Source: an uncultured Gammaproteobacteria bacterium (GTDB taxonomy: Bacteria > Patescibacteriota > Microgenomatia > Levybacterales > UBA12049). From it: a DNA stretch of 64,000 nucleotides. The notes beneath the pieces were generated by a model that ran no database searches, was not told the origin of the DNA, and saw only the letters and a list, made by a program, of their open reading frames with translations. The position numbers and the translations under genes were made by a program. This document shows positions 1-64,000 of the stretch, in pieces. Numbering within the stretch: position 1 is the first letter of the stretch; each line of letters begins with the position of its first letter. Location: positions 551,674 to 615,673 of the forward strand of contig CAZNAA010000001.1 of NCBI GenBank assembly GCA_964571255.1, read 5' to 3'.

Positions 1-2213
1 TTCGAGTAGATAAAGTTGTAATTGACGGAGTAGAGTATCAAACCGAGTCGCCTTCTACCTTTTCAACAGGAATGTGGGTACAAGGAAAAGATTGTACCAG
101 TGGAAACTATCAAACAGAGTGGCTCTTTTGTGGTGGGTACTTTACGTATAAATCTGATTCAGCCCAACCCACTCCTACACCTACCACTGGCCCAACTCCA
201 ACCCCAACTCCTCCTGTTGCTACCCCAACTCCTACTCCCACACCTCAATCTGGGATTTCAAAAGTCAAAATCTATGCCGCAGGTACTCCAGTTGGAGATG
301 TCTATCCAACCTTGGAACTAAAGATAAAAGATCAAACTGCAGCTACCTGGACAAATATTCAAGGAAATCCAACAACAGGAGTGTTTGTAAATCGTGAATT
401 TACTTTTAATCAAAAAATAGCTATTGGAGATATTAAAGTAGCTTTTGTCAACGACGGGTCTGGAGGAAATCAAGATAGAAATATCCGAATTGATAAAATA
501 GAGCTTGATGGAGCAACCTATCAAACAGAAGATCCATCAACCTATTCTGTTGGAAACTGGGACGGTTCATCTTGTGCTGGAGGCTATAAAAAACATGAAT
601 GGCTTCACTGTAATGGCTATGCAGCCTACTCCCAATCATCAACTCCTACCCCTACTCCATCAGCTGGCCCTACACCAACTCCCACTCCAACTCCTCAAGT
701 AACTCCTACCCCTACTCAACCAACAGGAACAAAAATTGATATCAAAGCAGCAGGTACTCCAGTTGGAGATATCTATCCAACTTTGGAACTAAAGATTAAC
801 GATCAAACCGTTAAACAATGGACGAATATCCAAGGCAATCCAACTAATGGAACCTTTGTTACTCTTTCCTACCAAGCTGCATCTACTATTCAAGCTTCAT
901 CTATAAAAGTTGCATTTGTTAACGATGGATCCTCCTCCACTCAGGATAGAAATGTACGTGTTGATAAAATCATTGTTGACTCAGTCGCCTATGAATCAGA
1001 AGCAACCAATACCTACTCTGTTGGAAACTGGGACGGTTCATCTTGTGCTGGAGGCTATAAAAAGACTGAATGGCTCCATTGTAACGGCTACTTTTCCTAT
1101 GCTCAAGTCCAACCGACCCCTACTCCCACTCCTATTCCCGGAGGATCTTATACGGTAGGATCAAATAACGTCTATAAGAATGGCGTTGCCATTAAGCTTA
1201 AAGGAGTTAACTGGTTTGGATTTGAAACACTCAATCACGTAGCAGGAGGACTCTATGCAAGAAGCTATAAAGATATTATTCAACAAATGAAACAAATCGG
1301 ATTTAACGCTGTTCGAGTTCCTTTCTGTCCTCCTACTCTTAACGGTGTCTCAGTAACATCTGGAGTTGACTATAATAAAAACCCTGATTTAGTTGGGAAA
1401 AACAGTTTAGAAATGATGGATAAAGTGATTGATGAATTAAACAATCAGCAAATGTATATTCTTTTAGACCATCATCTTATTGAATGTAATGGAATTCACC
1501 AATTATGGTATACCTCTTCGTATCCTGAGTCGCAGTGGATTGATAATTTGAAAAAAATTACTACACGATATAAAAGTAAAGAATACTTACTTGGAATTGA
1601 TTTGAAAAACGAACCATGGGGTGAGGCAAGTTGGGGAACAGGGGACCTCAGTCGTGATTGGAATCTTGCTGCAGAGCGAGCCGGAAAAGCAGTTTTAGAA
1701 GGAAATAATAATATTCTCATCTTTGTTGAAGGAGTCGCAACCTCAAATACGACGTGTTCAGCTGGATTTAGCTCCTGGTGGGGAGGAAACTTAGCTCCAG
1801 CTAAGTGTAAACCAATTTCAACGAGTGCAATCCCTGCTGATAAAATGGTCTATTCTCCTCACGTCTATGGACCTGATGTTTGGTTTCAAGACTACTTTAA
1901 AGACTCTACCTTTCCAAACAATATGCCAGCTATTTGGGATGCTCACTTTGGTTTCTTAGCCGCTAACTATACCGTTATTCCTTCTGAATTTGGAGGAAAA
2001 TTTGGAGCAGATAATGGTTATCCACAAGATATTACTCTCCAGAACAAACTAGCCAGTTATTTTAACAGTAAGAGAATTTGTAATAGTTTCTATTGGGCAT
2101 GGAATCCAAGTAAAGGAGAATCTGCTATCGGAGGAATTGTTGGAGAGGATTGGTCTACCATTCAGCAAAACAAGGTAGATTTCCTTAAAAACTATTGGGC
2201 GTCTTGTAACTAA
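1..2213 (+). CDS. Secreted glycoside hydrolase family 5 endo-beta-1,4-glucanase (cellulase). Three N-terminal carbohydrate-binding-module-like repeats are separated by Pro/Thr linkers. 5' partial: the ORF runs off the window start.
   Basis: Frame 3 is open from nt 3 with no stop. The first 23 codons (RVDKVVIDGVEYQTESPSTFSTG) match the repeated module seen twice more (NIRIDKIELDGATYQTEDPSTYSVGNWDGSSCAGGYKK... and NVRVDKIIVDSVAYESEATNTYSVGNWDGSSCAGGYKK...). PTPTPT linkers separate the modules. The catalytic domain carries GH5 hallmarks: GVNWFGFE, acid/base NEPWGE, SPHVYGP, and nucleophile IPSEFGGKFG. Confidence 0.75.
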   Translation, partial: RVDKVVIDGVEYQTESPSTFSTGMWVQGKDCTSGNYQTEWLFCGGYFTYKSDSAQPTPTPTTGPTPTPTPPVATPTPTPTPQSGISKVKIYAAGTPVGDVYPTLELKIKDQTAATWTNIQGNPTTGVFVNREFTFNQKIAIGDIKVAFVNDGSGGNQDRNIRIDKIELDGATYQTEDPSTYSVGNWDGSSCAGGYKKHEWLHCNGYAAYSQSSTPTPTPSAGPTPTPTPTPQVTPTPTQPTGTKIDIKAAGTPVGDIYPTLELKINDQTVKQWTNIQGNPTNGTFVTLSYQAASTIQASSIKVAFVNDGSSSTQDRNVRVDKIIVDSVAYESEATNTYSVGNWDGSSCAGGYKKTEWLHCNGYFSYAQVQPTPTPTPIPGGSYTVGSNNVYKNGVAIKLKGVNWFGFETLNHVAGGLYARSYKDIIQQMKQIGFNAVRVPFCPPTLNGVSVTSGVDYNKNPDLVGKNSLEMMDKVIDELNNQQMYILLDHHLIECNGIHQLWYTSSYPESQWIDNLKKITTRYKSKEYLLGIDLKNEPWGEASWGTGDLSRDWNLAAERAGKAVLEGNNNILIFVEGVATSNTTCSAGFSSWWGGNLAPAKCKPISTSAIPADKMVYSPHVYGPDVWFQDYFKDSTFPNNMPAIWDAHFGFLAANYTVIPSEFGGKFGADNGYPQDITLQNKLASYFNSKRICNSFYWAWNPSKGESAIGGIVGEDWSTIQQNKVDFLKNYWASCN
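265..1160 (+). repeat. In-frame tandem duplication of about 460 nt (binding module plus PT linker) within the GH5 gene
   Basis: Near-identical stretches are visible directly, e.g. gcaggtactccagttggagatgtctatccaaccttggaactaaagata at about 280 and gcaggtactccagttggagatatctatccaactttggaactaaagatt at about 751. A third, partial copy lies at the window start. Confidence 0.7.
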
Positions 2214-3202
2214 AGTATTGTTTGTTCAATCTGTGGTGCAAAAAACTGAAGGTTGTTATGAATGAGTGAGAGAAGAAGCCGGGTGTCATAAAATCGATCA
2301 TTACTTCGCATCACAACAACGATTATCTCCCTTCCCTTTTCCTCTTTGACTGTTACCAATACTCCCCCCGCTTCAAGCGTATACCCTGTTTTAAGTCCTA
2401 TTACTCCCATTTCTCCAAGAAGAATATTTAAATTCTTCAGAGAAAATATATGTACTTCATCAATGGTACTGACTACCCGCTCTCGTGTTTTTACTACGTC
2501 TCGTAAGATAGGATGGGTAATCGCTGCTTCAGCAATTCGAGCAAGATCTCGAGCAGTTGAGAGGTCTCCTTCTTCAAGCCCTGTTGGATCAATATATTCA
2601 GTCTCAAAAAGAAATAGCTCTCTGGCTTTTGAATTCATCCGTGTCACAAATGACTTGACCCCTCCTGGGTAATTATCAGCAATGACAAAGGCTGCATCAT
2701 TACCCGATGGGAGCATCATGCCATAAAGTAATGACTCAAACGTAAGCTTCTCATCTTTTTTTAATCCCATAACTGCTCCCTCCACGTTTTCTCTTTTTAC
2801 TGTCAAAATATCACTGAGTTGATACGTTTCTAAAGCAACAAGTGCAGTCATAATTTTGGTTGTTGAAGCAATGGGAAAAGGAATATTTTCATTTTTGGCA
2901 AAAAGAGGAACTTTTGACTCCTTCTCAACGATATATCCTGCTTCTGCTGTTATATCAGGAAGATAGGAAGTAATGAATTGTGGATAAGGAGTAATCGATT
3001 GAATCTCATCAGAGGGACGAATTGTAAGAATAGCCGTTTGCTTTTCTAAGACAGCATATACTAATCCTAATCCAACACAAAGCTGAGTAAGAACTAAACA
3101 AAAAAGAGATAGATACACTACGGCAATATTCTTCTTAAGAAACGTCAGAGTCGTCTTTTGTAGAGAGGGTAGAAAGTCTTTCATCGATTCGCTCCATATC
3201 AC
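2210..3202 (-). CDS. D-alanyl-D-alanine carboxypeptidase (serine peptidase S11, PBP5/DacA-like)
   Basis: SxxK motif in ASTTKIMTALVALE, SxN motif in LPSGNDAA, KTG motif in GLKTGYT. N-terminal TM segment. 3' end overlaps aspS by about 68 nt; an internal start (M7) is possible. Confidence 0.7.
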   Translation of the reverse strand: MIWSESMKDFLPSLQKTTLTFLKKNIAVVYLSLFCLVLTQLCVGLGLVYAVLEKQTAILTIRPSDEIQSITPYPQFITSYLPDITAEAGYIVEKESKVPLFAKNENIPFPIASTTKIMTALVALETYQLSDILTVKRENVEGAVMGLKKDEKLTFESLLYGMMLPSGNDAAFVIADNYPGGVKSFVTRMNSKARELFLFETEYIDPTGLEEGDLSTARDLARIAEAAITHPILRDVVKTRERVVSTIDEVHIFSLKNLNILLGEMGVIGLKTGYTLEAGGVLVTVKEEKGREIIVVVMRSNDRFYDTRLLLSLIHNNLQFFAPQIEQTIL

Positions 3203-4511
3203 GTGGGAACATATTTGCCTCTCGAATGTTTCCTAGCTTTAAAATTTGCATAGTCAAGCGTTCTGCACCAAGTGCAAACCCTCCTTCAGGAGGAACTCCA
3301 TATCGAAATGCGTCTAGAAACATTGTAATCTTTTTAGGATCCATTTTCCAATCACTTACATGCTGCATCAACTGATCAAAATCATTCACTCTTCGTCCAC
3401 CTGACATCCATTCAATTCCTCTGCACAAAAGATCGATACTTTCATTAAACTCAGGCTCTTTCGGGTCTGGGTAGACATAGAATGGTTTTTTCTTGGTTGG
3501 ATAGCCTTTGATAAAGACCAATTCACTCCCTGTTTCTTCTTTTATAATCTGACAAATTTCTCTCTCATCTTCTGGATTTAAATCTTTCTCTCCACGAACG
3601 TCTCTGCCTGAATGGTCGTGAATCTTCTGTTGTGCTTCTCGAAGCGTAATGGTTGGCGTTTTTTCAATAGTTGAGGGGAGCTCTACTCCAAAAAGAGCAA
3701 GTTCTTCACTGCATTCTTCTCCAACTCGTTTCAGGATATATTTTACTGTTTGATCAGCCATATCCCGAACATCCTCCCACGAAGTGATAAAACTCATCTC
3801 TGCATCAAGTGAGACAATCTCAGTTAAATGACGAGTCGTAACCGAAGGTTCTGCTCGAAAAATTTTATTCACTGAAAAAACTCTTTCAAAAGCACTCATC
3901 ACAATTTGTTTATAGAGTTGAGGACTTTGAGTAAGGTACGCATCAGTATCAAAATACGTTACTTTAAAAACTTCTGATCCTCCTTCAGCAACCGCCGGAG
4001 TAATAATAGGTGCTTGAAACTCCATAAAATCTTGAGACTTTAAATACTCTCGAAACGCGTCAATAAGAACAGCCTGCACTTTAAAGATGGCCTTCACTTT
4101 TGGATGACGAAGAGTAAGAGCCCTATGATCAAGAAGTGTTGGGAGCTCTACATTTAACTCTTCTCCTCCCATATCAAAAGGGAGTGTTTCTGCTTTAGCA
4201 AGAATTTCTACTTGCTCTGCAGCTATTTCGACTGTTCCACTCTTAATTTTTTCATTAATGAGTTTGTCTGGTCTTTTATTTACTTTTCCCGTAATGGAAA
4301 CGACAAATTCAGATCGTAATTCTTGAGCAGCATCGTATGCCTCTTGAGATGTTTGTGGATGAAAAACGACTTGAAGAAGACCTGATCTATCTCGAAGGTC
4401 AATAAACATTAACTTCCCATGATCCCGTCTTGCATGAATCCAGCCCTTAACCGTAATAGTCTCGTCAATATGTGTTGGTGTTTCTGAGGCTAAAATGCGT
4501 GTTTTTTCCAT
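3135..4511 (-). CDS. aspS: Aspartate--tRNA ligase, archaeal/eukaryotic-type class IIb (AspRS/AsnRS family, possibly non-discriminating)
   Basis: 458 aa. N-terminal OB anticodon-binding region (ITVKGWIHARRDHGKLMFIDLRD), motif 2 FRAEPSVTTRHL, C-terminal GGFALGAERL...NIREANMFPRD. Asp versus Asn specificity cannot be decided by eye. Confidence 0.7.
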   Translation of the reverse strand: MEKTRILASETPTHIDETITVKGWIHARRDHGKLMFIDLRDRSGLLQVVFHPQTSQEAYDAAQELRSEFVVSITGKVNKRPDKLINEKIKSGTVEIAAEQVEILAKAETLPFDMGGEELNVELPTLLDHRALTLRHPKVKAIFKVQAVLIDAFREYLKSQDFMEFQAPIITPAVAEGGSEVFKVTYFDTDAYLTQSPQLYKQIVMSAFERVFSVNKIFRAEPSVTTRHLTEIVSLDAEMSFITSWEDVRDMADQTVKYILKRVGEECSEELALFGVELPSTIEKTPTITLREAQQKIHDHSGRDVRGEKDLNPEDEREICQIIKEETGSELVFIKGYPTKKKPFYVYPDPKEPEFNESIDLLCRGIEWMSGGRRVNDFDQLMQHVSDWKMDPKKITMFLDAFRYGVPPEGGFALGAERLTMQILKLGNIREANMFPRDMERIDERLSTLSTKDDSDVS

Positions 4512-4567
4512 GGCTTATCTGTCCCTAATCATACAGTCTTACGCTCAAATTGACAAGGGAGAAAATC

Positions 4568-6241
4568 TTATTCAGATTGCACCATATCTTTTACTTTTAA
4601 CTGTAAACTTCTATTTCCATTCCACTCATTCATGTCTAGAGTAAATAACAGATCAATATGCTGTCCAAGTTTTAAACTACTAAACTTCTCCCCCATGCCA
4701 AAACAAATTGCTTCTAAAGGAAACGGAGAATCTTTTCCTTTAAGCCGTAGTTTTAAATGTTTTCCTTCTTTTCCCAATACTCGAATGTCCTCAATCTCTA
4801 CTCGTCTTGTCACAAAGGTTGGTTCTGGATTTCCCATACCAAAAGGTGAAAGAGCTTGGAGCTTTTCATACAGAACTGGTGTAAGAGAAGCAAAAGACAA
4901 CTCACAATCAACCTTTAGCACTTTAATTAATTGCTCCTCTGTTATTTTCTCCTCAGCCAGTTTATCAATCAATTCTTCAAGAAGGGAAAGTTTGGCTGTT
5001 TCAATTGTAAATCCAGCAGCCATTGGGTGTCCTCCAATATTTACAAATTCTGTTTCATACGTTCTTAAGAATTCAATAATATTAACTCCACTTACAGATC
5101 TAACTGAAGCTTTCGTATGGACTTCACCAATGGAGAGGACAATAGTAGGGCGATAAAACTCCTCAACCAGTTTTCCTGCAATGAGTCCTATCACTCCCTG
5201 CTGATACGATGCATCAGCAATAAACAAAAGTTTTTTTGTTTCTTTTTTTAATTCTTTAATTTTTAAACTGGCATGCTTTGCTAAATCTTTAGTTAACTCT
5301 TGTCTTTCTCTATTCGTTACACCTAACATTTGAGCAAGTTTTTCTGCTTTTCCAATATCTTTGGTACAAAGGAGACGTAAACTATCCATGGCACTCTCCA
5401 GTCTTCCCATGGCGTTAAGACGAGGGGCAATAACATAGCCTATTTCAAACACTCCAAGTTTTCCTTGTATCAAAGCAGCTTCTTGAAAAAGTGCCCAAAC
5501 CCCTGGCCGTTTTATTTCATTGAGGACTTTTAATCCTTCTTTGACTATGGCTCTATTATTTCCAACAAGAGGAACTAAATCAGCAATTGTCCCTAAAGCA
5601 GCAAATGCTAAATGATCAGCTACTTCAGAAAGTGCATATTTTTCTCTAATCTCTTTTGAGAAAAGCCAAGCAATTCCAGCACCACACAAATCATGAGTAT
5701 GAACAAATGAATAAGCAGCAGGAAGGGTTGAAGTCTCCTGGTGATGATCAGTAATAATCACATCAATTCCTTTTTCCTTAGCAAAGTTGACTGCCTCAAA
5801 AGCAACGATACCGTTATCAACGGTGATAATTAGTTTTACTTCAGGTTGTTCCTCAAGTAGGTTGGTAATTCCCGTAATGGATAAGCCATACCCCTCCTCC
5901 ATTCGATGAGGAATATAGGGAAGAGCATCTATTCCTGCTTCAAAAAGGGTTTCCCATAATATCGCACTTGCAGTTACTCCGTCCACATCATAGTCTCCAT
6001 ACACCACAACCTTTTCTTTTTTCTTTTTGGCGCTATCAATTCGTTTTAGACTTTTCTCAAGTTCTTTTTTATTGATGTGGGAACTACTTGGAGTAACGCG
6101 GGAAAGAGTGGGAGAAAGAAATTCTTCTCTTTGTTCTGGAGTAATAATTCCTCGGTGTTTTAGAAGAATCTCAATCAGCTCTTGAGTGTCACATTCTCCC
6201 TCTTTTTTTGCTAATTCACTTTGAATATTCCACTTTTTCAT
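4568..6241 (-). CDS. recJ: Single-stranded-DNA-specific exonuclease RecJ (DHH/DHHA1)
   Basis: DHH motifs VVVYGDYDVDGVTASAIL, ITDHHQ, GGHPMAAG. 557 aa. Confidence 0.85.
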   Translation of the reverse strand: MKKWNIQSELAKKEGECDTQELIEILLKHRGIITPEQREEFLSPTLSRVTPSSSHINKKELEKSLKRIDSAKKKKEKVVVYGDYDVDGVTASAILWETLFEAGIDALPYIPHRMEEGYGLSITGITNLLEEQPEVKLIITVDNGIVAFEAVNFAKEKGIDVIITDHHQETSTLPAAYSFVHTHDLCGAGIAWLFSKEIREKYALSEVADHLAFAALGTIADLVPLVGNNRAIVKEGLKVLNEIKRPGVWALFQEAALIQGKLGVFEIGYVIAPRLNAMGRLESAMDSLRLLCTKDIGKAEKLAQMLGVTNRERQELTKDLAKHASLKIKELKKETKKLLFIADASYQQGVIGLIAGKLVEEFYRPTIVLSIGEVHTKASVRSVSGVNIIEFLRTYETEFVNIGGHPMAAGFTIETAKLSLLEELIDKLAEEKITEEQLIKVLKVDCELSFASLTPVLYEKLQALSPFGMGNPEPTFVTRRVEIEDIRVLGKEGKHLKLRLKGKDSPFPLEAICFGMGEKFSSLKLGQHIDLLFTLDMNEWNGNRSLQLKVKDMVQSE

Positions 6242-6290
6242 ACGAGATACCTTTTTGTCTCTGCTATACTATAGCAAGGTCTTTTTACCT

Positions 6291-7670
6291 ATGGAACAGC
6301 TAAAAAATATGCTCCCCTTTTACGTTTTAGACATCTTTCATGCCTTTTCACAAAAAGGATATGAAATCTATTTAGTTGGAGGAAGTGTTAGAAATCTGTT
6401 TTTAGGAAATCCTGTAAAAGATTGGGATTTCACGACTAACGCAACCCCCGAACAAATCTTAACACTATTCCCTGACGGGTTTTATGATAACACATTTGGA
6501 ACTGTAGGAGTTCCCTATTCGTTTAGAAACGATAAGAAGGAAGAGGAAAAAATGGTATTTGAAATTACCACTTTTCGAACTGAATCATCATACATTAACA
6601 ATAGGCACCCTGAATCAGTTTCCTGGGGGGAAAGTATTGAAGAAGATTTAGAGAGACGGGACTTTACTATTAACGCCATTGCTCTTTCCGTTACGGATAT
6701 TGTTTCTATTATTGATCCTTTTAATGGACAGACCGATTTGAAAAATAAACTTATTAAAGCTGTTGGAGATCCCAAAAAACGATTTAAAGAAGATGCTCTT
6801 CGTCTGCTTCGAGCTATTAGATTTGCAACCCAGCTTACTTTTTTTATTGATGAGCAAACCCTATCAGAAATAAAAGAAGATGCTTCTTTGCTACAAAATA
6901 TTTCCAAAGAAAGAATTCGAGATGAACTATTAAAAATTCTCTCAACCGATTATCCGTATGACGGGATTATGTTACTTCGCAACACTGGCCTTTTAGAATA
7001 TGTTCTGCCGGAGCTTCTTGAAGGAGAAGGAGTGTCTCAAGAACGTCCTGGCAGACATCACACCACAGATGTTTTTACTCACAATGTTCAATCTTTAAAA
7101 CACACTCCCTCAACCAATCCAATTGTTCGTTTTGCAACTCTTATTCATGATATCGCTAAACCAAGAGTCAGAGGAGAAGACAAAGACGGACTCGTTATTT
7201 TTCATAATCATGAGCTTGTAGGATCCCAAATGGCTAGGGAGATTTGTGAGAGATTAAAGTTTTCCAAAAAAGATCGAGAAAAAGTAGTAACTCTGATCAG
7301 ATGGCATATGTTTACAGTAGATGAACATATTACAGATGCTGCAATCAGAAGGTTTATCAGACGGATTGGTGTTGAAAATGTTAAAGATATGATAGATTTA
7401 CGAATTGGCGACCGGTTAGGCAGTGGGACACAAACGGCAGAAAGCTGGAGACTTATTAAATTCAAAGAGAGAATTGAGGAACAACTTGCTCCTGCTCCTT
7501 TTTCCATTACGGATTTGGCAATTGATGGGAAAGACATTATGAAAGAGTTAAATATCAAACCTGGAAGACAAATTGGAGAGATACTTCAAACTCTTTTTGA
7601 AGAGGTAGATGAAGATTTATCAAAAAATACGAGAGAGTATCTACTAACCCGGCTTAAAAAGTTCTCCTAA
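6291..7670 (+). CDS. cca: CCA-adding tRNA nucleotidyltransferase with C-terminal HD domain
   Basis: LVGGSVRNLFLGNPVKDWDFTT, RRDFTINAIA, HD motif IHDIAKP. ORF track starts at 6255; the M at 6291 (MEQLKNM) is favoured because recJ ends at 6241 on the other strand. Confidence 0.8.
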   Translation: MEQLKNMLPFYVLDIFHAFSQKGYEIYLVGGSVRNLFLGNPVKDWDFTTNATPEQILTLFPDGFYDNTFGTVGVPYSFRNDKKEEEKMVFEITTFRTESSYINNRHPESVSWGESIEEDLERRDFTINAIALSVTDIVSIIDPFNGQTDLKNKLIKAVGDPKKRFKEDALRLLRAIRFATQLTFFIDEQTLSEIKEDASLLQNISKERIRDELLKILSTDYPYDGIMLLRNTGLLEYVLPELLEGEGVSQERPGRHHTTDVFTHNVQSLKHTPSTNPIVRFATLIHDIAKPRVRGEDKDGLVIFHNHELVGSQMAREICERLKFSKKDREKVVTLIRWHMFTVDEHITDAAIRRFIRRIGVENVKDMIDLRIGDRLGSGTQTAESWRLIKFKERIEEQLAPAPFSITDLAIDGKDIMKELNIKPGRQIGEILQTLFEEVDEDLSKNTREYLLTRLKKFS

Positions 7671-7688
7671 GTAAAAGAGTCACTCTAG

Positions 7689-8609
7689 CTATTCCAGGTT
7701 AAACGTTTCTTTTTTAATTTGAAAATATAATTCAAATTGTCTATCTGTTATGGAAGGAGGAATAACTTCCTCTCCAAATAACTCATTGATTGCCGTAAGT
7801 ATTTTTGTTGCTTTCTCAATAAACCAATCTTTTAATAAAGGATAGCCACTCATTCTTTCTACAATCCCAATGTTAATTAATCTCTCTAACCTCAGACTCG
7901 TATTTCCCATCAAATTCTCAAAATGAGTATACAATGAAACAAATTGTAAAAACTCAGCTTGTTTTGAATCCCCAATAAGATAAGAAAGAGAACTATCAGC
8001 AAGATTTCCTCCTCTTCCATATAAAAGAGAATCTAAAAATTTCTTCATCATACCCTTTGAGACAGGACATGCTTCTATTCCTCTTCCAGCTACCAGTCTT
8101 TTAGAAAAAGCATATTCAATTATTTGCTCTGAAGTTACTACAGCAATACCTTTCATCGATTCAATCGCGAACATTATCCCAGCTCCTGCTTGATTTACTC
8201 CTACAATACCTAAAGGAATTTCTCCTCGGGGATCAAATCCAATATGAGGAGCAAGAACGGTATAGGAAGGAAGTGCAAGAGTAGCGTTCCCTAAATGCTC
8301 TGCGCCCTCCCAAGGGATATCCTCCCCAACTACTTTCGGATCAATCAGATAATGAAGATATGCAGTTGTATCTAGTACCTCGGGCAAAACCGAGAGAAGA
8401 TCTTCTTTAGCGGAAAGATTTATGCGAATTCCAAAACGAGTATCTTTGAAGGGACACTTTCCCATTGTAGGTCTCTCCCGCCCAGCAATATGTGGCGCTA
8501 GAATAGGATTTCGATATGCTCCCTTCGTGACAAGTGGAGCATAATTTACCCCAGCATACGTTGCAGGTAAGAGGTCATAAAAGCTTCTTGAGCCTTCAGT
8601 TGTAGCCAT
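7689..8609 (-). CDS. Hypothetical protein (possible GalT/HIT-like fold, unverified)
   Basis: Long ORF. Weak hints only: GKCPF and two LAPHIxG motifs. No firm family assignment. Confidence 0.4.
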   Translation of the reverse strand: MATTEGSRSFYDLLPATYAGVNYAPLVTKGAYRNPILAPHIAGRERPTMGKCPFKDTRFGIRINLSAKEDLLSVLPEVLDTTAYLHYLIDPKVVGEDIPWEGAEHLGNATLALPSYTVLAPHIGFDPRGEIPLGIVGVNQAGAGIMFAIESMKGIAVVTSEQIIEYAFSKRLVAGRGIEACPVSKGMMKKFLDSLLYGRGGNLADSSLSYLIGDSKQAEFLQFVSLYTHFENLMGNTSLRLERLINIGIVERMSGYPLLKDWFIEKATKILTAINELFGEEVIPPSITDRQFELYFQIKKETFNLE

Positions 8610-8663
8610 GGAAAATACTATAACACACTACTTCTTACGAAACAAACCTGGTATACTTACGTT

Positions 8664-9113
8664 ATGAATAAACAGAGTTTGCAACAAGACCTAAAAGAAT
8701 CCATGTTTGCTCGAAATGAGTTAAAAACTTCTGTTCTTCGTATGCTTATTTCAGCAATTACGTATGCTGAAATTAATAAAGGTGGAGCAGGATATGAAGC
8801 AACTGAGGAAGACGTTATGGCAGTAATTCAATCAGAAGCCAAGAAAAGAAAAGATTCTATTGAGCAATACACAGGAGCAAACAGACCTGAACTTGCAGAG
8901 AAAGAAAAGCAAGAGTTGGATATTCTCTCAGTCTATCTTCCAGAACAAATGGGAGAGGAAGAGGTTAGAAAAATTGTTACAGAAACCATTGCTGAGGTAG
9001 GAGCAACAACTCAAGCTGATATGGGAAAGGTTATGGGAGTATTAATGAGTAAAGTAAAAGGGAAAGCAGAGGGAGGACTCGTTAGTAGACTCGTTAAAGA
9101 AGGATTAAGTTAA
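8664..9113 (+). CDS. GatB/YqeY domain protein
   Basis: Typical YqeY N-terminus (LKESMFARNELKTSVLRMLISAITYAEINKG). 149 aa. Confidence 0.8.
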   Translation: MNKQSLQQDLKESMFARNELKTSVLRMLISAITYAEINKGGAGYEATEEDVMAVIQSEAKKRKDSIEQYTGANRPELAEKEKQELDILSVYLPEQMGEEEVRKIVTETIAEVGATTQADMGKVMGVLMSKVKGKAEGGLVSRLVKEGLS

Positions 9114-9532
9114 CTTTCCCGTACCGCTACCTCTATAATCTCCTTCATCAGAGGAAGACTATTCTCATAATCCATTTTATCAAGATCTACCCACTCTGTT
9201 TTTTCTACGTGATGATCTTTTTCTTTTGGTTCTTTATCCTCAATAAGATCGAGCAGATACACAAAACAAAGGGTTTGTTGCTCTCCCCATTCATAGTCCC
9301 AGTAATTCACTCCAACGTATGGAAGAAGCTTTTTTACTTTTACTACTCTCCCTGTTTCTTCCTCAAATTCTCTCACAATTGACTCCTCAGGTGTTTCTCC
9401 AAAATCAACCTTCCCACCAGGTGCCTCCCACTTCAAATGAGCTCCAACACATTCTGGTTCATTACGCATAGAAAGAAGAACTTTATTGTTATGAATAAGT
9501 ATTCCGCAAAAGATAGTGATTTGTTTGTTCAT
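9110..9532 (-). CDS. NUDIX hydrolase
   Basis: Nudix box GGKVDFGETPEESIVREFEEETG. Confidence 0.75.
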   Translation of the reverse strand: MNKQITIFCGILIHNNKVLLSMRNEPECVGAHLKWEAPGGKVDFGETPEESIVREFEEETGRVVKVKKLLPYVGVNYWDYEWGEQQTLCFVYLLDLIEDKEPKEKDHHVEKTEWVDLDKMDYENSLPLMKEIIEVAVRES

Positions 9533-10060
9533 TTAATCTAATTCGTCCCACGTAAGAGTATCTTGTCCTCCAACTCGTACTCGAGGATGAGGATAAACTA
9601 AATCAGGATAAAAGTTATCATTCATCTCCTGCATCTGCATACTCATAACTACTCCTTGGGGAAGAGTTAGGCCCATATACTCTAATTGACTCCAAATACC
9701 TCTTAGTCGTTCACTCGTATTTGTTTCAGGATCATCAAATAATCTTTCCATATTTACTCCCCACATCCTAGCATAGAAAGTCAAAATGTCTTCTCTGTCT
9801 AGTCTTCCAAATGGTAACGAGCCTTCTTTTAATAATCGCTCTTTTTGTCTTTGGTTATAAAAAAATAGCTTATCAGGAGAAGTTAAACGAGGAAGCGCTA
9901 GTGAGGCTCTTCTACCAAATTTTTCCAGTTTTGATTCATAGCTTATTGCCCTTTCACCTTCTAAGTAAGGTTCTTCGCAAAGAGAAAAATACCAAAGAGA
10001 TTCACCTGGAGTAAGTGGTCTTTCAAATACGTTTTTTGCAGTTACTGATTCAACAGCCAT
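9533..10060 (-). CDS. Hypothetical protein
   Basis: 175-aa ORF packed directly against neighbours. No recognisable motif. Confidence 0.4.
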   Translation of the reverse strand: MAVESVTAKNVFERPLTPGESLWYFSLCEEPYLEGERAISYESKLEKFGRRASLALPRLTSPDKLFFYNQRQKERLLKEGSLPFGRLDREDILTFYARMWGVNMERLFDDPETNTSERLRGIWSQLEYMGLTLPQGVVMSMQMQEMNDNFYPDLVYPHPRVRVGGQDTLTWDELD

Positions 10061-10061
10061 A

Positions 10062-10964
10062 CTACTTCTTTCTTTTTTTCTCTATTTCATCCCAGAGAAC
10101 GAGAAGAGGTGAGGCGTTAAAGATGGAGGAATACGTTCCAGAAGCAATTCCAATAATGAGTGCAAGAATAAACCACCTAATACTCTCTCCTCCAAAAATA
10201 AGAAGTGTGAATAGAACTAACAGAGCAGTAAATGAAGTATTTAAGGACCGAACAAGGGTTTGAAGAATTGATTCATTTACAATGGTTGCAAAAGCAGTAC
10301 CTTGCATCCTTTTTAGATTCTCTCTAATTCTGTCAAATACGACAATCGTATCATGCACAGAAAACCCAATAACGGTAAGGACAGCTGTTACAAATAAACT
10401 ATCAATTTCCACATGGAAGAAGTGTCCCAGAAGAGAGAAAACTCCAACCAGAAGGAGAACGTCATGAAGAAGTGCTGCAACCGTACAGATTCCAAATCTC
10501 CAAGGCGTAACAGGTTTTGGAACAGATCGAAACGAGTAGGCAATATAAAGAACAATAAGAAGTGAAGAGATGGCAATGGCTTTTAAAGCATTAAGCGTAA
10601 TTTCTCGCCCCACTGTTGGCCCAACGGTTGCAAACTCTTCTTGCTTAAATGATCCTACCTTTTTAGTCAAACTCTCAATGATTTTTTTACTTTGTTCCTC
10701 AGTAAGGGGGGTGGATTTAATAAAAACTGTTTTATCAGCTGCTTGAATCGTTCCTATTTTTATTTTTTCTTTATCAAATACTGCTTGAATTCCCTCTTTT
10801 GTTTTTTGTTCAATTTGTTTTGGGAAAAGAAGTTGAATTCGTGTTCCTCCAGTAAAATCAATCGACCTATTGAGTCCAAAAAGAAGAAGTGAAATTGTTC
10901 CTGGTACGATAAGAACTAAAGAGATAATAAAATACCATAGTTTTTTATCAACAATATTTTTCAT
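10062..10964 (-). CDS. secF: Protein translocase subunit SecF
   Basis: N-terminal TM followed by IDFTGGT. Multi-TM C-terminus. Directly follows secD. Confidence 0.85.
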   Translation of the reverse strand: MKNIVDKKLWYFIISLVLIVPGTISLLLFGLNRSIDFTGGTRIQLLFPKQIEQKTKEGIQAVFDKEKIKIGTIQAADKTVFIKSTPLTEEQSKKIIESLTKKVGSFKQEEFATVGPTVGREITLNALKAIAISSLLIVLYIAYSFRSVPKPVTPWRFGICTVAALLHDVLLLVGVFSLLGHFFHVEIDSLFVTAVLTVIGFSVHDTIVVFDRIRENLKRMQGTAFATIVNESILQTLVRSLNTSFTALLVLFTLLIFGGESIRWFILALIIGIASGTYSSIFNASPLLVLWDEIEKKRKK

Positions 10965-10966
10965 AG

Positions 10967-12349
10967 TTATTTTTTGTAAAAGACATTAACCAAAGTTCTC
11001 GTAACCGTAATTGCTGAAAACATGGAGACTAGGACTCCCAGTGCTAAGGTAACTGCAAACCCTTTAACAATTCCTGTCCCGAAATAGTATAAGACAGCAC
11101 TCGTTATAAGTGAAGCAATGTTTGAGTCCCGAATAGATAACCAGGCTCGAGAAAATCCTAGCTCTAGTGCCAAATCACGTGCTCTTCCAGCTCGAATCTC
11201 TTCTTTCACCCGTTCAAAAATAAGAATATTGGCATCCACTGCTATTCCAATGGAGAGAATAAATCCAGCAATGCCTGCAAGAGTCAGTGTGACAGGAACA
11301 ACCCTAAATAGAGATAGTGTGATCAAGGTATAGATAAAAAGAGCTACACTGGCAATAATTCCTAACCTGCCATATAACACACACATAAAGAGAACAATCA
11401 CAACAAATCCAATCCCTCCAGCAATGAGACTTTTCTTCAAAGACTCCTCACCCAGTGAGGCGCCAATTGCATGACGCTCAAGTACTGAAAGTGAAATAGG
11501 CAACGCACCAGCGTTCAGTTGAATTTGAAGTTGTTTTGCAAGTTCTACACTAAAATCACCTGAAATTACGGCATCTCCTGTTGTGATTGGTTCATTAACC
11601 CGTGGAGCTTCAACAACAAACTCATCAAGAGCAATTGCTACAATCTTGCCCACATTTCGTCTCGTAATATCTGCAAACTTTTTTGATCCATCTCCGGTAA
11701 ATTGGAGTTGTACCTGAGGTTTACCTGTTGTTTGATCAAAAGTGACATTAGCTGCTTTTAGATCAGCTCCTGTAAGATTTGTTTGTTTCGCTCTATCTCC
11801 AAAGAGCTGTGTGAGGCCATAGGGAAGTGCTGATGATGAGCCAATAAGAGTAGCTGACCCACTAGCCCCTTCTTCCCAAAAAGACAGTTTAGCGGTTTGC
11901 CCAATAAGAGAAAGTGCTTGATTCACATCCGTTACTCCTGGAAGCTCAGCAATCACTCGATACTCTTTCCCAACCTTTGCCGTTTGCACCAAAGGCTCAG
12001 ATACTCCAAATAGATTCACTCGCCTCTCGATAACATTTTTAGCTGACTCAAGTGCATTCTCCCTTTGATCTTGAGGGATATCTTTCATATCAGCTTGAAG
12101 AGTAATACTTGTTCCTCCCTCAAGGTCTAATCCTTTTTTAAAGGCAAGATCTTTCTGAAGTTGTACAGAACCTAAACGAACATTCCACTTATCTCCTCCA
12201 AAAATACGTTGCATTTTGATTTCACTTTTAGTAAAAGGTAGTTTGGGAATAGTGAAGGTAACAGGAATTGCAGGAAGGTTAATAAAAACACAAACGAGAG
12301 TAATAATAAAAATCAAAAAGAGGAATCTCTGAGATTCTTTTTTTCTCAT
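10967..12349 (-). CDS. secD: Protein translocase subunit SecD
   Basis: DLEGGTSITLQ periplasmic domain plus a C-terminal 6-TM bundle. secD-secF order. Confidence 0.85.
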   Translation of the reverse strand: MRKKESQRFLFLIFIITLVCVFINLPAIPVTFTIPKLPFTKSEIKMQRIFGGDKWNVRLGSVQLQKDLAFKKGLDLEGGTSITLQADMKDIPQDQRENALESAKNVIERRVNLFGVSEPLVQTAKVGKEYRVIAELPGVTDVNQALSLIGQTAKLSFWEEGASGSATLIGSSSALPYGLTQLFGDRAKQTNLTGADLKAANVTFDQTTGKPQVQLQFTGDGSKKFADITRRNVGKIVAIALDEFVVEAPRVNEPITTGDAVISGDFSVELAKQLQIQLNAGALPISLSVLERHAIGASLGEESLKKSLIAGGIGFVVIVLFMCVLYGRLGIIASVALFIYTLITLSLFRVVPVTLTLAGIAGFILSIGIAVDANILIFERVKEEIRAGRARDLALELGFSRAWLSIRDSNIASLITSAVLYYFGTGIVKGFAVTLALGVLVSMFSAITVTRTLVNVFYKK

Positions 12350-12921
12350 GCTATCATCTCCTCCTCAGAGCCAATAAGCATGACCTTAGATCCAGCAAGA
12401 ATTCCTGAGATAAATGGATCCTTTCTTGTTTTTCTAAACTTAAATTCTTCCTCTGTCATAGCGGTATAATTAATCTCCATTCCAAGTCTGGTCTCTTCAT
12501 TTCGGACTAAAATTGCTAGCTCTGGAAGAACGATAGTTCCTACAATCATAAAATCTACTTCATCAGAACTTTTTTCCATTCGCTTTACAAACTTTCCAGA
12601 AAACACAGCAAATTTAATTTTCCCTAGCTTTATCCTATTTTTCAATACTTCATCCCCAAGTCCAATATTTTTAGCACCAATTACCAAAAGGTCAGCGTAG
12701 AATGGATATTGCTTATTGAGGTAGTAATAGACTCTGTTGGCTCTATTCTCTTTTTCTAGTATCCCATGTTTTTCTAAGAATTGTAACTCCCGTCTAACGG
12801 CATTGATCTCGTCTTCTGTCCGTCTCACGCATTCTCTCACATGATACATTTCCAAAGGAGTAGAAAGAAAAAGACTAAGAAGCTTGATACGAGATTTTGA
12901 AGTAATAAGATCTGCTAACAT
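12346..12921 (-). CDS. Hypothetical protein, possible winged-HTH regulator
   Basis: N-terminal HTH-like segment SRIKLLSLFLSTPLEMYHVRECVRRT. Otherwise no known domain. Confidence 0.4.
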   Translation of the reverse strand: MLADLITSKSRIKLLSLFLSTPLEMYHVRECVRRTEDEINAVRRELQFLEKHGILEKENRANRVYYYLNKQYPFYADLLVIGAKNIGLGDEVLKNRIKLGKIKFAVFSGKFVKRMEKSSDEVDFMIVGTIVLPELAILVRNEETRLGMEINYTAMTEEEFKFRKTRKDPFISGILAGSKVMLIGSEEEMIA

Positions 12922-12990
12922 GTATATATATTGTACCCAAAAGGGATTAAGATTTTCAAGAGAGAAAAGAGCAGATCTCTGGGAGCAAGT

Positions 12991-14208
12991 TTACTTAACT
13001 GTGACGCTAGATTCAAGAGGCAGAATTTCAAACCAGATTTTTCCTCGAGTAAAAACAATTTCCTTTCCCACTTGGTCAAACAGAGTAGTTCGTGCAAGTC
13101 TATTAGCTTTTTTCCAGGTTCCTTTTATTTCTTTTCCGTCCATAAAGATCTGGGCTTTCCCACTTCCTGTCGTTCCGTATAACAAGTGAACATTTCCATC
13201 ATACCCATCATTTGCATTTGATTCTTTTTGGAAAAGCACAGCAACTGTTTTAGCTGTGAGTTGTTTTTTTGTGTTTCGGTCAATATGCGCTTTACTTCCA
13301 TTGACTCGAGAATACAGGTTGTCTTTTGGATTATACGTCCAAGTTACTTCATAATTTGGCATATTTTCCCAGAAGAAAAGAGAGAAAACTTGTGAGGTAG
13401 GTCTTTCTGTTGTTTTTGGATCATCTTTGAAAGAATATGGTTTAAAGTTCTCATCCCACGCCACTCCTTCTTCATCAACCTGAGTTAATCCTCTTTTATT
13501 TTTTGCATAATCCCACACAACATTCGTATTAGAATACTTTGTATGCTCTGTTGCTAGTTGGACTCCATCAAAATCTAACCCTCTAAAAACAGGCACTCCT
13601 ACAGATAACCCGTCAATTTCTCCTACTCCTGCCCAACCGTATTTATTCATTTGTCCCCTCGCATCAGCTTTGGCTCCATTTGCACATCCAGATCCTGTTT
13701 CTCTATTACAATTAGCTGCTCCGTAATGTTGATAAATTGGATCATTTCCATATTCAGACATCCAATCTAAAAAGTAGGTTCGTGCAGATCGAACCGGACC
13801 AATTCGTCCTGCATCCTGACAATAAAAGATATTAAGTGTACGACTAATACCACCTTCTGCTACTGCTTCATAGGTAATATCAGCAAAAGAGATTCCCGAT
13901 TGAGGCCTCGCATCAACACTGTTTTCAATCATTACTCCAAGTGGCCGATGCGTTTCCCACCACTTTTTTTGCTGGGTTGAATAGAGTGCACCATTGATTG
14001 GACACTCTTCAGTTTTAGGGAGAGATTGATCAAAGACAAGTGCATCATAATCATTTCCACCTTCTTCTTGCGTAGCTTCCTGTGCAGTTTTGGGGGCAGG
14101 AGTTAACAGACCTCCACCACCTAAAAGTGTTGAAAACATGAGATATGACCCACCAGCAGTAAAGAGGAAAATTCCTATAGCTAATACTCCAACAATTCCT
14201 TTTTTCAT
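12991..14208 (-). CDS. DUF3048 family secreted/lipoprotein (YerB-like)
   Basis: N-terminal TM/signal. GVMIENSVDARPQSGISFADITYEAVAEGGISR matches the DUF3048 core as I remember it. Confidence 0.65.
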   Translation of the reverse strand: MKKGIVGVLAIGIFLFTAGGSYLMFSTLLGGGGLLTPAPKTAQEATQEEGGNDYDALVFDQSLPKTEECPINGALYSTQQKKWWETHRPLGVMIENSVDARPQSGISFADITYEAVAEGGISRTLNIFYCQDAGRIGPVRSARTYFLDWMSEYGNDPIYQHYGAANCNRETGSGCANGAKADARGQMNKYGWAGVGEIDGLSVGVPVFRGLDFDGVQLATEHTKYSNTNVVWDYAKNKRGLTQVDEEGVAWDENFKPYSFKDDPKTTERPTSQVFSLFFWENMPNYEVTWTYNPKDNLYSRVNGSKAHIDRNTKKQLTAKTVAVLFQKESNANDGYDGNVHLLYGTTGSGKAQIFMDGKEIKGTWKKANRLARTTLFDQVGKEIVFTRGKIWFEILPLESSVTVK

Positions 14209-14210
14209 AG

Positions 14211-14723
14211 TTAAGCTCGCTGAGCAGCCGCTACAGCTTTTTTCTCCTCATCAGATAATTCATGCTCCACTCCTTTTCCTTTTTCCACTTTCTTGGCATA
14301 CCATCTGGTTCCTAATCGGGAGTAAAGTCCTGAGATCACTATTCCTGTGTCTTCTTGGTTTAAGATTGAGAGAATAAAGCTTTGATCTCCTCCCGTATCC
14401 TTAAAAGGATTAAACCGGGTAAGACCAATTTTTTTTAGCGCAACTCGCTCTTCTTCTTCAATCTTATCATACCGATGGGATAGACTTGCAAGCATCTTTT
14501 TTGTTTCTTCTTCTTGCTTCACAATCTCTTCTAAAATTTGTTGTAAGTTCTTTCCTGAGGAGTCATGAATCAGACTGGTATAGTGATTTTTTAATTGAAA
14601 AAGAAGATAAGTAAGATATCCACTCCATGCGAAAAGAACAAGACAAAGAATACCTAGGGGGACCATATAGTTGGATAGTAGCCTCTTGACAATCTTTCTG
14701 TCAATAGTGTAATCTGGGCTCAT
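14211..14723 (-). CDS. DUF4446 family protein
   Basis: TM followed by GLTRFNPFKDTGGDQSFILSILNQEDTGIVISGLYSRLGTRWYAK, characteristic of DUF4446. Confidence 0.6.
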   Translation of the reverse strand: MSPDYTIDRKIVKRLLSNYMVPLGILCLVLFAWSGYLTYLLFQLKNHYTSLIHDSSGKNLQQILEEIVKQEEETKKMLASLSHRYDKIEEEERVALKKIGLTRFNPFKDTGGDQSFILSILNQEDTGIVISGLYSRLGTRWYAKKVEKGKGVEHELSDEEKKAVAAAQRA

Positions 14724-14725
14724 CC

Positions 14726-14971
14726 ATGCCTAAAAATAGAAAAACTCGAGCTCAAAAACAGACACAATCTGTCAAAAGAACTCTTCCTCAAGTAAAAACC
14801 ATCTCTTTTCCCTCCTCTTTTGTAGCAACAAATACACCTTCTGTATCTCAGACGTTTGATACCTATACCTATGTTCTTCCCGATCTTCGGAAAACAGTCT
14901 TTTTAACGACAGGGCTTATTGTTGGTGAGCTATTTCTTTATTATATTGTCCAAACTTTTAAATTATTCTGA
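14726..14971 (+). CDS. Hypothetical small membrane protein (81 aa)
   Basis: Basic N-terminus and a C-terminal TM helix. Starts 3 nt after the divergent gene. Weak evidence. Confidence 0.25.
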   Translation: MPKNRKTRAQKQTQSVKRTLPQVKTISFPSSFVATNTPSVSQTFDTYTYVLPDLRKTVFLTTGLIVGELFLYYIVQTFKLF

Positions 14972-15018
14972 TACGATAATACCGCTAAGCGTATTGTTGA
15001 GAGGAGGTGATAGTAACT

Positions 15019-15165
15019 ATGGTAACAATGTATTGTGTAAAGTGCCGTGAAAAAAGACAAGTTGAGAATGCGACTCCAGTCACCATGAAAAATGGAAAAC
15101 CAGCTATGGAAGCAAAATGCCCTAATTGTGGAACTCGAATGTTCCGAATTGGAAGTGCAAAGTAA
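15019..15165 (+). CDS. Zinc-ribbon microprotein (48 aa, CxxC...CPNCG)
   Basis: Not in the ORF track. ATG at 15019 is preceded by a strong SD (gagaggaggtga). Sequence MVTMYCVKCREKRQVENATPVTMKNGKPAMEAKCPNCGTRMFRIGSAK. Followed by an intrinsic terminator. Confidence 0.55.
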   Translation: MVTMYCVKCREKRQVENATPVTMKNGKPAMEAKCPNCGTRMFRIGSAK

Positions 15166-15183
15166 CTTTTGCTGAAACGCAAT

Positions 15184-15214
15184 AAAAAACCCCACTTCGT
15201 GTGGGGTTTTTTTG
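15184..15214. terminator. Bidirectional rho-independent terminator
   Basis: aaaaaCCCCACttcgtGTGGGGttttttt. GC stem flanked by an A-tract and a T-tract. Sits between two convergent genes. Confidence 0.6.
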
Positions 15215-15231
15215 GTTCATACATTTACTAC

Positions 15232-15798
15232 CTACTCCATTTCTTCAATATCTCCATACGTAAGAGGAACAAGTGTATCTTGGGAGAGAAGAGTAAGAAT
15301 TACTTGAATTGTCTCGTCAAGTCCCGCAGTATTTTGAATAATATAGCCATAAAGATCTGGTTTCAGTTGGTGATAGAGTTCTTCTTGATCCATAATTTCT
15401 TTTGGATCATTTGTAGGAGTTCTATATTTATTTCTCTCAAGCCGTACATCAAGGGAGGTTTCTAGTGTAAAAAGAAACGTCTTTATTTGTGGATGAACAT
15501 ATTTTAAAAATCCTGTGATTTCTTTGGGAAGAAAAAATGGTCCAGCAATAACCACATAGTCCTTCATTTTGAGCTCTTCCTGCGCTGCAAAGGCAAGATT
15601 TTTTCGTGCTTGTAGCCAAATTTCGTTTTTGTGCTCTTCACTTTTCCATAATCCTGTGGGATTTAATCGAGTAACTTCTCCGTCTACGTCAAAAAAAGAA
15701 CTTTTGTATCCTTTTTCCTCAAGTGTTTTTGAGAGAGTTTTCCCTACGGTATTTTTTCCACTCGCAATAAGTCCGTTGATTAAAATAATTGATTTCAT
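15232..15798 (-). CDS. P-loop NTPase, probable small-molecule/nucleotide kinase
   Basis: Walker A GLIASGKNTVGKT at the N-terminus. 188 aa. Confidence 0.55.
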   Translation of the reverse strand: MKSIILINGLIASGKNTVGKTLSKTLEEKGYKSSFFDVDGEVTRLNPTGLWKSEEHKNEIWLQARKNLAFAAQEELKMKDYVVIAGPFFLPKEITGFLKYVHPQIKTFLFTLETSLDVRLERNKYRTPTNDPKEIMDQEELYHQLKPDLYGYIIQNTAGLDETIQVILTLLSQDTLVPLTYGDIEEME

Positions 15799-15804
15799 TT
15801 TTTT

Positions 15805-15915
15805 TTATTCACAACAGGGATCCTTAAAACCACAATTTGGACAGTAGGCGTCTCTACTTCCTGGCATATCGCCCATTTCCGCTCCACACAAGGGGCAAAG
15901 TTGGACTCGAAGCAT
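15805..15915 (-). CDS. Zinc-ribbon microprotein (36 aa)
   Basis: Not in the ORF track. MLRVQLCPLCGAEMGDMPGSRDAYCPNCGFKDPCCE. Start lies 1 nt after the stop of the upstream GT-C gene. Shares the CPNCG motif with the 15019 microprotein. Confidence 0.4.
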   Translation of the reverse strand: MLRVQLCPLCGAEMGDMPGSRDAYCPNCGFKDPCCE

Positions 15916-15916
15916 G

Positions 15917-17485
15917 TTAGTTAGCACTCTTACTTGCCTCTTCATAAGGAGTAAGTTTAATTACTTTAATAAGATCTTTGTAGAGTACCCATTCACCGAC
16001 TACCTGAGCCCTCCCAAAGCCCGCGATCTCAAAAAGAGGATGTCCTAGGGGTTGGCAATCTGGATACTCACAAACAACGAGCAATTGATCAGTTACTGTT
16101 TCACGCCTCGGATCAATAACAGTATTTTGAATCGTTACAGGAGATCTATTTTCAATGTCAAAAAAGTACTTATAAGCATGATCTGAGTTATTTCCGGAAA
16201 GAAGAGCAAAGTTAAAAGGCTTATTATCAGTTTTTGATAAGACAAAATCAGATACGTATTCCATTTGATGTTTTTGTCTGTTAGGCTCATGTTGGAAAGG
16301 ATAGCCTGTAAGGTTTACTAAAACTAAAAAGGCAAGAGCGAGAAGAGCAAGATATTTCCCATAAGGATACGCTCTTTTTGAGGCAAACGCTTTTTGTAAT
16401 CCGTTCCCAACTAACAGGAATGGAACGGGAAACATAAATTGAAAGTAATAATCATAAATGGGACGTTTATAAAATCCAAAAAGAAGTACTCCTAATCCAA
16501 TCCACAGGAAAAAAAGTAACTGAACATATTTGTTTTTTACTCGTGTTAAGAAAAGAAGAGACAAAATAGCACTCACCCAGACCACAATAGTCCATACTAA
16601 AACTAAAGTAGTCGGAGTTTGCGGCAGTCTCCCCCCTTGTGGGAAATACCAAACTAAATCTGCAAAGACTCGGAAAAAGACCGAAAAAACAGTTCCAAGA
16701 TAGGAATAATTAGCAACTATTGAGGCTTCTCCACTTCCAAAAAGAATAAATTTAAAAATAGCAGTGGAGTTAGGAAATCCATTTTTTATTTCAAACGCCA
16801 AAAAAGGAGAGAGACCTAGTAAAAATCCTCCAAATATAAGTCCGTATTGTTTGCAAACAGTAAGAAGTTTTTCTTTTTGCCAGAAGAGTGAGCCGATAAA
16901 CACAAAAAGAGCAATAATAATTCCCGTAAAGACTTCAATGTAATGAAGCTGGAAAGCGATTCCATACAAAATGCCTACCCAAAGAAATAGCCATAGTTTT
17001 TGCTGTGTTACTCCTTTATAGAGAACATATAATAAAAGAAGGGTGAAAAAAGGCATGGGATTTGGATTCCAAGACGAATGTGAATACGTAATTACAACGG
17101 GTGCAATACTATACAGAAGAGCTGCTGAAATTCCCGCACCAGTTCCAAAAAATTCTTTTCCAATCTTATAGATCAAATACACTGTAGCAACAGATAAAAG
17201 TGCCACCATAACTGCGGGACCAACCGGGTTATAGTTAAAAAGAAGCAGAAACGGAGCCATCATGTAGTAATACACAGGACCAGTAAAAAAATCTCCAGCA
17301 GATGCACGTGGCCCAAGAAACGTGAAGTTCCCATGAAGTAAATCTCGAACAATCATCACGTCTCGCCCCTCATCTCCTAAAAAGGTCATGTAGTCTCCAA
17401 TGCGATATAACCGCAAAAAGGCAGCGAGTAATAAAATTACAATCAGAAGTACTACTTCTTTATGCTGAAGGATTTTTTTCATCAT
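15917..17485 (-). CDS. GT-C fold glycosyltransferase, ArnT/PMT (GT39/GT83)-like polyprenyl-phosphate-sugar transferase
   Basis: At least 10 TM helices. N-terminal FLRLYRIGDYMTFLGDEGRD typical of PMT_2/ArnT family. Paired with the GT2 gene next to it. Confidence 0.7.
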   Translation of the reverse strand: MMKKILQHKEVVLLIVILLLAAFLRLYRIGDYMTFLGDEGRDVMIVRDLLHGNFTFLGPRASAGDFFTGPVYYYMMAPFLLLFNYNPVGPAVMVALLSVATVYLIYKIGKEFFGTGAGISAALLYSIAPVVITYSHSSWNPNPMPFFTLLLLYVLYKGVTQQKLWLFLWVGILYGIAFQLHYIEVFTGIIIALFVFIGSLFWQKEKLLTVCKQYGLIFGGFLLGLSPFLAFEIKNGFPNSTAIFKFILFGSGEASIVANYSYLGTVFSVFFRVFADLVWYFPQGGRLPQTPTTLVLVWTIVVWVSAILSLLFLTRVKNKYVQLLFFLWIGLGVLLFGFYKRPIYDYYFQFMFPVPFLLVGNGLQKAFASKRAYPYGKYLALLALAFLVLVNLTGYPFQHEPNRQKHQMEYVSDFVLSKTDNKPFNFALLSGNNSDHAYKYFFDIENRSPVTIQNTVIDPRRETVTDQLLVVCEYPDCQPLGHPLFEIAGFGRAQVVGEWVLYKDLIKVIKLTPYEEASKSAN

Positions 17486-18740
17486 GAAGATGTTGAGTTT
17501 TCCAAATTATCTTATTATAAATCAGATAATTTAAAGGAATAATGAAAAGCACGATAGTTGGAACGACTACAGCAATTCTGGTTGGTAAAAAGCCCAAAAG
17601 AGTATCTCCAAGCATACTCACTCCAAGCCATACGGCAAAGGTCTGAATAAAAATAGCACCAAGAGAGGAAAGATTAAATCGTAAAAAACGAATAGGAAGC
17701 GGGAGTTTTTTCTTCATTTTTCGAGTATCATTAAATGTCCAGAAGTTATTAAACGTAAAGTTGGCAATAATCGCAGCTTCTGCACCGATTCCAGCCCCAA
17801 CTGCATTGGTTAGAGCAATGGGATTTGCTACGTAGTACAAATTATCAATAAAAAGAGCAATTACGGTAGCAAAGCCTGTGTAAATACTCGTTTCTTGAAA
17901 AATAAGTTGTGTAATAAATCCAGTTGCTCCAACAATTAAAAACTTAACAAACCGTTTTGAATCTCGATACCGTAAACGAATAACTACCCAAAACGAATCA
18001 AATAAATCTTTTCTGGCAATCTTACTTGAACCCTCAGTTCTTTCATAAAAAATAATTGGAACTTCTTTTACCTTAGCCCCAAGTTTGACTACTTCATAAA
18101 GGATCTGGATTTTATAGGCATAGTATTTTGAGTACAGGTTTTCTAAATCTACTCGAGAGAGGTAGGAACTAGCAGTCAATTTTAGTCCTGAAGTCATGTC
18201 GTGAATATGAAACGTAAAAAGAACTAACCTAGCAAATAGACTTCCAAAAAAACTCATCAGCTTTCTGTGAAATCCCCATTCTTTTGGAATTTCTCCTCCA
18301 GGAATATACCTACTCCCAATCACATAATCATTTCCTTCTAAATACGCATCTACTAATTTGGGGATATCATCAGGATCATGCTGAAAATCTGCATCAAACT
18401 CAATGACCGCATCTGCATGCATTTTTTCCATTGCATGCCTCATAGCTTTCACATAGGCTGCACCTAAGCCTTTTTTCTCACCTAATAAAAGCGAAATATT
18501 TTTATATTTCTTCATGTAGTCTTTAACTACCTCAGCTGTTTTATCAGGAGAAGAGTCATCAGCCACCAGAATTTCTACTTGCGCATTTTTTATCTTAGGA
18601 AACACTTCCTCAACCAGTTTGGGAAGCATTTTTTCCATGTTTACTCTTTCGTTGTAGGTGGGGATAATAACAACAATTTTTTTCATCTTCTTTTTTACAC
18701 TAGCATGCTCTTTGCTCCGCATCAAGGACAAATATCTCAA
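17460..18740 (-). CDS. GT2 polyprenyl-phosphate sugar synthase (DPM1/ArnC-like) fused to a GtrA-like membrane domain
   Basis: VVIIPTYNE, ADDSSPDKT, DADFQHDP motifs. C-terminal 4-TM GtrA-like region. Confidence 0.75.
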   Translation of the reverse strand: MRYLSLMRSKEHASVKKKMKKIVVIIPTYNERVNMEKMLPKLVEEVFPKIKNAQVEILVADDSSPDKTAEVVKDYMKKYKNISLLLGEKKGLGAAYVKAMRHAMEKMHADAVIEFDADFQHDPDDIPKLVDAYLEGNDYVIGSRYIPGGEIPKEWGFHRKLMSFFGSLFARLVLFTFHIHDMTSGLKLTASSYLSRVDLENLYSKYYAYKIQILYEVVKLGAKVKEVPIIFYERTEGSSKIARKDLFDSFWVVIRLRYRDSKRFVKFLIVGATGFITQLIFQETSIYTGFATVIALFIDNLYYVANPIALTNAVGAGIGAEAAIIANFTFNNFWTFNDTRKMKKKLPLPIRFLRFNLSSLGAIFIQTFAVWLGVSMLGDTLLGFLPTRIAVVVPTIVLFIIPLNYLIYNKIIWKTQHLHDEKNPSA

Positions 18741-18746
18741 AGGGAT

Positions 18747-19721
18747 TTAATAGGTAGTAAGTTTCTCTCTTTCAATATCTGCTTCTACCATCATTTTTAC
18801 GAGAAGCTCGAAAGACGTTTTTGGTTCCCAGCCTAATACCTGTTTAGCTTTTGTATAATCTCCAAGTAAATTATCAACTTCAGCTGGACGCATAAACTCA
18901 GGCGTATTTGATTGGACATATTTTTTCCAATCTGTCTCACCAATAGCAGCAAATGATTTTTCTACAAATTCTTCAATACTATGATTTTCTCCTGTTGCGA
19001 TAACAAAGTCCTCCGCTTTTGGTTGTTGTAACATCATCCACATTGCTTCAACATAGTCTCCAGCAAATCCCCAATCCCTTTTCGCATCTAAATTTCCTAA
19101 TTTAAGTAATTTTTGCTTTCCCAAAGAGATCCGGGCAACTGCATTAGTAATCTTTCTTGTTGAGAATTCCAAACCACGTCTTGGAGATTCATGGTTGAAT
19201 AAAATGCCACAACTGGCAAACATATCAAAACTTTCCCGGTAGTTAACGGTAATATAGTGCCCGTATGCTTTTGCAACTCCATAGGGACTTCTCGGATAAA
19301 AGGGAGTGGTTTCTTTTTGAGGAGTTTCCAGTACTTTCCCAAACATTTCAGAGCTAGAGGCTTGATAAAACTTGATTCGTGGATTTACAATTTTTATTGC
19401 ATCCAATATCCGAGTTACGGAAAGACCTGTCACATCTCCTGTCAAAACAGGTTGCTCCCAAGATGTTTTGACAAACGATTGAGCAGCTAAATTATAGACT
19501 TCAGTCGGTTCTGATTTATTCAATGTTTGAATAAGTGAGCCTTCGTCAAGTAAATCTCCTGAGATAATTGTAACTTTATCCAAAAGATGTTGAATATTCA
19601 CCACATTTGGGGTACTTAATCTTCTTACTAATCCGTATACTTCATAGCCTTTTGATAACAAAAGTTCAGCTAAATATGATCCATCTTGTCCAGTAATTCC
19701 TGTTATTAATGCTTTTTTCAT
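18747..19721 (-). CDS. gmd: GDP-mannose 4,6-dehydratase
   Basis: [53 protein letters not shown]. Confidence 0.85.
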
Positions 19722-19733
19722 GTACAGTTAATT

Positions 19734-20681
19734 CTATAGAACTCTTTTCCAATAGTCCAGTATATCCTTGATTGTTTGAGATAAAGGAATAGTCGGAATC
19801 CATCCTGTATCCTTTTTTAGCTTCGTATAGTCACACACTAACTCGGGGATATCTAAAGGACGAAGAAGAGAAGGATCTTGGCTAATTGAAATTGGCTTTG
19901 AGGAATGGGAAAGAAGCAGGGAAAGAATATCCTCAAGAGAAATAGATTCTCCACTTCCAAGATTATATGCTTCTCCCTTTTTTCCTTTTTCCATAAGAAG
20001 TACATATGCTTTAACAACATCTCGCACATCAGTAAAATCTCTTTTTGCTTTTAGATTTCCAACCTGTAGATCTAAAGAAGAAGATATCCCATTTTCAATT
20101 TGAGCAATTTGTTTTGCAAAATGAGATACGGCAAAGTCTTCTGATTGATTCGGACCAATGTGGTTAAATGGTCGTACACGAATAATATCTAACTTGTAGG
20201 ACAAAAAATATTGGAGTCCTAAACAGTCCTGAGTAATTTTAGAGACAGCGTACGGATTAATAGGACGAAACGGCACAGTTTCATCAATAGGTAAGTTCTC
20301 TGGACTTACCAGACCGTAAATATCCGCTGAGGTTACTAAAAGAATCCGGGGAGAGTAGTCAGGAATTGCATGTATGGCTTCTAGCAAATTGAGAGTTACT
20401 AAACTGTTATTGGTAAGAAAAAGTGCGGGATCATCTAAACTCTTTTTGGCTGAGGCAAAAGACGCAAGGTGATAGATTTCATCAGGTTTTGTTTCTAAAA
20501 GATACTCGTATAGCTTTTGATACTCAAGGAGGTCTAATGCAGTATAGGAAAAGGAACTGTCAGAATATGGGCTTCTTCCTATTCCGTAAAGGGTAATATC
20601 TTGTTTTTGGAGTTCTTTAGTAAGATACCCTCCGACAAATCCATTAATTCCTGTTACCAACACTCGTTTTTTATCACTCAT
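19734..20681 (-). CDS. NAD-dependent epimerase/dehydratase, probable GDP-4-keto-6-deoxy-D-mannose reductase (Rmd-like)
   Basis: VLVTGINGFVGGYL Rossmann motif, YAVSK catalytic motif. Adjacent to gmd. Exact specificity is an inference. Confidence 0.55.
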   Translation of the reverse strand: MSDKKRVLVTGINGFVGGYLTKELQKQDITLYGIGRSPYSDSSFSYTALDLLEYQKLYEYLLETKPDEIYHLASFASAKKSLDDPALFLTNNSLVTLNLLEAIHAIPDYSPRILLVTSADIYGLVSPENLPIDETVPFRPINPYAVSKITQDCLGLQYFLSYKLDIIRVRPFNHIGPNQSEDFAVSHFAKQIAQIENGISSSLDLQVGNLKAKRDFTDVRDVVKAYVLLMEKGKKGEAYNLGSGESISLEDILSLLLSHSSKPISISQDPSLLRPLDIPELVCDYTKLKKDTGWIPTIPLSQTIKDILDYWKRVL

Positions 20682-20687
20682 GGATAT

Positions 20688-22007
20688 TTATGCTCGTCCC
20701 ACTCCAAGATAGGTAAATCCTAACTCTTTCATAACTGAAGGAGTATATACATTTCGTCCATCAATAAGAATTGGAGAACGCATACTCTTAGCCACTCGTT
20801 TCAAATCAATTTCTTTAAACTCATTCCACTCAGTAACCAAAATGATAAGATCTGCACCCTCTGCTACTGCATAGGCATCAGCTCCAAAAGAAACATTGGC
20901 TTCTCCTTTGAGAAGCTCTTTGGCATTTTCCTGAGCAATAGGATCAAACACCTTTATCACTGCACTTTCACTGGCTAGTGCATGAATAATAACTCGAGAA
21001 GGAGCATCTCGCATATCATCAGTATCTGGTTTAAAGGCAAGTCCCCAAATGCCAATTGTTTTTCCTTCAACTGATCCAAGCAGTTTTTTCGCTTTTTCGA
21101 CAATTGAGTGAATTGCCCTTTGATTTATTTCCTCAACCTCTTTAATAAGTTTTAAATCAACATTATTTTTCTCAGCAATTTTAATAAGAGCTTTTACATC
21201 CTTTGGGAAACAACTTCCTCCATATCCACTGCCTGCATTAAGAAATGATTTTCCAATTCGTTGATCAAGACCAATAGCTTCCAAAACTGCCACGCCATCC
21301 GCTCCGACAACTTCTGAAAGGTGTGCAATCATATTGGCATAGGAAATCTTTGTTGCCAAAAAAGCATTAGCAGCATATTTAATCATTTCTGCTGTTTCTA
21401 CCGTAGTTAAAACTAAATGAGTATCTTTTTGAGAATTTTTGATAAGTCCGTCATGAAGAGTCACCATTTTTTCTTGCGCTTTTTTGTTTTCTGTTCCAAT
21501 GACAATTCGATCAGGATGCTGCGTATCTCCAATGGCTTGACCTTCACGCAGAAATTCAGGGACTGAGGCAATATCAAATTCCGATTGCTCTGGCTTAACT
21601 TCCTGGACGATTTGTTGTACCTTTTTATTGGTCCCAACAGGAACAGTACTTTTGACTGTAATAACTGTGTGATTAGCGAGATGCGCTCCAGCTTTTTTGG
21701 CAACTTCAAAAACGACCGATAAATCAGCTGATCCATCCTCAAGTGGTGGTGTTCCAACTGCAATAAAGACAACTTCTGACTCTGGGATAGCGGGTGTGTA
21801 ATCAAGTGTAAAAAGGAGTCGTCCGGCCACTACGTTTCTTTTTACTAATTCTTCAAGACCTGGTTCGTAAATTGGAAGAATTCCCTTTTTTAGGTTTTCT
21901 ACTTTTTCCTGTGTGTGTCCAATGACATAGACTTTATTGCCTAAATCAGCAAACACTGCTGCAGTGACAAGTCCAACGTATCCATGGCCAATAAATGTAA
22001 TTGTCAT
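20688..22007 (-). CDS. ugd: Nucleotide-sugar 6-dehydrogenase, probably UDP-glucose 6-dehydrogenase
   Basis: MTITFIGHGYVGLVTAAVFA, catalytic Cys in GGSCFPKD. 439 aa. Confidence 0.65.
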   Translation of the reverse strand: MTITFIGHGYVGLVTAAVFADLGNKVYVIGHTQEKVENLKKGILPIYEPGLEELVKRNVVAGRLLFTLDYTPAIPESEVVFIAVGTPPLEDGSADLSVVFEVAKKAGAHLANHTVITVKSTVPVGTNKKVQQIVQEVKPEQSEFDIASVPEFLREGQAIGDTQHPDRIVIGTENKKAQEKMVTLHDGLIKNSQKDTHLVLTTVETAEMIKYAANAFLATKISYANMIAHLSEVVGADGVAVLEAIGLDQRIGKSFLNAGSGYGGSCFPKDVKALIKIAEKNNVDLKLIKEVEEINQRAIHSIVEKAKKLLGSVEGKTIGIWGLAFKPDTDDMRDAPSRVIIHALASESAVIKVFDPIAQENAKELLKGEANVSFGADAYAVAEGADLIILVTEWNEFKEIDLKRVAKSMRSPILIDGRNVYTPSVMKELGFTYLGVGRA

Positions 22008-22867
22008 ACTAGTTTTTCTTTGATATCGAGTAATCCCTCTGTAAGAGATTTCATTTTGACACCAAGTTTTGTTATCTTATCATTTTTCATGACTAATTTA
22101 TAGGGACGAGCTGCTCTGCCTGAAAAAAACTCCTTTCTCGTGGTTGGCGAGATAAGAGACGAGTCAAGTTCAAACACCTCTGCAATTTGTTGGGCAACAG
22201 AAAAGGGTGAGTGAGAATCACTTCCATTCACATGGAAAATTCCTGTACTCTGAGTTTTTATTAAGGTATCAAGAGAGTGGGCAATGTCATCAATAAGAGT
22301 AGGAGTAATAATCTGATCACTTACTGCTGTAATTGATTCATTATTTTGCAATCGAGAAAGCATGGCTCTCACGAAATCTTTTTTTTCTCCGGTAAAGGTA
22401 TAGGGATAGGAGGGACGGATAATAACCCAAGGGACAGAACAACTTGTAACTACTTTCTCTCCCTCATATTTTGACCTTCCATAAAAATTTATAGGATTAG
22501 GAGTATCCTCTTCTGAGTAAGATTCTTGTGTTCCGTCAAAGACCAAATCAGTTGAAAAATAAATTAATCTCTTTCCCGTTTCTTCACACGCTTTAACAAT
22601 ATTTCGAGTACCCTCAACATTTACATCCCACGCACTTCCTATCTCTTTTGAATCTTTCTCTCCTTCACACTCATCAACATTTGTTTTTCCCGCTAAATGC
22701 ACTACATAAGATGCATCTGACGAAGCAATCTTTTCTTTGACACTGTTAAGATCACTAATATCCACTCCTTCACTCCTACTCAAATTTTCAAACTCATATT
22801 GAGAAGAAAGAACGTGTTTGATTCGTGAGCCGATAAGACCAGTAAGACCGGTAACTAAAATATTCAT
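22004..22867 (-). CDS. rfbD: dTDP-4-dehydrorhamnose reductase
   Basis: MNILVTGLTGLIGSRI, YGRSKYEGE. About 287 aa with an RmlD-like layout. Confidence 0.7.
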   Translation of the reverse strand: MNILVTGLTGLIGSRIKHVLSSQYEFENLSRSEGVDISDLNSVKEKIASSDASYVVHLAGKTNVDECEGEKDSKEIGSAWDVNVEGTRNIVKACEETGKRLIYFSTDLVFDGTQESYSEEDTPNPINFYGRSKYEGEKVVTSCSVPWVIIRPSYPYTFTGEKKDFVRAMLSRLQNNESITAVSDQIITPTLIDDIAHSLDTLIKTQSTGIFHVNGSDSHSPFSVAQQIAEVFELDSSLISPTTRKEFFSGRAARPYKLVMKNDKITKLGVKMKSLTEGLLDIKEKLV

Positions 22868-23343
22868 TCAGACTTAAAAATGGGAAGATCAAATGCCTTT
22901 TTCTGGTATTGAAAAAATCTTAAAATAATATTTCGATGATCAAAAGCAAATTCCGTGTCTGGGGGAAGATCACTCTCTGAAATCCACTCAATCGTTTCCA
23001 CTTCTTCATTCTCTACTTCCTCTCCTCCTATTATTTTTACCAGATACGTAAAATTAACATTTTGCCTATCTTCATTTGCCCGATGAGGTGTATCTGTGAT
23101 TTGAAATAGAGCAATTATTTCTCCCTCATAGCCTGTTTCTTCACGTAGCTCCCGAAGAACTCCCTCCTTCGTACTCTCGTCTCTATCTAAAAAACCTCCT
23201 GGAACCGTATATTTACCAGGATTAGAAAGACTTGGGCCACGACGAGTTAGAAGAATTTCGTTTTTTTCATTCACAATCAGACAGTCTATTGTCACATGTC
23301 TCTTACTACCAGTCCCTCCATCTTCAAAAATACAATTAATCAT
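22864..23343 (-). CDS. NUDIX hydrolase embedded in the rfb operon
   Basis: Nudix box GGFLDRDESTKEGVLRELREETGYEG. Confidence 0.7.
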   Translation of the reverse strand: MINCIFEDGGTGSKRHVTIDCLIVNEKNEILLTRRGPSLSNPGKYTVPGGFLDRDESTKEGVLRELREETGYEGEIIALFQITDTPHRANEDRQNVNFTYLVKIIGGEEVENEEVETIEWISESDLPPDTEFAFDHRNIILRFFQYQKKAFDLPIFKSE

Positions 23344-24359
23344 TTCTTCCCTCCATACTGTTTTTCGTAATATTCTTTATATTCTCCACTTTTTATTTTC
23401 TCCCACCACTCTCTGTGAGTCTTGTACCATTCAACTGTTTTTTCAAGATACTCTTCAAATGAATATTGAGGACTCCACCCAAGTTCTCTATGGATTTTAC
23501 TCCAATCAATTGCATATCTTCTATCATGTCCTGGTCTATCAGATACATATTCAATCTGATCTTCTCCTTTTCCTACAATTTGGAGAAGAAGCTTAACTAC
23601 CTCTAAGTTGTTATATTCTTTCTCTAATTGGCTTCCAATACCATACGTCTCTCCCTCTTTTCCTTTTTGCAAAATAAGCTCAATGGCTCGACAGTGATCA
23701 TCAACATATAACCAATCTCTAACATTTAATCCATCTCCATACACTGGAACTTTTTTCCCGTCTAGTAAATTTGTAATGGCGAGAGGAATGAGTTTTTCTG
23801 GAAAATGATAGGGACCAAAGTTATTCGTACAATTAGAAATTGTAATGGGAAGTCCGTATGTATCAAAATATGCTCTCACTAAATGATCAGATGCTGCCTT
23901 GCTTGCAGCATAGGGACTATGTGGATCATAGTTTGTCTGTTCACTGAATTTCTCTTTACTCCCCAATTCTAAACTTCCAAACACTTCATCTGTACTAACA
24001 AAGTGAAAACGTTTTACTCCTTCTTTTTTGGTTGCATCTAATAGTACTTGAGTTCCCAGGACATTGGTTCGGACAAACTCAGCTGGTCCTGTAATAGATC
24101 TGTCTACATGTGTTTCTGCTGCAAAATGGACTACAGTATCCACTCCTTTCATTGCTTGTTCAACAATCTCTGGGTCAATAATATCTCCTTTGATAAACGT
24201 ATAGTTGGGATTTTCAGAAACTGTTTCTAGATTTTCTAAATTTCCTGCATAAGTGAGTTTATCTAAATTAATAATCTCATCCTCTGGATGATTTTTCATC
24301 CAATACAAGATAAAATTAGATCCAATAAATCCAGCACCACCTGTAACGAGTAATTTCAT
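23340..24359 (-). CDS. rfbB: dTDP-glucose 4,6-dehydratase
   Basis: MKLLVTGGAGFIGSNF, YAASKAASDHL, 339 aa. Confidence 0.85.
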   Translation of the reverse strand: MKLLVTGGAGFIGSNFILYWMKNHPEDEIINLDKLTYAGNLENLETVSENPNYTFIKGDIIDPEIVEQAMKGVDTVVHFAAETHVDRSITGPAEFVRTNVLGTQVLLDATKKEGVKRFHFVSTDEVFGSLELGSKEKFSEQTNYDPHSPYAASKAASDHLVRAYFDTYGLPITISNCTNNFGPYHFPEKLIPLAITNLLDGKKVPVYGDGLNVRDWLYVDDHCRAIELILQKGKEGETYGIGSQLEKEYNNLEVVKLLLQIVGKGEDQIEYVSDRPGHDRRYAIDWSKIHRELGWSPQYSFEEYLEKTVEWYKTHREWWEKIKSGEYKEYYEKQYGGKK

Positions 24360-24361
24360 AA

Positions 24362-24898
24362 TTATCCCCTAGTCATTTCCCAAATTTCTTTTCCAAGCAT
24401 ATCCCAAGGAAGTCTTCCTTCATCTGGATTTTTCAGATCAAATTGTTGATTCACCATATAAATAATTCCGGCTGGCTTTTCCCAAAGGTTTCCGACTCCA
24501 TGTGCAACTCCTCTGGGGATATATAATAAACGAGATTTCCCCTCTCCCATGACAAATCTCATGGTATTTCCTTTGGTTGGAGAATTCTCTCTCATGTCTG
24601 AAAGAACTAGTAATAATCTATCTTTTGGAGAAATAAACCAAATATCTTCTTGCTGTAAGTGAATGTGGTACGCCTTAATCGCTCCAGGCTCCATTTGCGA
24701 ATAGTTGAACTGCTTGAGATGAAATTCAGGAAAAAGTTGACTTACTCCCTCATCAAACCTCCCCAGTTCCATAAAAAACCCTCCATCATCAACAAAACAA
24801 GGGATGTCTTTAATAACTACTCCTTCAATTTGAGCAGACGCATCATATGACTGTACAGAATAGCTCTGTTGGGCAGCTTCAGTTAGTATTGCTTTCAT
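24362..24898 (-). CDS. rfbC: dTDP-4-dehydrorhamnose 3,5-epimerase
   Basis: Cupin. DDGGFFMEL matches the RmlC DxRGxFxE core. 178 aa. Confidence 0.7.
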   Translation of the reverse strand: MKAILTEAAQQSYSVQSYDASAQIEGVVIKDIPCFVDDGGFFMELGRFDEGVSQLFPEFHLKQFNYSQMEPGAIKAYHIHLQQEDIWFISPKDRLLLVLSDMRENSPTKGNTMRFVMGEGKSRLLYIPRGVAHGVGNLWEKPAGIIYMVNQQFDLKNPDEGRLPWDMLGKEIWEMTRG

Positions 24899-25617
24899 TT
24901 ATGGTTTTTATTGGCTTTCTCAGCCATAAAATTACTTGATCTCAATAGACTATCAAATGTCCCAGCATCCTCCCAAATCCCGTCAATAATATCAACTGAT
25001 AATTCACCTTGTTCTAAATATTTATTTTGAATATCAGTAATTTCTATTTCTCCCCTTTCTGATGGAGTAAGAGATTTTGCGAATTCTATAACCCGATTAT
25101 CAAAAATATACATCCCAACTAAGGCAAAATCACTTTTAGGAACTTTCGGTTTTTCAACAATCGAGATAACATTCATATCTTTATCAAATTCTACATTTCC
25201 AAACCGTTCAGGATCATGTACTTTTTTAGCAAAGATTTTTCCTCCACTTTTAAACTCTTTAATACTTTGTCTAAAATCGTTTTCAAAAATGTTATCTCCT
25301 AAAATAAGGGTTACATTATCTTTTCCAATAAAATTTTCACCTATAAGAAAAGCATCAGCTAGACCCTTTGCTTCTTCCTGAATTTCATACGTAAATCGAA
25401 CTCCAAATTGTTTTCCAGATCCCAAAAGATTAAGAAAGTGTCCGGAATAGGTTGGGGCAATAATAATGAGGATATCTTTAATTCCTGCTGAAACAAGTGT
25501 TTCAATAGGGTAAAAAATCATCGGTTTATCATAAATGGGGAGAAGTTGTTTTGAAGTAATTTTTGTTAATGGGAGAAGTCGTGTTCCTTTCCCGCCTGCA
25601 AGAATAATTCCCTTCAT
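24895..25617 (-). CDS. rfbA: Glucose-1-phosphate thymidylyltransferase (short-form sugar nucleotidyltransferase)
   Basis: MKGIILAGGKGTRLLPLT...KQLLPIYDKPMIFYPIE. Confidence 0.75.
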   Translation of the reverse strand: MKGIILAGGKGTRLLPLTKITSKQLLPIYDKPMIFYPIETLVSAGIKDILIIIAPTYSGHFLNLLGSGKQFGVRFTYEIQEEAKGLADAFLIGENFIGKDNVTLILGDNIFENDFRQSIKEFKSGGKIFAKKVHDPERFGNVEFDKDMNVISIVEKPKVPKSDFALVGMYIFDNRVIEFAKSLTPSERGEIEITDIQNKYLEQGELSVDIIDGIWEDAGTFDSLLRSSNFMAEKANKNHK

Positions 25618-25620
25618 ACA

Positions 25621-25887
25621 TTAGACTAGAAAGCGGATAAGGAAGAAGAGTACCGCAATTCCAAGTGAACCAATCATAACATATTCCAAAAAAACTTTCA
25701 GATGTAAATCATGCTCTAATTTGTGATGGATACTAGCTGAGAGAATATACCAACAGGTTACTCCAACTGTTAATACCATGAGCAGTTGTTTAGTATTAAA
25801 GAAGATATAGGCAGAAACTAAACTCACAACAAAAAATCCTAAAAGAAAAAAATAATAAAGGTGATGTCTTGTTAGTTCTTTTCTCAT
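25621..25887 (-). CDS. Small 3-TM membrane protein, hypothetical
   Basis: 88 aa, hydrophobic. Sits in the operon. Confidence 0.35.
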   Translation of the reverse strand: MRKELTRHHLYYFFLLGFFVVSLVSAYIFFNTKQLLMVLTVGVTCWYILSASIHHKLEHDLHLKVFLEYVMIGSLGIAVLFFLIRFLV

Positions 25888-26744
25888 AAAATATTTCCTT
25901 TCGTAATCAGATAAATCATTCCACTAATAAATGATAAATACAACAAATGATCAAAGTTGTGTGAGAGGATTCGAACAATTTTTCGTCTCTCAATAATAAT
26001 TAGATCAAATACAATAATAAGCGCAAATAATAAAACAATACTAATTGCTATTTGTTTTCCCACTTCAGTGGTATTAACAAGAGGTCTTGTCTCAACAGCC
26101 GCAACTTGCCCATTCGATATAGCTGGAGCAACAATATGAGGAGCCTCCTTCCCTACTTCAGGAGTAGATTTTGCCAGAGTAGACCCAGTACTCCCAAACA
26201 TTTGCACAATAAGTACCGTTTCTTCCCCTGTTAATTTCCCTGTAATAACAGCAAACCCCACATCAGAATAATTTTTTGAAAGTAAATTTTCCTTGTGAGA
26301 TGGACTTGCTATCCAGGCTTCAACTGCTGCGTTTGAAGTAGAAAATCCACGAGCAAGATTCTCTCCTGCATAGGCGTATTCATATCCTTCTTCTTTAATA
26401 AAACCCCATGGAGTTCCTCCGTCTGGCGCAAAATGGGCCCAGTAATTTTTTTCGATCATATCACTCGCCTTTTTTGCTGCAGCATTACTTAATGATTGGT
26501 TTAAAGAAAGTGGCTTTAGTCCCTCAGCCACTCTTTTTTTATTGGTTAGCTCTAATAATTCTTGGATGGAGACACTTGTTTGTGTTCCTAAAATCTGTGG
26601 ATACGTATGCTTCAGAGGAGCAATAACTACTCCTAGAACAAAAAGAATACTAATAATCCCAATTAAACTATGCGGATGAAGCAGTTTTGCCCGGTGATTA
26701 TTTGATTCGTGCGGAAGAAAAAAATGACGGAGAAATTGTCTCAT
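25884..26744 (-). CDS. CAP/SCP/PR-1 domain secreted protein with N- and C-terminal TM anchors
   Basis: YWAHFAPDGG...YAGENLARGF...SPSHKENLL CAP motifs. Confidence 0.65.
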   Translation of the reverse strand: MRQFLRHFFLPHESNNHRAKLLHPHSLIGIISILFVLGVVIAPLKHTYPQILGTQTSVSIQELLELTNKKRVAEGLKPLSLNQSLSNAAAKKASDMIEKNYWAHFAPDGGTPWGFIKEEGYEYAYAGENLARGFSTSNAAVEAWIASPSHKENLLSKNYSDVGFAVITGKLTGEETVLIVQMFGSTGSTLAKSTPEVGKEAPHIVAPAISNGQVAAVETRPLVNTTEVGKQIAISIVLLFALIIVFDLIIIERRKIVRILSHNFDHLLYLSFISGMIYLITKGNIL

Positions 26745-26782
26745 ATACCTAGTATATGAAGTTTATTTTCGTTTGTCACTCA

Positions 26783-27103
26783 TTACTGATAGACAGGCTC
26801 AACGAGAACTCCTGGAGGATTACCATTAATAGGAATATGCAAAAGAGTAGCTAAGGTATTGGCAATAGAGGCTCCAACCCGAAGTCCTGTAAAAGAGCCT
26901 GGACCTAAAGGAAGAGTGAGATGAGTAAGATCAGAAAGAGTAAGATTATTTCTCTGAAGAAGAGTAGTAATTCGAGGAAGAAGAATTTGTGATTTTTGTC
27001 TTCCAATCTCTTCTGTAATGGAGTCAACTTTCCCATCAATATCTACTGAAACAGTAATTTCTTTATTACTTGATGTATCGATCGTAAGTGTTATGTGTAT
27101 CAT
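26783..27103 (-). CDS. tsaB: Truncated TsaB/YeaZ-like t6A protein (N-terminal half only, 106 aa)
   Basis: IHITLTIDTSS...PLGPGSFTGLRVGASIAN signature of YeaZ. Confidence 0.65.
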   Translation of the reverse strand: MIHITLTIDTSSNKEITVSVDIDGKVDSITEEIGRQKSQILLPRITTLLQRNNLTLSDLTHLTLPLGPGSFTGLRVGASIANTLATLLHIPINGNPPGVLVEPVYQ

Positions 27104-27684
27104 ACAAATTGGTTAATTTTTATAACCCCTTCTCGAAGTAGCTTCCAAGGAGTACTCGTTACATCAATAACAGTTGAAGACTTTCTTCCTTTACAATTTC
27201 CTTTTAACACATAATCAACCTTACTAACTAAAGATGGATCCAAGGATAAACTATTAAACACAGTCGATGCTCCAGAAAAGTTGGCTGAAGTCCCAATAAT
27301 GGGGACTCCAACCCAGCTGATTAGTTGGAGAAGTTCTGATTGATCTGGAATCCGGACTCCAATCGTATCTCCTCCTCCACGAAGAGATGAAGGCACCTTT
27401 TCTTTATTTGCTTTAAGAATAATGGTTAATGCTCCTGGCCAATATTTCTCTATTAAATGTTCTACCTTTTGAGGAATTTCCTCCACATACTCTTTTACCA
27501 TTTCCACGGAATCAAAGAGAAGGGGAACTGCTTTATTTGCATCTCGTCCTTTAATCTGAAAAATTCTTTCAACTGCTTCTTTATTATCAATTCGTGCTCC
27601 AATACCAAAAGCCGTATCTGTTGGAAAGATAATGACTCCTCCTTGTTTTACTATTTCTGCAGCTAGTTTTACTTCCTCTGTCAT
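27100..27684 (-). CDS. tsaC: L-threonylcarbamoyladenylate synthase TsaC/YrdC
   Basis: GGVIIFPTDTAFGIGARIDNKEAVERIFQIKGRDANKAVPLL. Confidence 0.8.
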   Translation of the reverse strand: MTEEVKLAAEIVKQGGVIIFPTDTAFGIGARIDNKEAVERIFQIKGRDANKAVPLLFDSVEMVKEYVEEIPQKVEHLIEKYWPGALTIILKANKEKVPSSLRGGGDTIGVRIPDQSELLQLISWVGVPIIGTSANFSGASTVFNSLSLDPSLVSKVDYVLKGNCKGRKSSTVIDVTSTPWKLLREGVIKINQFV

Positions 27685-28145
27685 ATCAGTTGTTTTATTC
27701 TTGCTCTATTATCTTCAATAAATCGTCTCTGATCAGGCCAAAAAATAGCAGGCAGAGAATCAAGAGGGAACCACTCAGTTGAATAATGCCTATCCGTTTC
27801 GGTAGGATTAGTTTCTTTCACATCCGTTGTAAAAAGAAACATATGCTGAATAGACCAGGTTTTTTTGTTATACGTTAAGCGTTCTAACTTTCCAAGATAC
27901 GTGACTAAATGAAGCGTATGAATCCCCGCTTCTTCCCCAATCTCCCGAATCGCCGTTTGCTCAAGAGTTTCGCCTTTTTCAACGGTTCCCTTGGGAATTG
28001 CCAGCTTACTAACCTTTCCTTCATGAATAAGAGCAATAAGAATTTTTTCTCCTTCTCGTCTTATGACTAATCCCCCAGCAGTTACTTTTTCTCTAATGCC
28101 TTCTGGCTTCATGTAAAATGATTGATCAATTCTGTGTTTATACAT
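27681..28145 (-). CDS. NUDIX hydrolase
   Basis: Nudix box PKGTVEKGETLEQTAIREIGEEAG. Confidence 0.7.
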   Translation of the reverse strand: MYKHRIDQSFYMKPEGIREKVTAGGLVIRREGEKILIALIHEGKVSKLAIPKGTVEKGETLEQTAIREIGEEAGIHTLHLVTYLGKLERLTYNKKTWSIQHMFLFTTDVKETNPTETDRHYSTEWFPLDSLPAIFWPDQRRFIEDNRARIKQLI

Positions 28146-28620
28146 ATAAATCGATTGTCCCCTCCCTCATTCCTTCTTTTATTGAGTCAAGATTGAAAAG
28201 TTCTATCTCAATTCGCTTCTCTGGAAGATAGTCTTTCATTTTATCTGCCCATTCAATAACAAAAAGATTTTTAGGATCTTTCATCAAGTCCAAGAGTCCT
28301 AATCCTTCAATATCATGAAGAGAGTTTGTTCTATATAAGTCTACATGAAAAAGAAAATCCCATTTTTTATTATCCTTTATTTCATATCGTCTCATGAGGA
28401 TAAAAGTGGGAGAGGTAATTCGTTGAGAAATGCCTAAGGTTTTCCCCACTCCCTGAGTAAAAGTTGTTTTTCCACTCCCCAAGTCCCCAAAAAGAGCAAT
28501 GACATTTTGATCACATTTTGAGATCACTTCTTTTGCAAATGCATAGGTATCTTCAACAGATATGCAACTGAATACTTTTTCTTTCCAAAACATATAACTT
28601 ATCCTTTCTGTTCTCGCCAA
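28138..28620 (-). CDS. tsaE: tRNA t6A biosynthesis ATPase TsaE/YjeE
   Basis: Walker A GDLGSGKTTF, SPTFILMRRYE, HVDLYR. Confidence 0.8.
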   Translation of the reverse strand: MARTERISYMFWKEKVFSCISVEDTYAFAKEVISKCDQNVIALFGDLGSGKTTFTQGVGKTLGISQRITSPTFILMRRYEIKDNKKWDFLFHVDLYRTNSLHDIEGLGLLDLMKDPKNLFVIEWADKMKDYLPEKRIEIELFNLDSIKEGMREGTIDLYV

Positions 28621-29528
28621 GATCGATAGATAATTATAGCACAGCCAAGCAGGAGAAACCCACCTATCCCCATTAAAATAACAGCAGAAACTGAGGAGGT
28701 ATTATCTTCATACTGTAACTGCTCAACAATAATAGTAGGAGTTGGCGTAATATCACTTGTTACTCCTAGTACTTCTTCTTGAAATTCTTCTGTGCTACTT
28801 GAGGTACTGATAATAGATGGAGAGAGAAAAGGTGTAGGTATTTTGGAAATACTTGGAGTTGGGATCTTTAGAAACGTAGTGGGAGTTGGCGTTTTTAGAG
28901 GCGTAGGACTTGGGGGTTTGGTTGGAGTAGGCGTAGGAGTAAGTAAAGTAGGAGTTGGGGTTATCACTACTGCAGGTTGTTCAGGAGGTGAAATTTGGGT
29001 AAAGGAAATTTGATCAAACAAGATCGCTGTTTGAGGATTAGGGGACGTAATATTTCCCAGAAGTTCAATTCTAGCTTTAATTGCAGATAGAGGAGCTTGA
29101 ACTGCCTCAATGGAAACATCTTTATATCCAAGGGAATTTTCAGTGAGTTGAGAAGAATCAGTCTTACTTACCTCTCCTCCAGTTCCTCTCCAACTAATTC
29201 GCAAGATCACATAGGAAAAAGATGGCGAATTCTTTTGAATCTTCCCTGTCAATTTATAATAAGATTCTGGCTCAACATCAACATCTTGATAGATATAAAT
29301 GGATCCTGTGGTATTGTTTTGTTTATTAAGAGACGCAGCATTTATTCCCTCACTTCCCGGTGAGAAAAGCGAAAAACTCATCGTACTCACATTTTTTACC
29401 CAACTTACTGGAGTATCACTACTCACTTCTTCAAAGGAGGGATTGAGTAACAGATTGGATGCCAGAACAGAAGAAGGGAAAAAGAAGAAAAGATACAGAA
29501 AAAGGCAAATAGACAAGAACTTTGCCAT
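28599..29528 (-). CDS. Cell-surface protein: signal peptide, CBM-like beta-sandwich domain, Pro/Thr-rich linker, C-terminal TM anchor
   Basis: MAKFLSICLFLYLFFFF signal, NPSFEEVSSD... N-terminal domain, PTPTLLTPTPTPTKPPSPTPLKTPTPT linker, C-terminal AVILMGIGGFLLLGCAIIIYRSWREQKG. ATG at 29528 preferred over the TTG at 29561. Confidence 0.45.
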   Translation of the reverse strand: MAKFLSICLFLYLFFFFPSSVLASNLLLNPSFEEVSSDTPVSWVKNVSTMSFSLFSPGSEGINAASLNKQNNTTGSIYIYQDVDVEPESYYKLTGKIQKNSPSFSYVILRISWRGTGGEVSKTDSSQLTENSLGYKDVSIEAVQAPLSAIKARIELLGNITSPNPQTAILFDQISFTQISPPEQPAVVITPTPTLLTPTPTPTKPPSPTPLKTPTPTTFLKIPTPSISKIPTPFLSPSIISTSSSTEEFQEEVLGVTSDITPTPTIIVEQLQYEDNTSSVSAVILMGIGGFLLLGCAIIIYRSWREQKG

Positions 29529-29564
29529 GAGTTTAGGATAGCATAGGAGACGGAAAAGCAAAAC

Positions 29565-30788
29565 TTAGTTCAAGTACCCGTATTGAAAAATTTGTGACGT
29601 ACTATAATGATCACTAAACTTTAAATTAGCTCCATACCAAGGATCATTCATGACGTAATCCCCATTAGATCCACTTTTAAACACAATAAAATGCGTTCCA
29701 TACGGCCCTGCTTTGACCCCAATAATAACAGGTTTTCCTGCAGCTAACTTACTATCAATTGATCCCAAGTCCTTACTCCATATAGAGGTAAATCGTCCTC
29801 CACCCCAGGGAATAAGCATATAGGCAGTATCTGAGAAGAAATAGGAGTTAGTTGCAGCAACTTCTGCAGGAGTAATAGATTGACCACTTTGTTTAAGCAC
29901 CATCGCCATAGACGTTAGTAAACAACCAACTTCCCATACTTTCTCTCCACTTGCTCCAATAGTATTGTTTCCCCACCTACTATCCCGTTGATTGTAGTAC
30001 CACCCGTCAGGACTTGCTTGAGGAGGAAGGACTCCACTTCCCGATTGAGACGTAGCAAAGGACTTAAACCCACTAATTTGGGCTCGAGCTTCTTTAAGTA
30101 AAGATTGATATTTCGCCTCGTCATTTTTGGTAACTGATAGCAGAACTTGTTTACTCTTCTTCTCTTGCTCCAATTGATTGGTATAGGCAACTAGTTGAGA
30201 TTTTAAACTCTCTACTTTTTTCTTTTTTTGCTCAAAAATATCTTTTTGATTTTGATAGTCAGTTTTGGCTTGCTGCGTATCATAAATCAGTTTTTTATCA
30301 TGCTCTTGGGCCAGCTTTATATAATTTGCCCGCCTAATGAGATCTTTTGCATCTGAAGCAGCTACAAGTAAGTGAACTGGAGGAACAGTTCCTTGCTGAT
30401 ACGTAACGACAATCCGATTAAGAAGTGCTTTGGTAATATTGGTCAAAGCTTCTTCCAAGTGTTCAATCTTATCTGTTGCTACCTCAATATCTTTGGTGAG
30501 TTTTGTGATCTCAGCTTGGGTTGAATTAATCCGAAGTTGGGTAAGTCGAGTCTGACTATCCATCACAGTAATTTGTGAAGAAAGGGTTTTCCCTTGAGCT
30601 TGGGCTTCAGCAACTTTTGATTCAAGCTCTGCGATCTTTTTTTCTAATTCTTCCTTCTTCTCTCCATTCTCTTCGGGAGTAGGAGTAGCTGAGGTAGTAG
30701 GAGTAGGGGTTGCTTCTTGCGCAAAAACCGTTAGATTAAGAGAGAGAAATCCTACGAATAAGAGAAAAAAAAACAACGTTTTTTTCAT
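29565..30788 (-). CDS. Secreted coiled-coil protein with C-terminal peptidase C39-like (C39_2) cysteine peptidase domain, likely FtsEX-controlled peptidoglycan hydrolase (PcsB/EnvC analogue)
   Basis: Signal peptide, about 200 aa of heptad-rich coiled coil, then YYNQRDSRWGN...VGCLLTSMAMVL as in Peptidase_C39_2. Immediately downstream of ftsE-ftsX. Confidence 0.55.
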   Translation of the reverse strand: MKKTLFFFLLFVGFLSLNLTVFAQEATPTPTTSATPTPEENGEKKEELEKKIAELESKVAEAQAQGKTLSSQITVMDSQTRLTQLRINSTQAEITKLTKDIEVATDKIEHLEEALTNITKALLNRIVVTYQQGTVPPVHLLVAASDAKDLIRRANYIKLAQEHDKKLIYDTQQAKTDYQNQKDIFEQKKKKVESLKSQLVAYTNQLEQEKKSKQVLLSVTKNDEAKYQSLLKEARAQISGFKSFATSQSGSGVLPPQASPDGWYYNQRDSRWGNNTIGASGEKVWEVGCLLTSMAMVLKQSGQSITPAEVAATNSYFFSDTAYMLIPWGGGRFTSIWSKDLGSIDSKLAAGKPVIIGVKAGPYGTHFIVFKSGSNGDYVMNDPWYGANLKFSDHYSTSQIFQYGYLN

Positions 30789-30795
30789 ACCTGAT

Positions 30796-31659
30796 TTATT
30801 TGTTCTTTAAATACCTGTGGACTGCTAGGAGACTGGAGAACCATCCAAGAATAATAGCGCCACATAATTCAATTCCTAAGACAATGAGAAGAAAAATAGG
30901 AGAAACAGGCAAAACTGGGATGTCTCCTAGGAAGGACTTTAAAAAGGGAGTTGCATACAAAAGCATTCCTGAGGCAATTATCCAACCAATAAAAGCTCCA
31001 ATTATCCCATAAATCATTCCTTCAAGTACAAAAGGGAAGCGAATATAGGCATTCGTTGCACTCATCAGACGCATAATCTCAATTTCTTCTCTTTTTTGAG
31101 AGATTTTAATCCCAATAATAATCACCATAAGAAAAATCGAATCAAGAATTAAAACAACGCTCAATCCCCCACCTATTTTTCGTAGTGAATCAGTCCAGCG
31201 TCTCAATTTTTCAATAATATCTTGAGGAAGAATTACATTCTCAATGATTGGGGATTTTACTAATTCTGAGAAGCTCAGCAGATCATCTAGTTTTTTAGTT
31301 GAAATATCAATAGAGGCAGGCAGAGTATCAGCAGTGACAAATTCCAAAAGGAGTGGATCATTTTTAAACCAAGCAGAGTATCTTTTATACGCTTCTTCTT
31401 GAGAGACATAGGTAATAGAGGACGTTTTTCCTGTTGCTTCAAACTCTTTCATTAAGGCATCAATCTCTGCAGGTTTTGCCTCTTTTTTAAAAAAGATATT
31501 CATCTGAGGTTGCGCCTCAAAATAGGAAATGATTTGAGCAGATCCTGAAATAATAAATGCAAAAACGGAGATGACAAAGAAGGTCTGCGTCATAATAAAA
31601 ATAGCAGCAAATGCTTGATAGGGAGAGCGTCTCATGTGTTTCCACGCAGTCGCAAACAT
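30796..31659 (-). CDS. ftsX: Cell division permease-like protein FtsX
   Basis: 4 TM with a large first extracellular loop. Follows ftsE with a 1-nt overlap. Confidence 0.8.
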   Translation of the reverse strand: MFATAWKHMRRSPYQAFAAIFIMTQTFFVISVFAFIISGSAQIISYFEAQPQMNIFFKKEAKPAEIDALMKEFEATGKTSSITYVSQEEAYKRYSAWFKNDPLLLEFVTADTLPASIDISTKKLDDLLSFSELVKSPIIENVILPQDIIEKLRRWTDSLRKIGGGLSVVLILDSIFLMVIIIGIKISQKREEIEIMRLMSATNAYIRFPFVLEGMIYGIIGAFIGWIIASGMLLYATPFLKSFLGDIPVLPVSPIFLLIVLGIELCGAIILGWFSSLLAVHRYLKNK

Positions 31660-32453
31660 TATTTCTCCTCCTCCTTTTTATGCGTTTCATGCTTTTCCTC
31701 TTTTTTCTCTCCGTGCTCGTGTTTTTCCTCACTTTTCACTTCATGTTTTACTTCTGTTTTAACCTCATGTTTCTCCTCAGGCTTAGATTCTTTTTTGGTA
31801 TCTTTCATAAGCTTTCCCTTTTCTAACGTAATAACTCGTTTTACGATATTATTTACAATATCGGTATTGTGCGTTGCCATAAGAACTGTAGTACCTTTTT
31901 CATTAATATCTTGAAGTAGTTTCACAATCTCCCAAGAGGTTGCCATATCTAAATTTCCTGTTGGTTCATCAGCTAAAAGAATTTGAGGAGAAAAAACGAG
32001 TGCTCGAGCAATAGCCGCTCGTTGCAACTCACCACCAGAGAGTTGAATGGGAAATTTATCTCGGTGTTGAGAGATTCCCACCTGCTCCATTACGGCATGA
32101 ACCTTTTCTGCCGCTTCTCTTTCAGAGAGTTGGGCAATATGCAAAGGAAGAAGAATATTTTCAAAAATGGTTCGATCTGAGAGAAGTTTAAGATCTTGAA
32201 AAATAACTCCAATGTTTCGTCTAAGAGAGGGGATTTTATTTTTAGGAAGTTTAGCTAAATCCCATTCATTAACCAAAACACTCCCTGTTGAGGGGAGCAT
32301 ATCTCGAATAAGCATACGTAATAGAGTCGTTTTCCCACTTCCTGATGGTCCCACCAGAAAAAGAAACTCTCCAGGATCTACGGAGAGAGAAATACTATCT
32401 AGAGCCATTTCTCCAGTCGGGTATGCTTTTGATACGTTAACTAATTGAATCAT
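31659..32453 (-). CDS. ftsE: Cell division ATP-binding protein FtsE with a His/Lys/Glu-rich C-terminal tail
   Basis: Walker A GPSGSGKTT, ABC signature LSGGELQR, Walker B LLADEPTGNLD. Tail HEVKTEVKHEVKSEEKHEHGEKKEEKHETHKKEEEK. Confidence 0.85.
   Translation of the reverse strand: MIQLVNVSKAYPTGEMALDSISLSVDPGEFLFLVGPSGSGKTTLLRMLIRDMLPSTGSVLVNEWDLAKLPKNKIPSLRRNIGVIFQDLKLLSDRTIFENILLPLHIAQLSEREAAEKVHAVMEQVGISQHRDKFPIQLSGGELQRAAIARALVFSPQILLADEPTGNLDMATSWEIVKLLQDINEKGTTVLMATHNTDIVNNIVKRVITLEKGKLMKDTKKESKPEEKHEVKTEVKHEVKSEEKHEHGEKKEEKHETHKKEEEK
31662..31795 (-). repeat. Low-complexity, imperfectly reiterated coding repeat encoding the FtsE KE/H tail
   Basis: Reiterated catg(c/t)ttt(t/c)cctc units are visible on the plus strand. 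Confidence 0.5.
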
Positions 32454-32470
32454 AGACAGGAAAGAGATGA

Positions 32471-32941
32471 TTACTTAATAACTTGGACTCGGCCAACATC
32501 CATGAGCCATCCAGCAGATTGTCCATCATACGTTTGTCCCCAGATTTGAATTTCTTTTCCAACAAAAATTGAGAGATCAAGTGTTGAGGAAGATAAATAG
32601 ATGTTTTGACTGTCTCCCCCTGGTCTAACTAAGTGATATTCTCCTTCTCCATTTATTCCACCTTCTGCAAGCTTGCCTTTTGCATCATCTTTAAAGATCT
32701 TCTGATCAGTTGAGCCATAGGTTTTTCCAACTTCAATTTGATCTTTTGCCGTTGGTGTTTCTGAGACACTCACTGTGTTGATTTTCCCTCCAGAGGAGGC
32801 AAAGATGTATCCTGTTCCCAGTCCTAAAATAGCTGAAGCGAGTAAAATGAGAATGACTGGCATGGTAAATAGTGGTGTTTTTTCCATAGGTGTATCCATG
32901 GTATGCAATACTTCCGATTCTTGATTTTGTGTTTGCTCCAT
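32471..32941 (-). CDS. Membrane-anchored hypothetical protein (first gene of the ftsEX operon)
   Basis: Single TM (FTMPVILILLASAILGLGTGYIF) followed by a soluble domain. No known motif. Confidence 0.35.
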   Translation of the reverse strand: MEQTQNQESEVLHTMDTPMEKTPLFTMPVILILLASAILGLGTGYIFASSGGKINTVSVSETPTAKDQIEVGKTYGSTDQKIFKDDAKGKLAEGGINGEGEYHLVRPGGDSQNIYLSSSTLDLSIFVGKEIQIWGQTYDGQSAGWLMDVGRVQVIK

Positions 32942-33002
32942 AGAAAAACGAACAATCTCAGTAAAACATATTTTGAAAGATTTGGCAACCCAAGGGGTAA
33001 AT

Positions 33003-34010
33003 TTAGGAGAGGAGCCGAATTTCTGCCTGGATGAATTGCTCTATCTCTCCATCTAATACTGCTGAGGTATTTGAGGTTTCAACATCCGTTCGTAAGTCCT
33101 TTACCATTTGGTATGGGTGCAAAACGTAGGAGCGAATCTGGTTTCCCCAGCCTGGAGTTTTATACCCTCCTTTTAATTCTTCTTGCTGTTTTCTCTCTTC
33201 TTCTTGCTGAAGTGCCCAGAGTTTGGCTCGAAGGATTTTCATCGCAAACTCTCTATTTTGATTTTGATATCTTTCAGCTTGAGCTGTGACGACAATACCA
33301 CTTGGTTTATGCTTAATTCGAACGGCGGTTGAGACTTTGTTCACATTTTGCCCTCCATGCCCCCCAGCTCGAAAGGCGTCAAATTCCAAATCATCCTCTT
33401 TAATTATAATCGCCGCATTTTGCTCAATTTGGGGCAACACTTCAACGAGAGCAAATGAAGTTTGACGAAGGTTATCTGAGTTAAACGGAGATTGACGAAC
33501 AAGACGGTGTACTCCTGCTTCAAATCGCAAAAGACCATAAACATACTCCCCATCCACTGTGAGTGAAATACTTTTAATTCCAGCTTCTTCTCCTGGAGTA
33601 TGATCTACTATTTCATATGTCCAATTCTTTCTCTCAAAATATCTCGTATACATTCGATAAAGCATCTCTGCCCAATCCATTGCCTCAGTTCCTCCTTGTC
33701 CAGAATGAATTGAAATAATTGCACCATCTTTGTCATACGGTGAGGTAAAATATAAAATTGCTTCTAACTTTTCTAGAAGTTGCTCAGCTTCTGAAAATTC
33801 TTTCTCGTCAATCCAAAGTTGTAAAAGCTCTAACTCCTCTACTTCTTTTTGCAACTTCGCCATCTCCTTCATTTTCTCCCCCGCTCCTCTGGCATCATCC
33901 CAAAAAGTAGACGTGCCTGACTCCTGAGTAAGTTCAGCAATCTTTTGTTTTTTTCCAGGAATATCTGATTTTTCTAATACTTTTTGTGCACGAAGGGAAA
34001 GGTTGTCCAT
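33003..34010 (-). CDS. prfB: Peptide chain release factor 2, encoded in a single frame (no programmed frameshift)
   Basis: SPF motif [13 protein letters not shown] motif [22 protein letters not shown]-terminus aligns to the post-shift part of canonical RF2. The ORF-track start (34103) is a TTG extension into the upstream gene; ATG at 34010 chosen. Confidence 0.8.
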
Positions 34011-34024
34011 AGAGGTATTATACT

Positions 34025-35422
34025 CTAGATCAAAGAGACAATGGCAGCCACAGCAGCAACTGTCATAAGAAGCACTACATACCAGCCCACAGCAGCAACC
34101 CAATCACTATTTGCCCATTTTCCCATAACTACCTTATCACTACTAATTCGAACAATCAGGATAAGAATAACTGGTGCAATTAATCCATTTGCCAAAGCAG
34201 AATACAAAAGAGCTTTTATAGGGTCTATTCCCAAAAAGTTCATCCCTAGTCCTAGTAACATAGAGATAATAATAACGCCATAAAAAGAAGGCGCATCATT
34301 TAGTTTTCGATATAATCCATGTCTCCATTTCATACTTTCAGAAATAGCATAGGAGGCTGAACCTGCCAGGACAGGGATTGAGAGAAGACCAGTTCCGATA
34401 ACTCCTAGAGCAAAGAGTAAATAGGCTTTATCTCCTGCAATGGGACGAAGCGCTTGAGCTGCATCAGCTGCTGTTTTGATTTCAGTTACTCCACTTCGGA
34501 AAAGAGTCATGCCACAAGCAGCGATGATAAAAAACATAACTAAATTGGAGAGAAACATCCCTGACCAAACATCAATTCTCATCTTTTTTACTTGACTTGG
34601 ATTTGCTCCTTCTCGAAGTCTCAGAGTTGTTTTCCCTTTAAGAATTGCCTCTTCGACTTCTTGAGAGGTTTGCCAGAAGAAAAGGTAGGGAGAAATTGTT
34701 GTTCCTAATATGGCACAAATTAAAATGATTTGATCTTTGGAAAAAGTAATCGAGGGAATAAAAGCTGAGGAAAGTAACTCTTTCCAATCAAATTGGATAC
34801 TCAAGGCAGAAAAGATATAAGAGAGAAGAACAAGTGCTAACCATTTAAGGTATTTGGCATATTTCTCATAAGACGTAAAAATTTGAAGTGCTAGAGTAAA
34901 AACCGTAAAGCAAATAAGTACCATATTAAAGTTTAAAGAGGGAACAAGTAATTGAGTAGATTTTGCCATAGCTCCTAAGTTGGCCCCGATATTGAGCGTG
35001 TTAGCAGCAAAAAGAAGCAGAGTACAGGTATAGAGTACTTTTTTTGAATAATACAATCTAATATTTCCTGCCAACCCTCTTCCCGTAACTAGTCCAATTC
35101 GAGCACACATTTCTTGAACAACTGACATTAATGGGAAAGTAAAAAAGGCAAGCCAGCTAAGTTGCAACCCATATGATGCACCAGTTTGGGAATAAGTAGC
35201 AATTCCTGATGGATCATCATCGGCTGCTCCTGTTGTCAGTCCTGGTCCCAAAGTGTGCCAGTATTCTCTCGCTCTTTTCACTTGAGGCTGATTATGTACT
35301 GATTTCATTACCCCTTTGGAGACATTTATTGATCCTTGCAAAAGATCTGAGGGAACTTCTGTAAGCTTTTTGGCAACATTTTCCATATATTCAGCGTACG
35401 TGAAGAAGCTAAACGGTGTCAA
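34025..35422 (-). CDS. mntH: NRAMP family divalent metal (Mn2+/Fe2+) transporter
   Basis: [22 protein letters not shown]...[16 protein letters not shown] Nramp signature. 11-12 TM. Confidence 0.75.
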
Positions 35423-35428
35423 TATAGA

Positions 35429-35794
35429 TTACTTTGATGGAGCTTTGGGAAGAGGAATCTGTTTTGCCTGCTCAAGCGCATATTGAGCCATTTCCCACAA
35501 ATCTGATGGAATTTTTCTACTTCGAGAAAGGGTATTTGTTATATCTTCTAGTTTAAATTCTTGTTTTTTAATTGTTTCAACCTGCGTAGTGATATCGGAT
35601 TGTAATTGTTCTTTAGGATCTTTTTTTTCATCAGTTACTCCAAGCACTTTTGGAGAAATCCCTAGTTGTTTGGCTAAAAATAACTTTAATCCTGGGGAAA
35701 AAAGCGTTAATCCGTAAAGCCCAAATAACAAGAGCAAAATAATAATGATACTTCGAGCAATTCCGTAATGGAAATGCTTATGACGCATTAACAT
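35429..35794 (-). CDS. Membrane-anchored hypothetical protein
   Basis: 121 aa with one TM. No motif. Confidence 0.3.
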   Translation of the reverse strand: MLMRHKHFHYGIARSIIIILLLLFGLYGLTLFSPGLKLFLAKQLGISPKVLGVTDEKKDPKEQLQSDITTQVETIKKQEFKLEDITNTLSRSRKIPSDLWEMAQYALEQAKQIPLPKAPSK

Positions 35795-35797
35795 ACT

Positions 35798-37687
35798 CTA
35801 TTTTTTCTCCTTTTTAGAAAAAGTTGCTATGACATTTCTTACTGCATGCACAATAGCACTGTGGTCAATATGCGCATCTTTTAATAACTCTTCTTTCGTT
35901 CCACTCGTACTAATATGCGTTACCGCTAGTTTTGAAACAAATGATTCTGTATGCGAGACTGCTGAAAGGACAAAATCCCCCAATCCACCGTGTTCAAAAT
36001 GATCCTCAACCGTAACAAGAGCAGGATATTTAGTTTCTGAGAGACAATTGAGGATGGCTTGTTGATCAATAGGTTTTAGTGAGTAACAATCCAGTACTCG
36101 TACCCAAATTCCTTCTTGCTCTAATATCTTTTGGGCTTTTACTGCCTCACCAACTGTTATACCTGATGCCACAATAGTTACTTCATCTTTTTCACTTGAG
36201 ACAAGAAGTTTTGACCCTCCAATCGGGAATTTTTCAGACGCATCATATAATACTGGTGTTTTTGGTCGAAGTGTACGAAGATAGGAGATTCCCTGACAGG
36301 AAAGAATATGCGGAAAAAGTGCTTGAGTAGAAATTGGATCACTTGGTTGCAAGATAAGTACTCCAGGAAGAGAACCAAAAAAAGCAAGATCCTCAAGTCC
36401 CATTTGTGAAGGACCGTCCTCTCCAATGGAGACTCCAGAGTGAGACCCACAAAATGAAATACGAGACTCAGAAACTACTGCCATTCGAATCTGATCGGCA
36501 GCTCGCATGAGAAAGGCACTAAACGTACTGGCAAAAGGATAAAATCCTAACTTTGATAACCCAACAGCAACACTTGCCATATTCTGCTCTGCAATAAAAC
36601 ATTCAAGTGATTGACTAGGAGTTGTATCAAATACTTTCTCAGAAAAGGTTGAATTTTTCGTATCAGCATCCAAAACAATGATTCGTTTGTCTTGCGCTAC
36701 TACTTCTGCTAACACTTCTCCATATACCTCACGTGTTGCTTTCTCCTCAGTTTGAGAAAGTGAAGAAACAAATGTGGACTGAGGATAGTAAGAAGTAAGT
36801 AAAATCTTATGAGTTGGTTTTCGCGACTCAAATCTCAACTCATCTGAAACTACTCCTAACTCATTTAGTGCTATGGTAAGCTCCTGCTCTGATAGAGCTT
36901 TTCCATGCCATTTTTCTTTATTCTCCATAAGAGAAACCCCTTTGCCTTTAATCGTTTTGGCAACAATTACATGGGGCTTTCCGTCTTTTTGTTTGTGGCA
37001 AAGAGCTAAAGCTTCATCAATTTCTGCTAATGAATGACCATCAATGGTTATGGTGTGTGCTCCGAATGATTCAAACCGATTATGATATGCGGAAATATCA
37101 TGCTCAAACATCGTGGGATCTGATTGAGCTAGCCTATTAATATCAGCCATGATAATGAGATTGTCTAATTTGTAATATGAGGCAAAATTCAGCGCTTCCC
37201 AAACTTGTCCTTCTGCTAATTCTCCGTCTCCCGTTAAAACATATACATGAGGCAAAGGGAACTTTCGATGCGGCATTTCCTCAACAATTTTTTTCATCCC
37301 CCATCCCATTCCCGCTCCAACTGATACTCCTTGTCCCAAAGATCCTGTAGCAGCTTCTGTAAAAGGAAATGCAGGGGTTGGATGTCCTTCCAAGCGGGAG
37401 TGATATTTTCTAAGTGTGTTTAGCTCAGAGAAAGGAATATCTCCTGAGACAGCATAACAGGCATAGAGAAGAGGTGCAGCGTGACCTTTAGAGAAAACAA
37501 GTCTGTCATTTAAAACATTTTCAGGACATTGGCTATCAAAGGTATAGTACTTTTCAAAAAGAACAGCCAGTAAGTCAGCTGCTGAAAGACAAGAGGAAGG
37601 ATGTCCTGACCCAGCTTCAGTAGTGGCAATAAGGCTTAGCTTGCGAAGAAGAGTTGCTTTATGTTGTAAGACTGATTCATTACTCAT
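35798..37687 (-). CDS. tkt: Transketolase
   Basis: GSGHPSSCLSAADLLAVLF, HSRLEGHP, GDGELAEGQVWEA (TPP binding). 629 aa. Confidence 0.85.
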   Translation of the reverse strand: MSNESVLQHKATLLRKLSLIATTEAGSGHPSSCLSAADLLAVLFEKYYTFDSQCPENVLNDRLVFSKGHAAPLLYACYAVSGDIPFSELNTLRKYHSRLEGHPTPAFPFTEAATGSLGQGVSVGAGMGWGMKKIVEEMPHRKFPLPHVYVLTGDGELAEGQVWEALNFASYYKLDNLIIMADINRLAQSDPTMFEHDISAYHNRFESFGAHTITIDGHSLAEIDEALALCHKQKDGKPHVIVAKTIKGKGVSLMENKEKWHGKALSEQELTIALNELGVVSDELRFESRKPTHKILLTSYYPQSTFVSSLSQTEEKATREVYGEVLAEVVAQDKRIIVLDADTKNSTFSEKVFDTTPSQSLECFIAEQNMASVAVGLSKLGFYPFASTFSAFLMRAADQIRMAVVSESRISFCGSHSGVSIGEDGPSQMGLEDLAFFGSLPGVLILQPSDPISTQALFPHILSCQGISYLRTLRPKTPVLYDASEKFPIGGSKLLVSSEKDEVTIVASGITVGEAVKAQKILEQEGIWVRVLDCYSLKPIDQQAILNCLSETKYPALVTVEDHFEHGGLGDFVLSAVSHTESFVSKLAVTHISTSGTKEELLKDAHIDHSAIVHAVRNVIATFSKKEKK

Positions 37688-38688
37688 AAAGGGATAGTAT
37701 TACTTGGTCTTTTTTGCAAAAAAGCATGGATATTTTCAATGGTTACCTTAAGAATTTTATGAAGTGACTGGGTACTATTAAAGGCGTTATGAGGAGTAAT
37801 AAAGACATTTTCTTTTGATAAAAGAACGTGATTTAAGACTTGTGTTTTCAAATCACAAGACGAAAGGAAATTCTTTGAAAGAAGCTGTCTTTCCTCTTTA
37901 ATATTACACTCCTCCTCAATCACATCAAGTCCTACCTTTGAGAGTATCCCTTCATCTATTGCCTTTACTAATCCTTCTGTATCAATAAGAGCTCCTCTCG
38001 CTGTATTAATGAGGATACTTCCTTTTTTCATAAGAGATAGTTTGTTATAGGAGAGAAGATGATGGGTTTCTTTAGTATACGGCAAGTGAAGACTAAGAAT
38101 ATCTGACTTTTTTAACACCTCATCCATCTCTGCAAATTTCACTCCATAGATTTCACTATCCTCTGGATTAGGGTGCCGGGTATAAACAAGCGTTTTCATG
38201 CCAAAACCCCGGGCAATTTGTGAGACATGCTTGCCAATATTGCCAAAGCCCAAAAGACCTATGGTTTTTCCAAAAATATCCATTCCAGAAAGATTAGTTA
38301 AATCAAAACTCCCTTTTCTTGTTTCCTCAACTGAGGGGATAATGTTTCGAGTCATAGCAAGAAGTAGAGCAAAGGTATGCTCAGCAACAGAATGTGTCCC
38401 GTATTCAGGGACGTTGACCAAAGTAATTTTCTTTTCTTTACACTCCGCAACGTCAATATGGTCAAATCCCGTAGAGCGAGTCGCAATGAGTTTTAATTTA
38501 GGTAAAGAAGCAATAATTTCTTTTGTAACTTCTGAGTAGATAAAAACACAAAGAATATCAATTTCAGAAAGGGAGGAAACATGTTCGGGAGTTAAGTGTT
38601 CATGGAAGAAAAGAAGATTTTCTTTCCCAAATGCTTCCTCAAAAAAAGGTTTTTCCCATTCTTCAACTTCAAACATGGCAGCTTTCAT
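37684..38688 (-). CDS. D-isomer-specific 2-hydroxyacid dehydrogenase (D-LDH/PGDH family)
   Basis: GLLGFGNIGKHVSQIARGFGMKTLVYTRH NAD-binding motif. Catalytic His region ITPHNA. Confidence 0.7.
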   Translation of the reverse strand: MKAAMFEVEEWEKPFFEEAFGKENLLFFHEHLTPEHVSSLSEIDILCVFIYSEVTKEIIASLPKLKLIATRSTGFDHIDVAECKEKKITLVNVPEYGTHSVAEHTFALLLAMTRNIIPSVEETRKGSFDLTNLSGMDIFGKTIGLLGFGNIGKHVSQIARGFGMKTLVYTRHPNPEDSEIYGVKFAEMDEVLKKSDILSLHLPYTKETHHLLSYNKLSLMKKGSILINTARGALIDTEGLVKAIDEGILSKVGLDVIEEECNIKEERQLLSKNFLSSCDLKTQVLNHVLLSKENVFITPHNAFNSTQSLHKILKVTIENIHAFLQKRPSNTIPL

Positions 38689-38718
38689 ATAGTCATCATA
38701 CCATGAAGAAGAGGATGT

Positions 38719-39336
38719 TTATACCTTCATCTCTAAACTTTTCCAGAGATAGCGAGAAGCGTATGAGCGATATGGTATCCATTGAGAAACAATCACATCA
38801 GCAGTTTCTGAAGTAACGGGATCAAGACCATACAGTTTTTTTATCGCATTACGGAGTCCTAAATCTCCATAGGAGAAGATATCCTCTCTTCCCATGCTAA
38901 AGAGTAAAAACATCTCAGCAGTCCATCTCCCAACTCCATTAATTTGAATAAGCGTAGCAATAATATCCTCATTACTCATCTCATCAAATTTTTCAAACAG
39001 TAGTGGGCTATCTATGACATGTTGAGCAATGGATTTGACATATTTCACTTTGGCGTACGACATGCCAACTCCTCTCATCATTTCAGTATCTATTTCCATT
39101 ACTTTCTCTGGAGTAATTTTTTTGTCAAGAAAAAGAGCTTCAAATCGAGCAAAGATAACGTCAGCCACCTTTATTGATAACTGTTGGGAAACAATGGATT
39201 CAATAAGGGAGATAAAATAATCTGTTGAATGAGTTTGAGGTAAAACGCCACAGGATATAATTACACTAGCAAGAATTGGATCTTTCTCTGAAAGGAATAA
39301 AGCTATTTCCGAAGGAGTTTTCTTTACTGAAGTCAT
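38719..39336 (-). CDS. HhH-GPD DNA glycosylase (AlkA/DNA-3-methyladenine glycosylase II-like)
   Basis: LIQINGVGRWTAEMFLLFSMGREDIFSYGDLGLRNAI, helix-hairpin-helix with GD. Confidence 0.65.
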   Translation of the reverse strand: MTSVKKTPSEIALFLSEKDPILASVIISCGVLPQTHSTDYFISLIESIVSQQLSIKVADVIFARFEALFLDKKITPEKVMEIDTEMMRGVGMSYAKVKYVKSIAQHVIDSPLLFEKFDEMSNEDIIATLIQINGVGRWTAEMFLLFSMGREDIFSYGDLGLRNAIKKLYGLDPVTSETADVIVSQWIPYRSYASRYLWKSLEMKV

Positions 39337-39385
39337 ATCAAAAAAGTAGCTGTATCATACCACGAATCTGGAGGAGTAACTAAAT

Positions 39386-40861
39386 TTACTTTAACGGATC
39401 TTTGTATAGTTGGTCTAATAAATTTAGCGCTCTTGCCTGTCCTTTTTCATCTTCTCCCTGAGTGGCAAGTAAGGCAGCCTTAAAAAGGTCCGTAGCGAGA
39501 GCAGCATTAAGACCACTTATAGAACGTTGGAGAAGGACTATACCCATTTCCCTTCGAATATTATCTAAATACATAAAAATAGCGGTCGGATTAAGTGAAG
39601 GGTATACTAGAGATAATATTCCTACTTGTGTTTCCAACTGTGCAAATATATCTCTCTTTGATACATCATCTAATTCCTTAGTAAGCCTCTTTTTTTCTCT
39701 AATAATCACAGGATTACTTTCTAAAATATCTTTTGTTGCATCGAATACTTCTTGAGAAACTGACTCTAGTGTAGTCTCTCCACTTCCCGATTTATCTTTC
39801 AAACCAAGATTTGCTACAGCTTCCCTATCTGTCTCAAACGGAGATCTATACGTACCAGCTTGCTCAGCAGTAGTTATTTTGTCTCTTAATTTACGAATGG
39901 TCTGTTGGGTTTGCTCATCCAATTCCTCAATCTCTCCTTGTGCTATATCATCTCCAGTAAGAATTGCATCAATAATTCCTCGTACGCGTGTATTCTCTTG
40001 GTATTCTTGAGTGGATACACGTAATCGTTGCTCAACTTGTTCTAAAAGCCCTCTATAATCTGCATCTAGGTGTTTTATTGTATCTTCTTGAACCGGTGTA
40101 CCAGCAAGTACTGATTGTAAAGCAATCTGAGAAGCTATTTGGGTATCTAATGATTGATCTGCCTCTTTTTTCACACTTTCTCCAGATACTACGGGTAAAG
40201 ACGCACCGGTAGGATCTTCTAATTTTGTAGAGGTAGTTCCCAATGCTTCACCTCGTTGTCTTTGTCTGTATCTTCTCTCTCTCATTTGTCGATAATAAGA
40301 AAGATTTCCTTCAACATCGCCAACTATTCTCTGCATCTTTGAATCCCTTTTCCCTGCACTTCTTAAGGCACTAAACCCAGCTATAACAGGATCTAAATCT
40401 GTCTCTACACCAGGATTAGGATTTGCTATTACTTCGTCAACTACTTCCAATAATCCCTCTCGGATAAGTCGCAAGTAGGAAAGTGATGTCGGATCAGTAA
40501 TTCCATCAGGGCCAACAATTATTCCTTCATTGTCATCTGCTGTATACGTAAATGTATCCACAACTAATTCATCAAAAGTACCATTTGAAAAATAATCTAT
40601 TATTTGAATAGTGGTAGTTGTAGGATGCTCAGATTCTTCGGGAACTCGAAAACGAACTACCCAGGTAGGAGAACTACCCGTTTCTTGCAAAAAATCAGTC
40701 ATCCTGAAAGCCATCTGAGCTATCCTATTTTGACTCTCTATCTCACTGGCATCCTTGTTTGTAGGTCTGTAGACAAAATCAGTTAGTTTTGCACCAAAAT
40801 GAGTAATATCTGCTCGTAGTCTCTCTTGCGCTACTCCTTGTTCTGATTCTTCAATATTCAT
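39386..40861 (-). CDS. Hypothetical 491-aa acidic, Q/E/R-rich protein (island gene, no recognisable domain)
   Basis: Long ORF with different composition from its neighbours. No Walker or other catalytic motif found. Confidence 0.4.
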   Translation of the reverse strand: MNIEESEQGVAQERLRADITHFGAKLTDFVYRPTNKDASEIESQNRIAQMAFRMTDFLQETGSSPTWVVRFRVPEESEHPTTTTIQIIDYFSNGTFDELVVDTFTYTADDNEGIIVGPDGITDPTSLSYLRLIREGLLEVVDEVIANPNPGVETDLDPVIAGFSALRSAGKRDSKMQRIVGDVEGNLSYYRQMRERRYRQRQRGEALGTTSTKLEDPTGASLPVVSGESVKKEADQSLDTQIASQIALQSVLAGTPVQEDTIKHLDADYRGLLEQVEQRLRVSTQEYQENTRVRGIIDAILTGDDIAQGEIEELDEQTQQTIRKLRDKITTAEQAGTYRSPFETDREAVANLGLKDKSGSGETTLESVSQEVFDATKDILESNPVIIREKKRLTKELDDVSKRDIFAQLETQVGILSLVYPSLNPTAIFMYLDNIRREMGIVLLQRSISGLNAALATDLFKAALLATQGEDEKGQARALNLLDQLYKDPLK

Positions 40862-40926
40862 ACTATAAGCGTATGAAAATACTTACTTCTTGTCAACAAA
40901 AATACAACTATGTACACTACATATGT

Positions 40927-43212
40927 ATGGATAAAGATCGTCCAGCAATAACAACTGCAGCCGATAGAGCAACCCAAGTGGCTCAAGAAGGAGGCCTTGT
41001 ACCTCGTAGTCGTCAACCTCTTCCCACGAATCTGCCTGCTTCTAATGCCACAGAAGGAGATAATGATACTGCAAATACTAGATCAGAACCTATACCTACC
41101 AAAGCTTCCCCTGAACCGAGAGGATTAGGTAGCAACGTAGCTGCTTGGTGGAGCAGAAGAAATAATCAAAGACAAGAAGCAGAACAACCCGAAAGGAGAG
41201 CTCCTAACCCACCACTTCCTGAAGATCCAACTCATACCATAGGAGGGAGTAGATATGTAGACTTAAACGCACCAGCTGGACCTCTTGTAATAGCTGAAAG
41301 AGCTAGAGCACAAGCGGACGTAGATAGAGCATTAGCAGACATACAGGCTCGAGCAGGAACTGTAGAACAACATACAGGAGGAGCAATATATCAACCAGTA
41401 ATACCTGAGACAAGGGACGATCCTCAAGGAGGAGGAAATAATCAAGATAAAGGAAGAAGCACTACTGATAAAATTATACCTTTTCTTGCAGAACATAAAG
41501 GGAAATTCTTTTTTGTAGGAAGTGGTCTCATTTTAGGAGCATTCGCAAGAGCCGCCAATGTAGATCCTGACATTTTGAGAGGCTCTATTCGAATAGCTGC
41601 AGGAGCAGGAGGAGCAATAGGTGCTTCAGGACTAGGAGAATATGTGTCTCATTGGATAAATAGTAAAGCTACTGACGGCTCAAGACTAGATAGACTCTCA
41701 AGAATGAGTGAAAAAGGACTTGGTCGCTTGAGACAAGCATCTATGATGGGTGCATTAGCAGCAGGAGGAGTTGCAACGGAAGAGTTTTTAAGTGATCCTA
41801 ATCGAGCAATAGAGGCATTACAACAAGTTCCAGCTGAGTTAGGAGGAGCTATTGCACATCCTATAGACACTCTTGAAGAAACATGGGACAATTTAACAGA
41901 TGCACTTACCCCAGAAGCACCTACTAAAGTTCCTGCCGCTACTCCTACAGCTCCAGGCGTAACTCCAACCGTTCCAGAAACTCCAACTGTTACAGCGACT
42001 ATTACTCCTGATACCGGATTAACATCTTTAGGAACGCCTACACCATCAGGAACTCCTACTGCAGCCGCTACTCCCACATCAACTGTAACTAGTACACCTA
42101 CTATTATTGCATCTCCTTCACCTTCTGCCACCCCTGGGACTGGAAGTTCTACCCCTAGTACTCTTCCTCCTATTATAGACAACCCACCAGGAGGAGATCC
42201 TGGAACCGGAAGTTCTCTCCCTGGTACTCTTCCTCCTATTGTAGATAACCCACCAGGAGGAGATCCTGGAACTGGGGGGAGTCAAACGCAGATTCAGCCA
42301 GTAAATCATATCGATCCAGATAGAGGATGGAGAGAAAGAGGGCCAGGATTTAGTGATTTACCTGAAAACAAGATAGATATTACTCCTGAATATGATTTCG
42401 TCATCAATGGAAATCGAGTTAAAGGGAATTTGGATACTCTCACCTTTAATGATAATAGATGGGTCATATTCGAAAACGGAGAGAAAAACGTTAATCTCTT
42501 GAAGCAAAACCATGAAATCGAGGGATATCATATAAATCCTACTCGTTTGAAAGAAGAATTATATCCAACGCTTGGGTTATATGGTGATAAGGAACTAATT
42601 CCAGGGAGTTTTGAATATAAACTTTTTCATTTTGCCAACGGAACTGGAACTGAATTCCAAGACATTTTTGAAGATCCAGAGTTTGAAATGGATCTAAAAA
42701 ATAGAGGCATTCTAGAAATAGATAGACCTGATCCTACAACTATTGTGCTAGAAGAACCAGTAATTCCAAATCATGTGGATGTTGATAAAGGATATATAGA
42801 AAAACCATCTGGATATAACGATGATCTTGCAGTTAGCCCTGAAACAGAGCCATATCATAAACAACTTGATGTAATTGCTCCTTATGGAGGAAATAAAATT
42901 ACAGGCTCTATTTTTGATGGAACACTGAAATTTGGTGAAAAAGACTGGATTATTTTTGAAAATGGACAAAGACATATTGAGGAAATAACAACTTTACAAA
43001 ACTTTACTGAACCATATTATATTGATGAGGAAAGATATAAAGAAGAACTAGAAAAGCTTATTGTTCTGTGGTCAAAAGGAGAGTTAAAAAATCCGGAAGA
43101 TCAAAAAGTTTTCTATCTATCCGATGGTGTACCAGGTGAATATGATAAGCTTAAAAGAGATCCTGCAATTATTCAAACACTGAAAGACAGAGGTATTATA
43201 AAAACTAGGTAA
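40927..43212 (+). CDS. Large membrane-anchored protein (about 760 aa): Pro-rich cytoplasmic N-terminus, Gly-zipper TM segments, extracellular PT linker, 2x22-aa tandem repeat, duplicated C-terminal WxIFENG-containing domain
   Basis: Start at second M (ICMDKD) preferred, giving 762 aa (the ORF-track start at 40873 gives 779 aa). FFFVGSGLILGAFARAANV and IRIAAGAGGAIGASGLG hydrophobic segments. PTxPT linker. Repeats PGTGSS(T/L)P(S/G)TLPPI(I/V)DNPPGGD x2. NRWVIFENGEKN... and KDWIIFENGQRH... duplicated modules. Confidence 0.5.
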   Translation: MDKDRPAITTAADRATQVAQEGGLVPRSRQPLPTNLPASNATEGDNDTANTRSEPIPTKASPEPRGLGSNVAAWWSRRNNQRQEAEQPERRAPNPPLPEDPTHTIGGSRYVDLNAPAGPLVIAERARAQADVDRALADIQARAGTVEQHTGGAIYQPVIPETRDDPQGGGNNQDKGRSTTDKIIPFLAEHKGKFFFVGSGLILGAFARAANVDPDILRGSIRIAAGAGGAIGASGLGEYVSHWINSKATDGSRLDRLSRMSEKGLGRLRQASMMGALAAGGVATEEFLSDPNRAIEALQQVPAELGGAIAHPIDTLEETWDNLTDALTPEAPTKVPAATPTAPGVTPTVPETPTVTATITPDTGLTSLGTPTPSGTPTAAATPTSTVTSTPTIIASPSPSATPGTGSSTPSTLPPIIDNPPGGDPGTGSSLPGTLPPIVDNPPGGDPGTGGSQTQIQPVNHIDPDRGWRERGPGFSDLPENKIDITPEYDFVINGNRVKGNLDTLTFNDNRWVIFENGEKNVNLLKQNHEIEGYHINPTRLKEELYPTLGLYGDKELIPGSFEYKLFHFANGTGTEFQDIFEDPEFEMDLKNRGILEIDRPDPTTIVLEEPVIPNHVDVDKGYIEKPSGYNDDLAVSPETEPYHKQLDVIAPYGGNKITGSIFDGTLKFGEKDWIIFENGQRHIEEITTLQNFTEPYYIDEERYKEELEKLIVLWSKGELKNPEDQKVFYLSDGVPGEYDKLKRDPAIIQTLKDRGIIKTR
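42133..42279 (+). repeat. 66-nt in-frame tandem repeat (2 full copies plus a partial third)
   Basis: cctggga/accggaagttct...cttcctcctatt(a/g)tagacaacccaccaggaggagat repeated at 42133-42198 and 42199-42264, with a partial copy to 42279. Confidence 0.8.
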
Positions 43213-43215
43213 CTT

Positions 43216-43530
43216 ATGCAACAAGACGTCTTTACTCAATTTATTACTAAGCTAAAAGAAGAAAAAAGTGAAGAACAAATCACGAAACTTTTGGCTGCTT
43301 TGTATCAATTTCAGGCAGAAGCATTGTATGAAATTATGCTTGAGGTATTAACTGATCAGGATTTTCAAGCAATTGAAAAGATTGAAGATGACGATGAAGC
43401 AGAGCAAGAGATAAACAGATTATTTAAAGAAAGAACTCAACTGACTCCTCAAGAGTTTGTCGTTAAGCTTCGAGATACGCTTTCTCAAACCTATTTAGAT
43501 AATCAACCTCCGAAAAAATCTACAGCTTAA
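43216..43530 (+). CDS. Small acidic helical protein (104 aa), translationally coupled to the large upstream gene
   Basis: ATG 3 nt after the upstream TAA. D/E-rich (EKIEDDDEAEQEINRLF). Confidence 0.4.
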   Translation: MQQDVFTQFITKLKEEKSEEQITKLLAALYQFQAEALYEIMLEVLTDQDFQAIEKIEDDDEAEQEINRLFKERTQLTPQEFVVKLRDTLSQTYLDNQPPKKSTA

Positions 43531-43572
43531 CTCCTCTGAAAAGAACAAAAATTGATATGCTACTATATTTTA

Positions 43573-44298
43573 TTAAGATACTGGTTTTTTGGTAATAAAA
43601 TCCCAAGAGGGCCCAATGTATACATCGCCTATTGTTACCTGAACAGGATCTTTTGCAAGTGTATGACGAAGGTTAATAAGCTCTCTTATATAATTTTCTC
43701 GAGTAGCGGGATCGAGTTGAGAGGGTAGTTCAACAATACGACCTAGTGTCATATGTAATATGTGTATAGGCAAAGGCCTCATACCAATTGCTTCATATTT
43801 TTCCGATAAATTTCTTCTTACCTCTACAATTTGCTCGGGTATGACATCTGCTGCTACCGTTACGTTACTTTGCGTTTCTTGACCACTTTTACTCTGACCT
43901 ACTAACAAATACTTATACACCAGCTCCGTACCTGCAAGTGCACCTATCAAATCTTGGGCAGAAAGATCTGTTGTAAGATCTGTGAAATCCGATTGCATTG
44001 TTTCTTTATCACCTTCTGGATATTCGCCTTCTTGAAGAGTTGTGTGCAACCCAATATCTCGACCAGCTAAAAGAAATTCTATGCCATATCTGCTTGCAAC
44101 TTGGGCCATAGATTCTATAAGCCTTTCTTGTACTTTAGCCGTGGAGACTGCATCAGGAATACCAAACACACTGAATCGTCTTTGGAAACGCTCAGGAAAT
44201 TCACTAAATCTTTGTATTTGTTCTGTTCTGAAAGCACGTCTTCCTCCACTATTTAATGAGGCAAGTTCTCTTAATAATGAAGGGTTTTCTACTGTCAT
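43573..44298 (-). CDS. 2H phosphoesterase superfamily protein (LigT/2',5'-RNA ligase/cyclic phosphodiesterase-like)
   Basis: Two H-x-T-x motifs about 90 residues apart: GLHTTLQEG and ILHMTLGRI. Confidence 0.5.
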   Translation of the reverse strand: MTVENPSLLRELASLNSGGRRAFRTEQIQRFSEFPERFQRRFSVFGIPDAVSTAKVQERLIESMAQVASRYGIEFLLAGRDIGLHTTLQEGEYPEGDKETMQSDFTDLTTDLSAQDLIGALAGTELVYKYLLVGQSKSGQETQSNVTVAADVIPEQIVEVRRNLSEKYEAIGMRPLPIHILHMTLGRIVELPSQLDPATRENYIRELINLRHTLAKDPVQVTIGDVYIGPSWDFITKKPVS

Positions 44299-44372
44299 AC
44301 CGGGATTATAGCATTAGGAGGAGATTATTGTCATTTTAAGAAAGATTCAGGTAATGACACTTTTCCCATTAT

Positions 44373-44401
44373 TTGACATTTTGTCAACTTCGTACTTAAA
44401 T
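44373..44401 (+). promoter_or_regulatory. Promoter-like element with a perfect palindrome TTGACAtttTGTCAA upstream of the HNH gene
   Basis: TTGACA (44373-44378), 17-nt spacer, TTAAAT, then 8 nt to the ATG with no SD. The 6-3-6 inverted repeat overlaps the -35. Confidence 0.35.
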
Positions 44402-44409
44402 AAAGATAT

Positions 44410-45024
44410 ATGACTCGTACCAGAGGTAAGAGATTTAAAAGAGATTACTCTAATAAAGATCTTATTGACTACCTAAATAGTATCTATAAAGAACTAGGTC
44501 GATCCCCAACATCTAGAGACCTACAACAATTTCCAGGACCTGCACCTCGAACAATAATAAGAAGATTCGAAAGTTGGACCAAGGCATTAAAAAAGGCCAA
44601 TATTCGACCACAAACTCATCAAATATTACCAAAAGAAGGAACATTTATTAGAAGAAACTGGAAACAGATGACTGATGAACAGATATCCCATACTTTAGGT
44701 ATTAGTATTCATATTATTAAATATTATCGTATGAATTTGGATTTATGGAAAAATAGAAAAGGCACAGCAAGAGCAACTTTCAGAAAAAAAGCATTTAATA
44801 TATATGGTAAAAACTGTGAATCATGTAATCTATCTATCTGTGAATGGCATCATATCATTCCTAAATCAACTGATCCACAAAGTTGGTGTATTTTATGTCC
44901 AACATGTCACGCAGTTATTACTCGCAAACTAATTAGTATAAATTCCAGAGAGGAGATAAAGAGCAAACTGAAACCTTTTATTAAGAATCTTTATCAGATG
45001 ATTAATTTTGGATCCGATGTTTAG
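44410..45024 (+). CDS. Free-standing HNH (homing-type) endonuclease
   Basis: C-terminal HNH/Zn motif CESCNLSICEWHHIIPKSTDPQSWCILCPTCHAVI. N-terminal RRFESWTKAL motif seen in phage/homing HNH proteins. 3' end overlaps the secA stop by 23 nt (convergent). Confidence 0.7.
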   Translation: MTRTRGKRFKRDYSNKDLIDYLNSIYKELGRSPTSRDLQQFPGPAPRTIIRRFESWTKALKKANIRPQTHQILPKEGTFIRRNWKQMTDEQISHTLGISIHIIKYYRMNLDLWKNRKGTARATFRKKAFNIYGKNCESCNLSICEWHHIIPKSTDPQSWCILCPTCHAVITRKLISINSREEIKSKLKPFIKNLYQMINFGSDV

Positions 45025-47716
45025 GAGAGTTTATCAATCCACACTTCTTCCATTTAATTCCACTCCCACAGGGGCAAAGGTCATTTCTTCCTAGTTTTTT
45101 ATGTCCTTCTCTCTCACTGGATGAAGCACTAAGGGCTTTTTTTTGTTTTTTCTTCCCTGTATCACTCACTTCACTTTCTGGAGTATTAGTCATAATGTTT
45201 TGTGGAGTATGGGTATGAGGAGTAGCAACATGGACTTTAAAGATTTGATGAATAACATCATCCTCAATTGAGAAAATAAGTTGCTCAAACATCCTAAATC
45301 CTTCATTCTTGTATTCAACTAAAGGCTCTTTTTGTGCATAGGCCCGCAGTCCCACTCCAGATCTTAAGTTTTCCATTGCATCCAGATGACTCATCCAATA
45401 CTTATCAATAACGGAGAGAATTACAAATCTCTCAGCTTGTCTCATGACGTCCTCTCCTAATTCTTTCTCCTTCATCTCATACGTTTTAAGGGTTACATCA
45501 ACTAATAAATCTTCTTTCTCTTTATTGATTTGTAGTGCACTTAATTGGGTAATGAGTTGTTTTTGTGACGCTTCATCAAAAGGAATAATGGTCACAAACT
45601 CTTTCATTAATGCATCATCTGCTGATACGTTTTCTGTAATTGTGGTTACATCAATTGCCCGATTGGCAAGAAGTGAGATATGTGAGCTAAACCACGAAAG
45701 AACTTTTTCTTTTGTATCTTTTCCCTCAAGAGCTTGACGACGGAGTGAATAAATAATCTCTCGTTGTTTGTTCAAAACGTCATCATATTCAACAGTGTAT
45801 TTTCGATAATCAAAATAGTGTTTTTCTACCTTTATTTGTGCATTTTCAATTGCTTTTGAAACCAATGGGTGCTCCAGGGGAACATCCTCTGGCATATTAA
45901 ACCTCCCCATAATCCCAGCAATTCGGTCTCCTCCAAATAGACGCATGATTTCATCATCAAGTGAAACAAAGAAACGAGACTTTCCTGGATCTCCTTGTCG
46001 TCCTGCTCGACCTCGTAATTGATTATCAATTCGACGAGACTCATGCCTTTCTGTTCCAATAACATAGAGTCCTCCTGCAGTAAGGACTTCATCATGTGAC
46101 TTTTTCCAATTCTTCCACTCTTTAGAAGAGGTATCAGTTGTTCCGTCTTCTTGTTTTGGTGGTTCTCCTCCGAGAATAATATCAACGCCTCTTCCTGCCA
46201 TGTTGGTGGCAATCGTTACTGCTCCAATTCGTCCAGCATCTGCAATAATCTGTGCTTCTTTAGCGTGATTTTTTGCATTCAGAACAACATGGGGAACTTT
46301 TCGTCTTTTGAGAAGCTCTGAAAGAATCTCATTTTTATCAATTGAGGTTGTTCCAACCAGTACCGGTTGACCCGTTTTATGAACATTTTGAATCTCCTCA
46401 ACTACTGCTGTGTATTTAGCCCGAGACGTTTTATATACAGCATCAGACATATCATCTCGAACAATTGGATTGTGCGTTGGGATAACGACTACTTCTAATT
46501 TATAGATTTTGTAAAACTCTTCTGCTTCCGTAACAGCAGTCCCTGTCATTCCCGCAAGACGCTCATACATTCTGAAGTAATTTTGAAGAGAAACCGTTGC
46601 TAAAGTTTTTGATTCTCTTTGAATAGTCACTTTTTCTTTGGCCTCTAGAGCTTGATGAATTCCTTCTGACACACGAACTCCTGGACGAAGTCTCCCAGTG
46701 AATTCATCAACTAAAATAACTTGACTTTCCCTGACAATATATTCTTTTTCCCTGTGATACAGAGTGCGGGCCTTAAGTGCTGCTTCTAAATGGTATACCG
46801 TATCAAAATCAGTTTCATAAATATTATCTACTCCGTATAGTTTCTCTATTTTTCCAATTCCATGATCTGTCAAATGAGCTGTTCGCATTTTCTCGTCCAC
46901 CTTATAATCAACCTCCGGAGTTAATTTCTCAACTAACGTAGCGTATTCATAGTATTTGGAAGAAGGTTCTGAATCTGGTGCTGAGATGATATGAGGAGTA
47001 CGGGCTTCATCAATAAGAACTGAGTCTACTTCGTCAACAATAGCAAAGTAATGATCTCTCTGGACTACTTGTTCCATGTTTTGAGCCATGTTGTCTCGAA
47101 GATAGTCAAAACCATATTCTGAATTAATTCCGTAGAGAATATCTGCCTGGTATGCTTCTTTTCTACTAATTGGACGAAGATGTTTTAACCGATAATCCGT
47201 TACTCCTTCTTCTCTATAGGTTGGATCAAATAAAAATTGCTGCTCATTAATAATGGATGCCACCCTTAGTCCTAATAATTGAAATACTGGTCCCATCCAT
47301 CCAGCGTCTCTTCTAGCTAAGTAATCATTAACGGTTACTAAATGCACACCTTTTCCAGTTAAAGAATGAAGAAAAAGAGCAGGAATAGCAGAAAGAGTTT
47401 TCCCTTCTCCTGTCTTTTGTTCTGAGATTTTTCCTTGAGAAAGAACAATCGCAGACATCATCTGGACATCATGAGCACGAAGCCCAATAGTTCTTTTCGC
47501 TGCTTCTCTAATAAGAGCAAATGCTTCAACTCGCAAATCATCAATCGTCTCTTTTCCTTCAAGTCGTTTTTTAAACTCAACTACTTTTTTAGGAAAATCC
47601 GTGTCTTTCAGTTTTTGATATTCTTTTTCTTTTTGCTCAATTGCAGTAACGAGAGGTTTTAATTTATCAATTTCTTTATTATTAGTATTGAAAAAACGTG
47701 ACAACAGAGGAATCAT
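45002..47716 (-). CDS. secA: Preprotein translocase ATPase SecA
   Basis: 904 aa. DEAD-like motor motifs. C-terminal zinc finger CPCGSGIKWKKCG. Confidence 0.9.
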   Translation of the reverse strand: MIPLLSRFFNTNNKEIDKLKPLVTAIEQKEKEYQKLKDTDFPKKVVEFKKRLEGKETIDDLRVEAFALIREAAKRTIGLRAHDVQMMSAIVLSQGKISEQKTGEGKTLSAIPALFLHSLTGKGVHLVTVNDYLARRDAGWMGPVFQLLGLRVASIINEQQFLFDPTYREEGVTDYRLKHLRPISRKEAYQADILYGINSEYGFDYLRDNMAQNMEQVVQRDHYFAIVDEVDSVLIDEARTPHIISAPDSEPSSKYYEYATLVEKLTPEVDYKVDEKMRTAHLTDHGIGKIEKLYGVDNIYETDFDTVYHLEAALKARTLYHREKEYIVRESQVILVDEFTGRLRPGVRVSEGIHQALEAKEKVTIQRESKTLATVSLQNYFRMYERLAGMTGTAVTEAEEFYKIYKLEVVVIPTHNPIVRDDMSDAVYKTSRAKYTAVVEEIQNVHKTGQPVLVGTTSIDKNEILSELLKRRKVPHVVLNAKNHAKEAQIIADAGRIGAVTIATNMAGRGVDIILGGEPPKQEDGTTDTSSKEWKNWKKSHDEVLTAGGLYVIGTERHESRRIDNQLRGRAGRQGDPGKSRFFVSLDDEIMRLFGGDRIAGIMGRFNMPEDVPLEHPLVSKAIENAQIKVEKHYFDYRKYTVEYDDVLNKQREIIYSLRRQALEGKDTKEKVLSWFSSHISLLANRAIDVTTITENVSADDALMKEFVTIIPFDEASQKQLITQLSALQINKEKEDLLVDVTLKTYEMKEKELGEDVMRQAERFVILSVIDKYWMSHLDAMENLRSGVGLRAYAQKEPLVEYKNEGFRMFEQLIFSIEDDVIHQIFKVHVATPHTHTPQNIMTNTPESEVSDTGKKKQKKALSASSSEREGHKKLGRNDLCPCGSGIKWKKCGLINSPKHRIQN

Positions 47717-47765
47717 GTGTACTCTATTCTAGCATAAAAAAGGCATAGACAGAAGAGGGTGCAGC

Positions 47766-49082
47766 TTACTTTGGAGAGATAACATCCTTACCTAAGTAGG
47801 ATTTTAATACGTCTGGAATACGTACTGTTCCATCAGCTTGTTGATAGTTATCTAAAATTGCAATAATCATTCTTCCCATAGCAACTCCTGTGTCATTGAC
47901 CGTATGAGCATATTCTTTTTCCTGCTCTTTCGTTTTGTAACGAATATTGAGTCTTCTTGCTTGATAGTCAGTTGCGTTGGTATCTGTCATTACTTCCATG
48001 TATTCTTTCTGTGTTGGGAGCCAGACTTCAACATCATATTGTTTATAAGTTGCTAAATATCCACAGTCTCCTTTGCATTTATTAATGACTCTATAGGGAA
48101 GTTTCAATTCTTGCAGCATCCATTCATTAATCCCCAAAAGCTCGGCCATCATTTCCTCAGATTGTTCTTTACTACACACTACATCCATCTCTAACTTATC
48201 AAACTGATGGACTCTTTTAATTCCCCGAACATCTTTCCCCCAAGATCCAACTTCTGATCTGAAACAAGGAGTTAAGGCAAACATTTTATATGGAAGTGCT
48301 GCTGCTTCATAAGTTCTGTCCATATGATAGCCAAAAAGAGAAGGTTCACTAGATCCAACTAAGAAAAGATCTGTTCCTTCCTCAACGTTATTCGATTCAA
48401 TTTTATACACTTGATCGCGTCCTTCAGGAAAATGACTTGTCCCAAAAAGAACTTGCTCTTTGACTAAAAGTGGAGGGATCATCGGGACAAAGCCTTTTTC
48501 AAGTAACTTTTTTGAAAGAAGTTGAAAAAGAGCATACTGAAGAAGTACTGCTTCATTTTTCAAATAGACAAATCGAGACCCAGAAGTAAGCGCACTTTGT
48601 TTAGTATCAATAAGATCTAAAGCTTCTCCTAACTCCACATGATGTTGGCCTTCTCGTACAGGCATATGTGGTTCTGAGGTATTTCCAATTCCTATTTTGT
48701 CTTCAGTAAGGTAGCCAGTTTCTGGAAGCCATACTTTCAACTCAATATTGTCTGGTTCTCCTTTTCCTTCTGGCATATCAGGAGAGGAAAGGTTTGGAAC
48801 CCAAGAAAGAAGTTTATGAATTTCTTCTTGCACTGTTTTTATTTCCTCTTCAATAGTTTTTATTTCCTGTCCAAGTCCTCTGAGTCTCTCAATTTCCTCA
48901 GGTGTTGGCTTTTGTTTTGACGAAGTATTCAGTTCTGCCCGTTTGGCATCAAGTGTTGTTTGGAATTCTTTCCTTTTATCATCAAGAAAGAGCAGAGCAT
49001 CAATATCAACGACTGCTTTTCTTTTCAGGGTATTTTCTTTAACGAGATCTTTATTTTCGCGAATAAATTTAATATCTAACAT
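47766..49082 (-). CDS. serS: Serine--tRNA ligase
   Basis: N-terminal coiled-coil arm (MLDIKFIRENKDLVKE...) plus a class II core. 438 aa. Confidence 0.85.
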   Translation of the reverse strand: MLDIKFIRENKDLVKENTLKRKAVVDIDALLFLDDKRKEFQTTLDAKRAELNTSSKQKPTPEEIERLRGLGQEIKTIEEEIKTVQEEIHKLLSWVPNLSSPDMPEGKGEPDNIELKVWLPETGYLTEDKIGIGNTSEPHMPVREGQHHVELGEALDLIDTKQSALTSGSRFVYLKNEAVLLQYALFQLLSKKLLEKGFVPMIPPLLVKEQVLFGTSHFPEGRDQVYKIESNNVEEGTDLFLVGSSEPSLFGYHMDRTYEAAALPYKMFALTPCFRSEVGSWGKDVRGIKRVHQFDKLEMDVVCSKEQSEEMMAELLGINEWMLQELKLPYRVINKCKGDCGYLATYKQYDVEVWLPTQKEYMEVMTDTNATDYQARRLNIRYKTKEQEKEYAHTVNDTGVAMGRMIIAILDNYQQADGTVRIPDVLKSYLGKDVISPK

Positions 49083-49127
49083 AGCTTGGATTATAGAGCT
49101 TTCCTAATGAATTTTAAAGGAGAAAGA

Positions 49128-50075
49128 TTATTCTTTCTTTTTTAACTTAGCAATAAAAAACCCTTCATATACTTCTGAAGGAAGAATTCGAACCGTTTGA
49201 GAAAGAGAGGGGTGAAGAGTTTTTTTCTTCCATTCTGTTACGCCTTGAAGATGAGCAACATCTGGAAGAGAGATTGATTCAACTGAGATATCCGTTTCTT
49301 TTTCTAAAATCCAATTAATTACTTCTTCATTTTCCTCAGGAGACAAAGTACAAGTGGAATAAACAATCACTCCTCCTGGTTTTACGGCATTCACACTAGA
49401 TCTGAGTAAATATCTTTGTATTTTGGATAGTAGCTTACTTTTTTTAAGTGACCAATCTTTATAGGTATCCACGTCTCCTGAAATAAATCTTCCCTCCATA
49501 CTACACGGAGCATCAAGAAGCACTTTATCAAACTCATTTAAATGTTTTTTCCACAGAGTCTCTCCTGGTGATAAAACTAATCTAGTATTCGTTACTCCAA
49601 GAAGAGATAAGTTATGTTTTGTTTTAAATAGTCTCTCCCTACTTCTGTCATTTGCCAAAATCTCCCCTGTATTATGCATGAGGGCAGCTATTTGCGCAGT
49701 CTTACTCCCAGGAGCGGCAGTCAGATCCAAAATCTTTTCATCAATTCGTGGAGAAAGAATAACTCCAACTAACATACTGGAAACACTTTGGAAATAGAGC
49801 TCTCCATTTTTATACTCTTCAGTTTCTTGCAGTGCATGCTTTTCTCCTTTTTCGAGTAAAAAACCATCTGGATACCAAGAAAGAGAACTAAAAGAAAATC
49901 CTTTTTTTTCAAGAGTTACCAGAAGAGAGGAAGTATTGGATTTTAACGTATTAAACCGTACTCCAATTTTTCGAGGAGTAGTAAAGGAAGAATACACACT
50001 AGCTTTGTTTTTTTCAGGAATTAAAATATCAAGTTTTTCAAGAAAGGGAGAGGGAAGGAAAAGGGTGTCTGACAT
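49128..50075 (-). CDS. RNA cytosine-C5 methyltransferase, NOL1/NOP2/Sun (RsmB/RsmF) family
   Basis: SAM motif LDLTAAPGSKT. Catalytic DAPCS and TCT(L)SPEENE motifs. Confidence 0.75.
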   Translation of the reverse strand: MSDTLFLPSPFLEKLDILIPEKNKASVYSSFTTPRKIGVRFNTLKSNTSSLLVTLEKKGFSFSSLSWYPDGFLLEKGEKHALQETEEYKNGELYFQSVSSMLVGVILSPRIDEKILDLTAAPGSKTAQIAALMHNTGEILANDRSRERLFKTKHNLSLLGVTNTRLVLSPGETLWKKHLNEFDKVLLDAPCSMEGRFISGDVDTYKDWSLKKSKLLSKIQRYLLRSSVNAVKPGGVIVYSTCTLSPEENEEVINWILEKETDISVESISLPDVAHLQGVTEWKKKTLHPSLSQTVRILPSEVYEGFFIAKLKKKE

Positions 50076-50083
50076 ACAACCCG

Positions 50084-50413
50084 TTATTTAGTTTTCTTTT
50101 TTGTTACCGTTTTTTTTGCTGTTGTCTTTTTTGGAGCTTTTTTTTCAGTGGTTGTTTTTTTAGGAGAAGCAACAACAACACTTGCATCTAGTTTAGAAAG
50201 GGAAGATTTCATTCTTGCCGCTTTATTTTTATGAAGAATATGATTTTTTGCTGCTTTATCAATACTACTAAATGCAGCACTAATATCTTCTGCTGCTTTA
50301 GAAGTTTTTGCTGTTTTTACCAAAGAACGAAGAAGCGTTTTGAACACTCGATTCTTGTCAGTTCGTTTTTTATCTTGTCTTTGTTTTTTCTTTGCGTGTT
50401 TTAATAGTGGCAT
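50084..50413 (-). CDS. rpsT: 30S ribosomal protein S20 with a Lys-rich C-terminal extension
   Basis: HAKKKQRQDKKRTDKNRVFKT...HKNKAARMKS matches the S20 pattern. Confidence 0.7.
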   Translation of the reverse strand: MPLLKHAKKKQRQDKKRTDKNRVFKTLLRSLVKTAKTSKAAEDISAAFSSIDKAAKNHILHKNKAARMKSSLSKLDASVVVASPKKTTTEKKAPKKTTAKKTVTKKKTK

Positions 50414-50449
50414 GGGTGTATTTTAGCATGGTATACTTAAAATCGCAAT

Positions 50450-52108
50450 ATGACTAGCTTTTTCCACAAAGGACTCTCTCTTCTTCTAAAACGACAAACC
50501 ACAATTCTCTCCGCTGCATTTATCATTATGACCACTGTTATTTTCTCCCACATCTTAGGGCTTATCAAACAACGCCTTTTAGTAAGTATTTTTGGTGTCT
50601 CAACAGAATTAGGTATTTTTGAATATGCTTCTCTACTTCCTGAAACAGTATTTCAGTTAACGATTGCCGCCGCTCTCTCTAGTGCATTTATTCCTGTTTT
50701 TACCGACTATTTGGCAAAAGATAAAGAAAAAGAAGGACACAAGATGGCTTCCACTCTCCTTTTATGTGGCGTTCTGCTCTTCTCTCTTGTTTCACTTATT
50801 CTGATGATATTTGCACCTTTTTTCCTTTCCCTCTTTTTTAATTCAGGAAATAGATTTACTCCTGATCAAATAATTCTTATGAGTAATTTGATGAGGGTTT
50901 TTATTCTGGGACAAATGATTTTTGTGATTGGAACGTTTTTCTCAGCCCTGCTTCAGTCATATAATCAATTCTTTGTTCCAGGAATTGCCTTAGCTCTCTA
51001 TAACTTGGGAATTATTATTGGTGTATTTTTCTTCTCCCCTTTTGTTGGCATTTTCTCAGCTCCTATTGGTGTCATTATTGGTGCGTGTCTTTTTCTTCTC
51101 ACCCAAATTCCGAGTGCTCGGAACTTGGGATTCTCTTTTCTTCCTAGTTTCCATCAAGAAGTAATAGAGGGAATTAAAAAAATTGCTGTTCTTATGTGGC
51201 CCCGAACTCTTTCTTTAGTTATTTTTCAAATTGGAACTATTTCTATTGCCTTTTTTATCTCTTATTTGGCAGAACCCGGGCGAAGTATTAATATTTATAA
51301 TCTTGCCAAAACTCTCGCATTTGCTCCCGTTGCTCTTTTTGGACAAACCATTGCTCAAGCAGCCTTCCCCGTTTTATCTAGAGAAAAAAATAATATTTCT
51401 GCTTTTAAACAAACCTTTCTTGCTAGCTTTAATCACATGCTGTATATCATTTTACCAATTGCCGTTTTGGTACTAGTTCTTCGAATCCCGATTGTTCGCT
51501 TAGTATATGGGGCGGATAAAGTAGATTGGATGGCAACCGTTTCCATTGGAAGAACCCTTGCCTGTTTTAGTATTTCTATAGTGGCCCAAGCACTTATTGC
51601 TCTAACTCTTCGAGCCTTTTATGCTAGACACAATACCAAAGTGCCTCTCATTGTTGGAGGAATTTCAACCATTTTTATGGTGATTCTTGTTTCTCTTTTC
51701 GTAACAGTGTATCACTTTGGAGTTGAGAGTTTAGCAGTCGCTTTTACTTTGGGAACTTTAGTCCAACTAGGAATTCTTCTTTTTATTCTGGATAAACAAC
51801 TGGGGGGATTTGATAAGAAAAAACAGTTATCTGTTATGATCAAATTCTTCTTTATCTCAACTGCTACTGCATTTGCGTTGTATATTCCCATTAAACTCCT
51901 TGATCAATTAGTCTTTGATACCACTCGTACTATTAATCTTGTTTTTCTGACAGGAATTTCCAGTATGATTGGTCTTTCCATTTATCTATTCCTTAGTCGC
52001 TATTTAGAGATAGAGGAAGCACGAGTGTACTTGGAAACGATAAAGAGGGTGAAGAATATTAAAGAATTTTTGTATAAAGGTCCTGAAACCATTGAAGGAA
52101 AGATTTAA
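50450..52108 (+). CDS. murJ: Lipid II flippase MurJ (MviN)
   Basis: 14-TM MOP-family profile. N-terminal LGLIKQRLLVSIFGVSTELGIFEYASLLPETVFQLTIAAALSSAFIPVF. Confidence 0.75.
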   Translation: MTSFFHKGLSLLLKRQTTILSAAFIIMTTVIFSHILGLIKQRLLVSIFGVSTELGIFEYASLLPETVFQLTIAAALSSAFIPVFTDYLAKDKEKEGHKMASTLLLCGVLLFSLVSLILMIFAPFFLSLFFNSGNRFTPDQIILMSNLMRVFILGQMIFVIGTFFSALLQSYNQFFVPGIALALYNLGIIIGVFFFSPFVGIFSAPIGVIIGACLFLLTQIPSARNLGFSFLPSFHQEVIEGIKKIAVLMWPRTLSLVIFQIGTISIAFFISYLAEPGRSINIYNLAKTLAFAPVALFGQTIAQAAFPVLSREKNNISAFKQTFLASFNHMLYIILPIAVLVLVLRIPIVRLVYGADKVDWMATVSIGRTLACFSISIVAQALIALTLRAFYARHNTKVPLIVGGISTIFMVILVSLFVTVYHFGVESLAVAFTLGTLVQLGILLFILDKQLGGFDKKKQLSVMIKFFFISTATAFALYIPIKLLDQLVFDTTRTINLVFLTGISSMIGLSIYLFLSRYLEIEEARVYLETIKRVKNIKEFLYKGPETIEGKI

Positions 52109-52113
52109 TATAT

Positions 52114-52515
52114 CTACCTTTTTCTTGGCAATGTCACAGGAGACCTTTTAAGTATCAATATCTCATCCTTTTCAAACCTCTCTTGTATAGCTTGAGGACA
52201 GTTTCGATAAAGCCTTATCAAAGCTCTACAAATAAGACCTTTTGCAGCATTACCCTTTAATCCAATTACTTCTCCAACTTGATTTAACGTTGTTGGGTAA
52301 AAATAATATGCTCCAATAGCCTGTCTCTCTTTATCAGTTAATATAGCATCAACTCCACAATCATATGCCTCCTTCAAGAAAGCTAAAGTATAACTAGGAA
52401 TTCCATTCCCATTATAAAATCTATGTGGTTTGCGATCGGGGAGAAAGGAGGCATCTCTTTTAGTAGGTTCAAAAAGAAAAGACATTGGTAATTGTACGTA
52501 TTCTGCTGTTGGCAT
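52114..52515 (-). CDS. Hypothetical small protein with possible sigma-70 region-4/LuxR-like HTH
   Basis: LTDKERQAIGAYYFYPTTLNQVGEVIGLKGNAAKGLICRALIRL. Confidence 0.35.
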   Translation of the reverse strand: MPTAEYVQLPMSFLFEPTKRDASFLPDRKPHRFYNGNGIPSYTLAFLKEAYDCGVDAILTDKERQAIGAYYFYPTTLNQVGEVIGLKGNAAKGLICRALIRLYRNCPQAIQERFEKDEILILKRSPVTLPRKR

Positions 52516-52569
52516 TTCAAAAAATTCCGTATCGATGCTGGTTAATTTATATCTAGTTATTTACTAGTT

Positions 52570-54535
<1,966 letters not shown>

Positions 54536-54576
54536 AATCTCTTCAGTAAATATCAGTCGAATCTTTGGTCTGCTAA

Positions 54577-54605
54577 TTTATACAATAAGTTAGATAAAAT
54601 GTCAA
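54577..54605 (-). promoter_or_regulatory. Sigma70-like promoter for groES-groEL
   Basis: On the minus strand: TTGACA (54605-54600), 17-nt spacer, TATAAA (54582-54577). About 40-nt leader before the groES ATG. Confidence 0.45.
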
Positions 54606-54695
54606 GTCTTCTAGAGTGTGAGGCTAACGTAATTTCTTACGCTTGACAAGACTTCTTGAGAGACTATACGATACTATTATAGCTCAATCTGCCAT

Positions 54696-55898
54696 ATGAA
54701 TTTTAATGGAAGAAAATTATTACTTCTTGGATTTATTATCGTTCTTCTTGTAGGAATTCCGGCTACTCTTTTTTTAGTACAACAACAGCAAGAGACTCGG
54801 TCTCGAGCTGAAAAATCAACTACTCTTTCGATTACCCCAGAATCTACCTCAAAAGAGGTAGGACAAGCTGTTCCTTTGGACATTATGGTAAATCCAGGAA
54901 CCAACCTTGTTTCCTTTGTGAAATTAGAAATTACGTACGACGAAACCAAACTTTCTATTAATGAAAGTACTGGATTTGTTCCAAATGCAGGAGCTTTCCC
55001 TATTACCGTTGAAGGACCTGCTTTTACTCCAGGAAAGATTTTAGTTTCTCTCTCCATTGGAGCAAATACGACAGCTGCTATTAGTAATATAACTAAGGTT
55101 GGTACACTCAACTTTACTACCCTTGAAACAACGAGTGGTGGAACAACAACCGTTGGGCTTGGTCCACAAACACAAGTACTCTCAGCTGGTGCCAATGATC
55201 AAGCTAGTGAAGATACTCTCTCAACAACTGTTCCTGCTCGAGTAACAATTGGAGGATCTCCTGTTATTACTCCGTCAACTACAGTAACTCCATCATTTAC
55301 TCCAACTCCTACTGTCACTACAGCACCTAATTCTCCCACAGCTACTCCGACAACACCTCCCACGTTGACTCCAACTCCTACGTTGATTCCAACACCTACA
55401 TCTACACAAAGTGCTTCTACACCTAATCAACCACCTGTATGTAGTGCACTTAATCTAGATCGAGGGACAACAGGTACAGCTCCTTATTCTCTTACTTTTA
55501 CTGCTTTAGGAAATGATACCGACGGAACAATTACTCAAGCCAGCTTTAACTTTGGGGATGGACCAGTAACAAACGTCTCAACCGGAGGAGGCATTGGAAG
55601 CAAGTCAATTAATACTCAAATTGCTCATACGTATAATAATGCTGGAACCTATACTGCCTATGCTATTCTTACTGATAATAGCGGAGCAGTGAGTAATTTT
55701 AACACCTGTAAAACAACCATTACGGTAAACAGCGGAACTGGAGGATCTGGCTCAACAAGTGGAGGATCTTCTACTGGATCGACAGCGACTACTGCACCTA
55801 CTATTGCCCCAACTGGTCCAAGTACCGTACTTGTTAGTGCAGGAGCAGTCCTTGGAGCACTCTCTCTGATTGGAGCTTTCGTCTTCTTCCTTCTCTAA
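54696..55898 (+). CDS. Cell-surface protein: signal/TM, cohesin-like beta domain, PT linker, PKD domain, C-terminal hydrophobic anchor
   Basis: PTPTxxPT linker. PKD motifs FNFGDGPV...HTYNNAGTYTAYAILTDNSGA. C-terminal VLVSAGAVLGALSLIGAFVFFLL. Confidence 0.55.
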   Translation: MNFNGRKLLLLGFIIVLLVGIPATLFLVQQQQETRSRAEKSTTLSITPESTSKEVGQAVPLDIMVNPGTNLVSFVKLEITYDETKLSINESTGFVPNAGAFPITVEGPAFTPGKILVSLSIGANTTAAISNITKVGTLNFTTLETTSGGTTTVGLGPQTQVLSAGANDQASEDTLSTTVPARVTIGGSPVITPSTTVTPSFTPTPTVTTAPNSPTATPTTPPTLTPTPTLIPTPTSTQSASTPNQPPVCSALNLDRGTTGTAPYSLTFTALGNDTDGTITQASFNFGDGPVTNVSTGGGIGSKSINTQIAHTYNNAGTYTAYAILTDNSGAVSNFNTCKTTITVNSGTGGSGSTSGGSSTGSTATTAPTIAPTGPSTVLVSAGAVLGALSLIGAFVFFLL

Positions 55899-55921
55899 TC
55901 TCTTTCTAGTACAATTCAGCT

Positions 55922-56422
55922 ATGCACCAGACTACTGAACAATCCCTTTTACTAGACATTGTTTTGACCTGGAAAATTAGTGAAATCCCAGAATATAGAG
56001 GCTTTCGCTGTGCCAATTGCCAACAGTATAAAAACGAAGCTTGGTATCACTGGGTAGGTACTGGTGAGTATAAACTTCCCATTCATTTATGTAACGACAC
56101 GTGTGAAAATGCATTTAGAGAAAAGACTATCCACATTGATCAAAAGAAAAAACAGGTCGTAGATAGGGCATCTTTTGGGAAAATTTATACCTTTTCTCCC
56201 GTAGCAACTTCAAAATTTAGAGAGATTGTTTCTTCCTGGCCTGAAGATAAAAACCCTGAGCTTAAAGCATTTACCTGTGACTTATGTGAGAAAGACTTAG
56301 AGATAGATACAGATGGAGTACGAAAAGGCTATCATGTGTGGTGGAAGATGGATGACAGGAGAACTCTTGCTGAGCTACATTTTCATAGAACTTGTGCTGA
56401 TTCACTTGGAATTAATGAATAG
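55922..56422 (+). CDS. Cys/His-rich hypothetical protein (putative zinc-binding)
   Basis: CANCQ...C..C and CDLCEK...HFHRTC clusters. 166 aa. Confidence 0.4.
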   Translation: MHQTTEQSLLLDIVLTWKISEIPEYRGFRCANCQQYKNEAWYHWVGTGEYKLPIHLCNDTCENAFREKTIHIDQKKKQVVDRASFGKIYTFSPVATSKFREIVSSWPEDKNPELKAFTCDLCEKDLEIDTDGVRKGYHVWWKMDDRRTLAELHFHRTCADSLGINE

Positions 56423-56461
56423 TTATCTTGATGATTTCCACTTAAAAGAACTAAATTAATT

Positions 56462-58234
56462 TTACTTTCCTTCAAACATAGAAAATAGTGCTTCTTGAGG
56501 AATTTCAACTCTTCCTGATTCCACCATTCTCTTCTTTCCTTTTTTCTGCGCTTCAAGGAGTTTATCTTTTCGTGTTCTATCTCCCCCACTCATTTTAGCG
56601 AGTACGTCTTTTCTGTAAGGGGGGATTTCCTCACGAGCAGCAATATTTGTACCAATAATTGCTTGGATGACTTGCCTAAATTGTTGGCGGGGAAGAGATT
56701 CCTTCAGTTTTTCTGCTTTTTGTCTAGCAATATATTGAGCTTCATCTCGATACACAAGCTCTGATAATACATCAATTGAAACATCATTAATTCGAATCTC
56801 TAAATTCACAAGATCTGCTTCTCTATAATCACTTAACTCATAATCCATACTGGCATACCCACTCGATACTGTTTTCAAATCTGCAGAGAGGCCTCTAATA
56901 AACATAGTATAAGGAAGATCATAGCTAAGCGAGGCATAGGTATCATGATAGGCAATATCAAGTAACTCCCCTTTTCTTTTCTGACATAAACTCATCACCG
57001 CACCTACAAAGGTGGGAGGAACATAGATAGTTAAGAGCATAAATGGTTCTTTATACACCCCTAAATCGTCTTGTTCATAGAGTACTTGTGGCATAGTAAG
57101 AAGAAGATCTAATCCAAACTCTTGAGAAAGTCTCTCTTTAACAATTTCTGCATGAAGTAGTCCTAAAAAACCCACCCGAAACCCTGTCCCAAGGTAGGCT
57201 GAGTGCTCCTCAGTAAAAGAGAGGGCAGTATCATTTAATTCCAGTTTTCCCAGCGATTCACGAAGATGGGGAAGATCATCTGAGAATTTTGGATACATAC
57301 CAAAAAAGATCATGGGTTGAGGAGTTTTGTATCCAGGAAGTGCTTCAATAACTTCTCCTGAATCATTCAAAACAACATCTCCTTGTTTTTTATATCTCCC
57401 ATTCACTACAGTATCTCCCACTCGACACTCCCTAATATCTTTGAGATTCCCTACCAAATACCCAATTTGTCCTGTTTCTAATGTATCCAAAGAGGAGAGG
57501 TAAGGGGAAAAAAATCCCGTATCACTCACATCCGTTTTGACGTTGTTTTGATACATTTGCACTGATTCTCCTTTGGTGAGTTTCCCGTCCAGTATTCGAA
57601 CATAGGCCACGACTCCTCGATATTCGTCATATACTGCATCAAAAATAAGAGCTCTGAGTGGTTTCTCTTCACTCCCACTTGGAGGGGGAATCTTCTCAAC
57701 AATTTTCTCAAGAAGGGAAGGAACATTTTCACCCGTTTTAGCAGAGATGAGAAGAATCTCATCCTTGTGAAAGCCAAAAACTTCAACCAGTTCTTTAATA
57801 ACTCCCTCAGTTTGAGCTTGTGGTAAATCAATTTTATTAATAACGGGAATCATAACCAGTTTTTCTTTTTTAGCTGTCATAAAATGCGCTACCGTTTGTG
57901 CCTGAATCCCCTGAGTTGCATCGACTAAAAGGACTGCTCCTTCACAAGCGGCAAGAGTACGAGACACTTCATAGGAAAAATCAACGTGCCCTGGAGTATC
58001 GATGAGGTTTAGAGTATATTCACTCCCTCCTTGGAGATATTTCATTCTGACTGGTGCAAGTTTAATCGTGATTCCTCTTTTACGACTAATAGGATTTTGA
58101 TCTAAAAATTGCTCCCCTAACTTATCAATGGCAATCGTTTTTGTGATTTCAAGCATTCGATCAGACAGAGTCGATTTGCCGTGATCGATATGCGCGATGA
58201 TTGCAAAATTACGAATGAATTGTTGATTACTCAT
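56462..58234 (-). CDS. lepA: Elongation factor 4 (LepA)
   Basis: FAIIAHIDHGKSTLSDRML G1 motif. About 590 aa from the M at 58234; the ORF-track extension to 58285 lacks homology. Confidence 0.9.
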   Translation of the reverse strand: MSNQQFIRNFAIIAHIDHGKSTLSDRMLEITKTIAIDKLGEQFLDQNPISRKRGITIKLAPVRMKYLQGGSEYTLNLIDTPGHVDFSYEVSRTLAACEGAVLLVDATQGIQAQTVAHFMTAKKEKLVMIPVINKIDLPQAQTEGVIKELVEVFGFHKDEILLISAKTGENVPSLLEKIVEKIPPPSGSEEKPLRALIFDAVYDEYRGVVAYVRILDGKLTKGESVQMYQNNVKTDVSDTGFFSPYLSSLDTLETGQIGYLVGNLKDIRECRVGDTVVNGRYKKQGDVVLNDSGEVIEALPGYKTPQPMIFFGMYPKFSDDLPHLRESLGKLELNDTALSFTEEHSAYLGTGFRVGFLGLLHAEIVKERLSQEFGLDLLLTMPQVLYEQDDLGVYKEPFMLLTIYVPPTFVGAVMSLCQKRKGELLDIAYHDTYASLSYDLPYTMFIRGLSADLKTVSSGYASMDYELSDYREADLVNLEIRINDVSIDVLSELVYRDEAQYIARQKAEKLKESLPRQQFRQVIQAIIGTNIAAREEIPPYRKDVLAKMSGGDRTRKDKLLEAQKKGKKRMVESGRVEIPQEALFSMFEGK

Positions 58235-58316
58235 GCGTGTATTGTACCGGAATATAGTCCGTAGTGCAAAAATTTCAGCTTGCAAAAAAGGAATTCAATT
58301 GAGTATACTATCTCCT

Positions 58317-58949
58317 ATGAACAAACTGACAGTTGGAGTCATCATTTTAGTTATTCTTTTTATTGGAGTACTCATGTATAGTACTCGCCCCCCAGATACA
58401 TCTGTACAAGGAAATAGTAATAATGATATGATTACTCCTGTAGCTGGACAACAAAATCAGCAACAAGACGTTACACCTATGCCAACAGAAGATATTATTT
58501 CAGCAACAAGTGCCACTATCCAAACTCAAAAAGGAAATATTGTTATAGCTCTTTATCCATCAGATGCTCCAAAAACAGTAAGTAATTTTGCAACCCATGC
58601 AAAGAATGGCTATTATAACGGCCTTACTTTTCACCGCGTTGAACCTGGATTTGTGATTCAAGGAGGAGATCCAAGTGGCAATGGAACAGGTGGATACTCC
58701 ATTTATGGAGCAACGTTTGAAGATGAGCTAAATCCTCAAACCAAAAGTTATCAAGAAGGGTATACAGAGGGAGTGTTGGCAATGGCAAATAGAGGACCAA
58801 ATACGAATGGAAGTCAGTTTTTTATTATGCTAGCAGATAATCAGAGTCTTCCTAAAAACTATACTATTTTTGGGAAAGTAACTGAAGGAATGGACGTAGT
58901 TAAACAAATTATCCTTGGAGACAAAATGACTTCAGTTACCGTTGAGTAA
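58317..58949 (+). CDS. ppiB: Cyclophilin-type peptidyl-prolyl cis-trans isomerase, membrane-anchored
   Basis: TM anchor MNKLTVGVIILVILFIGVLMY, then FHRVEPGFVIQGGDP...GVLAMANRGPNTNGSQFFI. Confidence 0.8.
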   Translation: MNKLTVGVIILVILFIGVLMYSTRPPDTSVQGNSNNDMITPVAGQQNQQQDVTPMPTEDIISATSATIQTQKGNIVIALYPSDAPKTVSNFATHAKNGYYNGLTFHRVEPGFVIQGGDPSGNGTGGYSIYGATFEDELNPQTKSYQEGYTEGVLAMANRGPNTNGSQFFIMLADNQSLPKNYTIFGKVTEGMDVVKQIILGDKMTSVTVE

Positions 58950-58950
58950 T

Positions 58951-60186
58951 TCACTTAACTCCCTTTACTCCTTTAAAGGCATCTACCATTCCTGGAAATT
59001 TTCCTTCTACATATGGTTTATAGGTTTTTAAAAAGTTTGTTAAGAAACGCTGATAAAGCTTGTATATATCATTCTCATCGCTTACTAACTGACCTTTTTC
59101 ATTAGTCAACATTCCTCTTGTAAACAACTTCGTTAATACTGTTCCAAGATCATATCGATGGGCACCGTGACTAAGAATTCGTTGTAAATCATACGCTACT
59201 TCAAATTGTTTAATAGGACGATCTCCCAAAATTTCACCTTTCATTCCATCTAGATCAGTCAACACACCAGTTGTTAGCCAGTTTTGCGAATGAGCATTTG
59301 CAAATTGATGAATAACACCTAACTCTCCATGAAGCCGTCCATATGCATGTGCAAGTTGCTGAGGAAATTCTTCCATGATATACCTAAACGGATAATTCCC
59401 TTCATAGAGAAAGTACTCTGGAGATCTTTCTTCTAATTTTGCTCCCTCTCTTTCTTTAAAGTTATTAAAATCAATTGATCGATGAAGAATAGTCAGAAAG
59501 TCTACAAAATCTCCTTCAGCAAAGTCAGCAAAACGTTCAGAAACTTCTTTTCCTGAAATGAGTAATCCAAATCCTTCTTGCTCAATCTGCTTTCTGAATT
59601 GTTCTAATTGAGTTCTAGAGTAAAGATACATTCCTTGCTCATTCTCTTTTAAAGCTAAGTCACCAATCAGATATTCAATAAACTCCTTTATATCAAACTC
59701 CTCTCTATCAACACGAACACAAAGTAATCTTCTTGCATCAATCACCCAATCTGTCGGATATCCCTGCTGGAGTAATATACCAGATACTTTAGCTGCTTTC
59801 TCTACTTGGAGTAAGTCATAAAACCCATTTACTCTCTCAATTGTAGGAGGAGCATTTCTATTAGTTACAATCTCGGGAGTAAACCATGTACCTCCTTTTA
59901 CTACAATAGATGAAATCCAAGCATTACTGGGTGTTATATCTCTAGGCAACTTGAAAGGTTCACTAGCTAAAGGAGAAACAACTTCAAAAGAACGCCCATG
60001 TGCTTCAGTTGGAATTATTCCCCTCTGAGTTTTTTCTCCTTCTTTTAAAAATGAAGGTGCAATTGTGGCTAAACTCATTCGAGAACCAAGAACTGGATCG
60101 TCCAATACACTTCTTGACTCAACTTGAACCAAGGTGGTAGGAATAAACGTTTTACTTTCGGTCGGCATCCTCATATTATAGGGCAA
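58951..60186 (-). CDS. Hypothetical protein (possible protein-kinase-like/APH-like fold, unverified)
   Basis: 411 aa. YGRLHGELGVIHQ and GVLTDLDG loosely resemble the HGD and DxDG motifs of the kinase-like fold. Confidence 0.4.
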   Translation of the reverse strand: MPYNMRMPTESKTFIPTTLVQVESRSVLDDPVLGSRMSLATIAPSFLKEGEKTQRGIIPTEAHGRSFEVVSPLASEPFKLPRDITPSNAWISSIVVKGGTWFTPEIVTNRNAPPTIERVNGFYDLLQVEKAAKVSGILLQQGYPTDWVIDARRLLCVRVDREEFDIKEFIEYLIGDLALKENEQGMYLYSRTQLEQFRKQIEQEGFGLLISGKEVSERFADFAEGDFVDFLTILHRSIDFNNFKEREGAKLEERSPEYFLYEGNYPFRYIMEEFPQQLAHAYGRLHGELGVIHQFANAHSQNWLTTGVLTDLDGMKGEILGDRPIKQFEVAYDLQRILSHGAHRYDLGTVLTKLFTRGMLTNEKGQLVSDENDIYKLYQRFLTNFLKTYKPYVEGKFPGMVDAFKGVKGVK

Positions 60187-60247
60187 AATAAGGTAAAAAT
60201 CAATACTATGAGATATTAGTCAGGCTGATTTATGCTATACTCTTTTT

Positions 60248-61075
60248 ATGTTGTGGTTACTTCTTTTTCCTCTTACCCTAATTCTTCTTGCTCTTTTGGC
60301 TTGGAACAAGGGACGACTTATTGCTAACGATTACTCAATCCCTACTCTTTCCAAAAAATCCATTTATACCTTTAAGAAGCTTCTTATTGTCTATCCTCAC
60401 GCAGATGACGAGGTTTTAACCTGTGGAGGACTTACTCAAATTCTCTCAATGAAAAACATTCACTCCACTCTTCTTATCTTAACAATGGGTGAAAAAGGAA
60501 CACAAGATGCGCATTTATACTCTGCTCTTAAATCAATTCGAACAAAAGAAGCAAGAGAGGTAGCAAAACTCATAAAAGTACGTAAAGTGATTCAAGAAGA
60601 TATAGGGGATGGGCAAGTAAAAAAGAATAAAGAAATAGCTATGCGCATTATTAAAAGAACAATTGAGAGAGAAAACCCAGATTTAGTTATTACGTATGAT
60701 CTAGCTGGCATGTATGGACATGAAGATCATATTACAACATCCGAAATCACAACTGATCTCATACATACACATTTCCCCTCCATTACTCTTTGGTATGTAA
60801 CCCAGCCTAAAACGCTTATTGACTGTCTCAAGCTACCAGAACATATGGCCAAAGATAAAGAGTATTTCAAAAAACGCGCAGTACCAACACACAAAGTATA
60901 TATCGGACGAAAAATTTTGAATAAAATCAGAGGGGTATATGCATATAAAAGCCAGTTTGGCTCTTTCAAAAGAAGTAGACCAGTAAAATTCCTTCCCGTC
61001 TGGCTTCAATTATCCGTCTCTCAATACGAGTACTATATGACAGCTCATTCTCCGAGGACTACACTTCAAGAGTGA
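60248..61075 (+). CDS. PIG-L/LmbE family N-acetylglucosaminyl deacetylase, membrane-anchored
   Basis: LIVYPHADDEVLTCGGL (HxDDE motif). HEDH later in the sequence. Confidence 0.65.
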   Translation: MLWLLLFPLTLILLALLAWNKGRLIANDYSIPTLSKKSIYTFKKLLIVYPHADDEVLTCGGLTQILSMKNIHSTLLILTMGEKGTQDAHLYSALKSIRTKEAREVAKLIKVRKVIQEDIGDGQVKKNKEIAMRIIKRTIERENPDLVITYDLAGMYGHEDHITTSEITTDLIHTHFPSITLWYVTQPKTLIDCLKLPEHMAKDKEYFKKRAVPTHKVYIGRKILNKIRGVYAYKSQFGSFKRSRPVKFLPVWLQLSVSQYEYYMTAHSPRTTLQE

Positions 61076-61724
61076 CTGTTTGACCTGATTCAATATTAAG
61101 AAATCTAATCCCTTGCTTGAGGAAATATTGCTCAAGTCTGGCATATACTCCTTTTCTTGCCTCATCTTTCCAATGCCAATCATGGATGGGGATAATTATT
61201 TTTGGAGCTAGTTTTTCAGCTAATTCCACGGCTTCAGTCACATCTCCCCACGGAGCTTGAAGAGGAAGTGCCAAAACCGATGAGCTGGTATGAAAACTGA
61301 AAGAATCTCCGGGATGAGTAAGAGTATTAAAAACAGTAAAGAGTGAGTTTTGGGGCATCTCAGACACTCCAAAGACTCTTTCATGAACGACTTCCTCACT
61401 TGTTATCCAGGAGGGAATTGCATTATTCACATTGGGTGAAACTTGTTTCAAAACCTGAGCTAGCTCAGTATTGGTAACAATTTGAACTTGAGGAAATTTT
61501 CTAAGGATATCCTGAAGAAAAGGAACGTGGTAGTGATCTTGATGCTCGTGAGTAATAATCACGACGTCTAGCTTTGAAAGAGATGAGAGATCTAAAAGAT
61601 GAGAATCATACGAGTATTCCCCAGGATCAAAAAGTACTGCATAGCCATCATGCTCAACAAGAAGACAAGAATGAACATATTTCGTGATTTGCATACGGCT
61701 AGTATAACAAATTATTTTGTACAA
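61059..61724 (-). CDS. Metallo-beta-lactamase-fold hydrolase
   Basis: HxHxDH motif VVIITHEHQDHYH. Confidence 0.6.
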   Translation of the reverse strand: MYKIICYTSRMQITKYVHSCLLVEHDGYAVLFDPGEYSYDSHLLDLSSLSKLDVVIITHEHQDHYHVPFLQDILRKFPQVQIVTNTELAQVLKQVSPNVNNAIPSWITSEEVVHERVFGVSEMPQNSLFTVFNTLTHPGDSFSFHTSSSVLALPLQAPWGDVTEAVELAEKLAPKIIIPIHDWHWKDEARKGVYARLEQYFLKQGIRFLNIESGQTVTLEV

Positions 61725-62391
61725 TAGACTTATGGATTTATTTACTTCACTTACTTTATGGATTAGCTGCTGGTTAGTGGTAAAAGGAATTGCGTATTTT
61801 TTTTCAGCTAATGGACAATATTATATTGATAAAACAGCTTTTTTTGCAGGACATTTCTTTCTATCAGCTGTTATCTGTTACTTTCTTTTTCAGCCTGCAA
61901 TTATTCCCTACCTTCTCACAATAACTCCTGCGTCTCTCATTCTTCTTGCGATATTCCTTATCGGAGTAATTCTTCTTCACTGGAACTCCCACCGACTATT
62001 TCCAGTTGAGCAACTCATGAGTAATAAGTATGTGTTTACTCGGTTTGATAAACGGTATGTGTTTGCCAAAATCTTTGATATTACCTATCAACAAACACTT
62101 ATTGTTGCTCTTGTCTCAATACTTGTAGCACATGGGTATTCACATACTACTATTTATCTCTTATTCGCTTTTCTTTTTGGAACTCTTCATCTTCCACTAA
62201 TTAAAATTCGGGGAAGAGTATTTGGAGTATATTTCACTCTTGCAGCCGTTTGTGCAGGTTTTTTCTTTCCTTATTTACTTATCCACCTTGAATCAGGAGT
62301 AGTATATAGCTATATACTTCACTGGAGTTTTTATCTTGTCTCAGCACTCCTTTATAATCAGCATAAATATCTTCATCGCAATCACGATTGA
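61717..62391 (+). CDS. Polytopic membrane protein, hypothetical
   Basis: About 6 TM. No catalytic motif recognised. Confidence 0.35.
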   Translation: MYNRLMDLFTSLTLWISCWLVVKGIAYFFSANGQYYIDKTAFFAGHFFLSAVICYFLFQPAIIPYLLTITPASLILLAIFLIGVILLHWNSHRLFPVEQLMSNKYVFTRFDKRYVFAKIFDITYQQTLIVALVSILVAHGYSHTTIYLLFAFLFGTLHLPLIKIRGRVFGVYFTLAAVCAGFFFPYLLIHLESGVVYSYILHWSFYLVSALLYNQHKYLHRNHD

Positions 62392-62423
62392 CATCTCTAT
62401 AAGCCTTAACTATAATCTTTTTC

Positions 62424-63155
62424 ATGGCAATAAATGAATACTATATACCCAACAAATCCGAGGATATTTCTGGTAGGTTTCCTTTTATGTCTAAAGATTC
62501 AAAACCAGGATATAAAACAGATCTTGAAGCTGTTGCTTTAAAACGAGCAAATAGAGAGTCATTTGATCGAGGAGTGCCAGTAGTAACAGGTCCTTTAAAA
62601 ACTGTTTTTTCCCATGAAGAAGTGTTAACCCAATATGGATTTTCTTGGTATCTGCATAGTTTATATAAAGGCTTACAATCTGATAGTAGCCCAATTCAAA
62701 CGACTCATTTAGCTATAGATATCCCTTTTGATGATAACGAACAACCAGATAAAGGAGTACTAACTATTCCTGAACGCTTAAGAAAAGTAGCGGCCAAAAT
62801 TGAAGGAGGAATCACTAATATCAAAGTTCTGGTACCTGTCTCTTCATCAGAAAAATACGCACAAATTATTTTTGATATCGACTATTCTCATTTTTCTCCA
62901 AAACAACAAGAAGCTATCCTTCGTATTTCTCCAGGAACTACAATTATACAAAGAGTTACTCCACCATCACTACCAACAGGAGAGATGAGTAAAAAACCAA
63001 AAGCAGAAAGTGATGTGGATAAGGGGCAAGCGCTATATATTATCGCATCAACTGCAGCTCAAAGAAACCAGATGGACATACTGACTTTTGCCGAATCACT
63101 TGGACTCAAAAGAGGTGCTTTTCGTGAAACCATGACTGGAAGACGGCCACTATAA
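62424..63155 (+). CDS. Hypothetical protein
   Basis: 243-aa ORF with no recognisable domain. Confidence 0.35.
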   Translation: MAINEYYIPNKSEDISGRFPFMSKDSKPGYKTDLEAVALKRANRESFDRGVPVVTGPLKTVFSHEEVLTQYGFSWYLHSLYKGLQSDSSPIQTTHLAIDIPFDDNEQPDKGVLTIPERLRKVAAKIEGGITNIKVLVPVSSSEKYAQIIFDIDYSHFSPKQQEAILRISPGTTIIQRVTPPSLPTGEMSKKPKAESDVDKGQALYIIASTAAQRNQMDILTFAESLGLKRGAFRETMTGRRPL

Positions 63156-63289
63156 CCTCAATACATATCGAATATGTTAACAAGGGCTCGAGGACTATTT
63201 ACTCCACAAGAGCGAGCTGAGATAAGAAGAATCTACGGTATCTAATAACGTCTACAGAAAGGGAAATAATTTTTTAATAAAACCCGGAG

Positions 63290-63763
63290 TTAATACTTGA
63301 AGTGAGAGAAGGCTTTGTTTGCGTCTGCTTGTTTTTGCATAAGATCTTTTTTACGAGCTGCATCTCCTAGGTTTTGGAGTGCGTCTTGGAATTCTTGAGC
63401 TAGTTTCTCAGCAAAAGAATGGAATTCTTTATTTGATCTTTTATTGGCTGCTTCAATAATCCATCGAATAGCAAGAGAAGTTCGTCTTTCAGGTCGAACT
63501 TCCATAGGAATTTGATAGGATGCTCCTCCAACTCTACGAGCCTTTACTTCTTGTTTTGGACTAATATTTTGAATGGCTTTTTCAAAAGTCTCAAGAGGTT
63601 CTTGTCCTTTTTCTTTAAGAATGTCCAAAGCTTTATATACTTGCTCTTGTGCAGTACTCTTTTTTCCATCAAACATGACTCGGTTAATAAATCGAGCAAG
63701 CAAAACGCTATTATACATTCTGTCTGGGGTAATACTTCGTCGTGGTGCTTTTTTGTGTCTCAT
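63290..63763 (-). CDS. rpsG: 30S ribosomal protein S7
   Basis: FINRVMFDGKKSTAQ...RRVGGASYQIPMEVRPERR...NKAFSHFKY. Confidence 0.85.
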   Translation of the reverse strand: MRHKKAPRRSITPDRMYNSVLLARFINRVMFDGKKSTAQEQVYKALDILKEKGQEPLETFEKAIQNISPKQEVKARRVGGASYQIPMEVRPERRTSLAIRWIIEAANKRSNKEFHSFAEKLAQEFQDALQNLGDAARKKDLMQKQADANKAFSHFKY

Positions 63764-63772
63764 ATATTTTAT

Positions 63773-64000
63773 TTAGTTTTTGCCATTTTGGCTCCATAAA
63801 TACTTCTACTCGTTTTTCGTCCTTCAACTCCAGCTAAATCAAATTTCCCTCGAATTAAATGATATTTTACTCCTGGTAAGTCTTTGACACGTCCTCCTCG
63901 AACTAATACGATACCGTGTTCTGCTAAGTTGTGTCCTACTCCTTGAATGTATGCTGTAACTTCAGACTTATTTGATAGTTTGACACGAGCAACTTTACGA
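63773..64000 (-). CDS. rpsL: 30S ribosomal protein S12 (3' part; gene continues beyond the window end)
   Basis: The reverse complement encodes ...[65 protein letters not shown] stop at 63773-63775. Confidence 0.85.

Follow-up and report, generated by a model that had tools for sequence, protein, structure and literature searches.

A Peptidase_C39_2-like head on the FtsEX coiled-coil scaffold in a putative cell-wall hydrolase module of Microgenomates-type bacteria

The analyzed window, a 64,000-nucleotide stretch of DNA, contains an ftsEX locus that encodes a secreted 407-amino-acid protein consisting of a coiled coil related to those of known FtsEX partners followed by a C-terminal Peptidase_C39_2-like domain. 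Our analysis confirmed that a C39_2 head on the FtsEX coiled-coil scaffold is a real and conserved variant of a well-known machine. Among ABC 'transporters' that transport nothing and activate wall-cutting enzymes by mechanical means, FtsEX is the best-understood example. We consider it likely that the locus represents an FtsEX-governed cell-wall hydrolase module of the type carried by Levybacteria-like Microgenomates (Patescibacteria/CPR).

Organization and conservation of the ftsEX locus

Four tightly spaced ORFs could be identified on the minus strand: ORF156 (32471-32941), ftsE (31659-32453), ftsX (30796-31659) and the gene encoding the 407-amino-acid hydrolase (29565-30788, including the stop codon). 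ORF156 and ftsE are separated by 17 nt, ftsE and ftsX by -1 nt, with the ftsX start overlapping the ftsE stop (TAATG), and ftsX and the hydrolase gene by 7 nt. The four genes form a putative operon located in a neighborhood that is co-directional throughout; no promoter or terminator signals above chance were detected anywhere along this one long gene array. The locus was thus confirmed as the ftsEX gene group with a coiled-coil and C39-like partner proposed in the initial annotation.

The order ftsE-ftsX-hydrolase is kept in 28 of 28 Microgenomates-type loci as far as each contig reaches, with ftsE included in 26 and two short contigs beginning within ftsX. The titles of these entries refer to Levy-, Shapiro-, Woese-, Amesbacteria or Microgenomates. 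The architecture of the 407-amino-acid protein is found in more than 600 homologues, which, together with the recurrence of the gene order in 28 independent loci, rules out a chance arrangement. The same combination of coiled coil and C39_2 domain is found in Parcubacteria and Moranbacteria, where it adjoins gltX and no ftsEX genes are located within 6 kb, and linkage to ftsEX is therefore not universal. Directly downstream of the hydrolase gene, ORF320 encodes a surface protein whose stalk is rich in Pro and Thr. The downstream genes vary over the 28 loci, ORF320 being found in 5 of them and tsaE at variable distance.

FtsE is an ABC ATPase with a 45-residue Lys/Glu/His-rich C-terminal tail. 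It scores 272.5 bits against TIGR02673 (cutoff 264.85), matches ABC_tran with an E-value of 2.8e-35 and has intact nucleotide-binding motifs, namely Walker A (GPSGSGKT, residue 35), signature (LSGGE, residue 138) and Walker B (LLADEPT, residue 159). FtsX is a four-TM permease-like protein whose extracellular domain, located between TM1 and TM2, spans approximately residues 48-160. Both FtsX_ECD (residues 52-132, 52.2 bits, cutoff 23.5) and FtsX (residues 166-281, 40.7 bits, cutoff 25.5) could be assigned using Pfam, and sequence matches to the solved FtsX chains 8i6o, 8tzj, 8hd0 and 8idb, representing P. aeruginosa, V. cholerae, E. coli and M. tuberculosis, range from E 2e-14 to 2e-10. With scores of 163 vs 255 and 160 vs 225, the protein falls short of the equivalog cutoffs of NCBIfam and is therefore a divergent FtsX. 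By curated thresholds and matches to solved FtsX, the proteins are bona fide FtsE and FtsX, as initially annotated.

The first gene in the row had been described as encoding a membrane-anchored unknown protein, which corresponds to ORF156 with its single TM segment (residues 21-50) and a conserved extracytoplasmic C-terminal domain of about 90 residues. ORF156 is flanked by prfB and ftsE in 25 of the 26 related loci covering that region. All 327 homologues are unnamed and without a Pfam domain, and a search of 1.84 billion proteins yielded 421 representatives at 50% identity, all between 100 and 250 residues long. Searching the ORF156 profile against Pfam and PDB returned zero matches. We infer from its position and conservation that ORF156 is probably an accessory subunit, making it a candidate fourth component of the system.

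A helical hairpin scaffold similar to PcsB, RipC and EnvC

The hydrolase begins with a signal peptide (residues 1-23, 30720-30788, minus strand; hydrophobic segment 3-25) with predicted cleavage between VFA and QE, followed by a disordered Pro/Thr-rich linker (residues 24-41, 30666-30719, minus strand; pLDDT <50 for residues 15-43). The coiled-coil scaffold spans residues 42-247 (30048-30665, minus strand), as assigned from AF2 secondary structure, Foldseek, NCBIfam EnvC and CC_PcsB. In the AF2 model, it consists of a helix (42-131), a turn (132-146), a second helix (147-220) and a third helix (224-247). The best Foldseek matches of the full-length model are PcsB (4cgk, top match, E 2e-4), RipC in the FtsEX/RipC complex (8idc/8idd), Cg1735, EnvC (8tzl/6tpi) and the RipA N-domain, with the SteB-RipA complex also among the matches. 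Over the hairpin, FtsEX-bound RipC (8idd) is closest, with a TMt of 0.76 and an rmsd of 2.6 Å over 144 columns. Both the AF2 helices and these PcsB, RipC and EnvC matches bear out the coiled coil of about 200 residues noted earlier.

At the sequence level, a partial match to NCBIfam EnvC covers residues 43-237 (E 2e-9), and matches to the RipA and DIP1281 NCBIfam models are likewise partial. Residues 44-242 align collinearly, if weakly, with EnvC 39-237. CC_PcsB (PF24568) reaches 18.3 bits over residues 108-177, which is under the cutoff of 27, and is precomputed in many homologues of the protein. The FtsX-binding stretch of EnvC comprises residues 114-160 (PMC11627006) and, when carried over through the EnvC alignment, falls on the predicted hairpin turn, which is presumed to be the FtsX-binding end. 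Conservation at the turn (0.63) does not exceed that of the remaining coiled coil (0.64).

The predicted catalytic domain has a papain-like C39_2 peptidase fold

Pfam, AF2 and Foldseek all assign residues 248-407 (29568-30047, minus strand) to a Peptidase_C39_2-like papain-fold domain. Peptidase_C39_2 (PF13529, gathering threshold 24) scores 25.0 bits with the full protein and 31.7 bits with residues 248-407 alone. All 25 homologues tested are likewise above threshold (best E 5.8e-10), and none of them has a Pfam match to CHAP, NlpC/P60 or LytM at E ≤ 1. The motifs that had originally suggested this domain are located at residues 264-274 (YYNQRDSRWGN) and 288-298 (GCLLTSMAMVL). True C39 (PF03412), which is found at the N-terminus of ABC exporters and cuts double-glycine leaders, reaches 12.4 bits against a threshold of 22. 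A bacteriocin-processing C39 exporter was rejected based on this low score and the secretion of the protein, which is without transporter domains.

The AF2 model of the domain shows a papain-like fold with high confidence (pLDDT 93.3, pTM 0.90). The best Foldseek match is 3ERV, a YvpB-like C39-like peptidase from B. anthracis (E 3.9e-5, TM-score ~0.54, identity 15%), followed by the pseudomurein endoisopeptidase PeiR (8z4h). Other structural matches include the C39 domains of PCAT1 and ComA, SpeB, AvrRpt2, cathepsins and the CDI toxin 8ssk; TM-scores to solved structures are only about 0.5.

The predicted catalytic triad consists of Cys289 as nucleophile (29922-29924, N-terminus of helix 289-300), His366 as general base (29691-29693, start of strand 365-374) and Asp382, part of an NDPW motif, as third member (29643-29645, end of the adjacent strand 377-382), all encoded on the minus strand. 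These three residues are invariant in 33 homologues as well as 42 related loci down to about 30% identity. Gln267 (29988-29990, minus strand; YNQRDxRW motif), also invariant in the 33 homologues, is a candidate oxyanion-hole residue based on the Q...C...H...D order of C39-type peptidases. The pattern used to find the 42 loci itself fixes Gln267, and these loci therefore provide no independent support for it. Neither a non-peptidase fold nor the loss of a Cys/His dyad was found, and the predicted catalytic module is not CHAP or LytM, as proposed in the initial annotation. Since C39_2 shares its papain-like cysteine-peptidase fold with CHAP and NlpC/P60, the exchanged module is related to the known heads and does not represent an unrelated chemistry.

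Proposed activation by FtsEX

In the proposed mechanism, the ATPase FtsE and the membrane subunit FtsX with its extracellular domain would form the usual non-transporting ABC complex, and the 407-amino-acid protein would be exported by Sec. The helical hairpin (residues 42-220) would dock via its turn region, approximately residues 119-165, between two FtsX extracellular domains. At rest, the cysteine peptidase would be autoinhibited, held either to the coiled coil or to the third helix (residues 224-247). Similar to the EnvC and RipC systems, ATP binding and hydrolysis by FtsE would then squeeze the hairpin, freeing the peptidase. Using Cys289, His366 and Asp382, the peptidase would cleave peptide or amide bonds in the stem or the cross-link of peptidoglycan when the septum is split or the wall grows. 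Binding and activation of the hydrolase by FtsX are thus predicted on the grounds of homology, synteny and domain context. A further-reaching proposal, which we regard as possible yet doubtful, is a four-part Microgenomates division machine. Its C39_2 head would have a bond specificity new among FtsEX partners, and ORF156 would be an obligatory accessory factor, similar in function to SweC/SweD or SteA/SteB, unrelated in fold and contacting FtsX or the hydrolase through its extracytoplasmic domain.

Alternatively, the hydrolase could be a wall enzyme outside FtsEX control, its adjacency to ftsEX reflecting a frozen CPR gene order and its coiled coil serving another partner or oligomerization, as for RipA. 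The structural matches to the N-domain of RipA and to the SteB-RipA complex would fit such a scenario, as would the unlinked Parcubacteria and Moranbacteria genes and the co-directional neighborhood without detectable signals. RipA is under the control of SteB and not of FtsEX. There is also a paper entitled 'FtsEX-independent control of RipA' (PMC9897464). However, the ftsE-ftsX-hydrolase order with its minimal gaps persists across lineages in which the hydrolases are only about 40-50% identical. The more distant downstream genes are variable in these loci, and the closest hairpin match is RipC in its FtsEX-bound form. We consider FtsEX-independence unlikely.

Peptidoglycan as the probable substrate

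The substrate of the putatively FtsEX-governed hydrolase is predicted to be peptidoglycan by homology, synteny and domain context. A Streptococcus relative has six ChW repeats and a GBS_Bsp-like repeat ahead of its C39_2-like domain. Viral structural matches include proteins named phi29-type morphogenesis hydrolase, tape measure, cyanophage 'Lysozyme' and 'Endolysin', and cyanophage proteins show a weak relation at the sequence level, with 32% identity (E 1e-4). These distant relatives, fused to wall-binding repeats or part of phage lysin-like proteins, favor peptidoglycan. The catalytic domains listed for lysins from phages of Gram-positives include Peptidase_C39_2 (PMC8223927), and the N5 domain of mycobacteriophage Lysin A matches 3erv by HHpred (PMC3314691).

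Two other readings of the domain have to be weighed. Canonical C39 peptidases cut leader peptides, not the cell wall, and the C39-like domain could be a protein- or peptide-processing protease, with FtsEX and the coiled coil regulating the maturation or shedding of cell-surface proteins. Weak Peptidase_C39 matches in 23 of 25 homologues (best E 5e-6), the PCAT1/ComA peptidase domains, SpeB and AvrRpt2 among the structural matches and the surface protein ORF320 next to the hydrolase gene are consistent with such proteolysis, and the literature searched yielded no characterized member of Pfam Peptidase_C39_2 that cleaves peptidoglycan. Yet no ABC exporter is fused to the domain, the wall is the target of every known FtsEX coiled-coil partner, and the relatives described above point to the wall, as does PeiR, the second-best structural match, which cuts cell-wall peptides. 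Conservation of ORF320 beside the hydrolase is only weak and sporadic, with 5 of 28 loci having it. Surface proteolysis thus has a low probability in our assessment. Even less probable, and indeed very improbable, is an offensive role, in which the peptidase would open the wall of a host, to which these ultra-small bacteria may be attached, and not that of the producer. The lifestyle of Patescibacteria has been reported to be episymbiotic, and both the CDI toxin 8ssk and virion-associated lysins of phages share the fold. However, the hydrolase gene is embedded among the housekeeping genes prfB, ftsEX and tsaE in all Microgenomates loci, it is a single-copy gene encoding a conserved PcsB/EnvC-type scaffold, and neither an immunity gene nor a secretion-system context could be identified around it.

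Significance of a probable further FtsEX head

Three kinds of FtsEX heads have been described, namely LytM, CHAP and NlpC/P60 (review PMC11627006), and no paper describing an FtsEX coiled-coil with a C39-like domain was found in the literature searched. If our interpretation is true, the C39_2 domain represents a fourth head, conserved over a superphylum-level uncultured group, and the coiled-coil scaffold would be a general adaptor for grafted hydrolase domains. The largely uncharacterized Peptidase_C39_2 family would gain a testable physiological role in cell-wall cleavage, and a first handle would be available on septum splitting in CPR/Patescibacteria, where division is almost unstudied. 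In addition, ORF156 is a candidate for a new accessory factor. We regard the advance as incremental and not conceptual because the modular exchange of related papain-like domains is already the established theme for this scaffold.

Comparison with known systems

The catalytic domain belongs with Pfam Peptidase_C39_2, passing its gathering threshold and having 3ERV, a member, as top Foldseek match. Peptidase_C39_2 proteins occur on their own or with other partners, with none described in combination with a PcsB/EnvC-type coiled coil or FtsEX. PeiW, PeiP, PeiR and the 'N5'/C39_2 domains of phage lysins are similarly papain-like, with cell-wall peptide bonds as their known or assigned targets. 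In contrast to the proposed module, these are lytic enzymes of phages or prophages with other targeting domains and not housekeeping division enzymes, and PeiR has no sequence-level relation to the C-terminal domain.

Similar to FtsEX-RipC of M. tuberculosis and C. glutamicum and FtsEX-CwlO of B. subtilis, the locus combines ABC-like FtsE/FtsX with a secreted hairpin protein, encoded by a linked gene, whose C-terminal papain-like cysteine peptidase is the wall cutter (here predicted). The RipC/CwlO head is NlpC/P60 with Cys-His-His, whereas the head found here is Peptidase_C39_2 with a predicted Cys-His-Asp triad preceded by a QRDxRW motif. RipC has a 52-residue proline-rich linker to its catalytic domain, which is replaced here by the third helix and about 15 residues. 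The accessory factors SweC/SweD are absent, and the unrelated ORF156 is co-conserved instead. FtsEX-PcsB of Streptococcus pneumoniae likewise involves a monoderm-type secreted protein of about 400 residues with a C-terminal Cys/His hydrolase, which in PcsB is a CHAP domain (C292/H343/E360) and here has no CHAP match. In pneumococcus, pcsB is not known to be adjacent to ftsEX.

The FtsEX-EnvC-amidase systems of E. coli, P. aeruginosa and V. cholerae share the collinear coiled coil, and a helix is located between hairpin and globular domain at the place equivalent to the EnvC restraining arm. In EnvC, the LytM domain is catalytically inactive and activates separate amidases, whereas the predicted triad in the globular domain is intact here, so that the hydrolase itself is most likely the enzyme.

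Gene organization of the ftsEX cluster

The region at 29565-32941 contains four co-directional ORFs, all on the minus strand: ORF156, encoding a single-pass membrane protein (32471-32941), ftsE (31659-32453), ftsX (30796-31659) and HYD, encoding a secreted 407-aa protein (29565-30788). ORF156 and ftsE are separated by 17 nt, ftsE and ftsX overlap by one base (TAATG), and ftsX is 7 nt away from HYD. The cluster is preceded by prfB and followed by ORF320, encoding a Pro/Thr-rich surface protein, and tsaE. G+C content is uniform at about 38% throughout the window. The nearest named relatives of its proteins belong to MAGs titled 'Candidatus Levybacteria' or 'Patescibacteria group', which indicates a Levybacteria-like member of the Microgenomates (CPR) as the source. 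A promoter and terminator scan of 28000-35600 returned signal counts no higher than the shuffled expectation.

FtsE matches TIGR02673 with 272.5 bits (cutoff 264.85) and keeps the Walker A, ABC signature and Walker B motifs. Its tail (31659-31796, aa 219-264) is a low-complexity, Lys/Glu/His-rich stretch of about 45 aa (KDTKKESKPEEKHEVKTEVKHEVKSEEKHEHGEKKEEKHETHKKEEEK), located outside the 214-position FtsE model; alignments reach into it for L001, L002, L012 and L013 only, which are the closest relatives. FtsX carries the Pfam FtsX_ECD and FtsX domains, both above threshold, its hydrophobic segments fit four TM helices around an extracellular domain of about 110 aa, and it aligns to the FtsX chains of solved complexes from P. 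aeruginosa, V. cholerae, E. coli and M. tuberculosis (E 2e-14 to 2e-10). As its scores do not reach the NCBIfam equivalog cutoffs, it is best described as a divergent FtsX.

HYD carries a predicted C39-like catalytic head

When analyzed alone, the C-terminal domain of HYD (aa 248-407) matches Peptidase_C39_2 with 31.7 bits (cutoff 24). The same family is matched by all 25 homologues tested (best E 5.8e-10), with weak Peptidase_C39 matches in 23 of them, while CHAP and NlpC/P60 are matched by none of the 25. The isolated domain was modeled with a pLDDT of 93.3 and a pTM of 0.90. Its best structural matches in the PDB are 3ERV, a B. anthracis 'C39-like peptidase', and the pseudomurein endoisopeptidase PeiR, with further matches to a CdiA-CT toxin, SpeB and the C39 domains of PCAT1 and ComA; the CHAP/NlpC-type amidase Tae1 does not appear before rank 49.

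In the AlphaFold2 model, helix 289-300 starts with Cys289, His366 lies within strand 365-374 and strand 377-382 ends with Asp382, a predicted placement that corresponds to the papain arrangement. These three residues, together with Gly288 and Pro383, are invariant in 33/33 homologues. The same five are invariant in all 42 loci that reach them (42 of 43), down to about 30% identity in Streptococcus; the pattern used to find these loci already contained the QRDxRW motif, which is independently supported by the 33-homologue alignment only. The initial annotation had proposed a coiled coil joined to a Peptidase_C39_2-like domain rather than CHAP or LytM; neither of its refuting outcomes for the C-domain, a non-peptidase fold or a missing Cys/His pair, was observed.

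The HYD scaffold resembles known FtsEX partners

At its N-terminus, HYD has a Sec-type signal peptide (aa 1-23, VFA|QE), followed by a disordered linker rich in Pro and Thr. The AlphaFold2 model of the full protein (mean pLDDT 81, alignment of 33 sequences) predicts helices at 42-131, 147-220 and 224-247 followed by the globular domain, with a short helix in the turn at 132-146. Searches of the PDB with the full sequence and the C-domain profile yielded coiled-coil noise and a single non-significant AlbC match, and structure comparison was therefore used instead. The Foldseek list for the full model is headed by PcsB (4cgk), RipC, Cg1735, EnvC and the RipA N-domain. The RipC matches are FtsEX/RipC cryo-EM complexes (8idc, 8jia and 8idd; for 8idd, TMt 0.76 and rmsd 2.6 Å over 144 columns) and the EnvC matches are chains in FtsEX complexes (8tzl and 6tpi). 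Profile matches point the same way: NCBIfam EnvC matches aa 43-237 (E 2e-9), DIP1281 and RipA match partially, and Pfam CC_PcsB at aa 108-177 is below threshold in HYD and precomputed for many homologues. Several homologues carry the JGI name 'peptidoglycan hydrolase CwlO-like protein'.

HYD 44-242 aligns collinearly, albeit weakly, to EnvC 39-237. The FtsX-binding stretch of EnvC comprises residues 114-160 (PMC11627006), which this alignment would place at about 119-165 of HYD, that is, at the hairpin turn. A binding interface would be expected to stand out in conservation, but the turn (aa 120-170) is no more conserved than the remaining coiled coil (0.63 vs 0.64), and conservation is therefore not counted as evidence for an FtsX contact.

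Distribution of the architecture

A search of 5.8 billion proteins identified more than 600 homologues with the HYD architecture, all of them named no more specifically than 'hypothetical' or 'CwlO-like'. Searching the same set with the C-domain profile mostly returned short fragments of the same family and some stand-alone C39_2 proteins, and contributed little about the architecture. In one-genome-per-species contigs, the C-domain is encoded at 43 loci, which can be divided into four groups. The loci L001-L028, whose titles read Levy-, Shapiro-, Woese- or Amesbacteria or Microgenomates or are evidently wrong, show the order (prfB)-ORF156-ftsE-ftsX-HYD wherever the contig extends far enough. 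L033-L037, from Moran- and Parcubacteria, keep the coiled coil and C39_2 domain, encoded after gltX with no ftsEX within 6 kb. In the Chloroflexi/Dormibacterota loci L029-L032, the C-domain follows an N-terminal region of another kind. The last group consists of distant copies from Streptococcus (L038, L039, L041 and L042) and Erysipelotrichaceae (L040/L043).

The N-terminal region of L029-L032 comprises about 300-350 aa and is not a coiled coil, and the gene does not adjoin ftsEX; L030 carries a motif like HLYVLDGWGDVHPV in this region, and in L029 and L032 the start of the C-domain recurs there as a weak, partial copy. The prfB-ORF156-ftsEX-HYD block of Levybacteria type is present, at 60-74% identity, in MAG records titled 'uncultured Gammaproteobacteria' or 'Pseudomonadales' (L001, L002, L005, L008, L009, L012, L015, L016, L024, L026 and L027). 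The record of L034 is titled 'Candidatus Bathyarchaeia archaeon', and its coiled-coil and C39_2 gene is of the Parcubacteria type. Such titles appear to be placeholders or erroneous taxonomic labels, or the contigs to be mis-binned.

ORF156 is a candidate accessory factor

In ORF156, a variable linker connects the single TM helix (aa 21-50) to a C-terminal domain of about 90 aa, which is strongly conserved and has the pattern GEGxHxLxRxGGxSQxVYLTSSxxDL...VWGxT...GWLMDVG. Of the 26 loci covering the interval from prfB to ftsE, 25 have ORF156 there, and on account of this fixed location it is a candidate accessory factor. SweC/SweD for FtsEX-CwlO and SteA/SteB in Corynebacterineae, unrelated to it in sequence, provide precedents. 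All 327 homologues lack a name or Pfam domain, and the 421 cluster representatives at 50% identity (from 1.84 billion proteins) are all small, single-domain proteins. Single sequences and the profile gave no Pfam match, and the profile gave no PDB match; TRAP_alpha, matched weakly in 7 of 29 members, was rejected as below any useful level.

Surrounding genes

ORF320 (28599-29561, minus strand) starts 3 nt after HYD and overlaps tsaE. It encodes an N-terminal hydrophobic segment, a domain of about 160 aa beginning NLLLNPSFEE, which we take to resemble carbohydrate-binding modules, a long stalk rich in Pro and Thr and, at the C-terminus, a TM anchor; no Pfam domain was found in it. As only 5 of 28 related loci match it, and weakly, it was rejected as a conserved cluster member. 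On the other side, prfB is listed at 33003-34103 (minus strand) with a TTG start, giving an extra Cys-rich N-terminus of 31 aa that overlaps an Nramp gene (34025-35422). Homologues align from residue ~28-32 onward only, so this start is probably an artefactual extension and the real one the ATG at 34010. From there the ORF is continuous, and this RF2 gene thus has no programmed +1 frameshift.

At 17460-25617, a long run of minus-strand genes for nucleotide sugars and glycosylation encodes rmlA/C/D-like proteins, several members of the GDP-mannose-dehydratase/epimerase family, a UDP-glucose dehydrogenase and a GT2 with a GtrA domain, with a PMT_2-type glycosyltransferase at 15917-17485; its gene content suggests rhamnose-containing wall or surface glycans. 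A 286-aa protein (25884-26744, minus strand) has a CAP (cysteine-rich secretory protein/SCP) domain (E 6e-19), a family uncommon in bacteria. DUF3048 (12991-14208) and DUF4446 (14211-14723) proteins adjoin secDF.

Candidate substrate of the C39-like head

Canonical C39 enzymes process peptides and no biochemically characterised C39_2 wall hydrolase was found in the literature searched, both of which count against a peptidoglycan substrate. Peptidoglycan is nevertheless a candidate on contextual grounds, namely a domain fusion, the PeiR fold match, phage matches and the literature on lysin domains. The S. bovimastitidis relative combines a signal peptide, six ChW repeats, a GBS_Bsp-like repeat and Peptidase_C39_2 (50.7 bits), a domain layout typical of a wall-targeted hydrolase. 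Viral structural matches carry the names phi29-type morphogenesis hydrolase, tape measure and, in cyanophages, 'Lysozyme' and 'Endolysin'; cyanophage proteins also match in sequence (32% identity, E 1e-4). Among the catalytic domains recorded for lysins of phages that infect Gram-positives is Peptidase_C39_2 (PMC8223927), and the papain-like 'N5' domain of mycobacteriophage Lysin A has 3ERV as its best HHpred match (PMC3314691).

The S. bovimastitidis protein itself (L038:4438-6510) is a 690-aa surface protein with a KxYKxGKxW-type signal peptide, similarly found in L039, L041 and L042. Its C-terminal Peptidase_C39_2 domain has the QRDxRW, GC, H and DP motifs in common with HYD, and it is likely an uncharacterised streptococcal wall hydrolase.

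Proposed mechanism and comparison with known FtsEX systems

By analogy, HYD may work like RipC, CwlO or PcsB. Following EnvC and RipC (PMC11627006), its hairpin turn would insert between two FtsX extracellular domains, and ATP binding by FtsE would compress the hairpin. This signal could free the C39-like head, which would otherwise be kept autoinhibited, perhaps against helix 224-247; in EnvC, the restraining arm lies at the corresponding place. The Cys289/His366/Asp382 triad would then cut stem-peptide or amide bonds. The analysis itself established the gene content and order, the fold and the residues, whereas these four steps are inferred.

A 2024 review names only LytM (EnvC), CHAP (PcsB) and NlpC/P60 (RipC and CwlO) as heads of FtsEX partners, with C39 unmentioned (PMC11627006). 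The literature searched held no description of a partner combining a coiled coil with a C39-type head, and a full-text search on Patescibacteria FtsX returned nothing relevant. Given this and the review, the HYD architecture constitutes an undescribed variant. HYD lacks the CHAP, NlpC/P60 or LytM head that characterizes the RipC, CwlO and PcsB families. Its head is still a papain-like cysteine peptidase, related in fold to CHAP and NlpC/P60. Swapping of domains on the FtsEX coiled-coil scaffold is already an accepted theme and, together with this kinship, makes a C39-like head a moderate surprise for the specialist.

What the first reader, a model, noticed from the sequence alone, without database searches (positions are those of the whole stretch)
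39386..45024. About 5.6 kb GC-richer insertion between an AlkA-like glycosylase and secA, encoding large proteins with no recognisable homologs, a 2H phosphoesterase and a homing-type HNH endonuclease
By eye this stretch has higher G+C and different codon choice (gga/gca/aga-rich) than the flanking housekeeping genes. Strand polarity also breaks here: the roughly 25 kb minus-strand run ends, and divergent and convergent gene pairs appear. The stretch holds a 491-aa acidic protein, a membrane/surface protein of about 760 aa, a small acidic protein, a 2H phosphoesterase and an HNH endonuclease. None has an obvious housekeeping role. I see no integrase, tRNA or direct repeats at the borders. The HNH gene overlaps the 3' end of secA. 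This is the best candidate in the window for an acquired accessory module, possibly a surface-interaction or conflict system.
Basis: partly seen in the sequence, partly recalled or inferred. Interest (0 to 1): 0.7.

Follow-up and report, generated by a model that had tools for sequence, protein, structure and literature searches.

The report
Layered gene insertions at secA end
What looked like one foreign 5.6 kb island is an inherited trio of fast-evolving, lineage-specific genes plus two small later insertions, the last being a selfish homing-endonuclease gene that landed in the final codons of the essential secA gene and rewrote its tail.

Summary
The five genes exist as described, in a Microgenomates (CPR) genome. 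The stretch is not GC-richer (0.383 vs 0.378), and it is not a single insertion. Two closely related genotypes, whose flanking proteins are 92-98% identical to the window's, resolve three layers.

1. p491, p779 and p104 (39386-43530) lie between alkA and secA in all three genotypes. Their synonymous divergence matches the flanks, so they were inherited rather than recently acquired. p491 and p779 evolve fast (dN/dS 0.52 and 0.32, against 0.02-0.07 for the flanks) and use deviant codons. The p779+p104 pair recurs in distant metagenomic contigs, once with a p491-like gene. The C-terminal domain of p779 models confidently (pLDDT 93) but has no structural neighbour in PDB or BFVD.

2. An ~0.8 kb segment carrying an orphan 2H phosphoesterase (43533-44349) is present in two of the three genotypes.

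3. A 666 bp segment carrying an HNH homing-type endonuclease (44375-45040) is found only in the window. It inserted within the last codons of secA, duplicated ~18 bp, and left a decaying relic of the old SecA tail. SecA now has a new tail that lacks the zinc-ligand His.

No defence-system, phage, intron, tRNA or integrase signal was found. This is a neat natural insertion series, but mostly of known kinds.

The parts
38719..39336 (-). Left flank: AlkA-like HhH-GPD DNA glycosylase
   Evidence: Pfam HhH-GPD 4.3e-15. 84% identical to the L081 orthologue, dN/dS 0.15.
39386..40861 (-). p491: acidic (pI 4.7), mostly helical, probably cytoplasmic protein of unknown function. It is transcribed divergently from p779.
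   Evidence: Its only homologues are P0003 and P0004. It is 54-61% identical to its L081 orthologue while the flanks are 92-98% identical; dN/dS is 0.52 with dS 0.50, like the flanks. Codon z = 7.3. The AF2 model is poor (pLDDT 48). A remote homologue sits in the same divergent position in L089 (E 1.4e-9 in a local search).
40927..43212 (+). p779. The ORF opens at 40873, but the likely start is M19 at 40927, giving 761 aa. Domains in order: disordered Pro-rich N-terminus (40927-41466); Gly/Ala-rich hydrophobic segments (41467-41910); Pro/Thr-rich linker (41911-42294), which contains a 66-bp tandem duplication at 42133-42264; and two copies of a ~105-aa C-terminal domain (about 42295-42726 and 42847-43209).
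43216..43530 (+). p104: small acidic helical protein and conserved partner of p779, lying 3 nt downstream of it
   Evidence: 95-97% identical in the close relatives, dN/dS 0.05-0.09. Homologues 53% and 41% identical lie immediately downstream of p779-family genes in L089 and L090. Codon usage is ordinary (z -1.0).
43533..44349 (.). Indel 1 (~817 bp). It is present in the window and in genotype B (L084/L094). In genotype C (L081/L095) it is replaced by 7 bp, and there the p104 and secA stop codons overlap.
   Evidence: Junction alignments and BLAST coordinates. No target duplication was seen.
43573..44298 (-). p241: orphan 2H-phosphoesterase-like protein (HxT motifs at residues 85 and 182) with its own promoter-like site at 44334-44305
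   Evidence: Pfam LigT_PEase E 2.6e-4, 21.6 bits against a cut-off of 23.3. Motif positions. Only one 90% cluster exists in 5.8 billion proteins. dN/dS is 0.37 against L084. The promoter-like site matches 11 of 12 positions and has a TG. Codon z = 6.2.
44336..44374 (-). Relic of the former SecA C-terminal tail. Read on the minus strand it gives K*WEKCHYLNLS*. It is now non-coding, between the 2H and HNH genes. Its last 18 nt (44357-44374) form the left copy of the duplicated target.
   Evidence: It aligns to the live SecA tail KKWKKCHYPNLS* of L084. L084 nt 553-566 match both window 44357-44370 and 45041-45054.
44375..45040 (.). Indel 2 (666 bp): the HNH cassette. It is present only in the window genotype and absent from L084/L094 and L081/L095.
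   Evidence: The window state was recovered at 100% identity in three independent run assemblies.
44410..45024 (+). p204: free-standing HNH homing-type endonuclease (basic, pI 10.1). Its N-terminus is a homing-endonuclease-associated repeat. Its C-terminus carries CxxC...HH...CxxCH.
   Evidence: PF18780 1.1e-14. PHROG HNH families at 5e-5 and 7e-4. Weak alignment to the IscB HNH domain. pI. No paralogue in the window.
45002..45058 (-). New SecA tail (45002-40, GLINSPKHRIQN*), partly the HNH 3' end read antisense. Next to it lies the right copy of the duplicated target (45041-58, IKWKKC).
   Evidence: The Pfam SEC-C motif matches only positions 1-16 of 19 here, against 1-19 in the relative. The 60 nt of secA next to the junction are 80% identical to L084, against 94% for the rest.
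45002..47716 (-). Right flank: secA
   Evidence: Pfam SecA domains. 95.6% identical to the L081 SecA.

Best explanation
The 5.6 kb stretch is a composite of three layers of different age.

Layer 1 (39386-43530): a vertically inherited, lineage-specific gene trio.
- p779 is most likely a membrane-anchored envelope protein. It has a disordered cytoplasmic N-terminus, Gly/Ala-rich membrane segments and a Pro/Thr-rich stalk. Two copies of a ~105-aa domain of unrecognised fold sit at the outer end.
- p104 is its conserved small cytoplasmic partner.
- p491 is a divergently transcribed cytoplasmic partner.
- p491 and p779 evolve about ten times faster at non-synonymous sites than their neighbours. 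This fits relaxed or diversifying selection on a surface-contact function. That functional reading is inferred, not shown.

Layer 2 (43533-44349): an ~0.8 kb indel at the convergent p104/secA junction. It carries an orphan 2H phosphoesterase with its own promoter-like site. It is probably a gain in the ancestor of the window genotype and genotype B.

Layer 3 (44375-45040): a free-standing HNH homing-type endonuclease gene, inserted only in the window lineage.
- It landed inside the last codons of secA, directly after the third Cys codon of the SEC-C zinc motif.
- The event duplicated ~18 bp (codons KKWKKC).
- It stranded the old tail (HYPNLS*) as a decaying relic upstream of the HNH gene.
- SecA now ends in a new 12-residue tail without the canonical His ligand.

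The layered structure and the polarity of the HNH event are shown by comparison. Nuclease activity, homing and the protein functions are inferred.
For: Relatives and layer 1:
- In L081/L095, flanking proteins are 92-98% identical and synteny is the same from ftsX to secA. p491 and p779 are only 54-64% identical in BLAST segments, while p104 is 95% identical.
- dS is uniform across the block and its flanks (0.49-0.80). dN/dS is 0.52 for p491 and 0.32 for p779, against 0.02-0.07 for housekeeping genes and 0.046 for p104. No sub-region exceeds 1.
- The module recurs elsewhere. L089 has a p491-like gene (-), then a PP2C protein, then a p779-like gene, then a p104-like gene (53% identical). L090 has a p779-like gene followed by a p104-like gene (41% identical), next to rplK.
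- The C-domain family has about 20 remote members with the same architecture.
- The confident model has no PDB or BFVD neighbour.
- A GH5/CBM60 cellulase (72-2213) and a PKD protein with a hydrophobic N-terminus read by eye as a signal peptide (54696-55898), both in the same window, also use PT-rich linkers.

Layers 2 and 3:
- Three allelic states exist: C has neither gene, B has the 2H gene only, and the window has both. States B and C were each recovered from two samples.
- The relic tail and the duplication are shown.
- SEC-C is truncated.
- Divergence is elevated in the 60 nt next to the junction.
- secA nucleotide identity is A-B 0.94, A-C 0.87 and B-C 0.87 outside the last 60 nt, which gives the tree ((A,B),C).
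Against: - Only three genotypes are available and there is no outgroup with an alkA-...-secA arrangement. The 2H event could therefore be a loss in genotype C.
- The deviant codon usage of p491, p779 and p241 is unexplained. It would also fit an older horizontal origin of the trio.
- No homologue of the HNH gene was found beside secA in 80 other species, nor in phage or viral collections. Spread by homing is therefore not demonstrated.
- The two copies of the duplication match each other at only 13 of 18 positions, which is not significant within the window alone. The case rests on both copies aligning to the single-copy L084 sequence.
- The membrane topology of p779 rests on one marginal hydrophobic window.
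- The AlphaFold database could not be searched, so 'no structural neighbour' is limited to PDB and BFVD.
- The relatives' contigs have very low coverage. Each was, however, reproduced in a second sample.
Confidence: 0.7

Rival explanations
1. One reading: the whole 5.6 kb is one horizontally acquired accessory island inserted between alkA and secA.
For: Four of the five genes have deviant codon usage. The strand polarity breaks here. None of the five genes occurs within 10 kb of secA in 80 other species, including Microgenomates with SecA 52-65% identical. The genes are near-orphans.
Against: GC equals the contig average. There is no integrase, tRNA or border repeat. The trio sits at the same place in the related genotypes, with dS equal to the flanks. 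The right-hand part is resolved into two independent indels. p104 has native codon usage. An ancient single acquisition of the trio before the three genotypes split cannot be excluded.
Confidence: 0.12
2. The variable genes were lost, not gained. The ancestor carried the 2H gene (and perhaps the HNH gene), and genotypes B and C arose by precise deletions.
For: No outgroup fixes the polarity of the 2H indel, and no target duplication flanks it. 2H is under some purifying selection (dN/dS 0.37), so it is a working gene that could be old.
Against: For the HNH gene, the window contains both a live and a relic copy of the SecA tail codons, whereas L084 has one intact copy. That is the signature of an insertion. 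For the 2H gene, genotype C has a compact junction with overlapping stop codons, 2H has foreign-looking codon usage, and no homologues exist outside this lineage.
Confidence: 0.2
3. The divergently arranged 2H and HNH genes form one functional two-gene nucleic-acid repair or conflict cassette rather than a cargo gene plus a selfish endonuclease.
For: They share a 111-bp divergent intergenic region. 2H enzymes and HNH nucleases both occur in RNA/DNA conflict systems (general knowledge). HNH is single-copy and has no detected relatives in phage collections.
Against: Genotype B carries 2H alone, with the same promoter-like sequence, directly after secA. PADLOC gives no hit. The intergenic region is largely the stranded SecA tail. 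The HNH protein carries the homing-endonuclease-associated repeat.
Confidence: 0.08
4. p779 and p104 are a polymorphic toxin-immunity pair or another defence or conflict module.
For: The layout is a large fast-evolving protein followed at once by a small acidic protein. There is also a weak sub-threshold EntA_Immun match for p104 (E 0.028).
Against: No toxin, Rhs, LXG or secretion domain appears in Pfam, NCBIfam or PADLOC. The C-terminal domain is a duplicated, family-wide conserved module rather than a swappable tip. p104 is 95-97% conserved while p779 diverges, which is the opposite of toxin-immunity co-variation.
Confidence: 0.05

Closest known systems
Free-standing homing endonuclease genes of T4-like phages (seg and mob genes), in particular mobE, which inserted into nrdA of Aeromonas phage Aeh1 (reviewed in PMC2988022; PMC3045599)
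   Same: It is a stand-alone endonuclease gene, not inside an intron or intein. It is present or absent between near-identical genomes. It lies in or next to a highly conserved coding sequence. The host gene is altered by the insertion but kept open. Flanking divergence is elevated next to the insertion.
   Different: The host is a CPR bacterial chromosome, not a phage. The target is the SEC-C zinc-motif end of secA. The endonuclease combines a PF18780 repeat with a minimal HNH domain. The insertion is antisense and overlaps the host gene's new stop codon. An ~18-bp target duplication and a stranded relic tail are visible. No cleavage or homing data exist.
Homing-endonuclease-bearing insertions and group I introns in rRNA and tRNA genes of CPR/Patescibacteria (PMC13011429 and reference 33 therein)
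   Same: The host phylum is the same. Both are HNH-family homing endonucleases that colonise highly conserved genes in reduced genomes.
   Different: Here the target is a protein-coding gene, and no intron ribozyme is detectable. The insertion changes the protein's C-terminus instead of being spliced out.
2H phosphoesterase superfamily (LigT/ThpR RNA 2',3'-cyclic phosphodiesterases)
   Same: Two HxT motifs about 100 residues apart in the expected sequence context. There is a sub-threshold Pfam LigT_PEase match over the second lobe.
   Different: It is an orphan: one 90% cluster and no other detectable relatives. It has a ~40-residue N-terminal extension. Fold and activity were not tested.
Membrane-anchored envelope proteins that carry a Pro/Thr-rich stalk and a distal globular domain. 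RsgI-type anti-sigma factors of clostridia are an example. This is an architectural analogy drawn from general knowledge.
   Same: The order of parts matches: cytoplasmic N-terminal region, membrane segment(s), PT-rich linker, C-terminal globular domain(s). Secreted proteins of the same genome use the same kind of linker.
   Different: No anti-sigma or other known domain is present. The membrane segments are Gly/Ala-rich 'zipper'-like rather than a classical single helix. The distal domain matches no known family or solved fold. The partner is a small acidic protein, not a sigma factor.

Membership tests
Free-standing HNH homing endonuclease gene | HNH (beta-beta-alpha-metal) nuclease motif | tested here: met
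   The sequence contains CESC...WHHIIP...CPTCH. PHROG HNH endonuclease families match at 5.4e-5 and 6.7e-4. There is a weak alignment to the IscB HNH domain. Pfam HNH itself gave no match at E <= 0.1, so this is a divergent member.
Free-standing HNH homing endonuclease gene | DNA-binding module typical of homing endonucleases | tested here: met
   PF18780 'Homing endonuclease associated repeat', E 1.1e-14, 54.9 bits against a cut-off of 26.
Free-standing HNH homing endonuclease gene | Presence/absence polymorphism at one precise site between closely related genomes | tested here: met
   Window 44375-45040 is absent from L084/L094 (flanks 90-92% identical) and from L081/L095.
Free-standing HNH homing endonuclease gene | Target lies in a conserved sequence, and the endonuclease-bearing allele differs there | tested here: inconclusive
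   The insertion point is inside the SEC-C motif codons. The adjacent 60 nt are 80% identical to L084, against 94% elsewhere. The recognition site itself is unknown.
Free-standing HNH homing endonuclease gene | The enzyme cleaves the empty allele and the gene spreads by repair | not testable with these tools
   This needs an in vitro cleavage assay. No related copies beside secA were found in 80 species.
Free-standing HNH homing endonuclease gene | Not embedded in an intron or intein | tested here: met
   No Rfam intron match, even at E <= 10, in 43400-45300. The gene is antisense to secA and not in frame with it.
2H phosphoesterase superfamily | Two H-x-T/S-x motifs in two pseudo-symmetric lobes | tested here: met
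   HTTL at residue 85 and HMTL at residue 182.
2H phosphoesterase superfamily | Significant match to a curated family model | tested here: inconclusive
   Pfam LigT_PEase E 2.6e-4, 21.6 bits, below the gathering score of 23.3 and covering the second lobe only. No NCBIfam or PDB sequence match.
2H phosphoesterase superfamily | 2H fold | not tested
Horizontally acquired genomic island | Base composition differs from the host | tested here: not met
   GC 0.3825 against 0.3775. GC3 is slightly lower, not higher.
Horizontally acquired genomic island | Codon usage differs from the host | tested here: met
   z = 7.3, 8.9, 6.2 and 2.9 for four genes. p104 is not deviant.
Horizontally acquired genomic island | Integrase or transposase, tRNA target, flanking repeats | tested here: not met
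   Only the 666-bp HNH cassette has a short duplication.
Horizontally acquired genomic island | Absent from the same site in close relatives | tested here: not met
   Not met for 39386-43530, which is present in L081/L095 with dS like the flanks. Met only for 43533-45040.
Known anti-phage defence systems (PADLOC) | Any component matches a defence-system model | tested here: not met
   No hit except a chance-level Cas13d match at E 0.025.
Diversity-generating retroelement target | Template/variable repeat pair and a nearby reverse transcriptase | tested here: not met
   No long direct repeat pair in 38600-45200 other than the in-frame 66-bp tandem duplication. Divergence is spread over whole genes. 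Reverse transcriptase was not searched for window-wide.

The most novel reading that the evidence does not exclude
p491-p779-p104 is a previously undescribed envelope module specific to CPR bacteria. A membrane-anchored protein displays, on a Pro/Thr stalk, a ~105-aa domain with a new fold. That domain contacts the host cell, or serves as a phage receptor, of these episymbiotic bacteria. It would be serviced by a conserved small cytoplasmic partner (p104) and a rapidly evolving cytoplasmic partner (p491). Its fast evolution would reflect an arms race at the cell surface.
Probability: 0.25. Interest if true: 0.6.

Novelty: new member of a known kind. Interest (0 to 1): 0.35.

Why it matters
Three things follow from this result.

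First, it corrects a plausible-looking 'genomic island' call. Codon bias and orphan status here mark fast-evolving native genes, not a recent transfer.

Second, it gives an unusually clean natural time series: empty site, then cargo gene, then homing endonuclease. It shows a selfish endonuclease gene invading the 3' end of an essential protein-coding gene in a reduced CPR genome. The stranded old tail and a rewritten SecA zinc motif remain as footprints. This adds secA to the conserved genes known to be colonised in these bacteria.

Third, it flags a small, uncurated protein family. The family combines a p779 C-terminal domain with a small partner protein, and its confidently modelled domain has no solved structural relative. 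It is a concrete target for structural and cell-surface work on CPR bacteria.

Tried and rejected
- The AF2 model of p491 from a 3-sequence alignment was too poor to search with (pLDDT 47.9).
- The metagenome scan with the p104 alignment found nothing. The 18-sequence C-domain alignment was too diverse to scan with. A narrower alignment gave three loci that lack detectable p104-like or p491-like genes. They do have a differently sequenced small gene in the same position.
- The profile-profile link between the two small-partner families is weak (hhalign E 0.002, probability 14%), so homology is not claimed.
- p491-like proteins were not found in L090-L093, even with an enlarged profile.
- HNH relatives were absent from viral contigs and the phage database.
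- The intron hypothesis for the HNH cassette was considered because splicing would restore the relic ...C|HYLNLS* tail. It was rejected: no ribozyme signal, the 666-bp insert is almost entirely antisense ORF, and the duplicated codons would not be needed.
- Defence-system and polymorphic-toxin readings were rejected.
- A DGR reading was rejected.
- No region of p491 or p779 has dN/dS above 1, so positive selection is not demonstrated.
Full report
**Organism and gene content**

SecA of the window is at most 65% identical to any species representative in the genome collection. The best hits are Microgenomates/Levyibacteria-type CPR genomes. The flanks are an HhH-GPD (AlkA-like) glycosylase and secA.
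- The HNH protein p204 matches the homing-endonuclease-associated repeat PF18780 (1.1e-14) and PHROG HNH families.
- p241 has two HxT motifs (residues 85 and 182) and a just-sub-threshold LigT_PEase match.
- p491, p779 and p104 match nothing in Pfam, NCBIfam, PHROGs or PADLOC.
- The window contains no tRNA and no Rfam family.

**Composition**

The 'GC-richer' claim fails. The stretch has GC 0.3825 against 0.3775 for the rest of the window. Only the 41-42 kb window is raised (0.445), and that is the Pro/Thr/Gly/Ala-rich linker of p779. The 43-45 kb part is among the most AT-rich of the window. GC3 of the five genes is below average.

The 'different codon choice' claim holds. I compared each gene with codon usage simulated from the other genes, keeping its own amino-acid content. 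The z-scores are 7.3 (p491), 8.9 (p779), 6.2 (p241) and 2.9 (p204), but -1.0 for p104. The 58 other genes have mean 0.5, sd 1.2 and maximum 5.2. GCA and AGA are enriched; GGA is not. The minus-strand gene run (9110-40861) does end at p491.

**Close relatives resolve the block into layers**

Protein searches found almost no homologues: one for p779, three for p491 including itself, and one 90% cluster for p241. Their contigs are very informative.

Genotype C (L081, and a 99.98% identical contig L095 from another sample) has the same gene order from ftsX to groEL.
- Flanking proteins are 92-98% identical to the window's (SecA 95.6%). AlkA is 84% identical and p104 95%. p491 is only 54% identical and p779 59-64%.
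- In C the stop codons of p104 and secA overlap. Neither the 2H gene nor the HNH gene is present.

Genotype B (L084, and a 99.7% identical L094 from another sample) has secA, then 38 bp, then the 2H gene (91% identical), converging on p104 (97% identical). It has no HNH gene.

The window state, with both genes, was recovered at 100% identity in three run assemblies.

secA nucleotide identity is A-B 0.94, A-C 0.87 and B-C 0.87 outside the last 60 nt. The window therefore groups with B.

**Layer 1: p491, p779 and p104 were inherited, not recently acquired**

Between the window and C, synonymous divergence is the same in the trio (0.50, 0.66, 0.73) as in eight flanking genes (0.49-0.80). dN/dS is 0.52 for p491 and 0.32 for p779. 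It is 0.02-0.07 for housekeeping genes, 0.15 for alkA and 0.046 for p104. The trio was therefore already at this locus in the common ancestor, and two of its genes evolve under much weaker or diversifying constraint. No sub-region exceeds dN/dS of 1. The fastest parts are the disordered N-terminus of p779 (0.70) and the central and C-terminal parts of p491 (0.5-0.8). C-domain 1 of p779 is well conserved (0.12) and C-domain 2 less so (0.30). Much of the low overall identity of p779 comes from indels in its disordered region and PT linker, and from copy-number changes of short repeats.

**What the trio is**

The alignment with the orthologue shows that p779 probably starts at M19 (40927). Its parts, in order:
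- a ~180-residue Pro-rich disordered region;
- three Gly/Ala-rich hydrophobic segments, only one of which reaches a Kyte-Doolittle mean above 1.4;
- a Pro/Thr-rich linker;
- two copies of a ~105-aa domain.

An exhaustive HMMER scan of 1.84 billion representatives with the two-domain region found about 20 remote relatives at 28-47% identity. In most of them the domain lies at the C-terminus. The 17 sequences retrieved show the same overall architecture, and the ten scanned have no Pfam domain.

Genomic context of family members:
- In L089 a p104 homologue (53% identical) follows the p779-like gene directly. A p491-like gene lies upstream in divergent orientation, as in the window, with a PP2C-domain protein between them.
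- In L090 a p104 homologue (41% identical) again follows directly, beside rplK.
- In four more distant members (L088, L091-L093) a different small acidic helical gene (106-118 aa where complete) occupies the same position. Its homology to p104 is only hinted at.

None of these genes occurs within 10 kb of secA in 80 other species. The module is therefore conserved, but its position next to secA is specific to this lineage.

p491 itself is acidic and predicted mostly helical, and its model is unusable.

The same window encodes a GH5 cellulase with CBM60 modules and a PKD-domain protein. The PKD protein has a hydrophobic N-terminus (read by eye as a signal peptide) and a C-terminal hydrophobic anchor. 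Both use PT-rich linkers, so this linker type accompanies probably secreted or anchored proteins here. My best reading, which is inferred, is that p779 is an envelope protein whose distal domains face outward. p104 would be a conserved cytoplasmic partner.

**Layer 2: the 2H gene**

Relative to C, the window and B carry ~817 bp (43533-44349) in place of 7 bp. One breakpoint is 2 nt after the p104 stop codon. The other lies within the last four codons of secA, which changes the tail from HYPQTS* to HYPNLS*. No target duplication is seen. 2H has a strong promoter-like site (ATGACA-18-TATAAT with a TG, 11 of 12 positions) directly upstream, deviant codon usage and dN/dS of 0.37 against B. Gain in the ancestor of the window and B is the simpler reading, but loss in C is not excluded.

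**Layer 3: the HNH gene**

Relative to B, the window carries 666 extra bp (44375-45040).
- L084 positions 553-566 align to both window 44357-44370 and 45041-45054.
- The single L084 sequence ACACTTTTTCCATTTCTT is represented twice in the window. Each copy matches it at 15 of 18 positions, and the copies match each other at 13 of 18. That last figure is not significant by itself, which explains why the duplication is invisible without the comparison.
- On the secA strand, the copy to the right of the insert is the live ...GSGIKWKKC.
- The copy to the left of the insert continues as WEKCHYLNLS*. This is a mutated relic of the tail KKWKKCHYPNLS*, which is intact in B.

This shows that the HNH-bearing state is derived. 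SecA now reads through 12 new codons (GLINSPKHRIQN*), supplied partly by the antisense of the HNH 3' end. It has lost the His of the CxC-x8-CH zinc motif. Pfam SEC-C matches only positions 1-16 of 19 (30 bits), against 1-19 (38 bits) in the relative.

The 60 nt of secA next to the junction are 80% identical to B, against 94% for the remaining 506 nt, whereas B and C are 93% identical there. This fits a co-converted or target-immunising tract. No intron ribozyme is detectable. No paralogue exists in the window, and no relative was found in phage or viral collections.

These are the expected footprints of a free-standing homing endonuclease gene. Phage examples are reviewed in PMC2988022, and the mobE insertion into nrdA is described in PMC3045599. 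CPR bacteria are already known to carry homing endonucleases in rRNA and tRNA gene insertions (PMC13011429). Cleavage and homing themselves remain untested.

**Verdict**

Only the right-hand 1.5 kb is acquired, in two steps. The left-hand 4.1 kb is an inherited, fast-evolving, lineage-specific module, and there is no evidence for a defence system.

The mobile part is a new member of a known kind. The p779/p104 family, with its unmatched domain model, is the most novel element, but its function is unknown.

Noticed in passing
window 42133-42264; L081 about 11320-12220: The PT linker of p779 contains an in-frame 66-bp tandem duplication whose copies are 89% identical. The orthologue P0001 instead carries extra copies of a ~25-residue motif, 'DKGY(I/Q)EK.SG(F/Y)NDDPAVNPEAPH', between the two C-domains. 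Repeat copy number therefore varies between close genotypes.
   Followed up: partly
window 72-2213: A secreted-type GH5 cellulase with two CBM60 modules joined by PT-rich linkers (Pfam 9.7e-39 and 7.6e-30). This is a polysaccharide-degrading enzyme in a reduced CPR genome.
   Followed up: partly
window 54696-55898: A PKD-domain protein with a hydrophobic N-terminus (read by eye as a signal peptide), a PT-rich linker and a C-terminal hydrophobic anchor. A 172-aa ORF (54677-55195) overlaps it on the opposite strand and is probably spurious.
   Followed up: partly
L089 865-3249: In a distant version of the module, a 794-aa protein with a PP2C phosphatase domain (E 6.8e-7) sits between the p491-like and p779-like genes. 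This hints at a link to Ser/Thr phosphorylation.
   Followed up: no
L081/L094 (sample ERZ15185638) and L095/L084 (sample ERZ28620071): Genotypes B (2H only) and C (no insertion) were both recovered from each of two independent metagenome samples. They are 87% identical in secA, so the two lineages coexist.
   Followed up: partly
window 38719-39336: The AlkA-like glycosylase evolves clearly faster than the other flanking genes: 84% identity and dN/dS 0.15, against 0.02-0.07.
   Followed up: no
L088 102-1232: The gene upstream of one p779-family member looks by eye like an rve-type transposase. Not verified.
   Followed up: no

What the first reader, a model, noticed from the sequence alone, without database searches (positions are those of the whole stretch)
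40927..43530. Two-gene module: membrane-anchored repeat protein with duplicated WxIFENG domains, plus a small acidic protein 3 nt downstream
The large protein has no N-terminal signal peptide. It has a Pro-rich hydrophilic N-terminal region, then Gly-zipper hydrophobic segments, a PT-rich linker, two perfect 22-aa repeats and a C-terminal region made of two homologous modules (NRWVIFENGEKN... and KDWIIFENGQRH...). A 104-aa D/E-rich helical protein starts 3 nt after its stop. This layout resembles adhesin/chaperone or toxin/immunity pairs. A candidate host-attachment protein would be plausible if the organism is an episymbiont. I could not match any domain by eye.
Basis: seen in the sequence. 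Interest (0 to 1): 0.6.

Follow-up and report, generated by a model that had tools for sequence, protein, structure and literature searches.

The report
Conserved membrane-stalk protein plus small partner
This is a real two-gene operon found only in a few ultra-small (CPR, Daviesbacteria-like) bacteria: it encodes a membrane-anchored protein that probably holds one or two copies of a previously undescribed helical domain outside the cell on a Pro/Thr-rich stalk, and a tightly conserved small acidic helical protein, and the function of both is unknown.

Summary
The 761-aa ORF (40927-43212) is intact. It has a hydrophilic N-terminus, Gly/Ala-rich hydrophobic segments, a P/T linker and two homologous C-terminal modules (31% identity, E=1e-19). 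A 104-aa acidic ORF starts 3 nt after its stop. The 22-aa repeats are 19/22 identical, not perfect.

An exhaustive profile search of 1.84 billion proteins found 31 relatives. They share the order: variable N-terminus, three-segment anchor, P/T/A-rich linker, C-terminal ~110-aa domain. In 11 of 12 loci reached through the large protein, a 104-116-aa acidic ORF starts 0-16 nt downstream. So the refutation test fails and the pair is conserved.

Neither protein matches Pfam, NCBIfam, PADLOC or PDB sequences. Confident AF2 models (pLDDT 95.6 and 84) have no Foldseek match in PDB; the domain model has none in BFVD either.

The small gene is as constrained as secA (dN/dS 0.046). The large gene evolves fast (0.315; N-terminus 0.77). 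Charge distribution across the family favours N-in, C-out.

The toxin/immunity reading is not supported. The C-domain is the conserved part, it has no catalytic-type invariant residues, and the small gene does not diversify.

Best reading: a surface-displayed binding or sensing domain with a cytoplasmic partner. The ligand and the role are unknown.

The parts
40927..43212 (+). Large gene (761 aa plus stop). An in-frame ATG at 40873 would give 779 aa, as called in public annotations.
   Evidence: ORF list. Start supported by alignment to P0001. Identical product in an independent assembly. Overall dN/dS 0.315 against L001.
40927..41493 (+). N-terminal hydrophilic, Pro/Arg/Ala-rich region (aa 1-189), probably disordered and cytoplasmic. 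It is the fastest-evolving part.
   Evidence: Composition and hydropathy. 50% identity and dN/dS 0.77 (computed on aa 1-165) against L001. Length and sequence are not conserved across the family.
41494..41793 (+). Gly/Ala-rich membrane anchor (aa 190-289), in three parts: a putative helical hairpin (about aa 190-243, with a DPD turn), a basic loop (about aa 245-270), and a third weakly hydrophobic segment (about aa 271-289).
   Evidence: Kyte-Doolittle maxima. The same three-part layout is seen in most family members, and the charge census supports N-in/C-out. Anchor dN/dS 0.22. The number of true membrane spans is not proven.
41917..42291 (+). Pro/Thr-rich linker ('stalk', aa 331-455).
   Evidence: 21% Pro and 20% Thr. 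A P/T/S/A-rich stretch lies between anchor and C-domain in most relatives.
42133..42272 (+). 66-bp tandem repeat, 2.1 copies, encoding two imperfect 22-aa units (19/22 identical).
   Evidence: TRF. The relative P0001 has a single unit.
42292..42762 (+). C-terminal module 1 (aa 456-612): an NHxDxDxGWxExxxGFxD lead-in followed by core domain copy 1 (aa 493-599, nt 42403-42723).
   Evidence: Internal duplication E=1e-19. Local HMM domain hits. dN/dS 0.15.
42763..43209 (+). C-terminal module 2 (aa 613-761): the same lead-in followed by core domain copy 2 (aa 648-761, nt 42868-43209).
   Evidence: AF2 model of aa 648-761: pLDDT 95.6, pTM 0.87, short N-terminal strands plus five helices. No PDB or BFVD fold match.
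43216..43530 (+). Small gene: 104-aa acidic (net -10) six-helix protein with no signal peptide. The 3-nt gap suggests it is translationally coupled.
   Evidence: 95% identical in L001, with dN/dS 0.046 at dS 0.73. Homologs sit directly downstream of the large gene in L003, L009 and L011 at 38-52% identity. AF2 pLDDT 84. No PDB fold match.

Best explanation
This is a lineage-restricted two-gene operon. All named homologs are from Candidatus Daviesbacteria, in the Microgenomates group of the CPR/Patescibacteria.

The large protein, shown or strongly supported:
- Its N-terminus is variable and hydrophilic.
- A conserved Gly/Ala-rich three-segment anchor follows: a hairpin, a basic loop and a third segment.
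- A Pro/Thr-rich spacer follows the anchor.
- It ends in a novel ~110-aa, mostly alpha-helical domain. There are two copies in the window; most relatives have one, at the extreme C-terminus.

Inferred from the positive-inside rule across the family: the N-terminus and the basic loop face the cytoplasm. The stalk and the C-terminal domain(s) are outside the membrane, held away from it across the wall.

The domain's invariant and near-invariant positions are hydrophobic-core and turn residues (Gly, Leu, Trp, Phe and two Asn-Gly turns). The polar positions that could be catalytic, the His of FHLSNGT and the acidic residue before NG, are substituted in several members. I therefore take it to be a binding or structural module, not an enzyme.

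The small acidic helical protein has no export signal. It evolves as slowly as secA. It comes in two sequence types. In the loci inspected, type A goes with a G..R[FYW]L/KHP-motif anchor and type B with a REY..RQ/RGAAFGAVGG-motif anchor. I infer that it is a cytoplasmic partner docking on the basic cytoplasmic face of the anchor, either as an assembly or stabilising factor or as the intracellular output of the surface domain.

The ligand is not identified. Candidates are the organism's own wall or S-layer, a host surface, or a polymer.
For: - Real genes: the ORFs are intact and are reproduced in an independent assembly. The small gene has dN/dS 0.046 at dS 0.73, against 0.06 for secA.
- Family: a profile search of 1.84 billion representatives gave 31 hits at E<=1e-3 and 12 at E<=1e-10. 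The domain is C-terminal in nearly all of them.
- Shared architecture across the family.
- Duplication: 31% identity, E=1e-19. P0015 also has two copies.
- Pair conservation: a 104-116-aa acidic ORF starts 0-16 nt after the stop, mostly as TAAnATG, in WIN, L001-L009, L011 and L012. That is 11 of 12 loci.
- Reciprocal search from the small protein recovered the C-domain gene upstream in L014 (the same sequence as L008), L015 and L017.
- The pair is the only gene neighbourhood conserved across these loci.
- Novelty of both proteins: no Pfam, NCBIfam, PADLOC or PDB-sequence hit. Confident AF2 models have no Foldseek match.
- Topology: over 30 members, the N-flank has K+R 106 against D+E 78, the loop 245 against 175, and the stretch after the third segment 56 against 109.
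- Non-enzymatic conservation pattern.
- The anchor motifs that go with each small-protein type were read by eye from the sequences.
Against: - Topology is inferred from hydropathy and charge only; no dedicated predictor was available. In the window protein only one segment is clearly hydrophobic (KD about 1.66). The second and third are Gly/Ala-rich and marginal (about 1.0).
- If only the hairpin spans the membrane, the whole C-terminal part would be cytoplasmic, as in ZipA. The small protein could then bind the C-domain directly.
- Homology between the two small-protein types is only suggestive: hhalign E=0.003 with probability about 10%, and one bridging BLAST hit at E=1e-5.
- No interaction was modelled.
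- One member (P0042, L010) lacks the small gene. One small gene (L016) follows a different ORF.
- Gene neighbours are inconsistent. Class A PBP, LytR-CpsA-Psr, M23 peptidase, PP2C and GH5 each occur in only a few loci. Context therefore gives no functional anchor.
Confidence: 0.45

Rival explanations
1. Cytoplasmic scaffold of the ZipA type. Only the Gly/Ala hairpin enters the membrane (N-in, C-in). The P/T linker and the helical C-domain(s) are then cytoplasmic, and the small acidic protein is the direct ligand or regulator of the C-domain, for example in cell-envelope or division machinery.
For: - The second and third hydrophobic segments of the window protein are marginal (KD about 1.0).
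- The small protein has no export signal, and tight coupling (0-16 nt gaps) suggests a stoichiometric complex in one compartment.
- Flexible P-rich linkers do occur in cytoplasmic membrane tethers such as ZipA and FtsK (my own knowledge).
- Cell-wall and division genes lie nearby in several loci: class A PBP in L004, L006 and L009; M23 peptidase in L011; FtsEX and MurJ in the window.
Against: - Across the family the third segment is usually clearly hydrophobic (maxima 1.5-1.9), and the stretch after it is acid-rich while the preceding loop is K/R-rich. This fits a third span with the C-terminus outside.
- Thr-rich PT linkers are more typical of extracytoplasmic proteins (my own knowledge).
- The C-domain and the small protein are both acidic (and my count).
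- The PBP neighbours come from only two independent contexts.
Confidence: 0.2
2. Transmembrane sensor with a cytoplasmic effector, an anti-sigma/RsgI-like logic. The external helical domain senses a ligand. The anchor transmits the signal, and the small acidic protein is released or sequestered as the intracellular output.
For: - The layout (cytoplasmic N-part, membrane span(s), PT linker, C-terminal external domain) is the same as in RsgI anti-sigma factors (my own knowledge).
- The small protein is under extreme constraint, which fits a partner that must also bind conserved cellular machinery.
- PP2C-type phosphatase genes lie directly upstream in L003 and L012, and there is a weak kinase-like hit in L005.
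Against: - There is no RsgI_N, zf-HC2, sigma-factor, HTH, STAS or kinase domain in either protein or in a conserved neighbour.
- The cytoplasmic N-terminus is not conserved across the family and is nearly neutral in evolution (dN/dS 0.77).
- The small protein has no DNA-binding or sigma-like fold match.
Confidence: 0.15
3. Toxin/immunity (polymorphic-toxin-like) pair: the C-terminal domain is a delivered toxin and the small protein is its immunity factor.
For: The gene order (a large protein with a C-terminal domain followed immediately by a small acidic protein) resembles toxin-immunity cassettes. Pfam gave a noise-level EntA_Immun hit (E=0.028, below its cut-off).
Against: - The C-domain is the conserved part and the N-terminus the variable part, which is the reverse of polymorphic toxins.
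- The domain is tandemly duplicated in some members.
- No catalytic-type residue is conserved.
- No secretion or trafficking domain is present.
- The small gene has dN/dS 0.046 and does not co-diversify; module 2 has dN/dS 0.25.
- There is no PADLOC hit and no toxin fold match.
Confidence: 0.04

Closest known systems
RsgI-type membrane anti-sigma factors (Clostridium thermocellum SigI/RsgI)
   Same: Overall layout: a cytoplasmic N-terminal part, a membrane span, a Pro/Thr-rich linker and a C-terminal extracytoplasmic ligand-binding domain. The gene is co-transcribed with a small cytoplasmic partner gene.
   Different: There is no RsgI_N anti-sigma domain and no adjacent sigma-factor gene. The partner gene is downstream and encodes an acidic six-helix protein with no known fold match. 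The anchor has three Gly/Ala-rich segments, not one TM. The C-domain is a new helical fold, not a CBM.
ZipA-like membrane tethers (TM anchor, P/Q-rich linker, C-terminal globular binding domain)
   Same: A membrane anchor followed by a long flexible Pro-rich linker and a small globular C-terminal domain that would bind a partner.
   Different: ZipA has a single N-terminal TM and is entirely cytoplasmic beyond it. Here a long hydrophilic N-terminus precedes the anchor, and the charge bias favours an external C-terminus. There is no sequence or fold similarity.
Polymorphic toxin / immunity cassettes
   Same: A large multi-domain protein whose C-terminal domain is followed within a few nucleotides by a small acidic protein gene.
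   Different: The conservation pattern is reversed: the C-domain is conserved and the N-terminus variable. No trafficking domain is present, no catalytic-type residue is conserved, and the small gene is under strong purifying selection.
Glycine-zipper membrane proteins (Pfam Gly-zipper_Omp / Gly-zipper_YMGG / Rick_17kDa_Anti type)
   Same: Gly/Ala-rich GxxxG-like hydrophobic segments arranged as a short hairpin.
   Different: No HMM match to any of these families. The anchor here has its own conserved motifs: G..R[FYW]L and KHP in the window type, REY..RQ and RGAAFGAVGG in the Daviesbacteria type (read).

Membership tests
Polymorphic toxin-immunity system | An N-terminal secretion or trafficking domain (LXG, RHS/YD, PT-TG, WXG100, a Sec/TPS signal and the like) | tested here: not met
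   No Pfam or NCBIfam domain in the window protein or in 20 further full-length homologs. The N-terminus is hydrophilic and has no signal peptide.
Polymorphic toxin-immunity system | A variable C-terminal toxin domain on a conserved N-terminal scaffold | tested here: not met
   The reverse is seen. The ~110-aa C-domain is the shared element of all 31 relatives, and the N-termini are unrelated and range from about 40 to 950 aa.
Polymorphic toxin-immunity system | An immunity gene that co-diversifies with the toxin domain | tested here: not met
   Small gene dN/dS 0.046, against 0.15-0.25 for the C-modules.
RsgI-type anti-sigma factor | An N-terminal RsgI_N / anti-sigma domain and a cognate sigma-factor gene adjacent | tested here: not met
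   No such Pfam hit. No sigma-factor gene is conserved beside the pair.
Gram-positive wall-anchored or S-layer surface proteins | An N-terminal Sec signal peptide plus an LPXTG sortase motif, SLH, CWB2, GW or LysM wall-binding modules | tested here: not met
   No signal peptide. The C-terminus ends ...KDRGIIKTR with no LPXTG motif or hydrophobic tail. No SLH, CWB, GW or LysM HMM hits.
Glycine-zipper membrane protein families (Pfam) | A match to the Gly-zipper_Omp, Gly-zipper_YMGG or Rick_17kDa_Anti profiles | tested here: not met
   No hit, even at E<=1 for the window protein.
The new family defined here (anchor, stalk, C-terminal helical domain, plus small partner) | A C-terminal ~110-aa domain with the pattern G.V.GS..D..L.[YF]...W.[LI]..NG.KN ... 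LW..G.L ... [LF]FH.SNGT ... L..LGI | tested here: met
   Both window modules match the family HMM, at E=3e-30 and 2e-32.
The new family defined here (anchor, stalk, C-terminal helical domain, plus small partner) | A 104-116-aa acidic helical ORF directly downstream on the same strand | tested here: met
   Window 43216-43530, 3-nt gap. The same arrangement is seen in 11 of 12 loci.
The new family defined here (anchor, stalk, C-terminal helical domain, plus small partner) | N-in / C-out topology with the C-domain outside the membrane | tested here: inconclusive
   Hydropathy and the positive-inside census favour it. Two of the three window segments are only marginally hydrophobic, and no dedicated predictor or experiment was available.

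The most novel reading that the evidence does not exclude
The pair is a CPR-specific surface-contact device. The new helical domain, held out on a P/T stalk, recognises a host or partner cell-surface structure. The invariant small cytoplasmic protein couples that contact to the inside of the cell. If so, it would be a previously unknown attachment or sensing system for the episymbiotic lifestyle of Microgenomates-group bacteria, built from two folds with no solved relative.
Probability: 0.15. Interest if true: 0.75.

Novelty: new variant of a known kind. Interest (0 to 1): 0.42.

Why it matters
Microgenomates-group CPR bacteria have no cultured representative and almost no characterised surface proteins. 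This module is a rare, lineage-restricted operon that is nonetheless conserved: 31 clusters among 1.84 billion representatives.

Its layout is familiar: anchor, stalk, external domain. Both the domain and the partner protein are new at the sequence level and, as far as Foldseek against the PDB can tell, at the fold level.

The outward-facing protein evolves fast and varies in repeat copy number between close relatives, while the partner is frozen. That is the pattern expected for a molecule at the interface between the cell and its environment or host.

It gives a concrete, small, expressible target (a 110-aa domain with pLDDT 95.6) for binding screens and structural work on how these organisms contact their surroundings. 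It is still one of many uncharacterised CPR families, and no function is demonstrated.

Tried and rejected
- Word-indexed homolog searches largely failed. The whole protein returned only P0001. The C-terminal region and the 34-domain alignment returned nothing. For the window protein itself the cause is probably that its 90% cluster is represented by a 56-aa low-complexity fragment. The exhaustive HMM search was what found the family.
- Pfam, NCBIfam, PADLOC and PDB-sequence scans of both proteins, of the 34 domain sequences and of 20 further full-length homologs gave only sub-threshold noise, for example NUC153, ETC_C1_NDUFA5, EntA_Immun and FliS.
- A LysM-like look of an insert in P0017 and of the L016 upstream ORF was not confirmed by HMM.
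- I looked for a conserved third gene. Only subfamily-local unknown proteins recur, and nothing is shared across all loci. PBP, LytR, M23, PP2C and GH5 neighbours are sporadic.
- The metagenome scan with the window-type small protein found nothing. The 34-domain alignment and the six-sequence small-protein alignment were too diverse for pattern scans.
- Homology between the two small-protein types remains only suggestive.
- Rfam found no RNA element in the window.
- The antisense ORFs within the PT-linker region (for example 41649-42182 on the minus strand) are treated as shadows of the biased coding sequence.
Full report
**1. What is in the sequence**

The + strand carries one uninterrupted ORF, 40873..43212. 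A second ORF, 43216..43530, follows it after 3 nt.

This is the better start:
- The only close homolog, P0001, begins MDNKDRPAITT at the first ATG after a stop.
- A weak promoter-like site at 40890-40918 would lie inside the longer version.

The identical 779-aa product is also called on an independent Logan assembly of SRR8893622. It is also on record on an NCBI contig of 772,860 bp. The ORF is therefore not broken or created by errors in the repeat.

Composition and hydropathy confirm the described layout:
- aa 1-189: hydrophilic, rich in Pro, Arg and Ala, with no signal peptide.
- aa 190-289: Gly/Ala-rich hydrophobic segments.
- aa 290-330: an acidic juxtamembrane stretch.
- aa 331-455: a linker that is 21% Pro and 20% Thr.

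The '22-aa perfect repeats' are a 66-bp tandem repeat at 42133-42272 with 2.1 copies and 90% matches. The peptide units are 19/22 identical. P0001 has one unit, so copy number varies between relatives.

The two C-terminal modules, aa 456-612 and 613-761, are truly homologous: 31% identity, E=1e-19.

The small protein is 104 aa with net charge -10.

**2. A family exists and the pair is conserved**

Word-indexed searches found only P0001, at 59% identity, and otherwise failed. For the window protein itself, a probable cause is that its 90% cluster is represented by a 56-aa fragment.

An exhaustive HMMER search used a profile of the four modules from the window and P0001, against 1.84 billion representatives. 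It found 31 proteins at E<=1e-3 and 12 at E<=1e-10. The conserved unit is about 110 aa and sits at the extreme C-terminus in nearly all of them. P0015 has two clear copies, as the window protein does. P0042 has a weak second match at E=0.32.

The full sequences share one architecture:
- an unrelated N-terminus of very variable length;
- a cluster of Gly/Ala-rich hydrophobic segments;
- a linker rich in Pro, Thr, Ser and Ala;
- the domain itself.

The 34-sequence domain alignment has these conserved positions:
- invariant G13, L20 and L73;
- near-invariant W27, N32-G33, L61, L67, F82 and N86-G87.

These are hydrophobic-core and turn residues. The candidate polar positions (the His in FHLSNGT and the acid before NG) are substituted in several members. 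This argues for a binding or structural domain, not an enzyme.

Genomic contexts were read for 12 loci reached through the large protein: WIN, L001-L005 and L009-L012 by exact look-up, and L006-L008 from GTDB genomes.

In 11 of the 12, a 104-116-aa acidic ORF (net charge -8 to -13) starts 0-16 nt after the stop. The junction is usually TAAnATG. The exception is P0042 in L010, a weak member in a different-looking genome context.

The small proteins fall into two types:
- Type A (WIN, L001, L003, L009, L011): 38-52% identical to the window protein among the distant members, with BLAST E of about 1e-24.
- Type B (L002, L004-L008, L012).

The two types align collinearly with one 9-residue indel. 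Statistical support for a link is only suggestive: a bridging BLAST hit between L003 and L007 at E=1e-5, and hhalign E=0.003 with probability about 10%.

A reciprocal search from the type-B small protein gave the following:
- The C-domain gene lay directly upstream in L014 (the same sequence as L008), L015 and L017.
- L016 had a different upstream ORF.
- L015 had a tandem second small gene.

No other neighbour is conserved across the family.

It is therefore not met, and the module is real.

Named records are Candidatus Daviesbacteria from groundwater (L007, L008). One MAG is labelled 'uncultured Gammaproteobacteria', although its neighbouring genes match the unnamed relative L004, with NusG at 83% identity.

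**3. Selection**

The window was compared with L001, a close relative with complete synteny and dS of about 0.6-0.8.

| Gene or region | dN/dS |
|---|---|
| Nramp | 0.02 |
| secA | 0.06 |
| transketolase | 0.07 |
| small gene | 0.046 |
| large gene, overall | 0.315 |
| large gene, N-terminus | 0.77 |
| large gene, anchor | 0.22 |
| large gene, linker | 0.36 |
| large gene, module 1 | 0.15 |
| large gene, module 2 | 0.25 |
| divergently transcribed upstream 491-aa gene | 0.52 |

The small protein is a real gene under housekeeping-grade constraint. The large protein, and above all its N-terminus, changes quickly. It also gains and loses short repeats: the 22-aa unit here, and in P0001 three extra copies (five in all) of the ~35-aa 'GY.EK.SGFNDDPAV.PE' lead-in.

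**4. Structure and database comparison**

AF2 on module 2 (aa 648-761) with the 34-sequence alignment gave pLDDT 95.6 and pTM 0.87. The model has short N-terminal strands and five helices.

AF2 on the small protein with 13 sequences gave pLDDT 84 and pTM 0.71. The model has six helices and a disordered tail.

Pfam, NCBIfam, PADLOC and PDB-sequence searches gave no family for either protein. They also gave none for the 34 domain sequences or for 20 further full-length homologs.

**5. Topology (inferred)**

Most members show three features in order:
- a 45-58-aa hydrophobic stretch, long enough for a helical hairpin;
- a K/R-rich loop;
- a third hydrophobic segment of about 25 aa.

Charges summed over 30 members:

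| Region | K+R | D+E |
|---|---|---|
| 20 aa before the hairpin | 106 | 78 |
| loop | 245 | 175 |
| 30 aa after the third segment | 56 | 109 |

By the positive-inside rule this gives N-in, loop-in and C-out.

In the window protein the loop (aa 245-270) has 7 K/R against 3 D/E. The stretch after aa 289 has 11 D/E and 1 R (my count). Its second and third segments are only marginally hydrophobic, so a two-span, C-in topology cannot be excluded.

**6. Mechanism**

Best supported (confidence about 0.45): the large protein is a membrane-anchored stalk protein that displays one or two copies of a new helical binding domain outside the cell.

The small acidic protein stays in the cytoplasm. It docks on the basic cytoplasmic face of the anchor, as an assembly factor or as the intracellular side of the device. 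The docking step is inference. It rests on three points:
- the small protein has no export signal;
- its charge complements that of the basic loop;
- in the loci inspected, the small-protein type matches the anchor type (type A with G..R[FYW]L/KHP anchors, type B with REY..RQ/RGAAFGAVGG anchors), as read.

Rivals:
- A ZipA-like cytoplasmic tether in which the small protein binds the C-domain (0.2).
- An RsgI-like sensor with a cytoplasmic effector (0.15). PP2C genes lie directly upstream in L003 and L012, but there are no sigma or anti-sigma features.
- A toxin/immunity pair (0.04). This is contradicted by the reversed conservation pattern, the domain duplication, the lack of conserved catalytic-type residues, the lack of trafficking domains, and the frozen small gene.

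**7. Novelty and verdict**

The layout (anchor, P/T stalk, C-terminal domain, with a small co-transcribed partner) is a known kind of bacterial envelope protein organisation. The domain, the anchor motifs, the partner protein and their strict pairing are undescribed and restricted to a small CPR group. I rate it a new variant of a known kind, and moderately interesting.

It is a clean, testable, lineage-specific module at the probable cell surface of uncultured ultra-small bacteria. It has no demonstrated function, and it is one of many uncharacterised CPR families.

Noticed in passing
window 43573-45024: Compared with the syntenic relative L001, the window carries two extra genes. In L001 the small gene abuts the 3' end of secA. 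The extra genes are a 241-aa LigT-like 2H-phosphoesterase candidate on the minus strand (43573-44298; Pfam LigT_PEase E=2.6e-4, below its cut-off) and a 204-aa HNH_repeat/HNH homing-endonuclease-like gene on the plus strand (44410-45024; HNH_repeat E=1e-14). The second overlaps the end of secA by 23 nt. This looks like a small mobile insertion.
   Followed up: partly
window 39386-40861 (-): The divergently transcribed upstream gene (491 aa, 65-nt intergenic gap, no TM, no family hit) is also fast-evolving against L001: 53-54% identity by BLASTP, dN/dS 0.52, with large indels. All other neighbours are 84-98% identical. It has no homolog beside the pair in other loci, so it may be a local partner or merely another rapidly evolving orphan.
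   Followed up: partly
L001 10001-12589 (P0001 aa 605-715): The close homolog carries five copies of a ~35-aa lead-in motif (GY.EK.SGFNDDPAV.PE...), three of them between its two modules, where the window protein has one copy per module. It has only one copy of the 22-aa PGTGSS...PPGGD unit. Repeat copy number therefore varies in both directions between close relatives.
   Followed up: partly
L006 (CAZVEX010000003.1): This MAG is titled 'uncultured Gammaproteobacteria bacterium' but carries the module. Its neighbouring genes match those of the unnamed relative L004: NusG at 83% identity and a class A PBP at 62%. The label is probably a binning or taxonomy error.
   Followed up: no
L015 472-1156: Two tandem copies of the type-B small gene follow the C-domain gene (109 aa and 121 aa, overlapping by 11 nt).
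   Followed up: no
L016 1205-2025: Here a type-B small gene follows a 162-aa ORF that lacks the C-domain, with a P-rich 348-aa ORF just upstream. This may be a frameshifted or domain-swapped relative of the large protein.
   Followed up: no
window 41649-42182 (-) and L001 10537-11106 (-): A long antisense ORF (177 aa, Gly/Val-rich) lies opposite the PT-linker and is 'conserved' at 81% in L001. I interpret it as a shadow of the biased coding strand, not as a gene.
   Followed up: partly
window 40873-43212 (protein-collection behaviour): In the 90%-identity protein collection, the window's 779-aa protein is clustered under a 56-aa fragment as representative. This probably explains why a word-indexed search cannot return the window protein itself. 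It is a caveat for low-complexity, PT-rich proteins.
   Followed up: yes
window 29565-32453 and 50450-52108: Cell-envelope and division genes lie near the module: FtsX (30796-31659) and, by synteny with L001, FtsE (31659-32453); also MurJ (50450-52108). A PKD-domain protein is at 54696-55898. The secA-prfB-ftsEX arrangement common in Gram-positives appears to be interrupted here by about 11 kb that includes the module.
   Followed up: no
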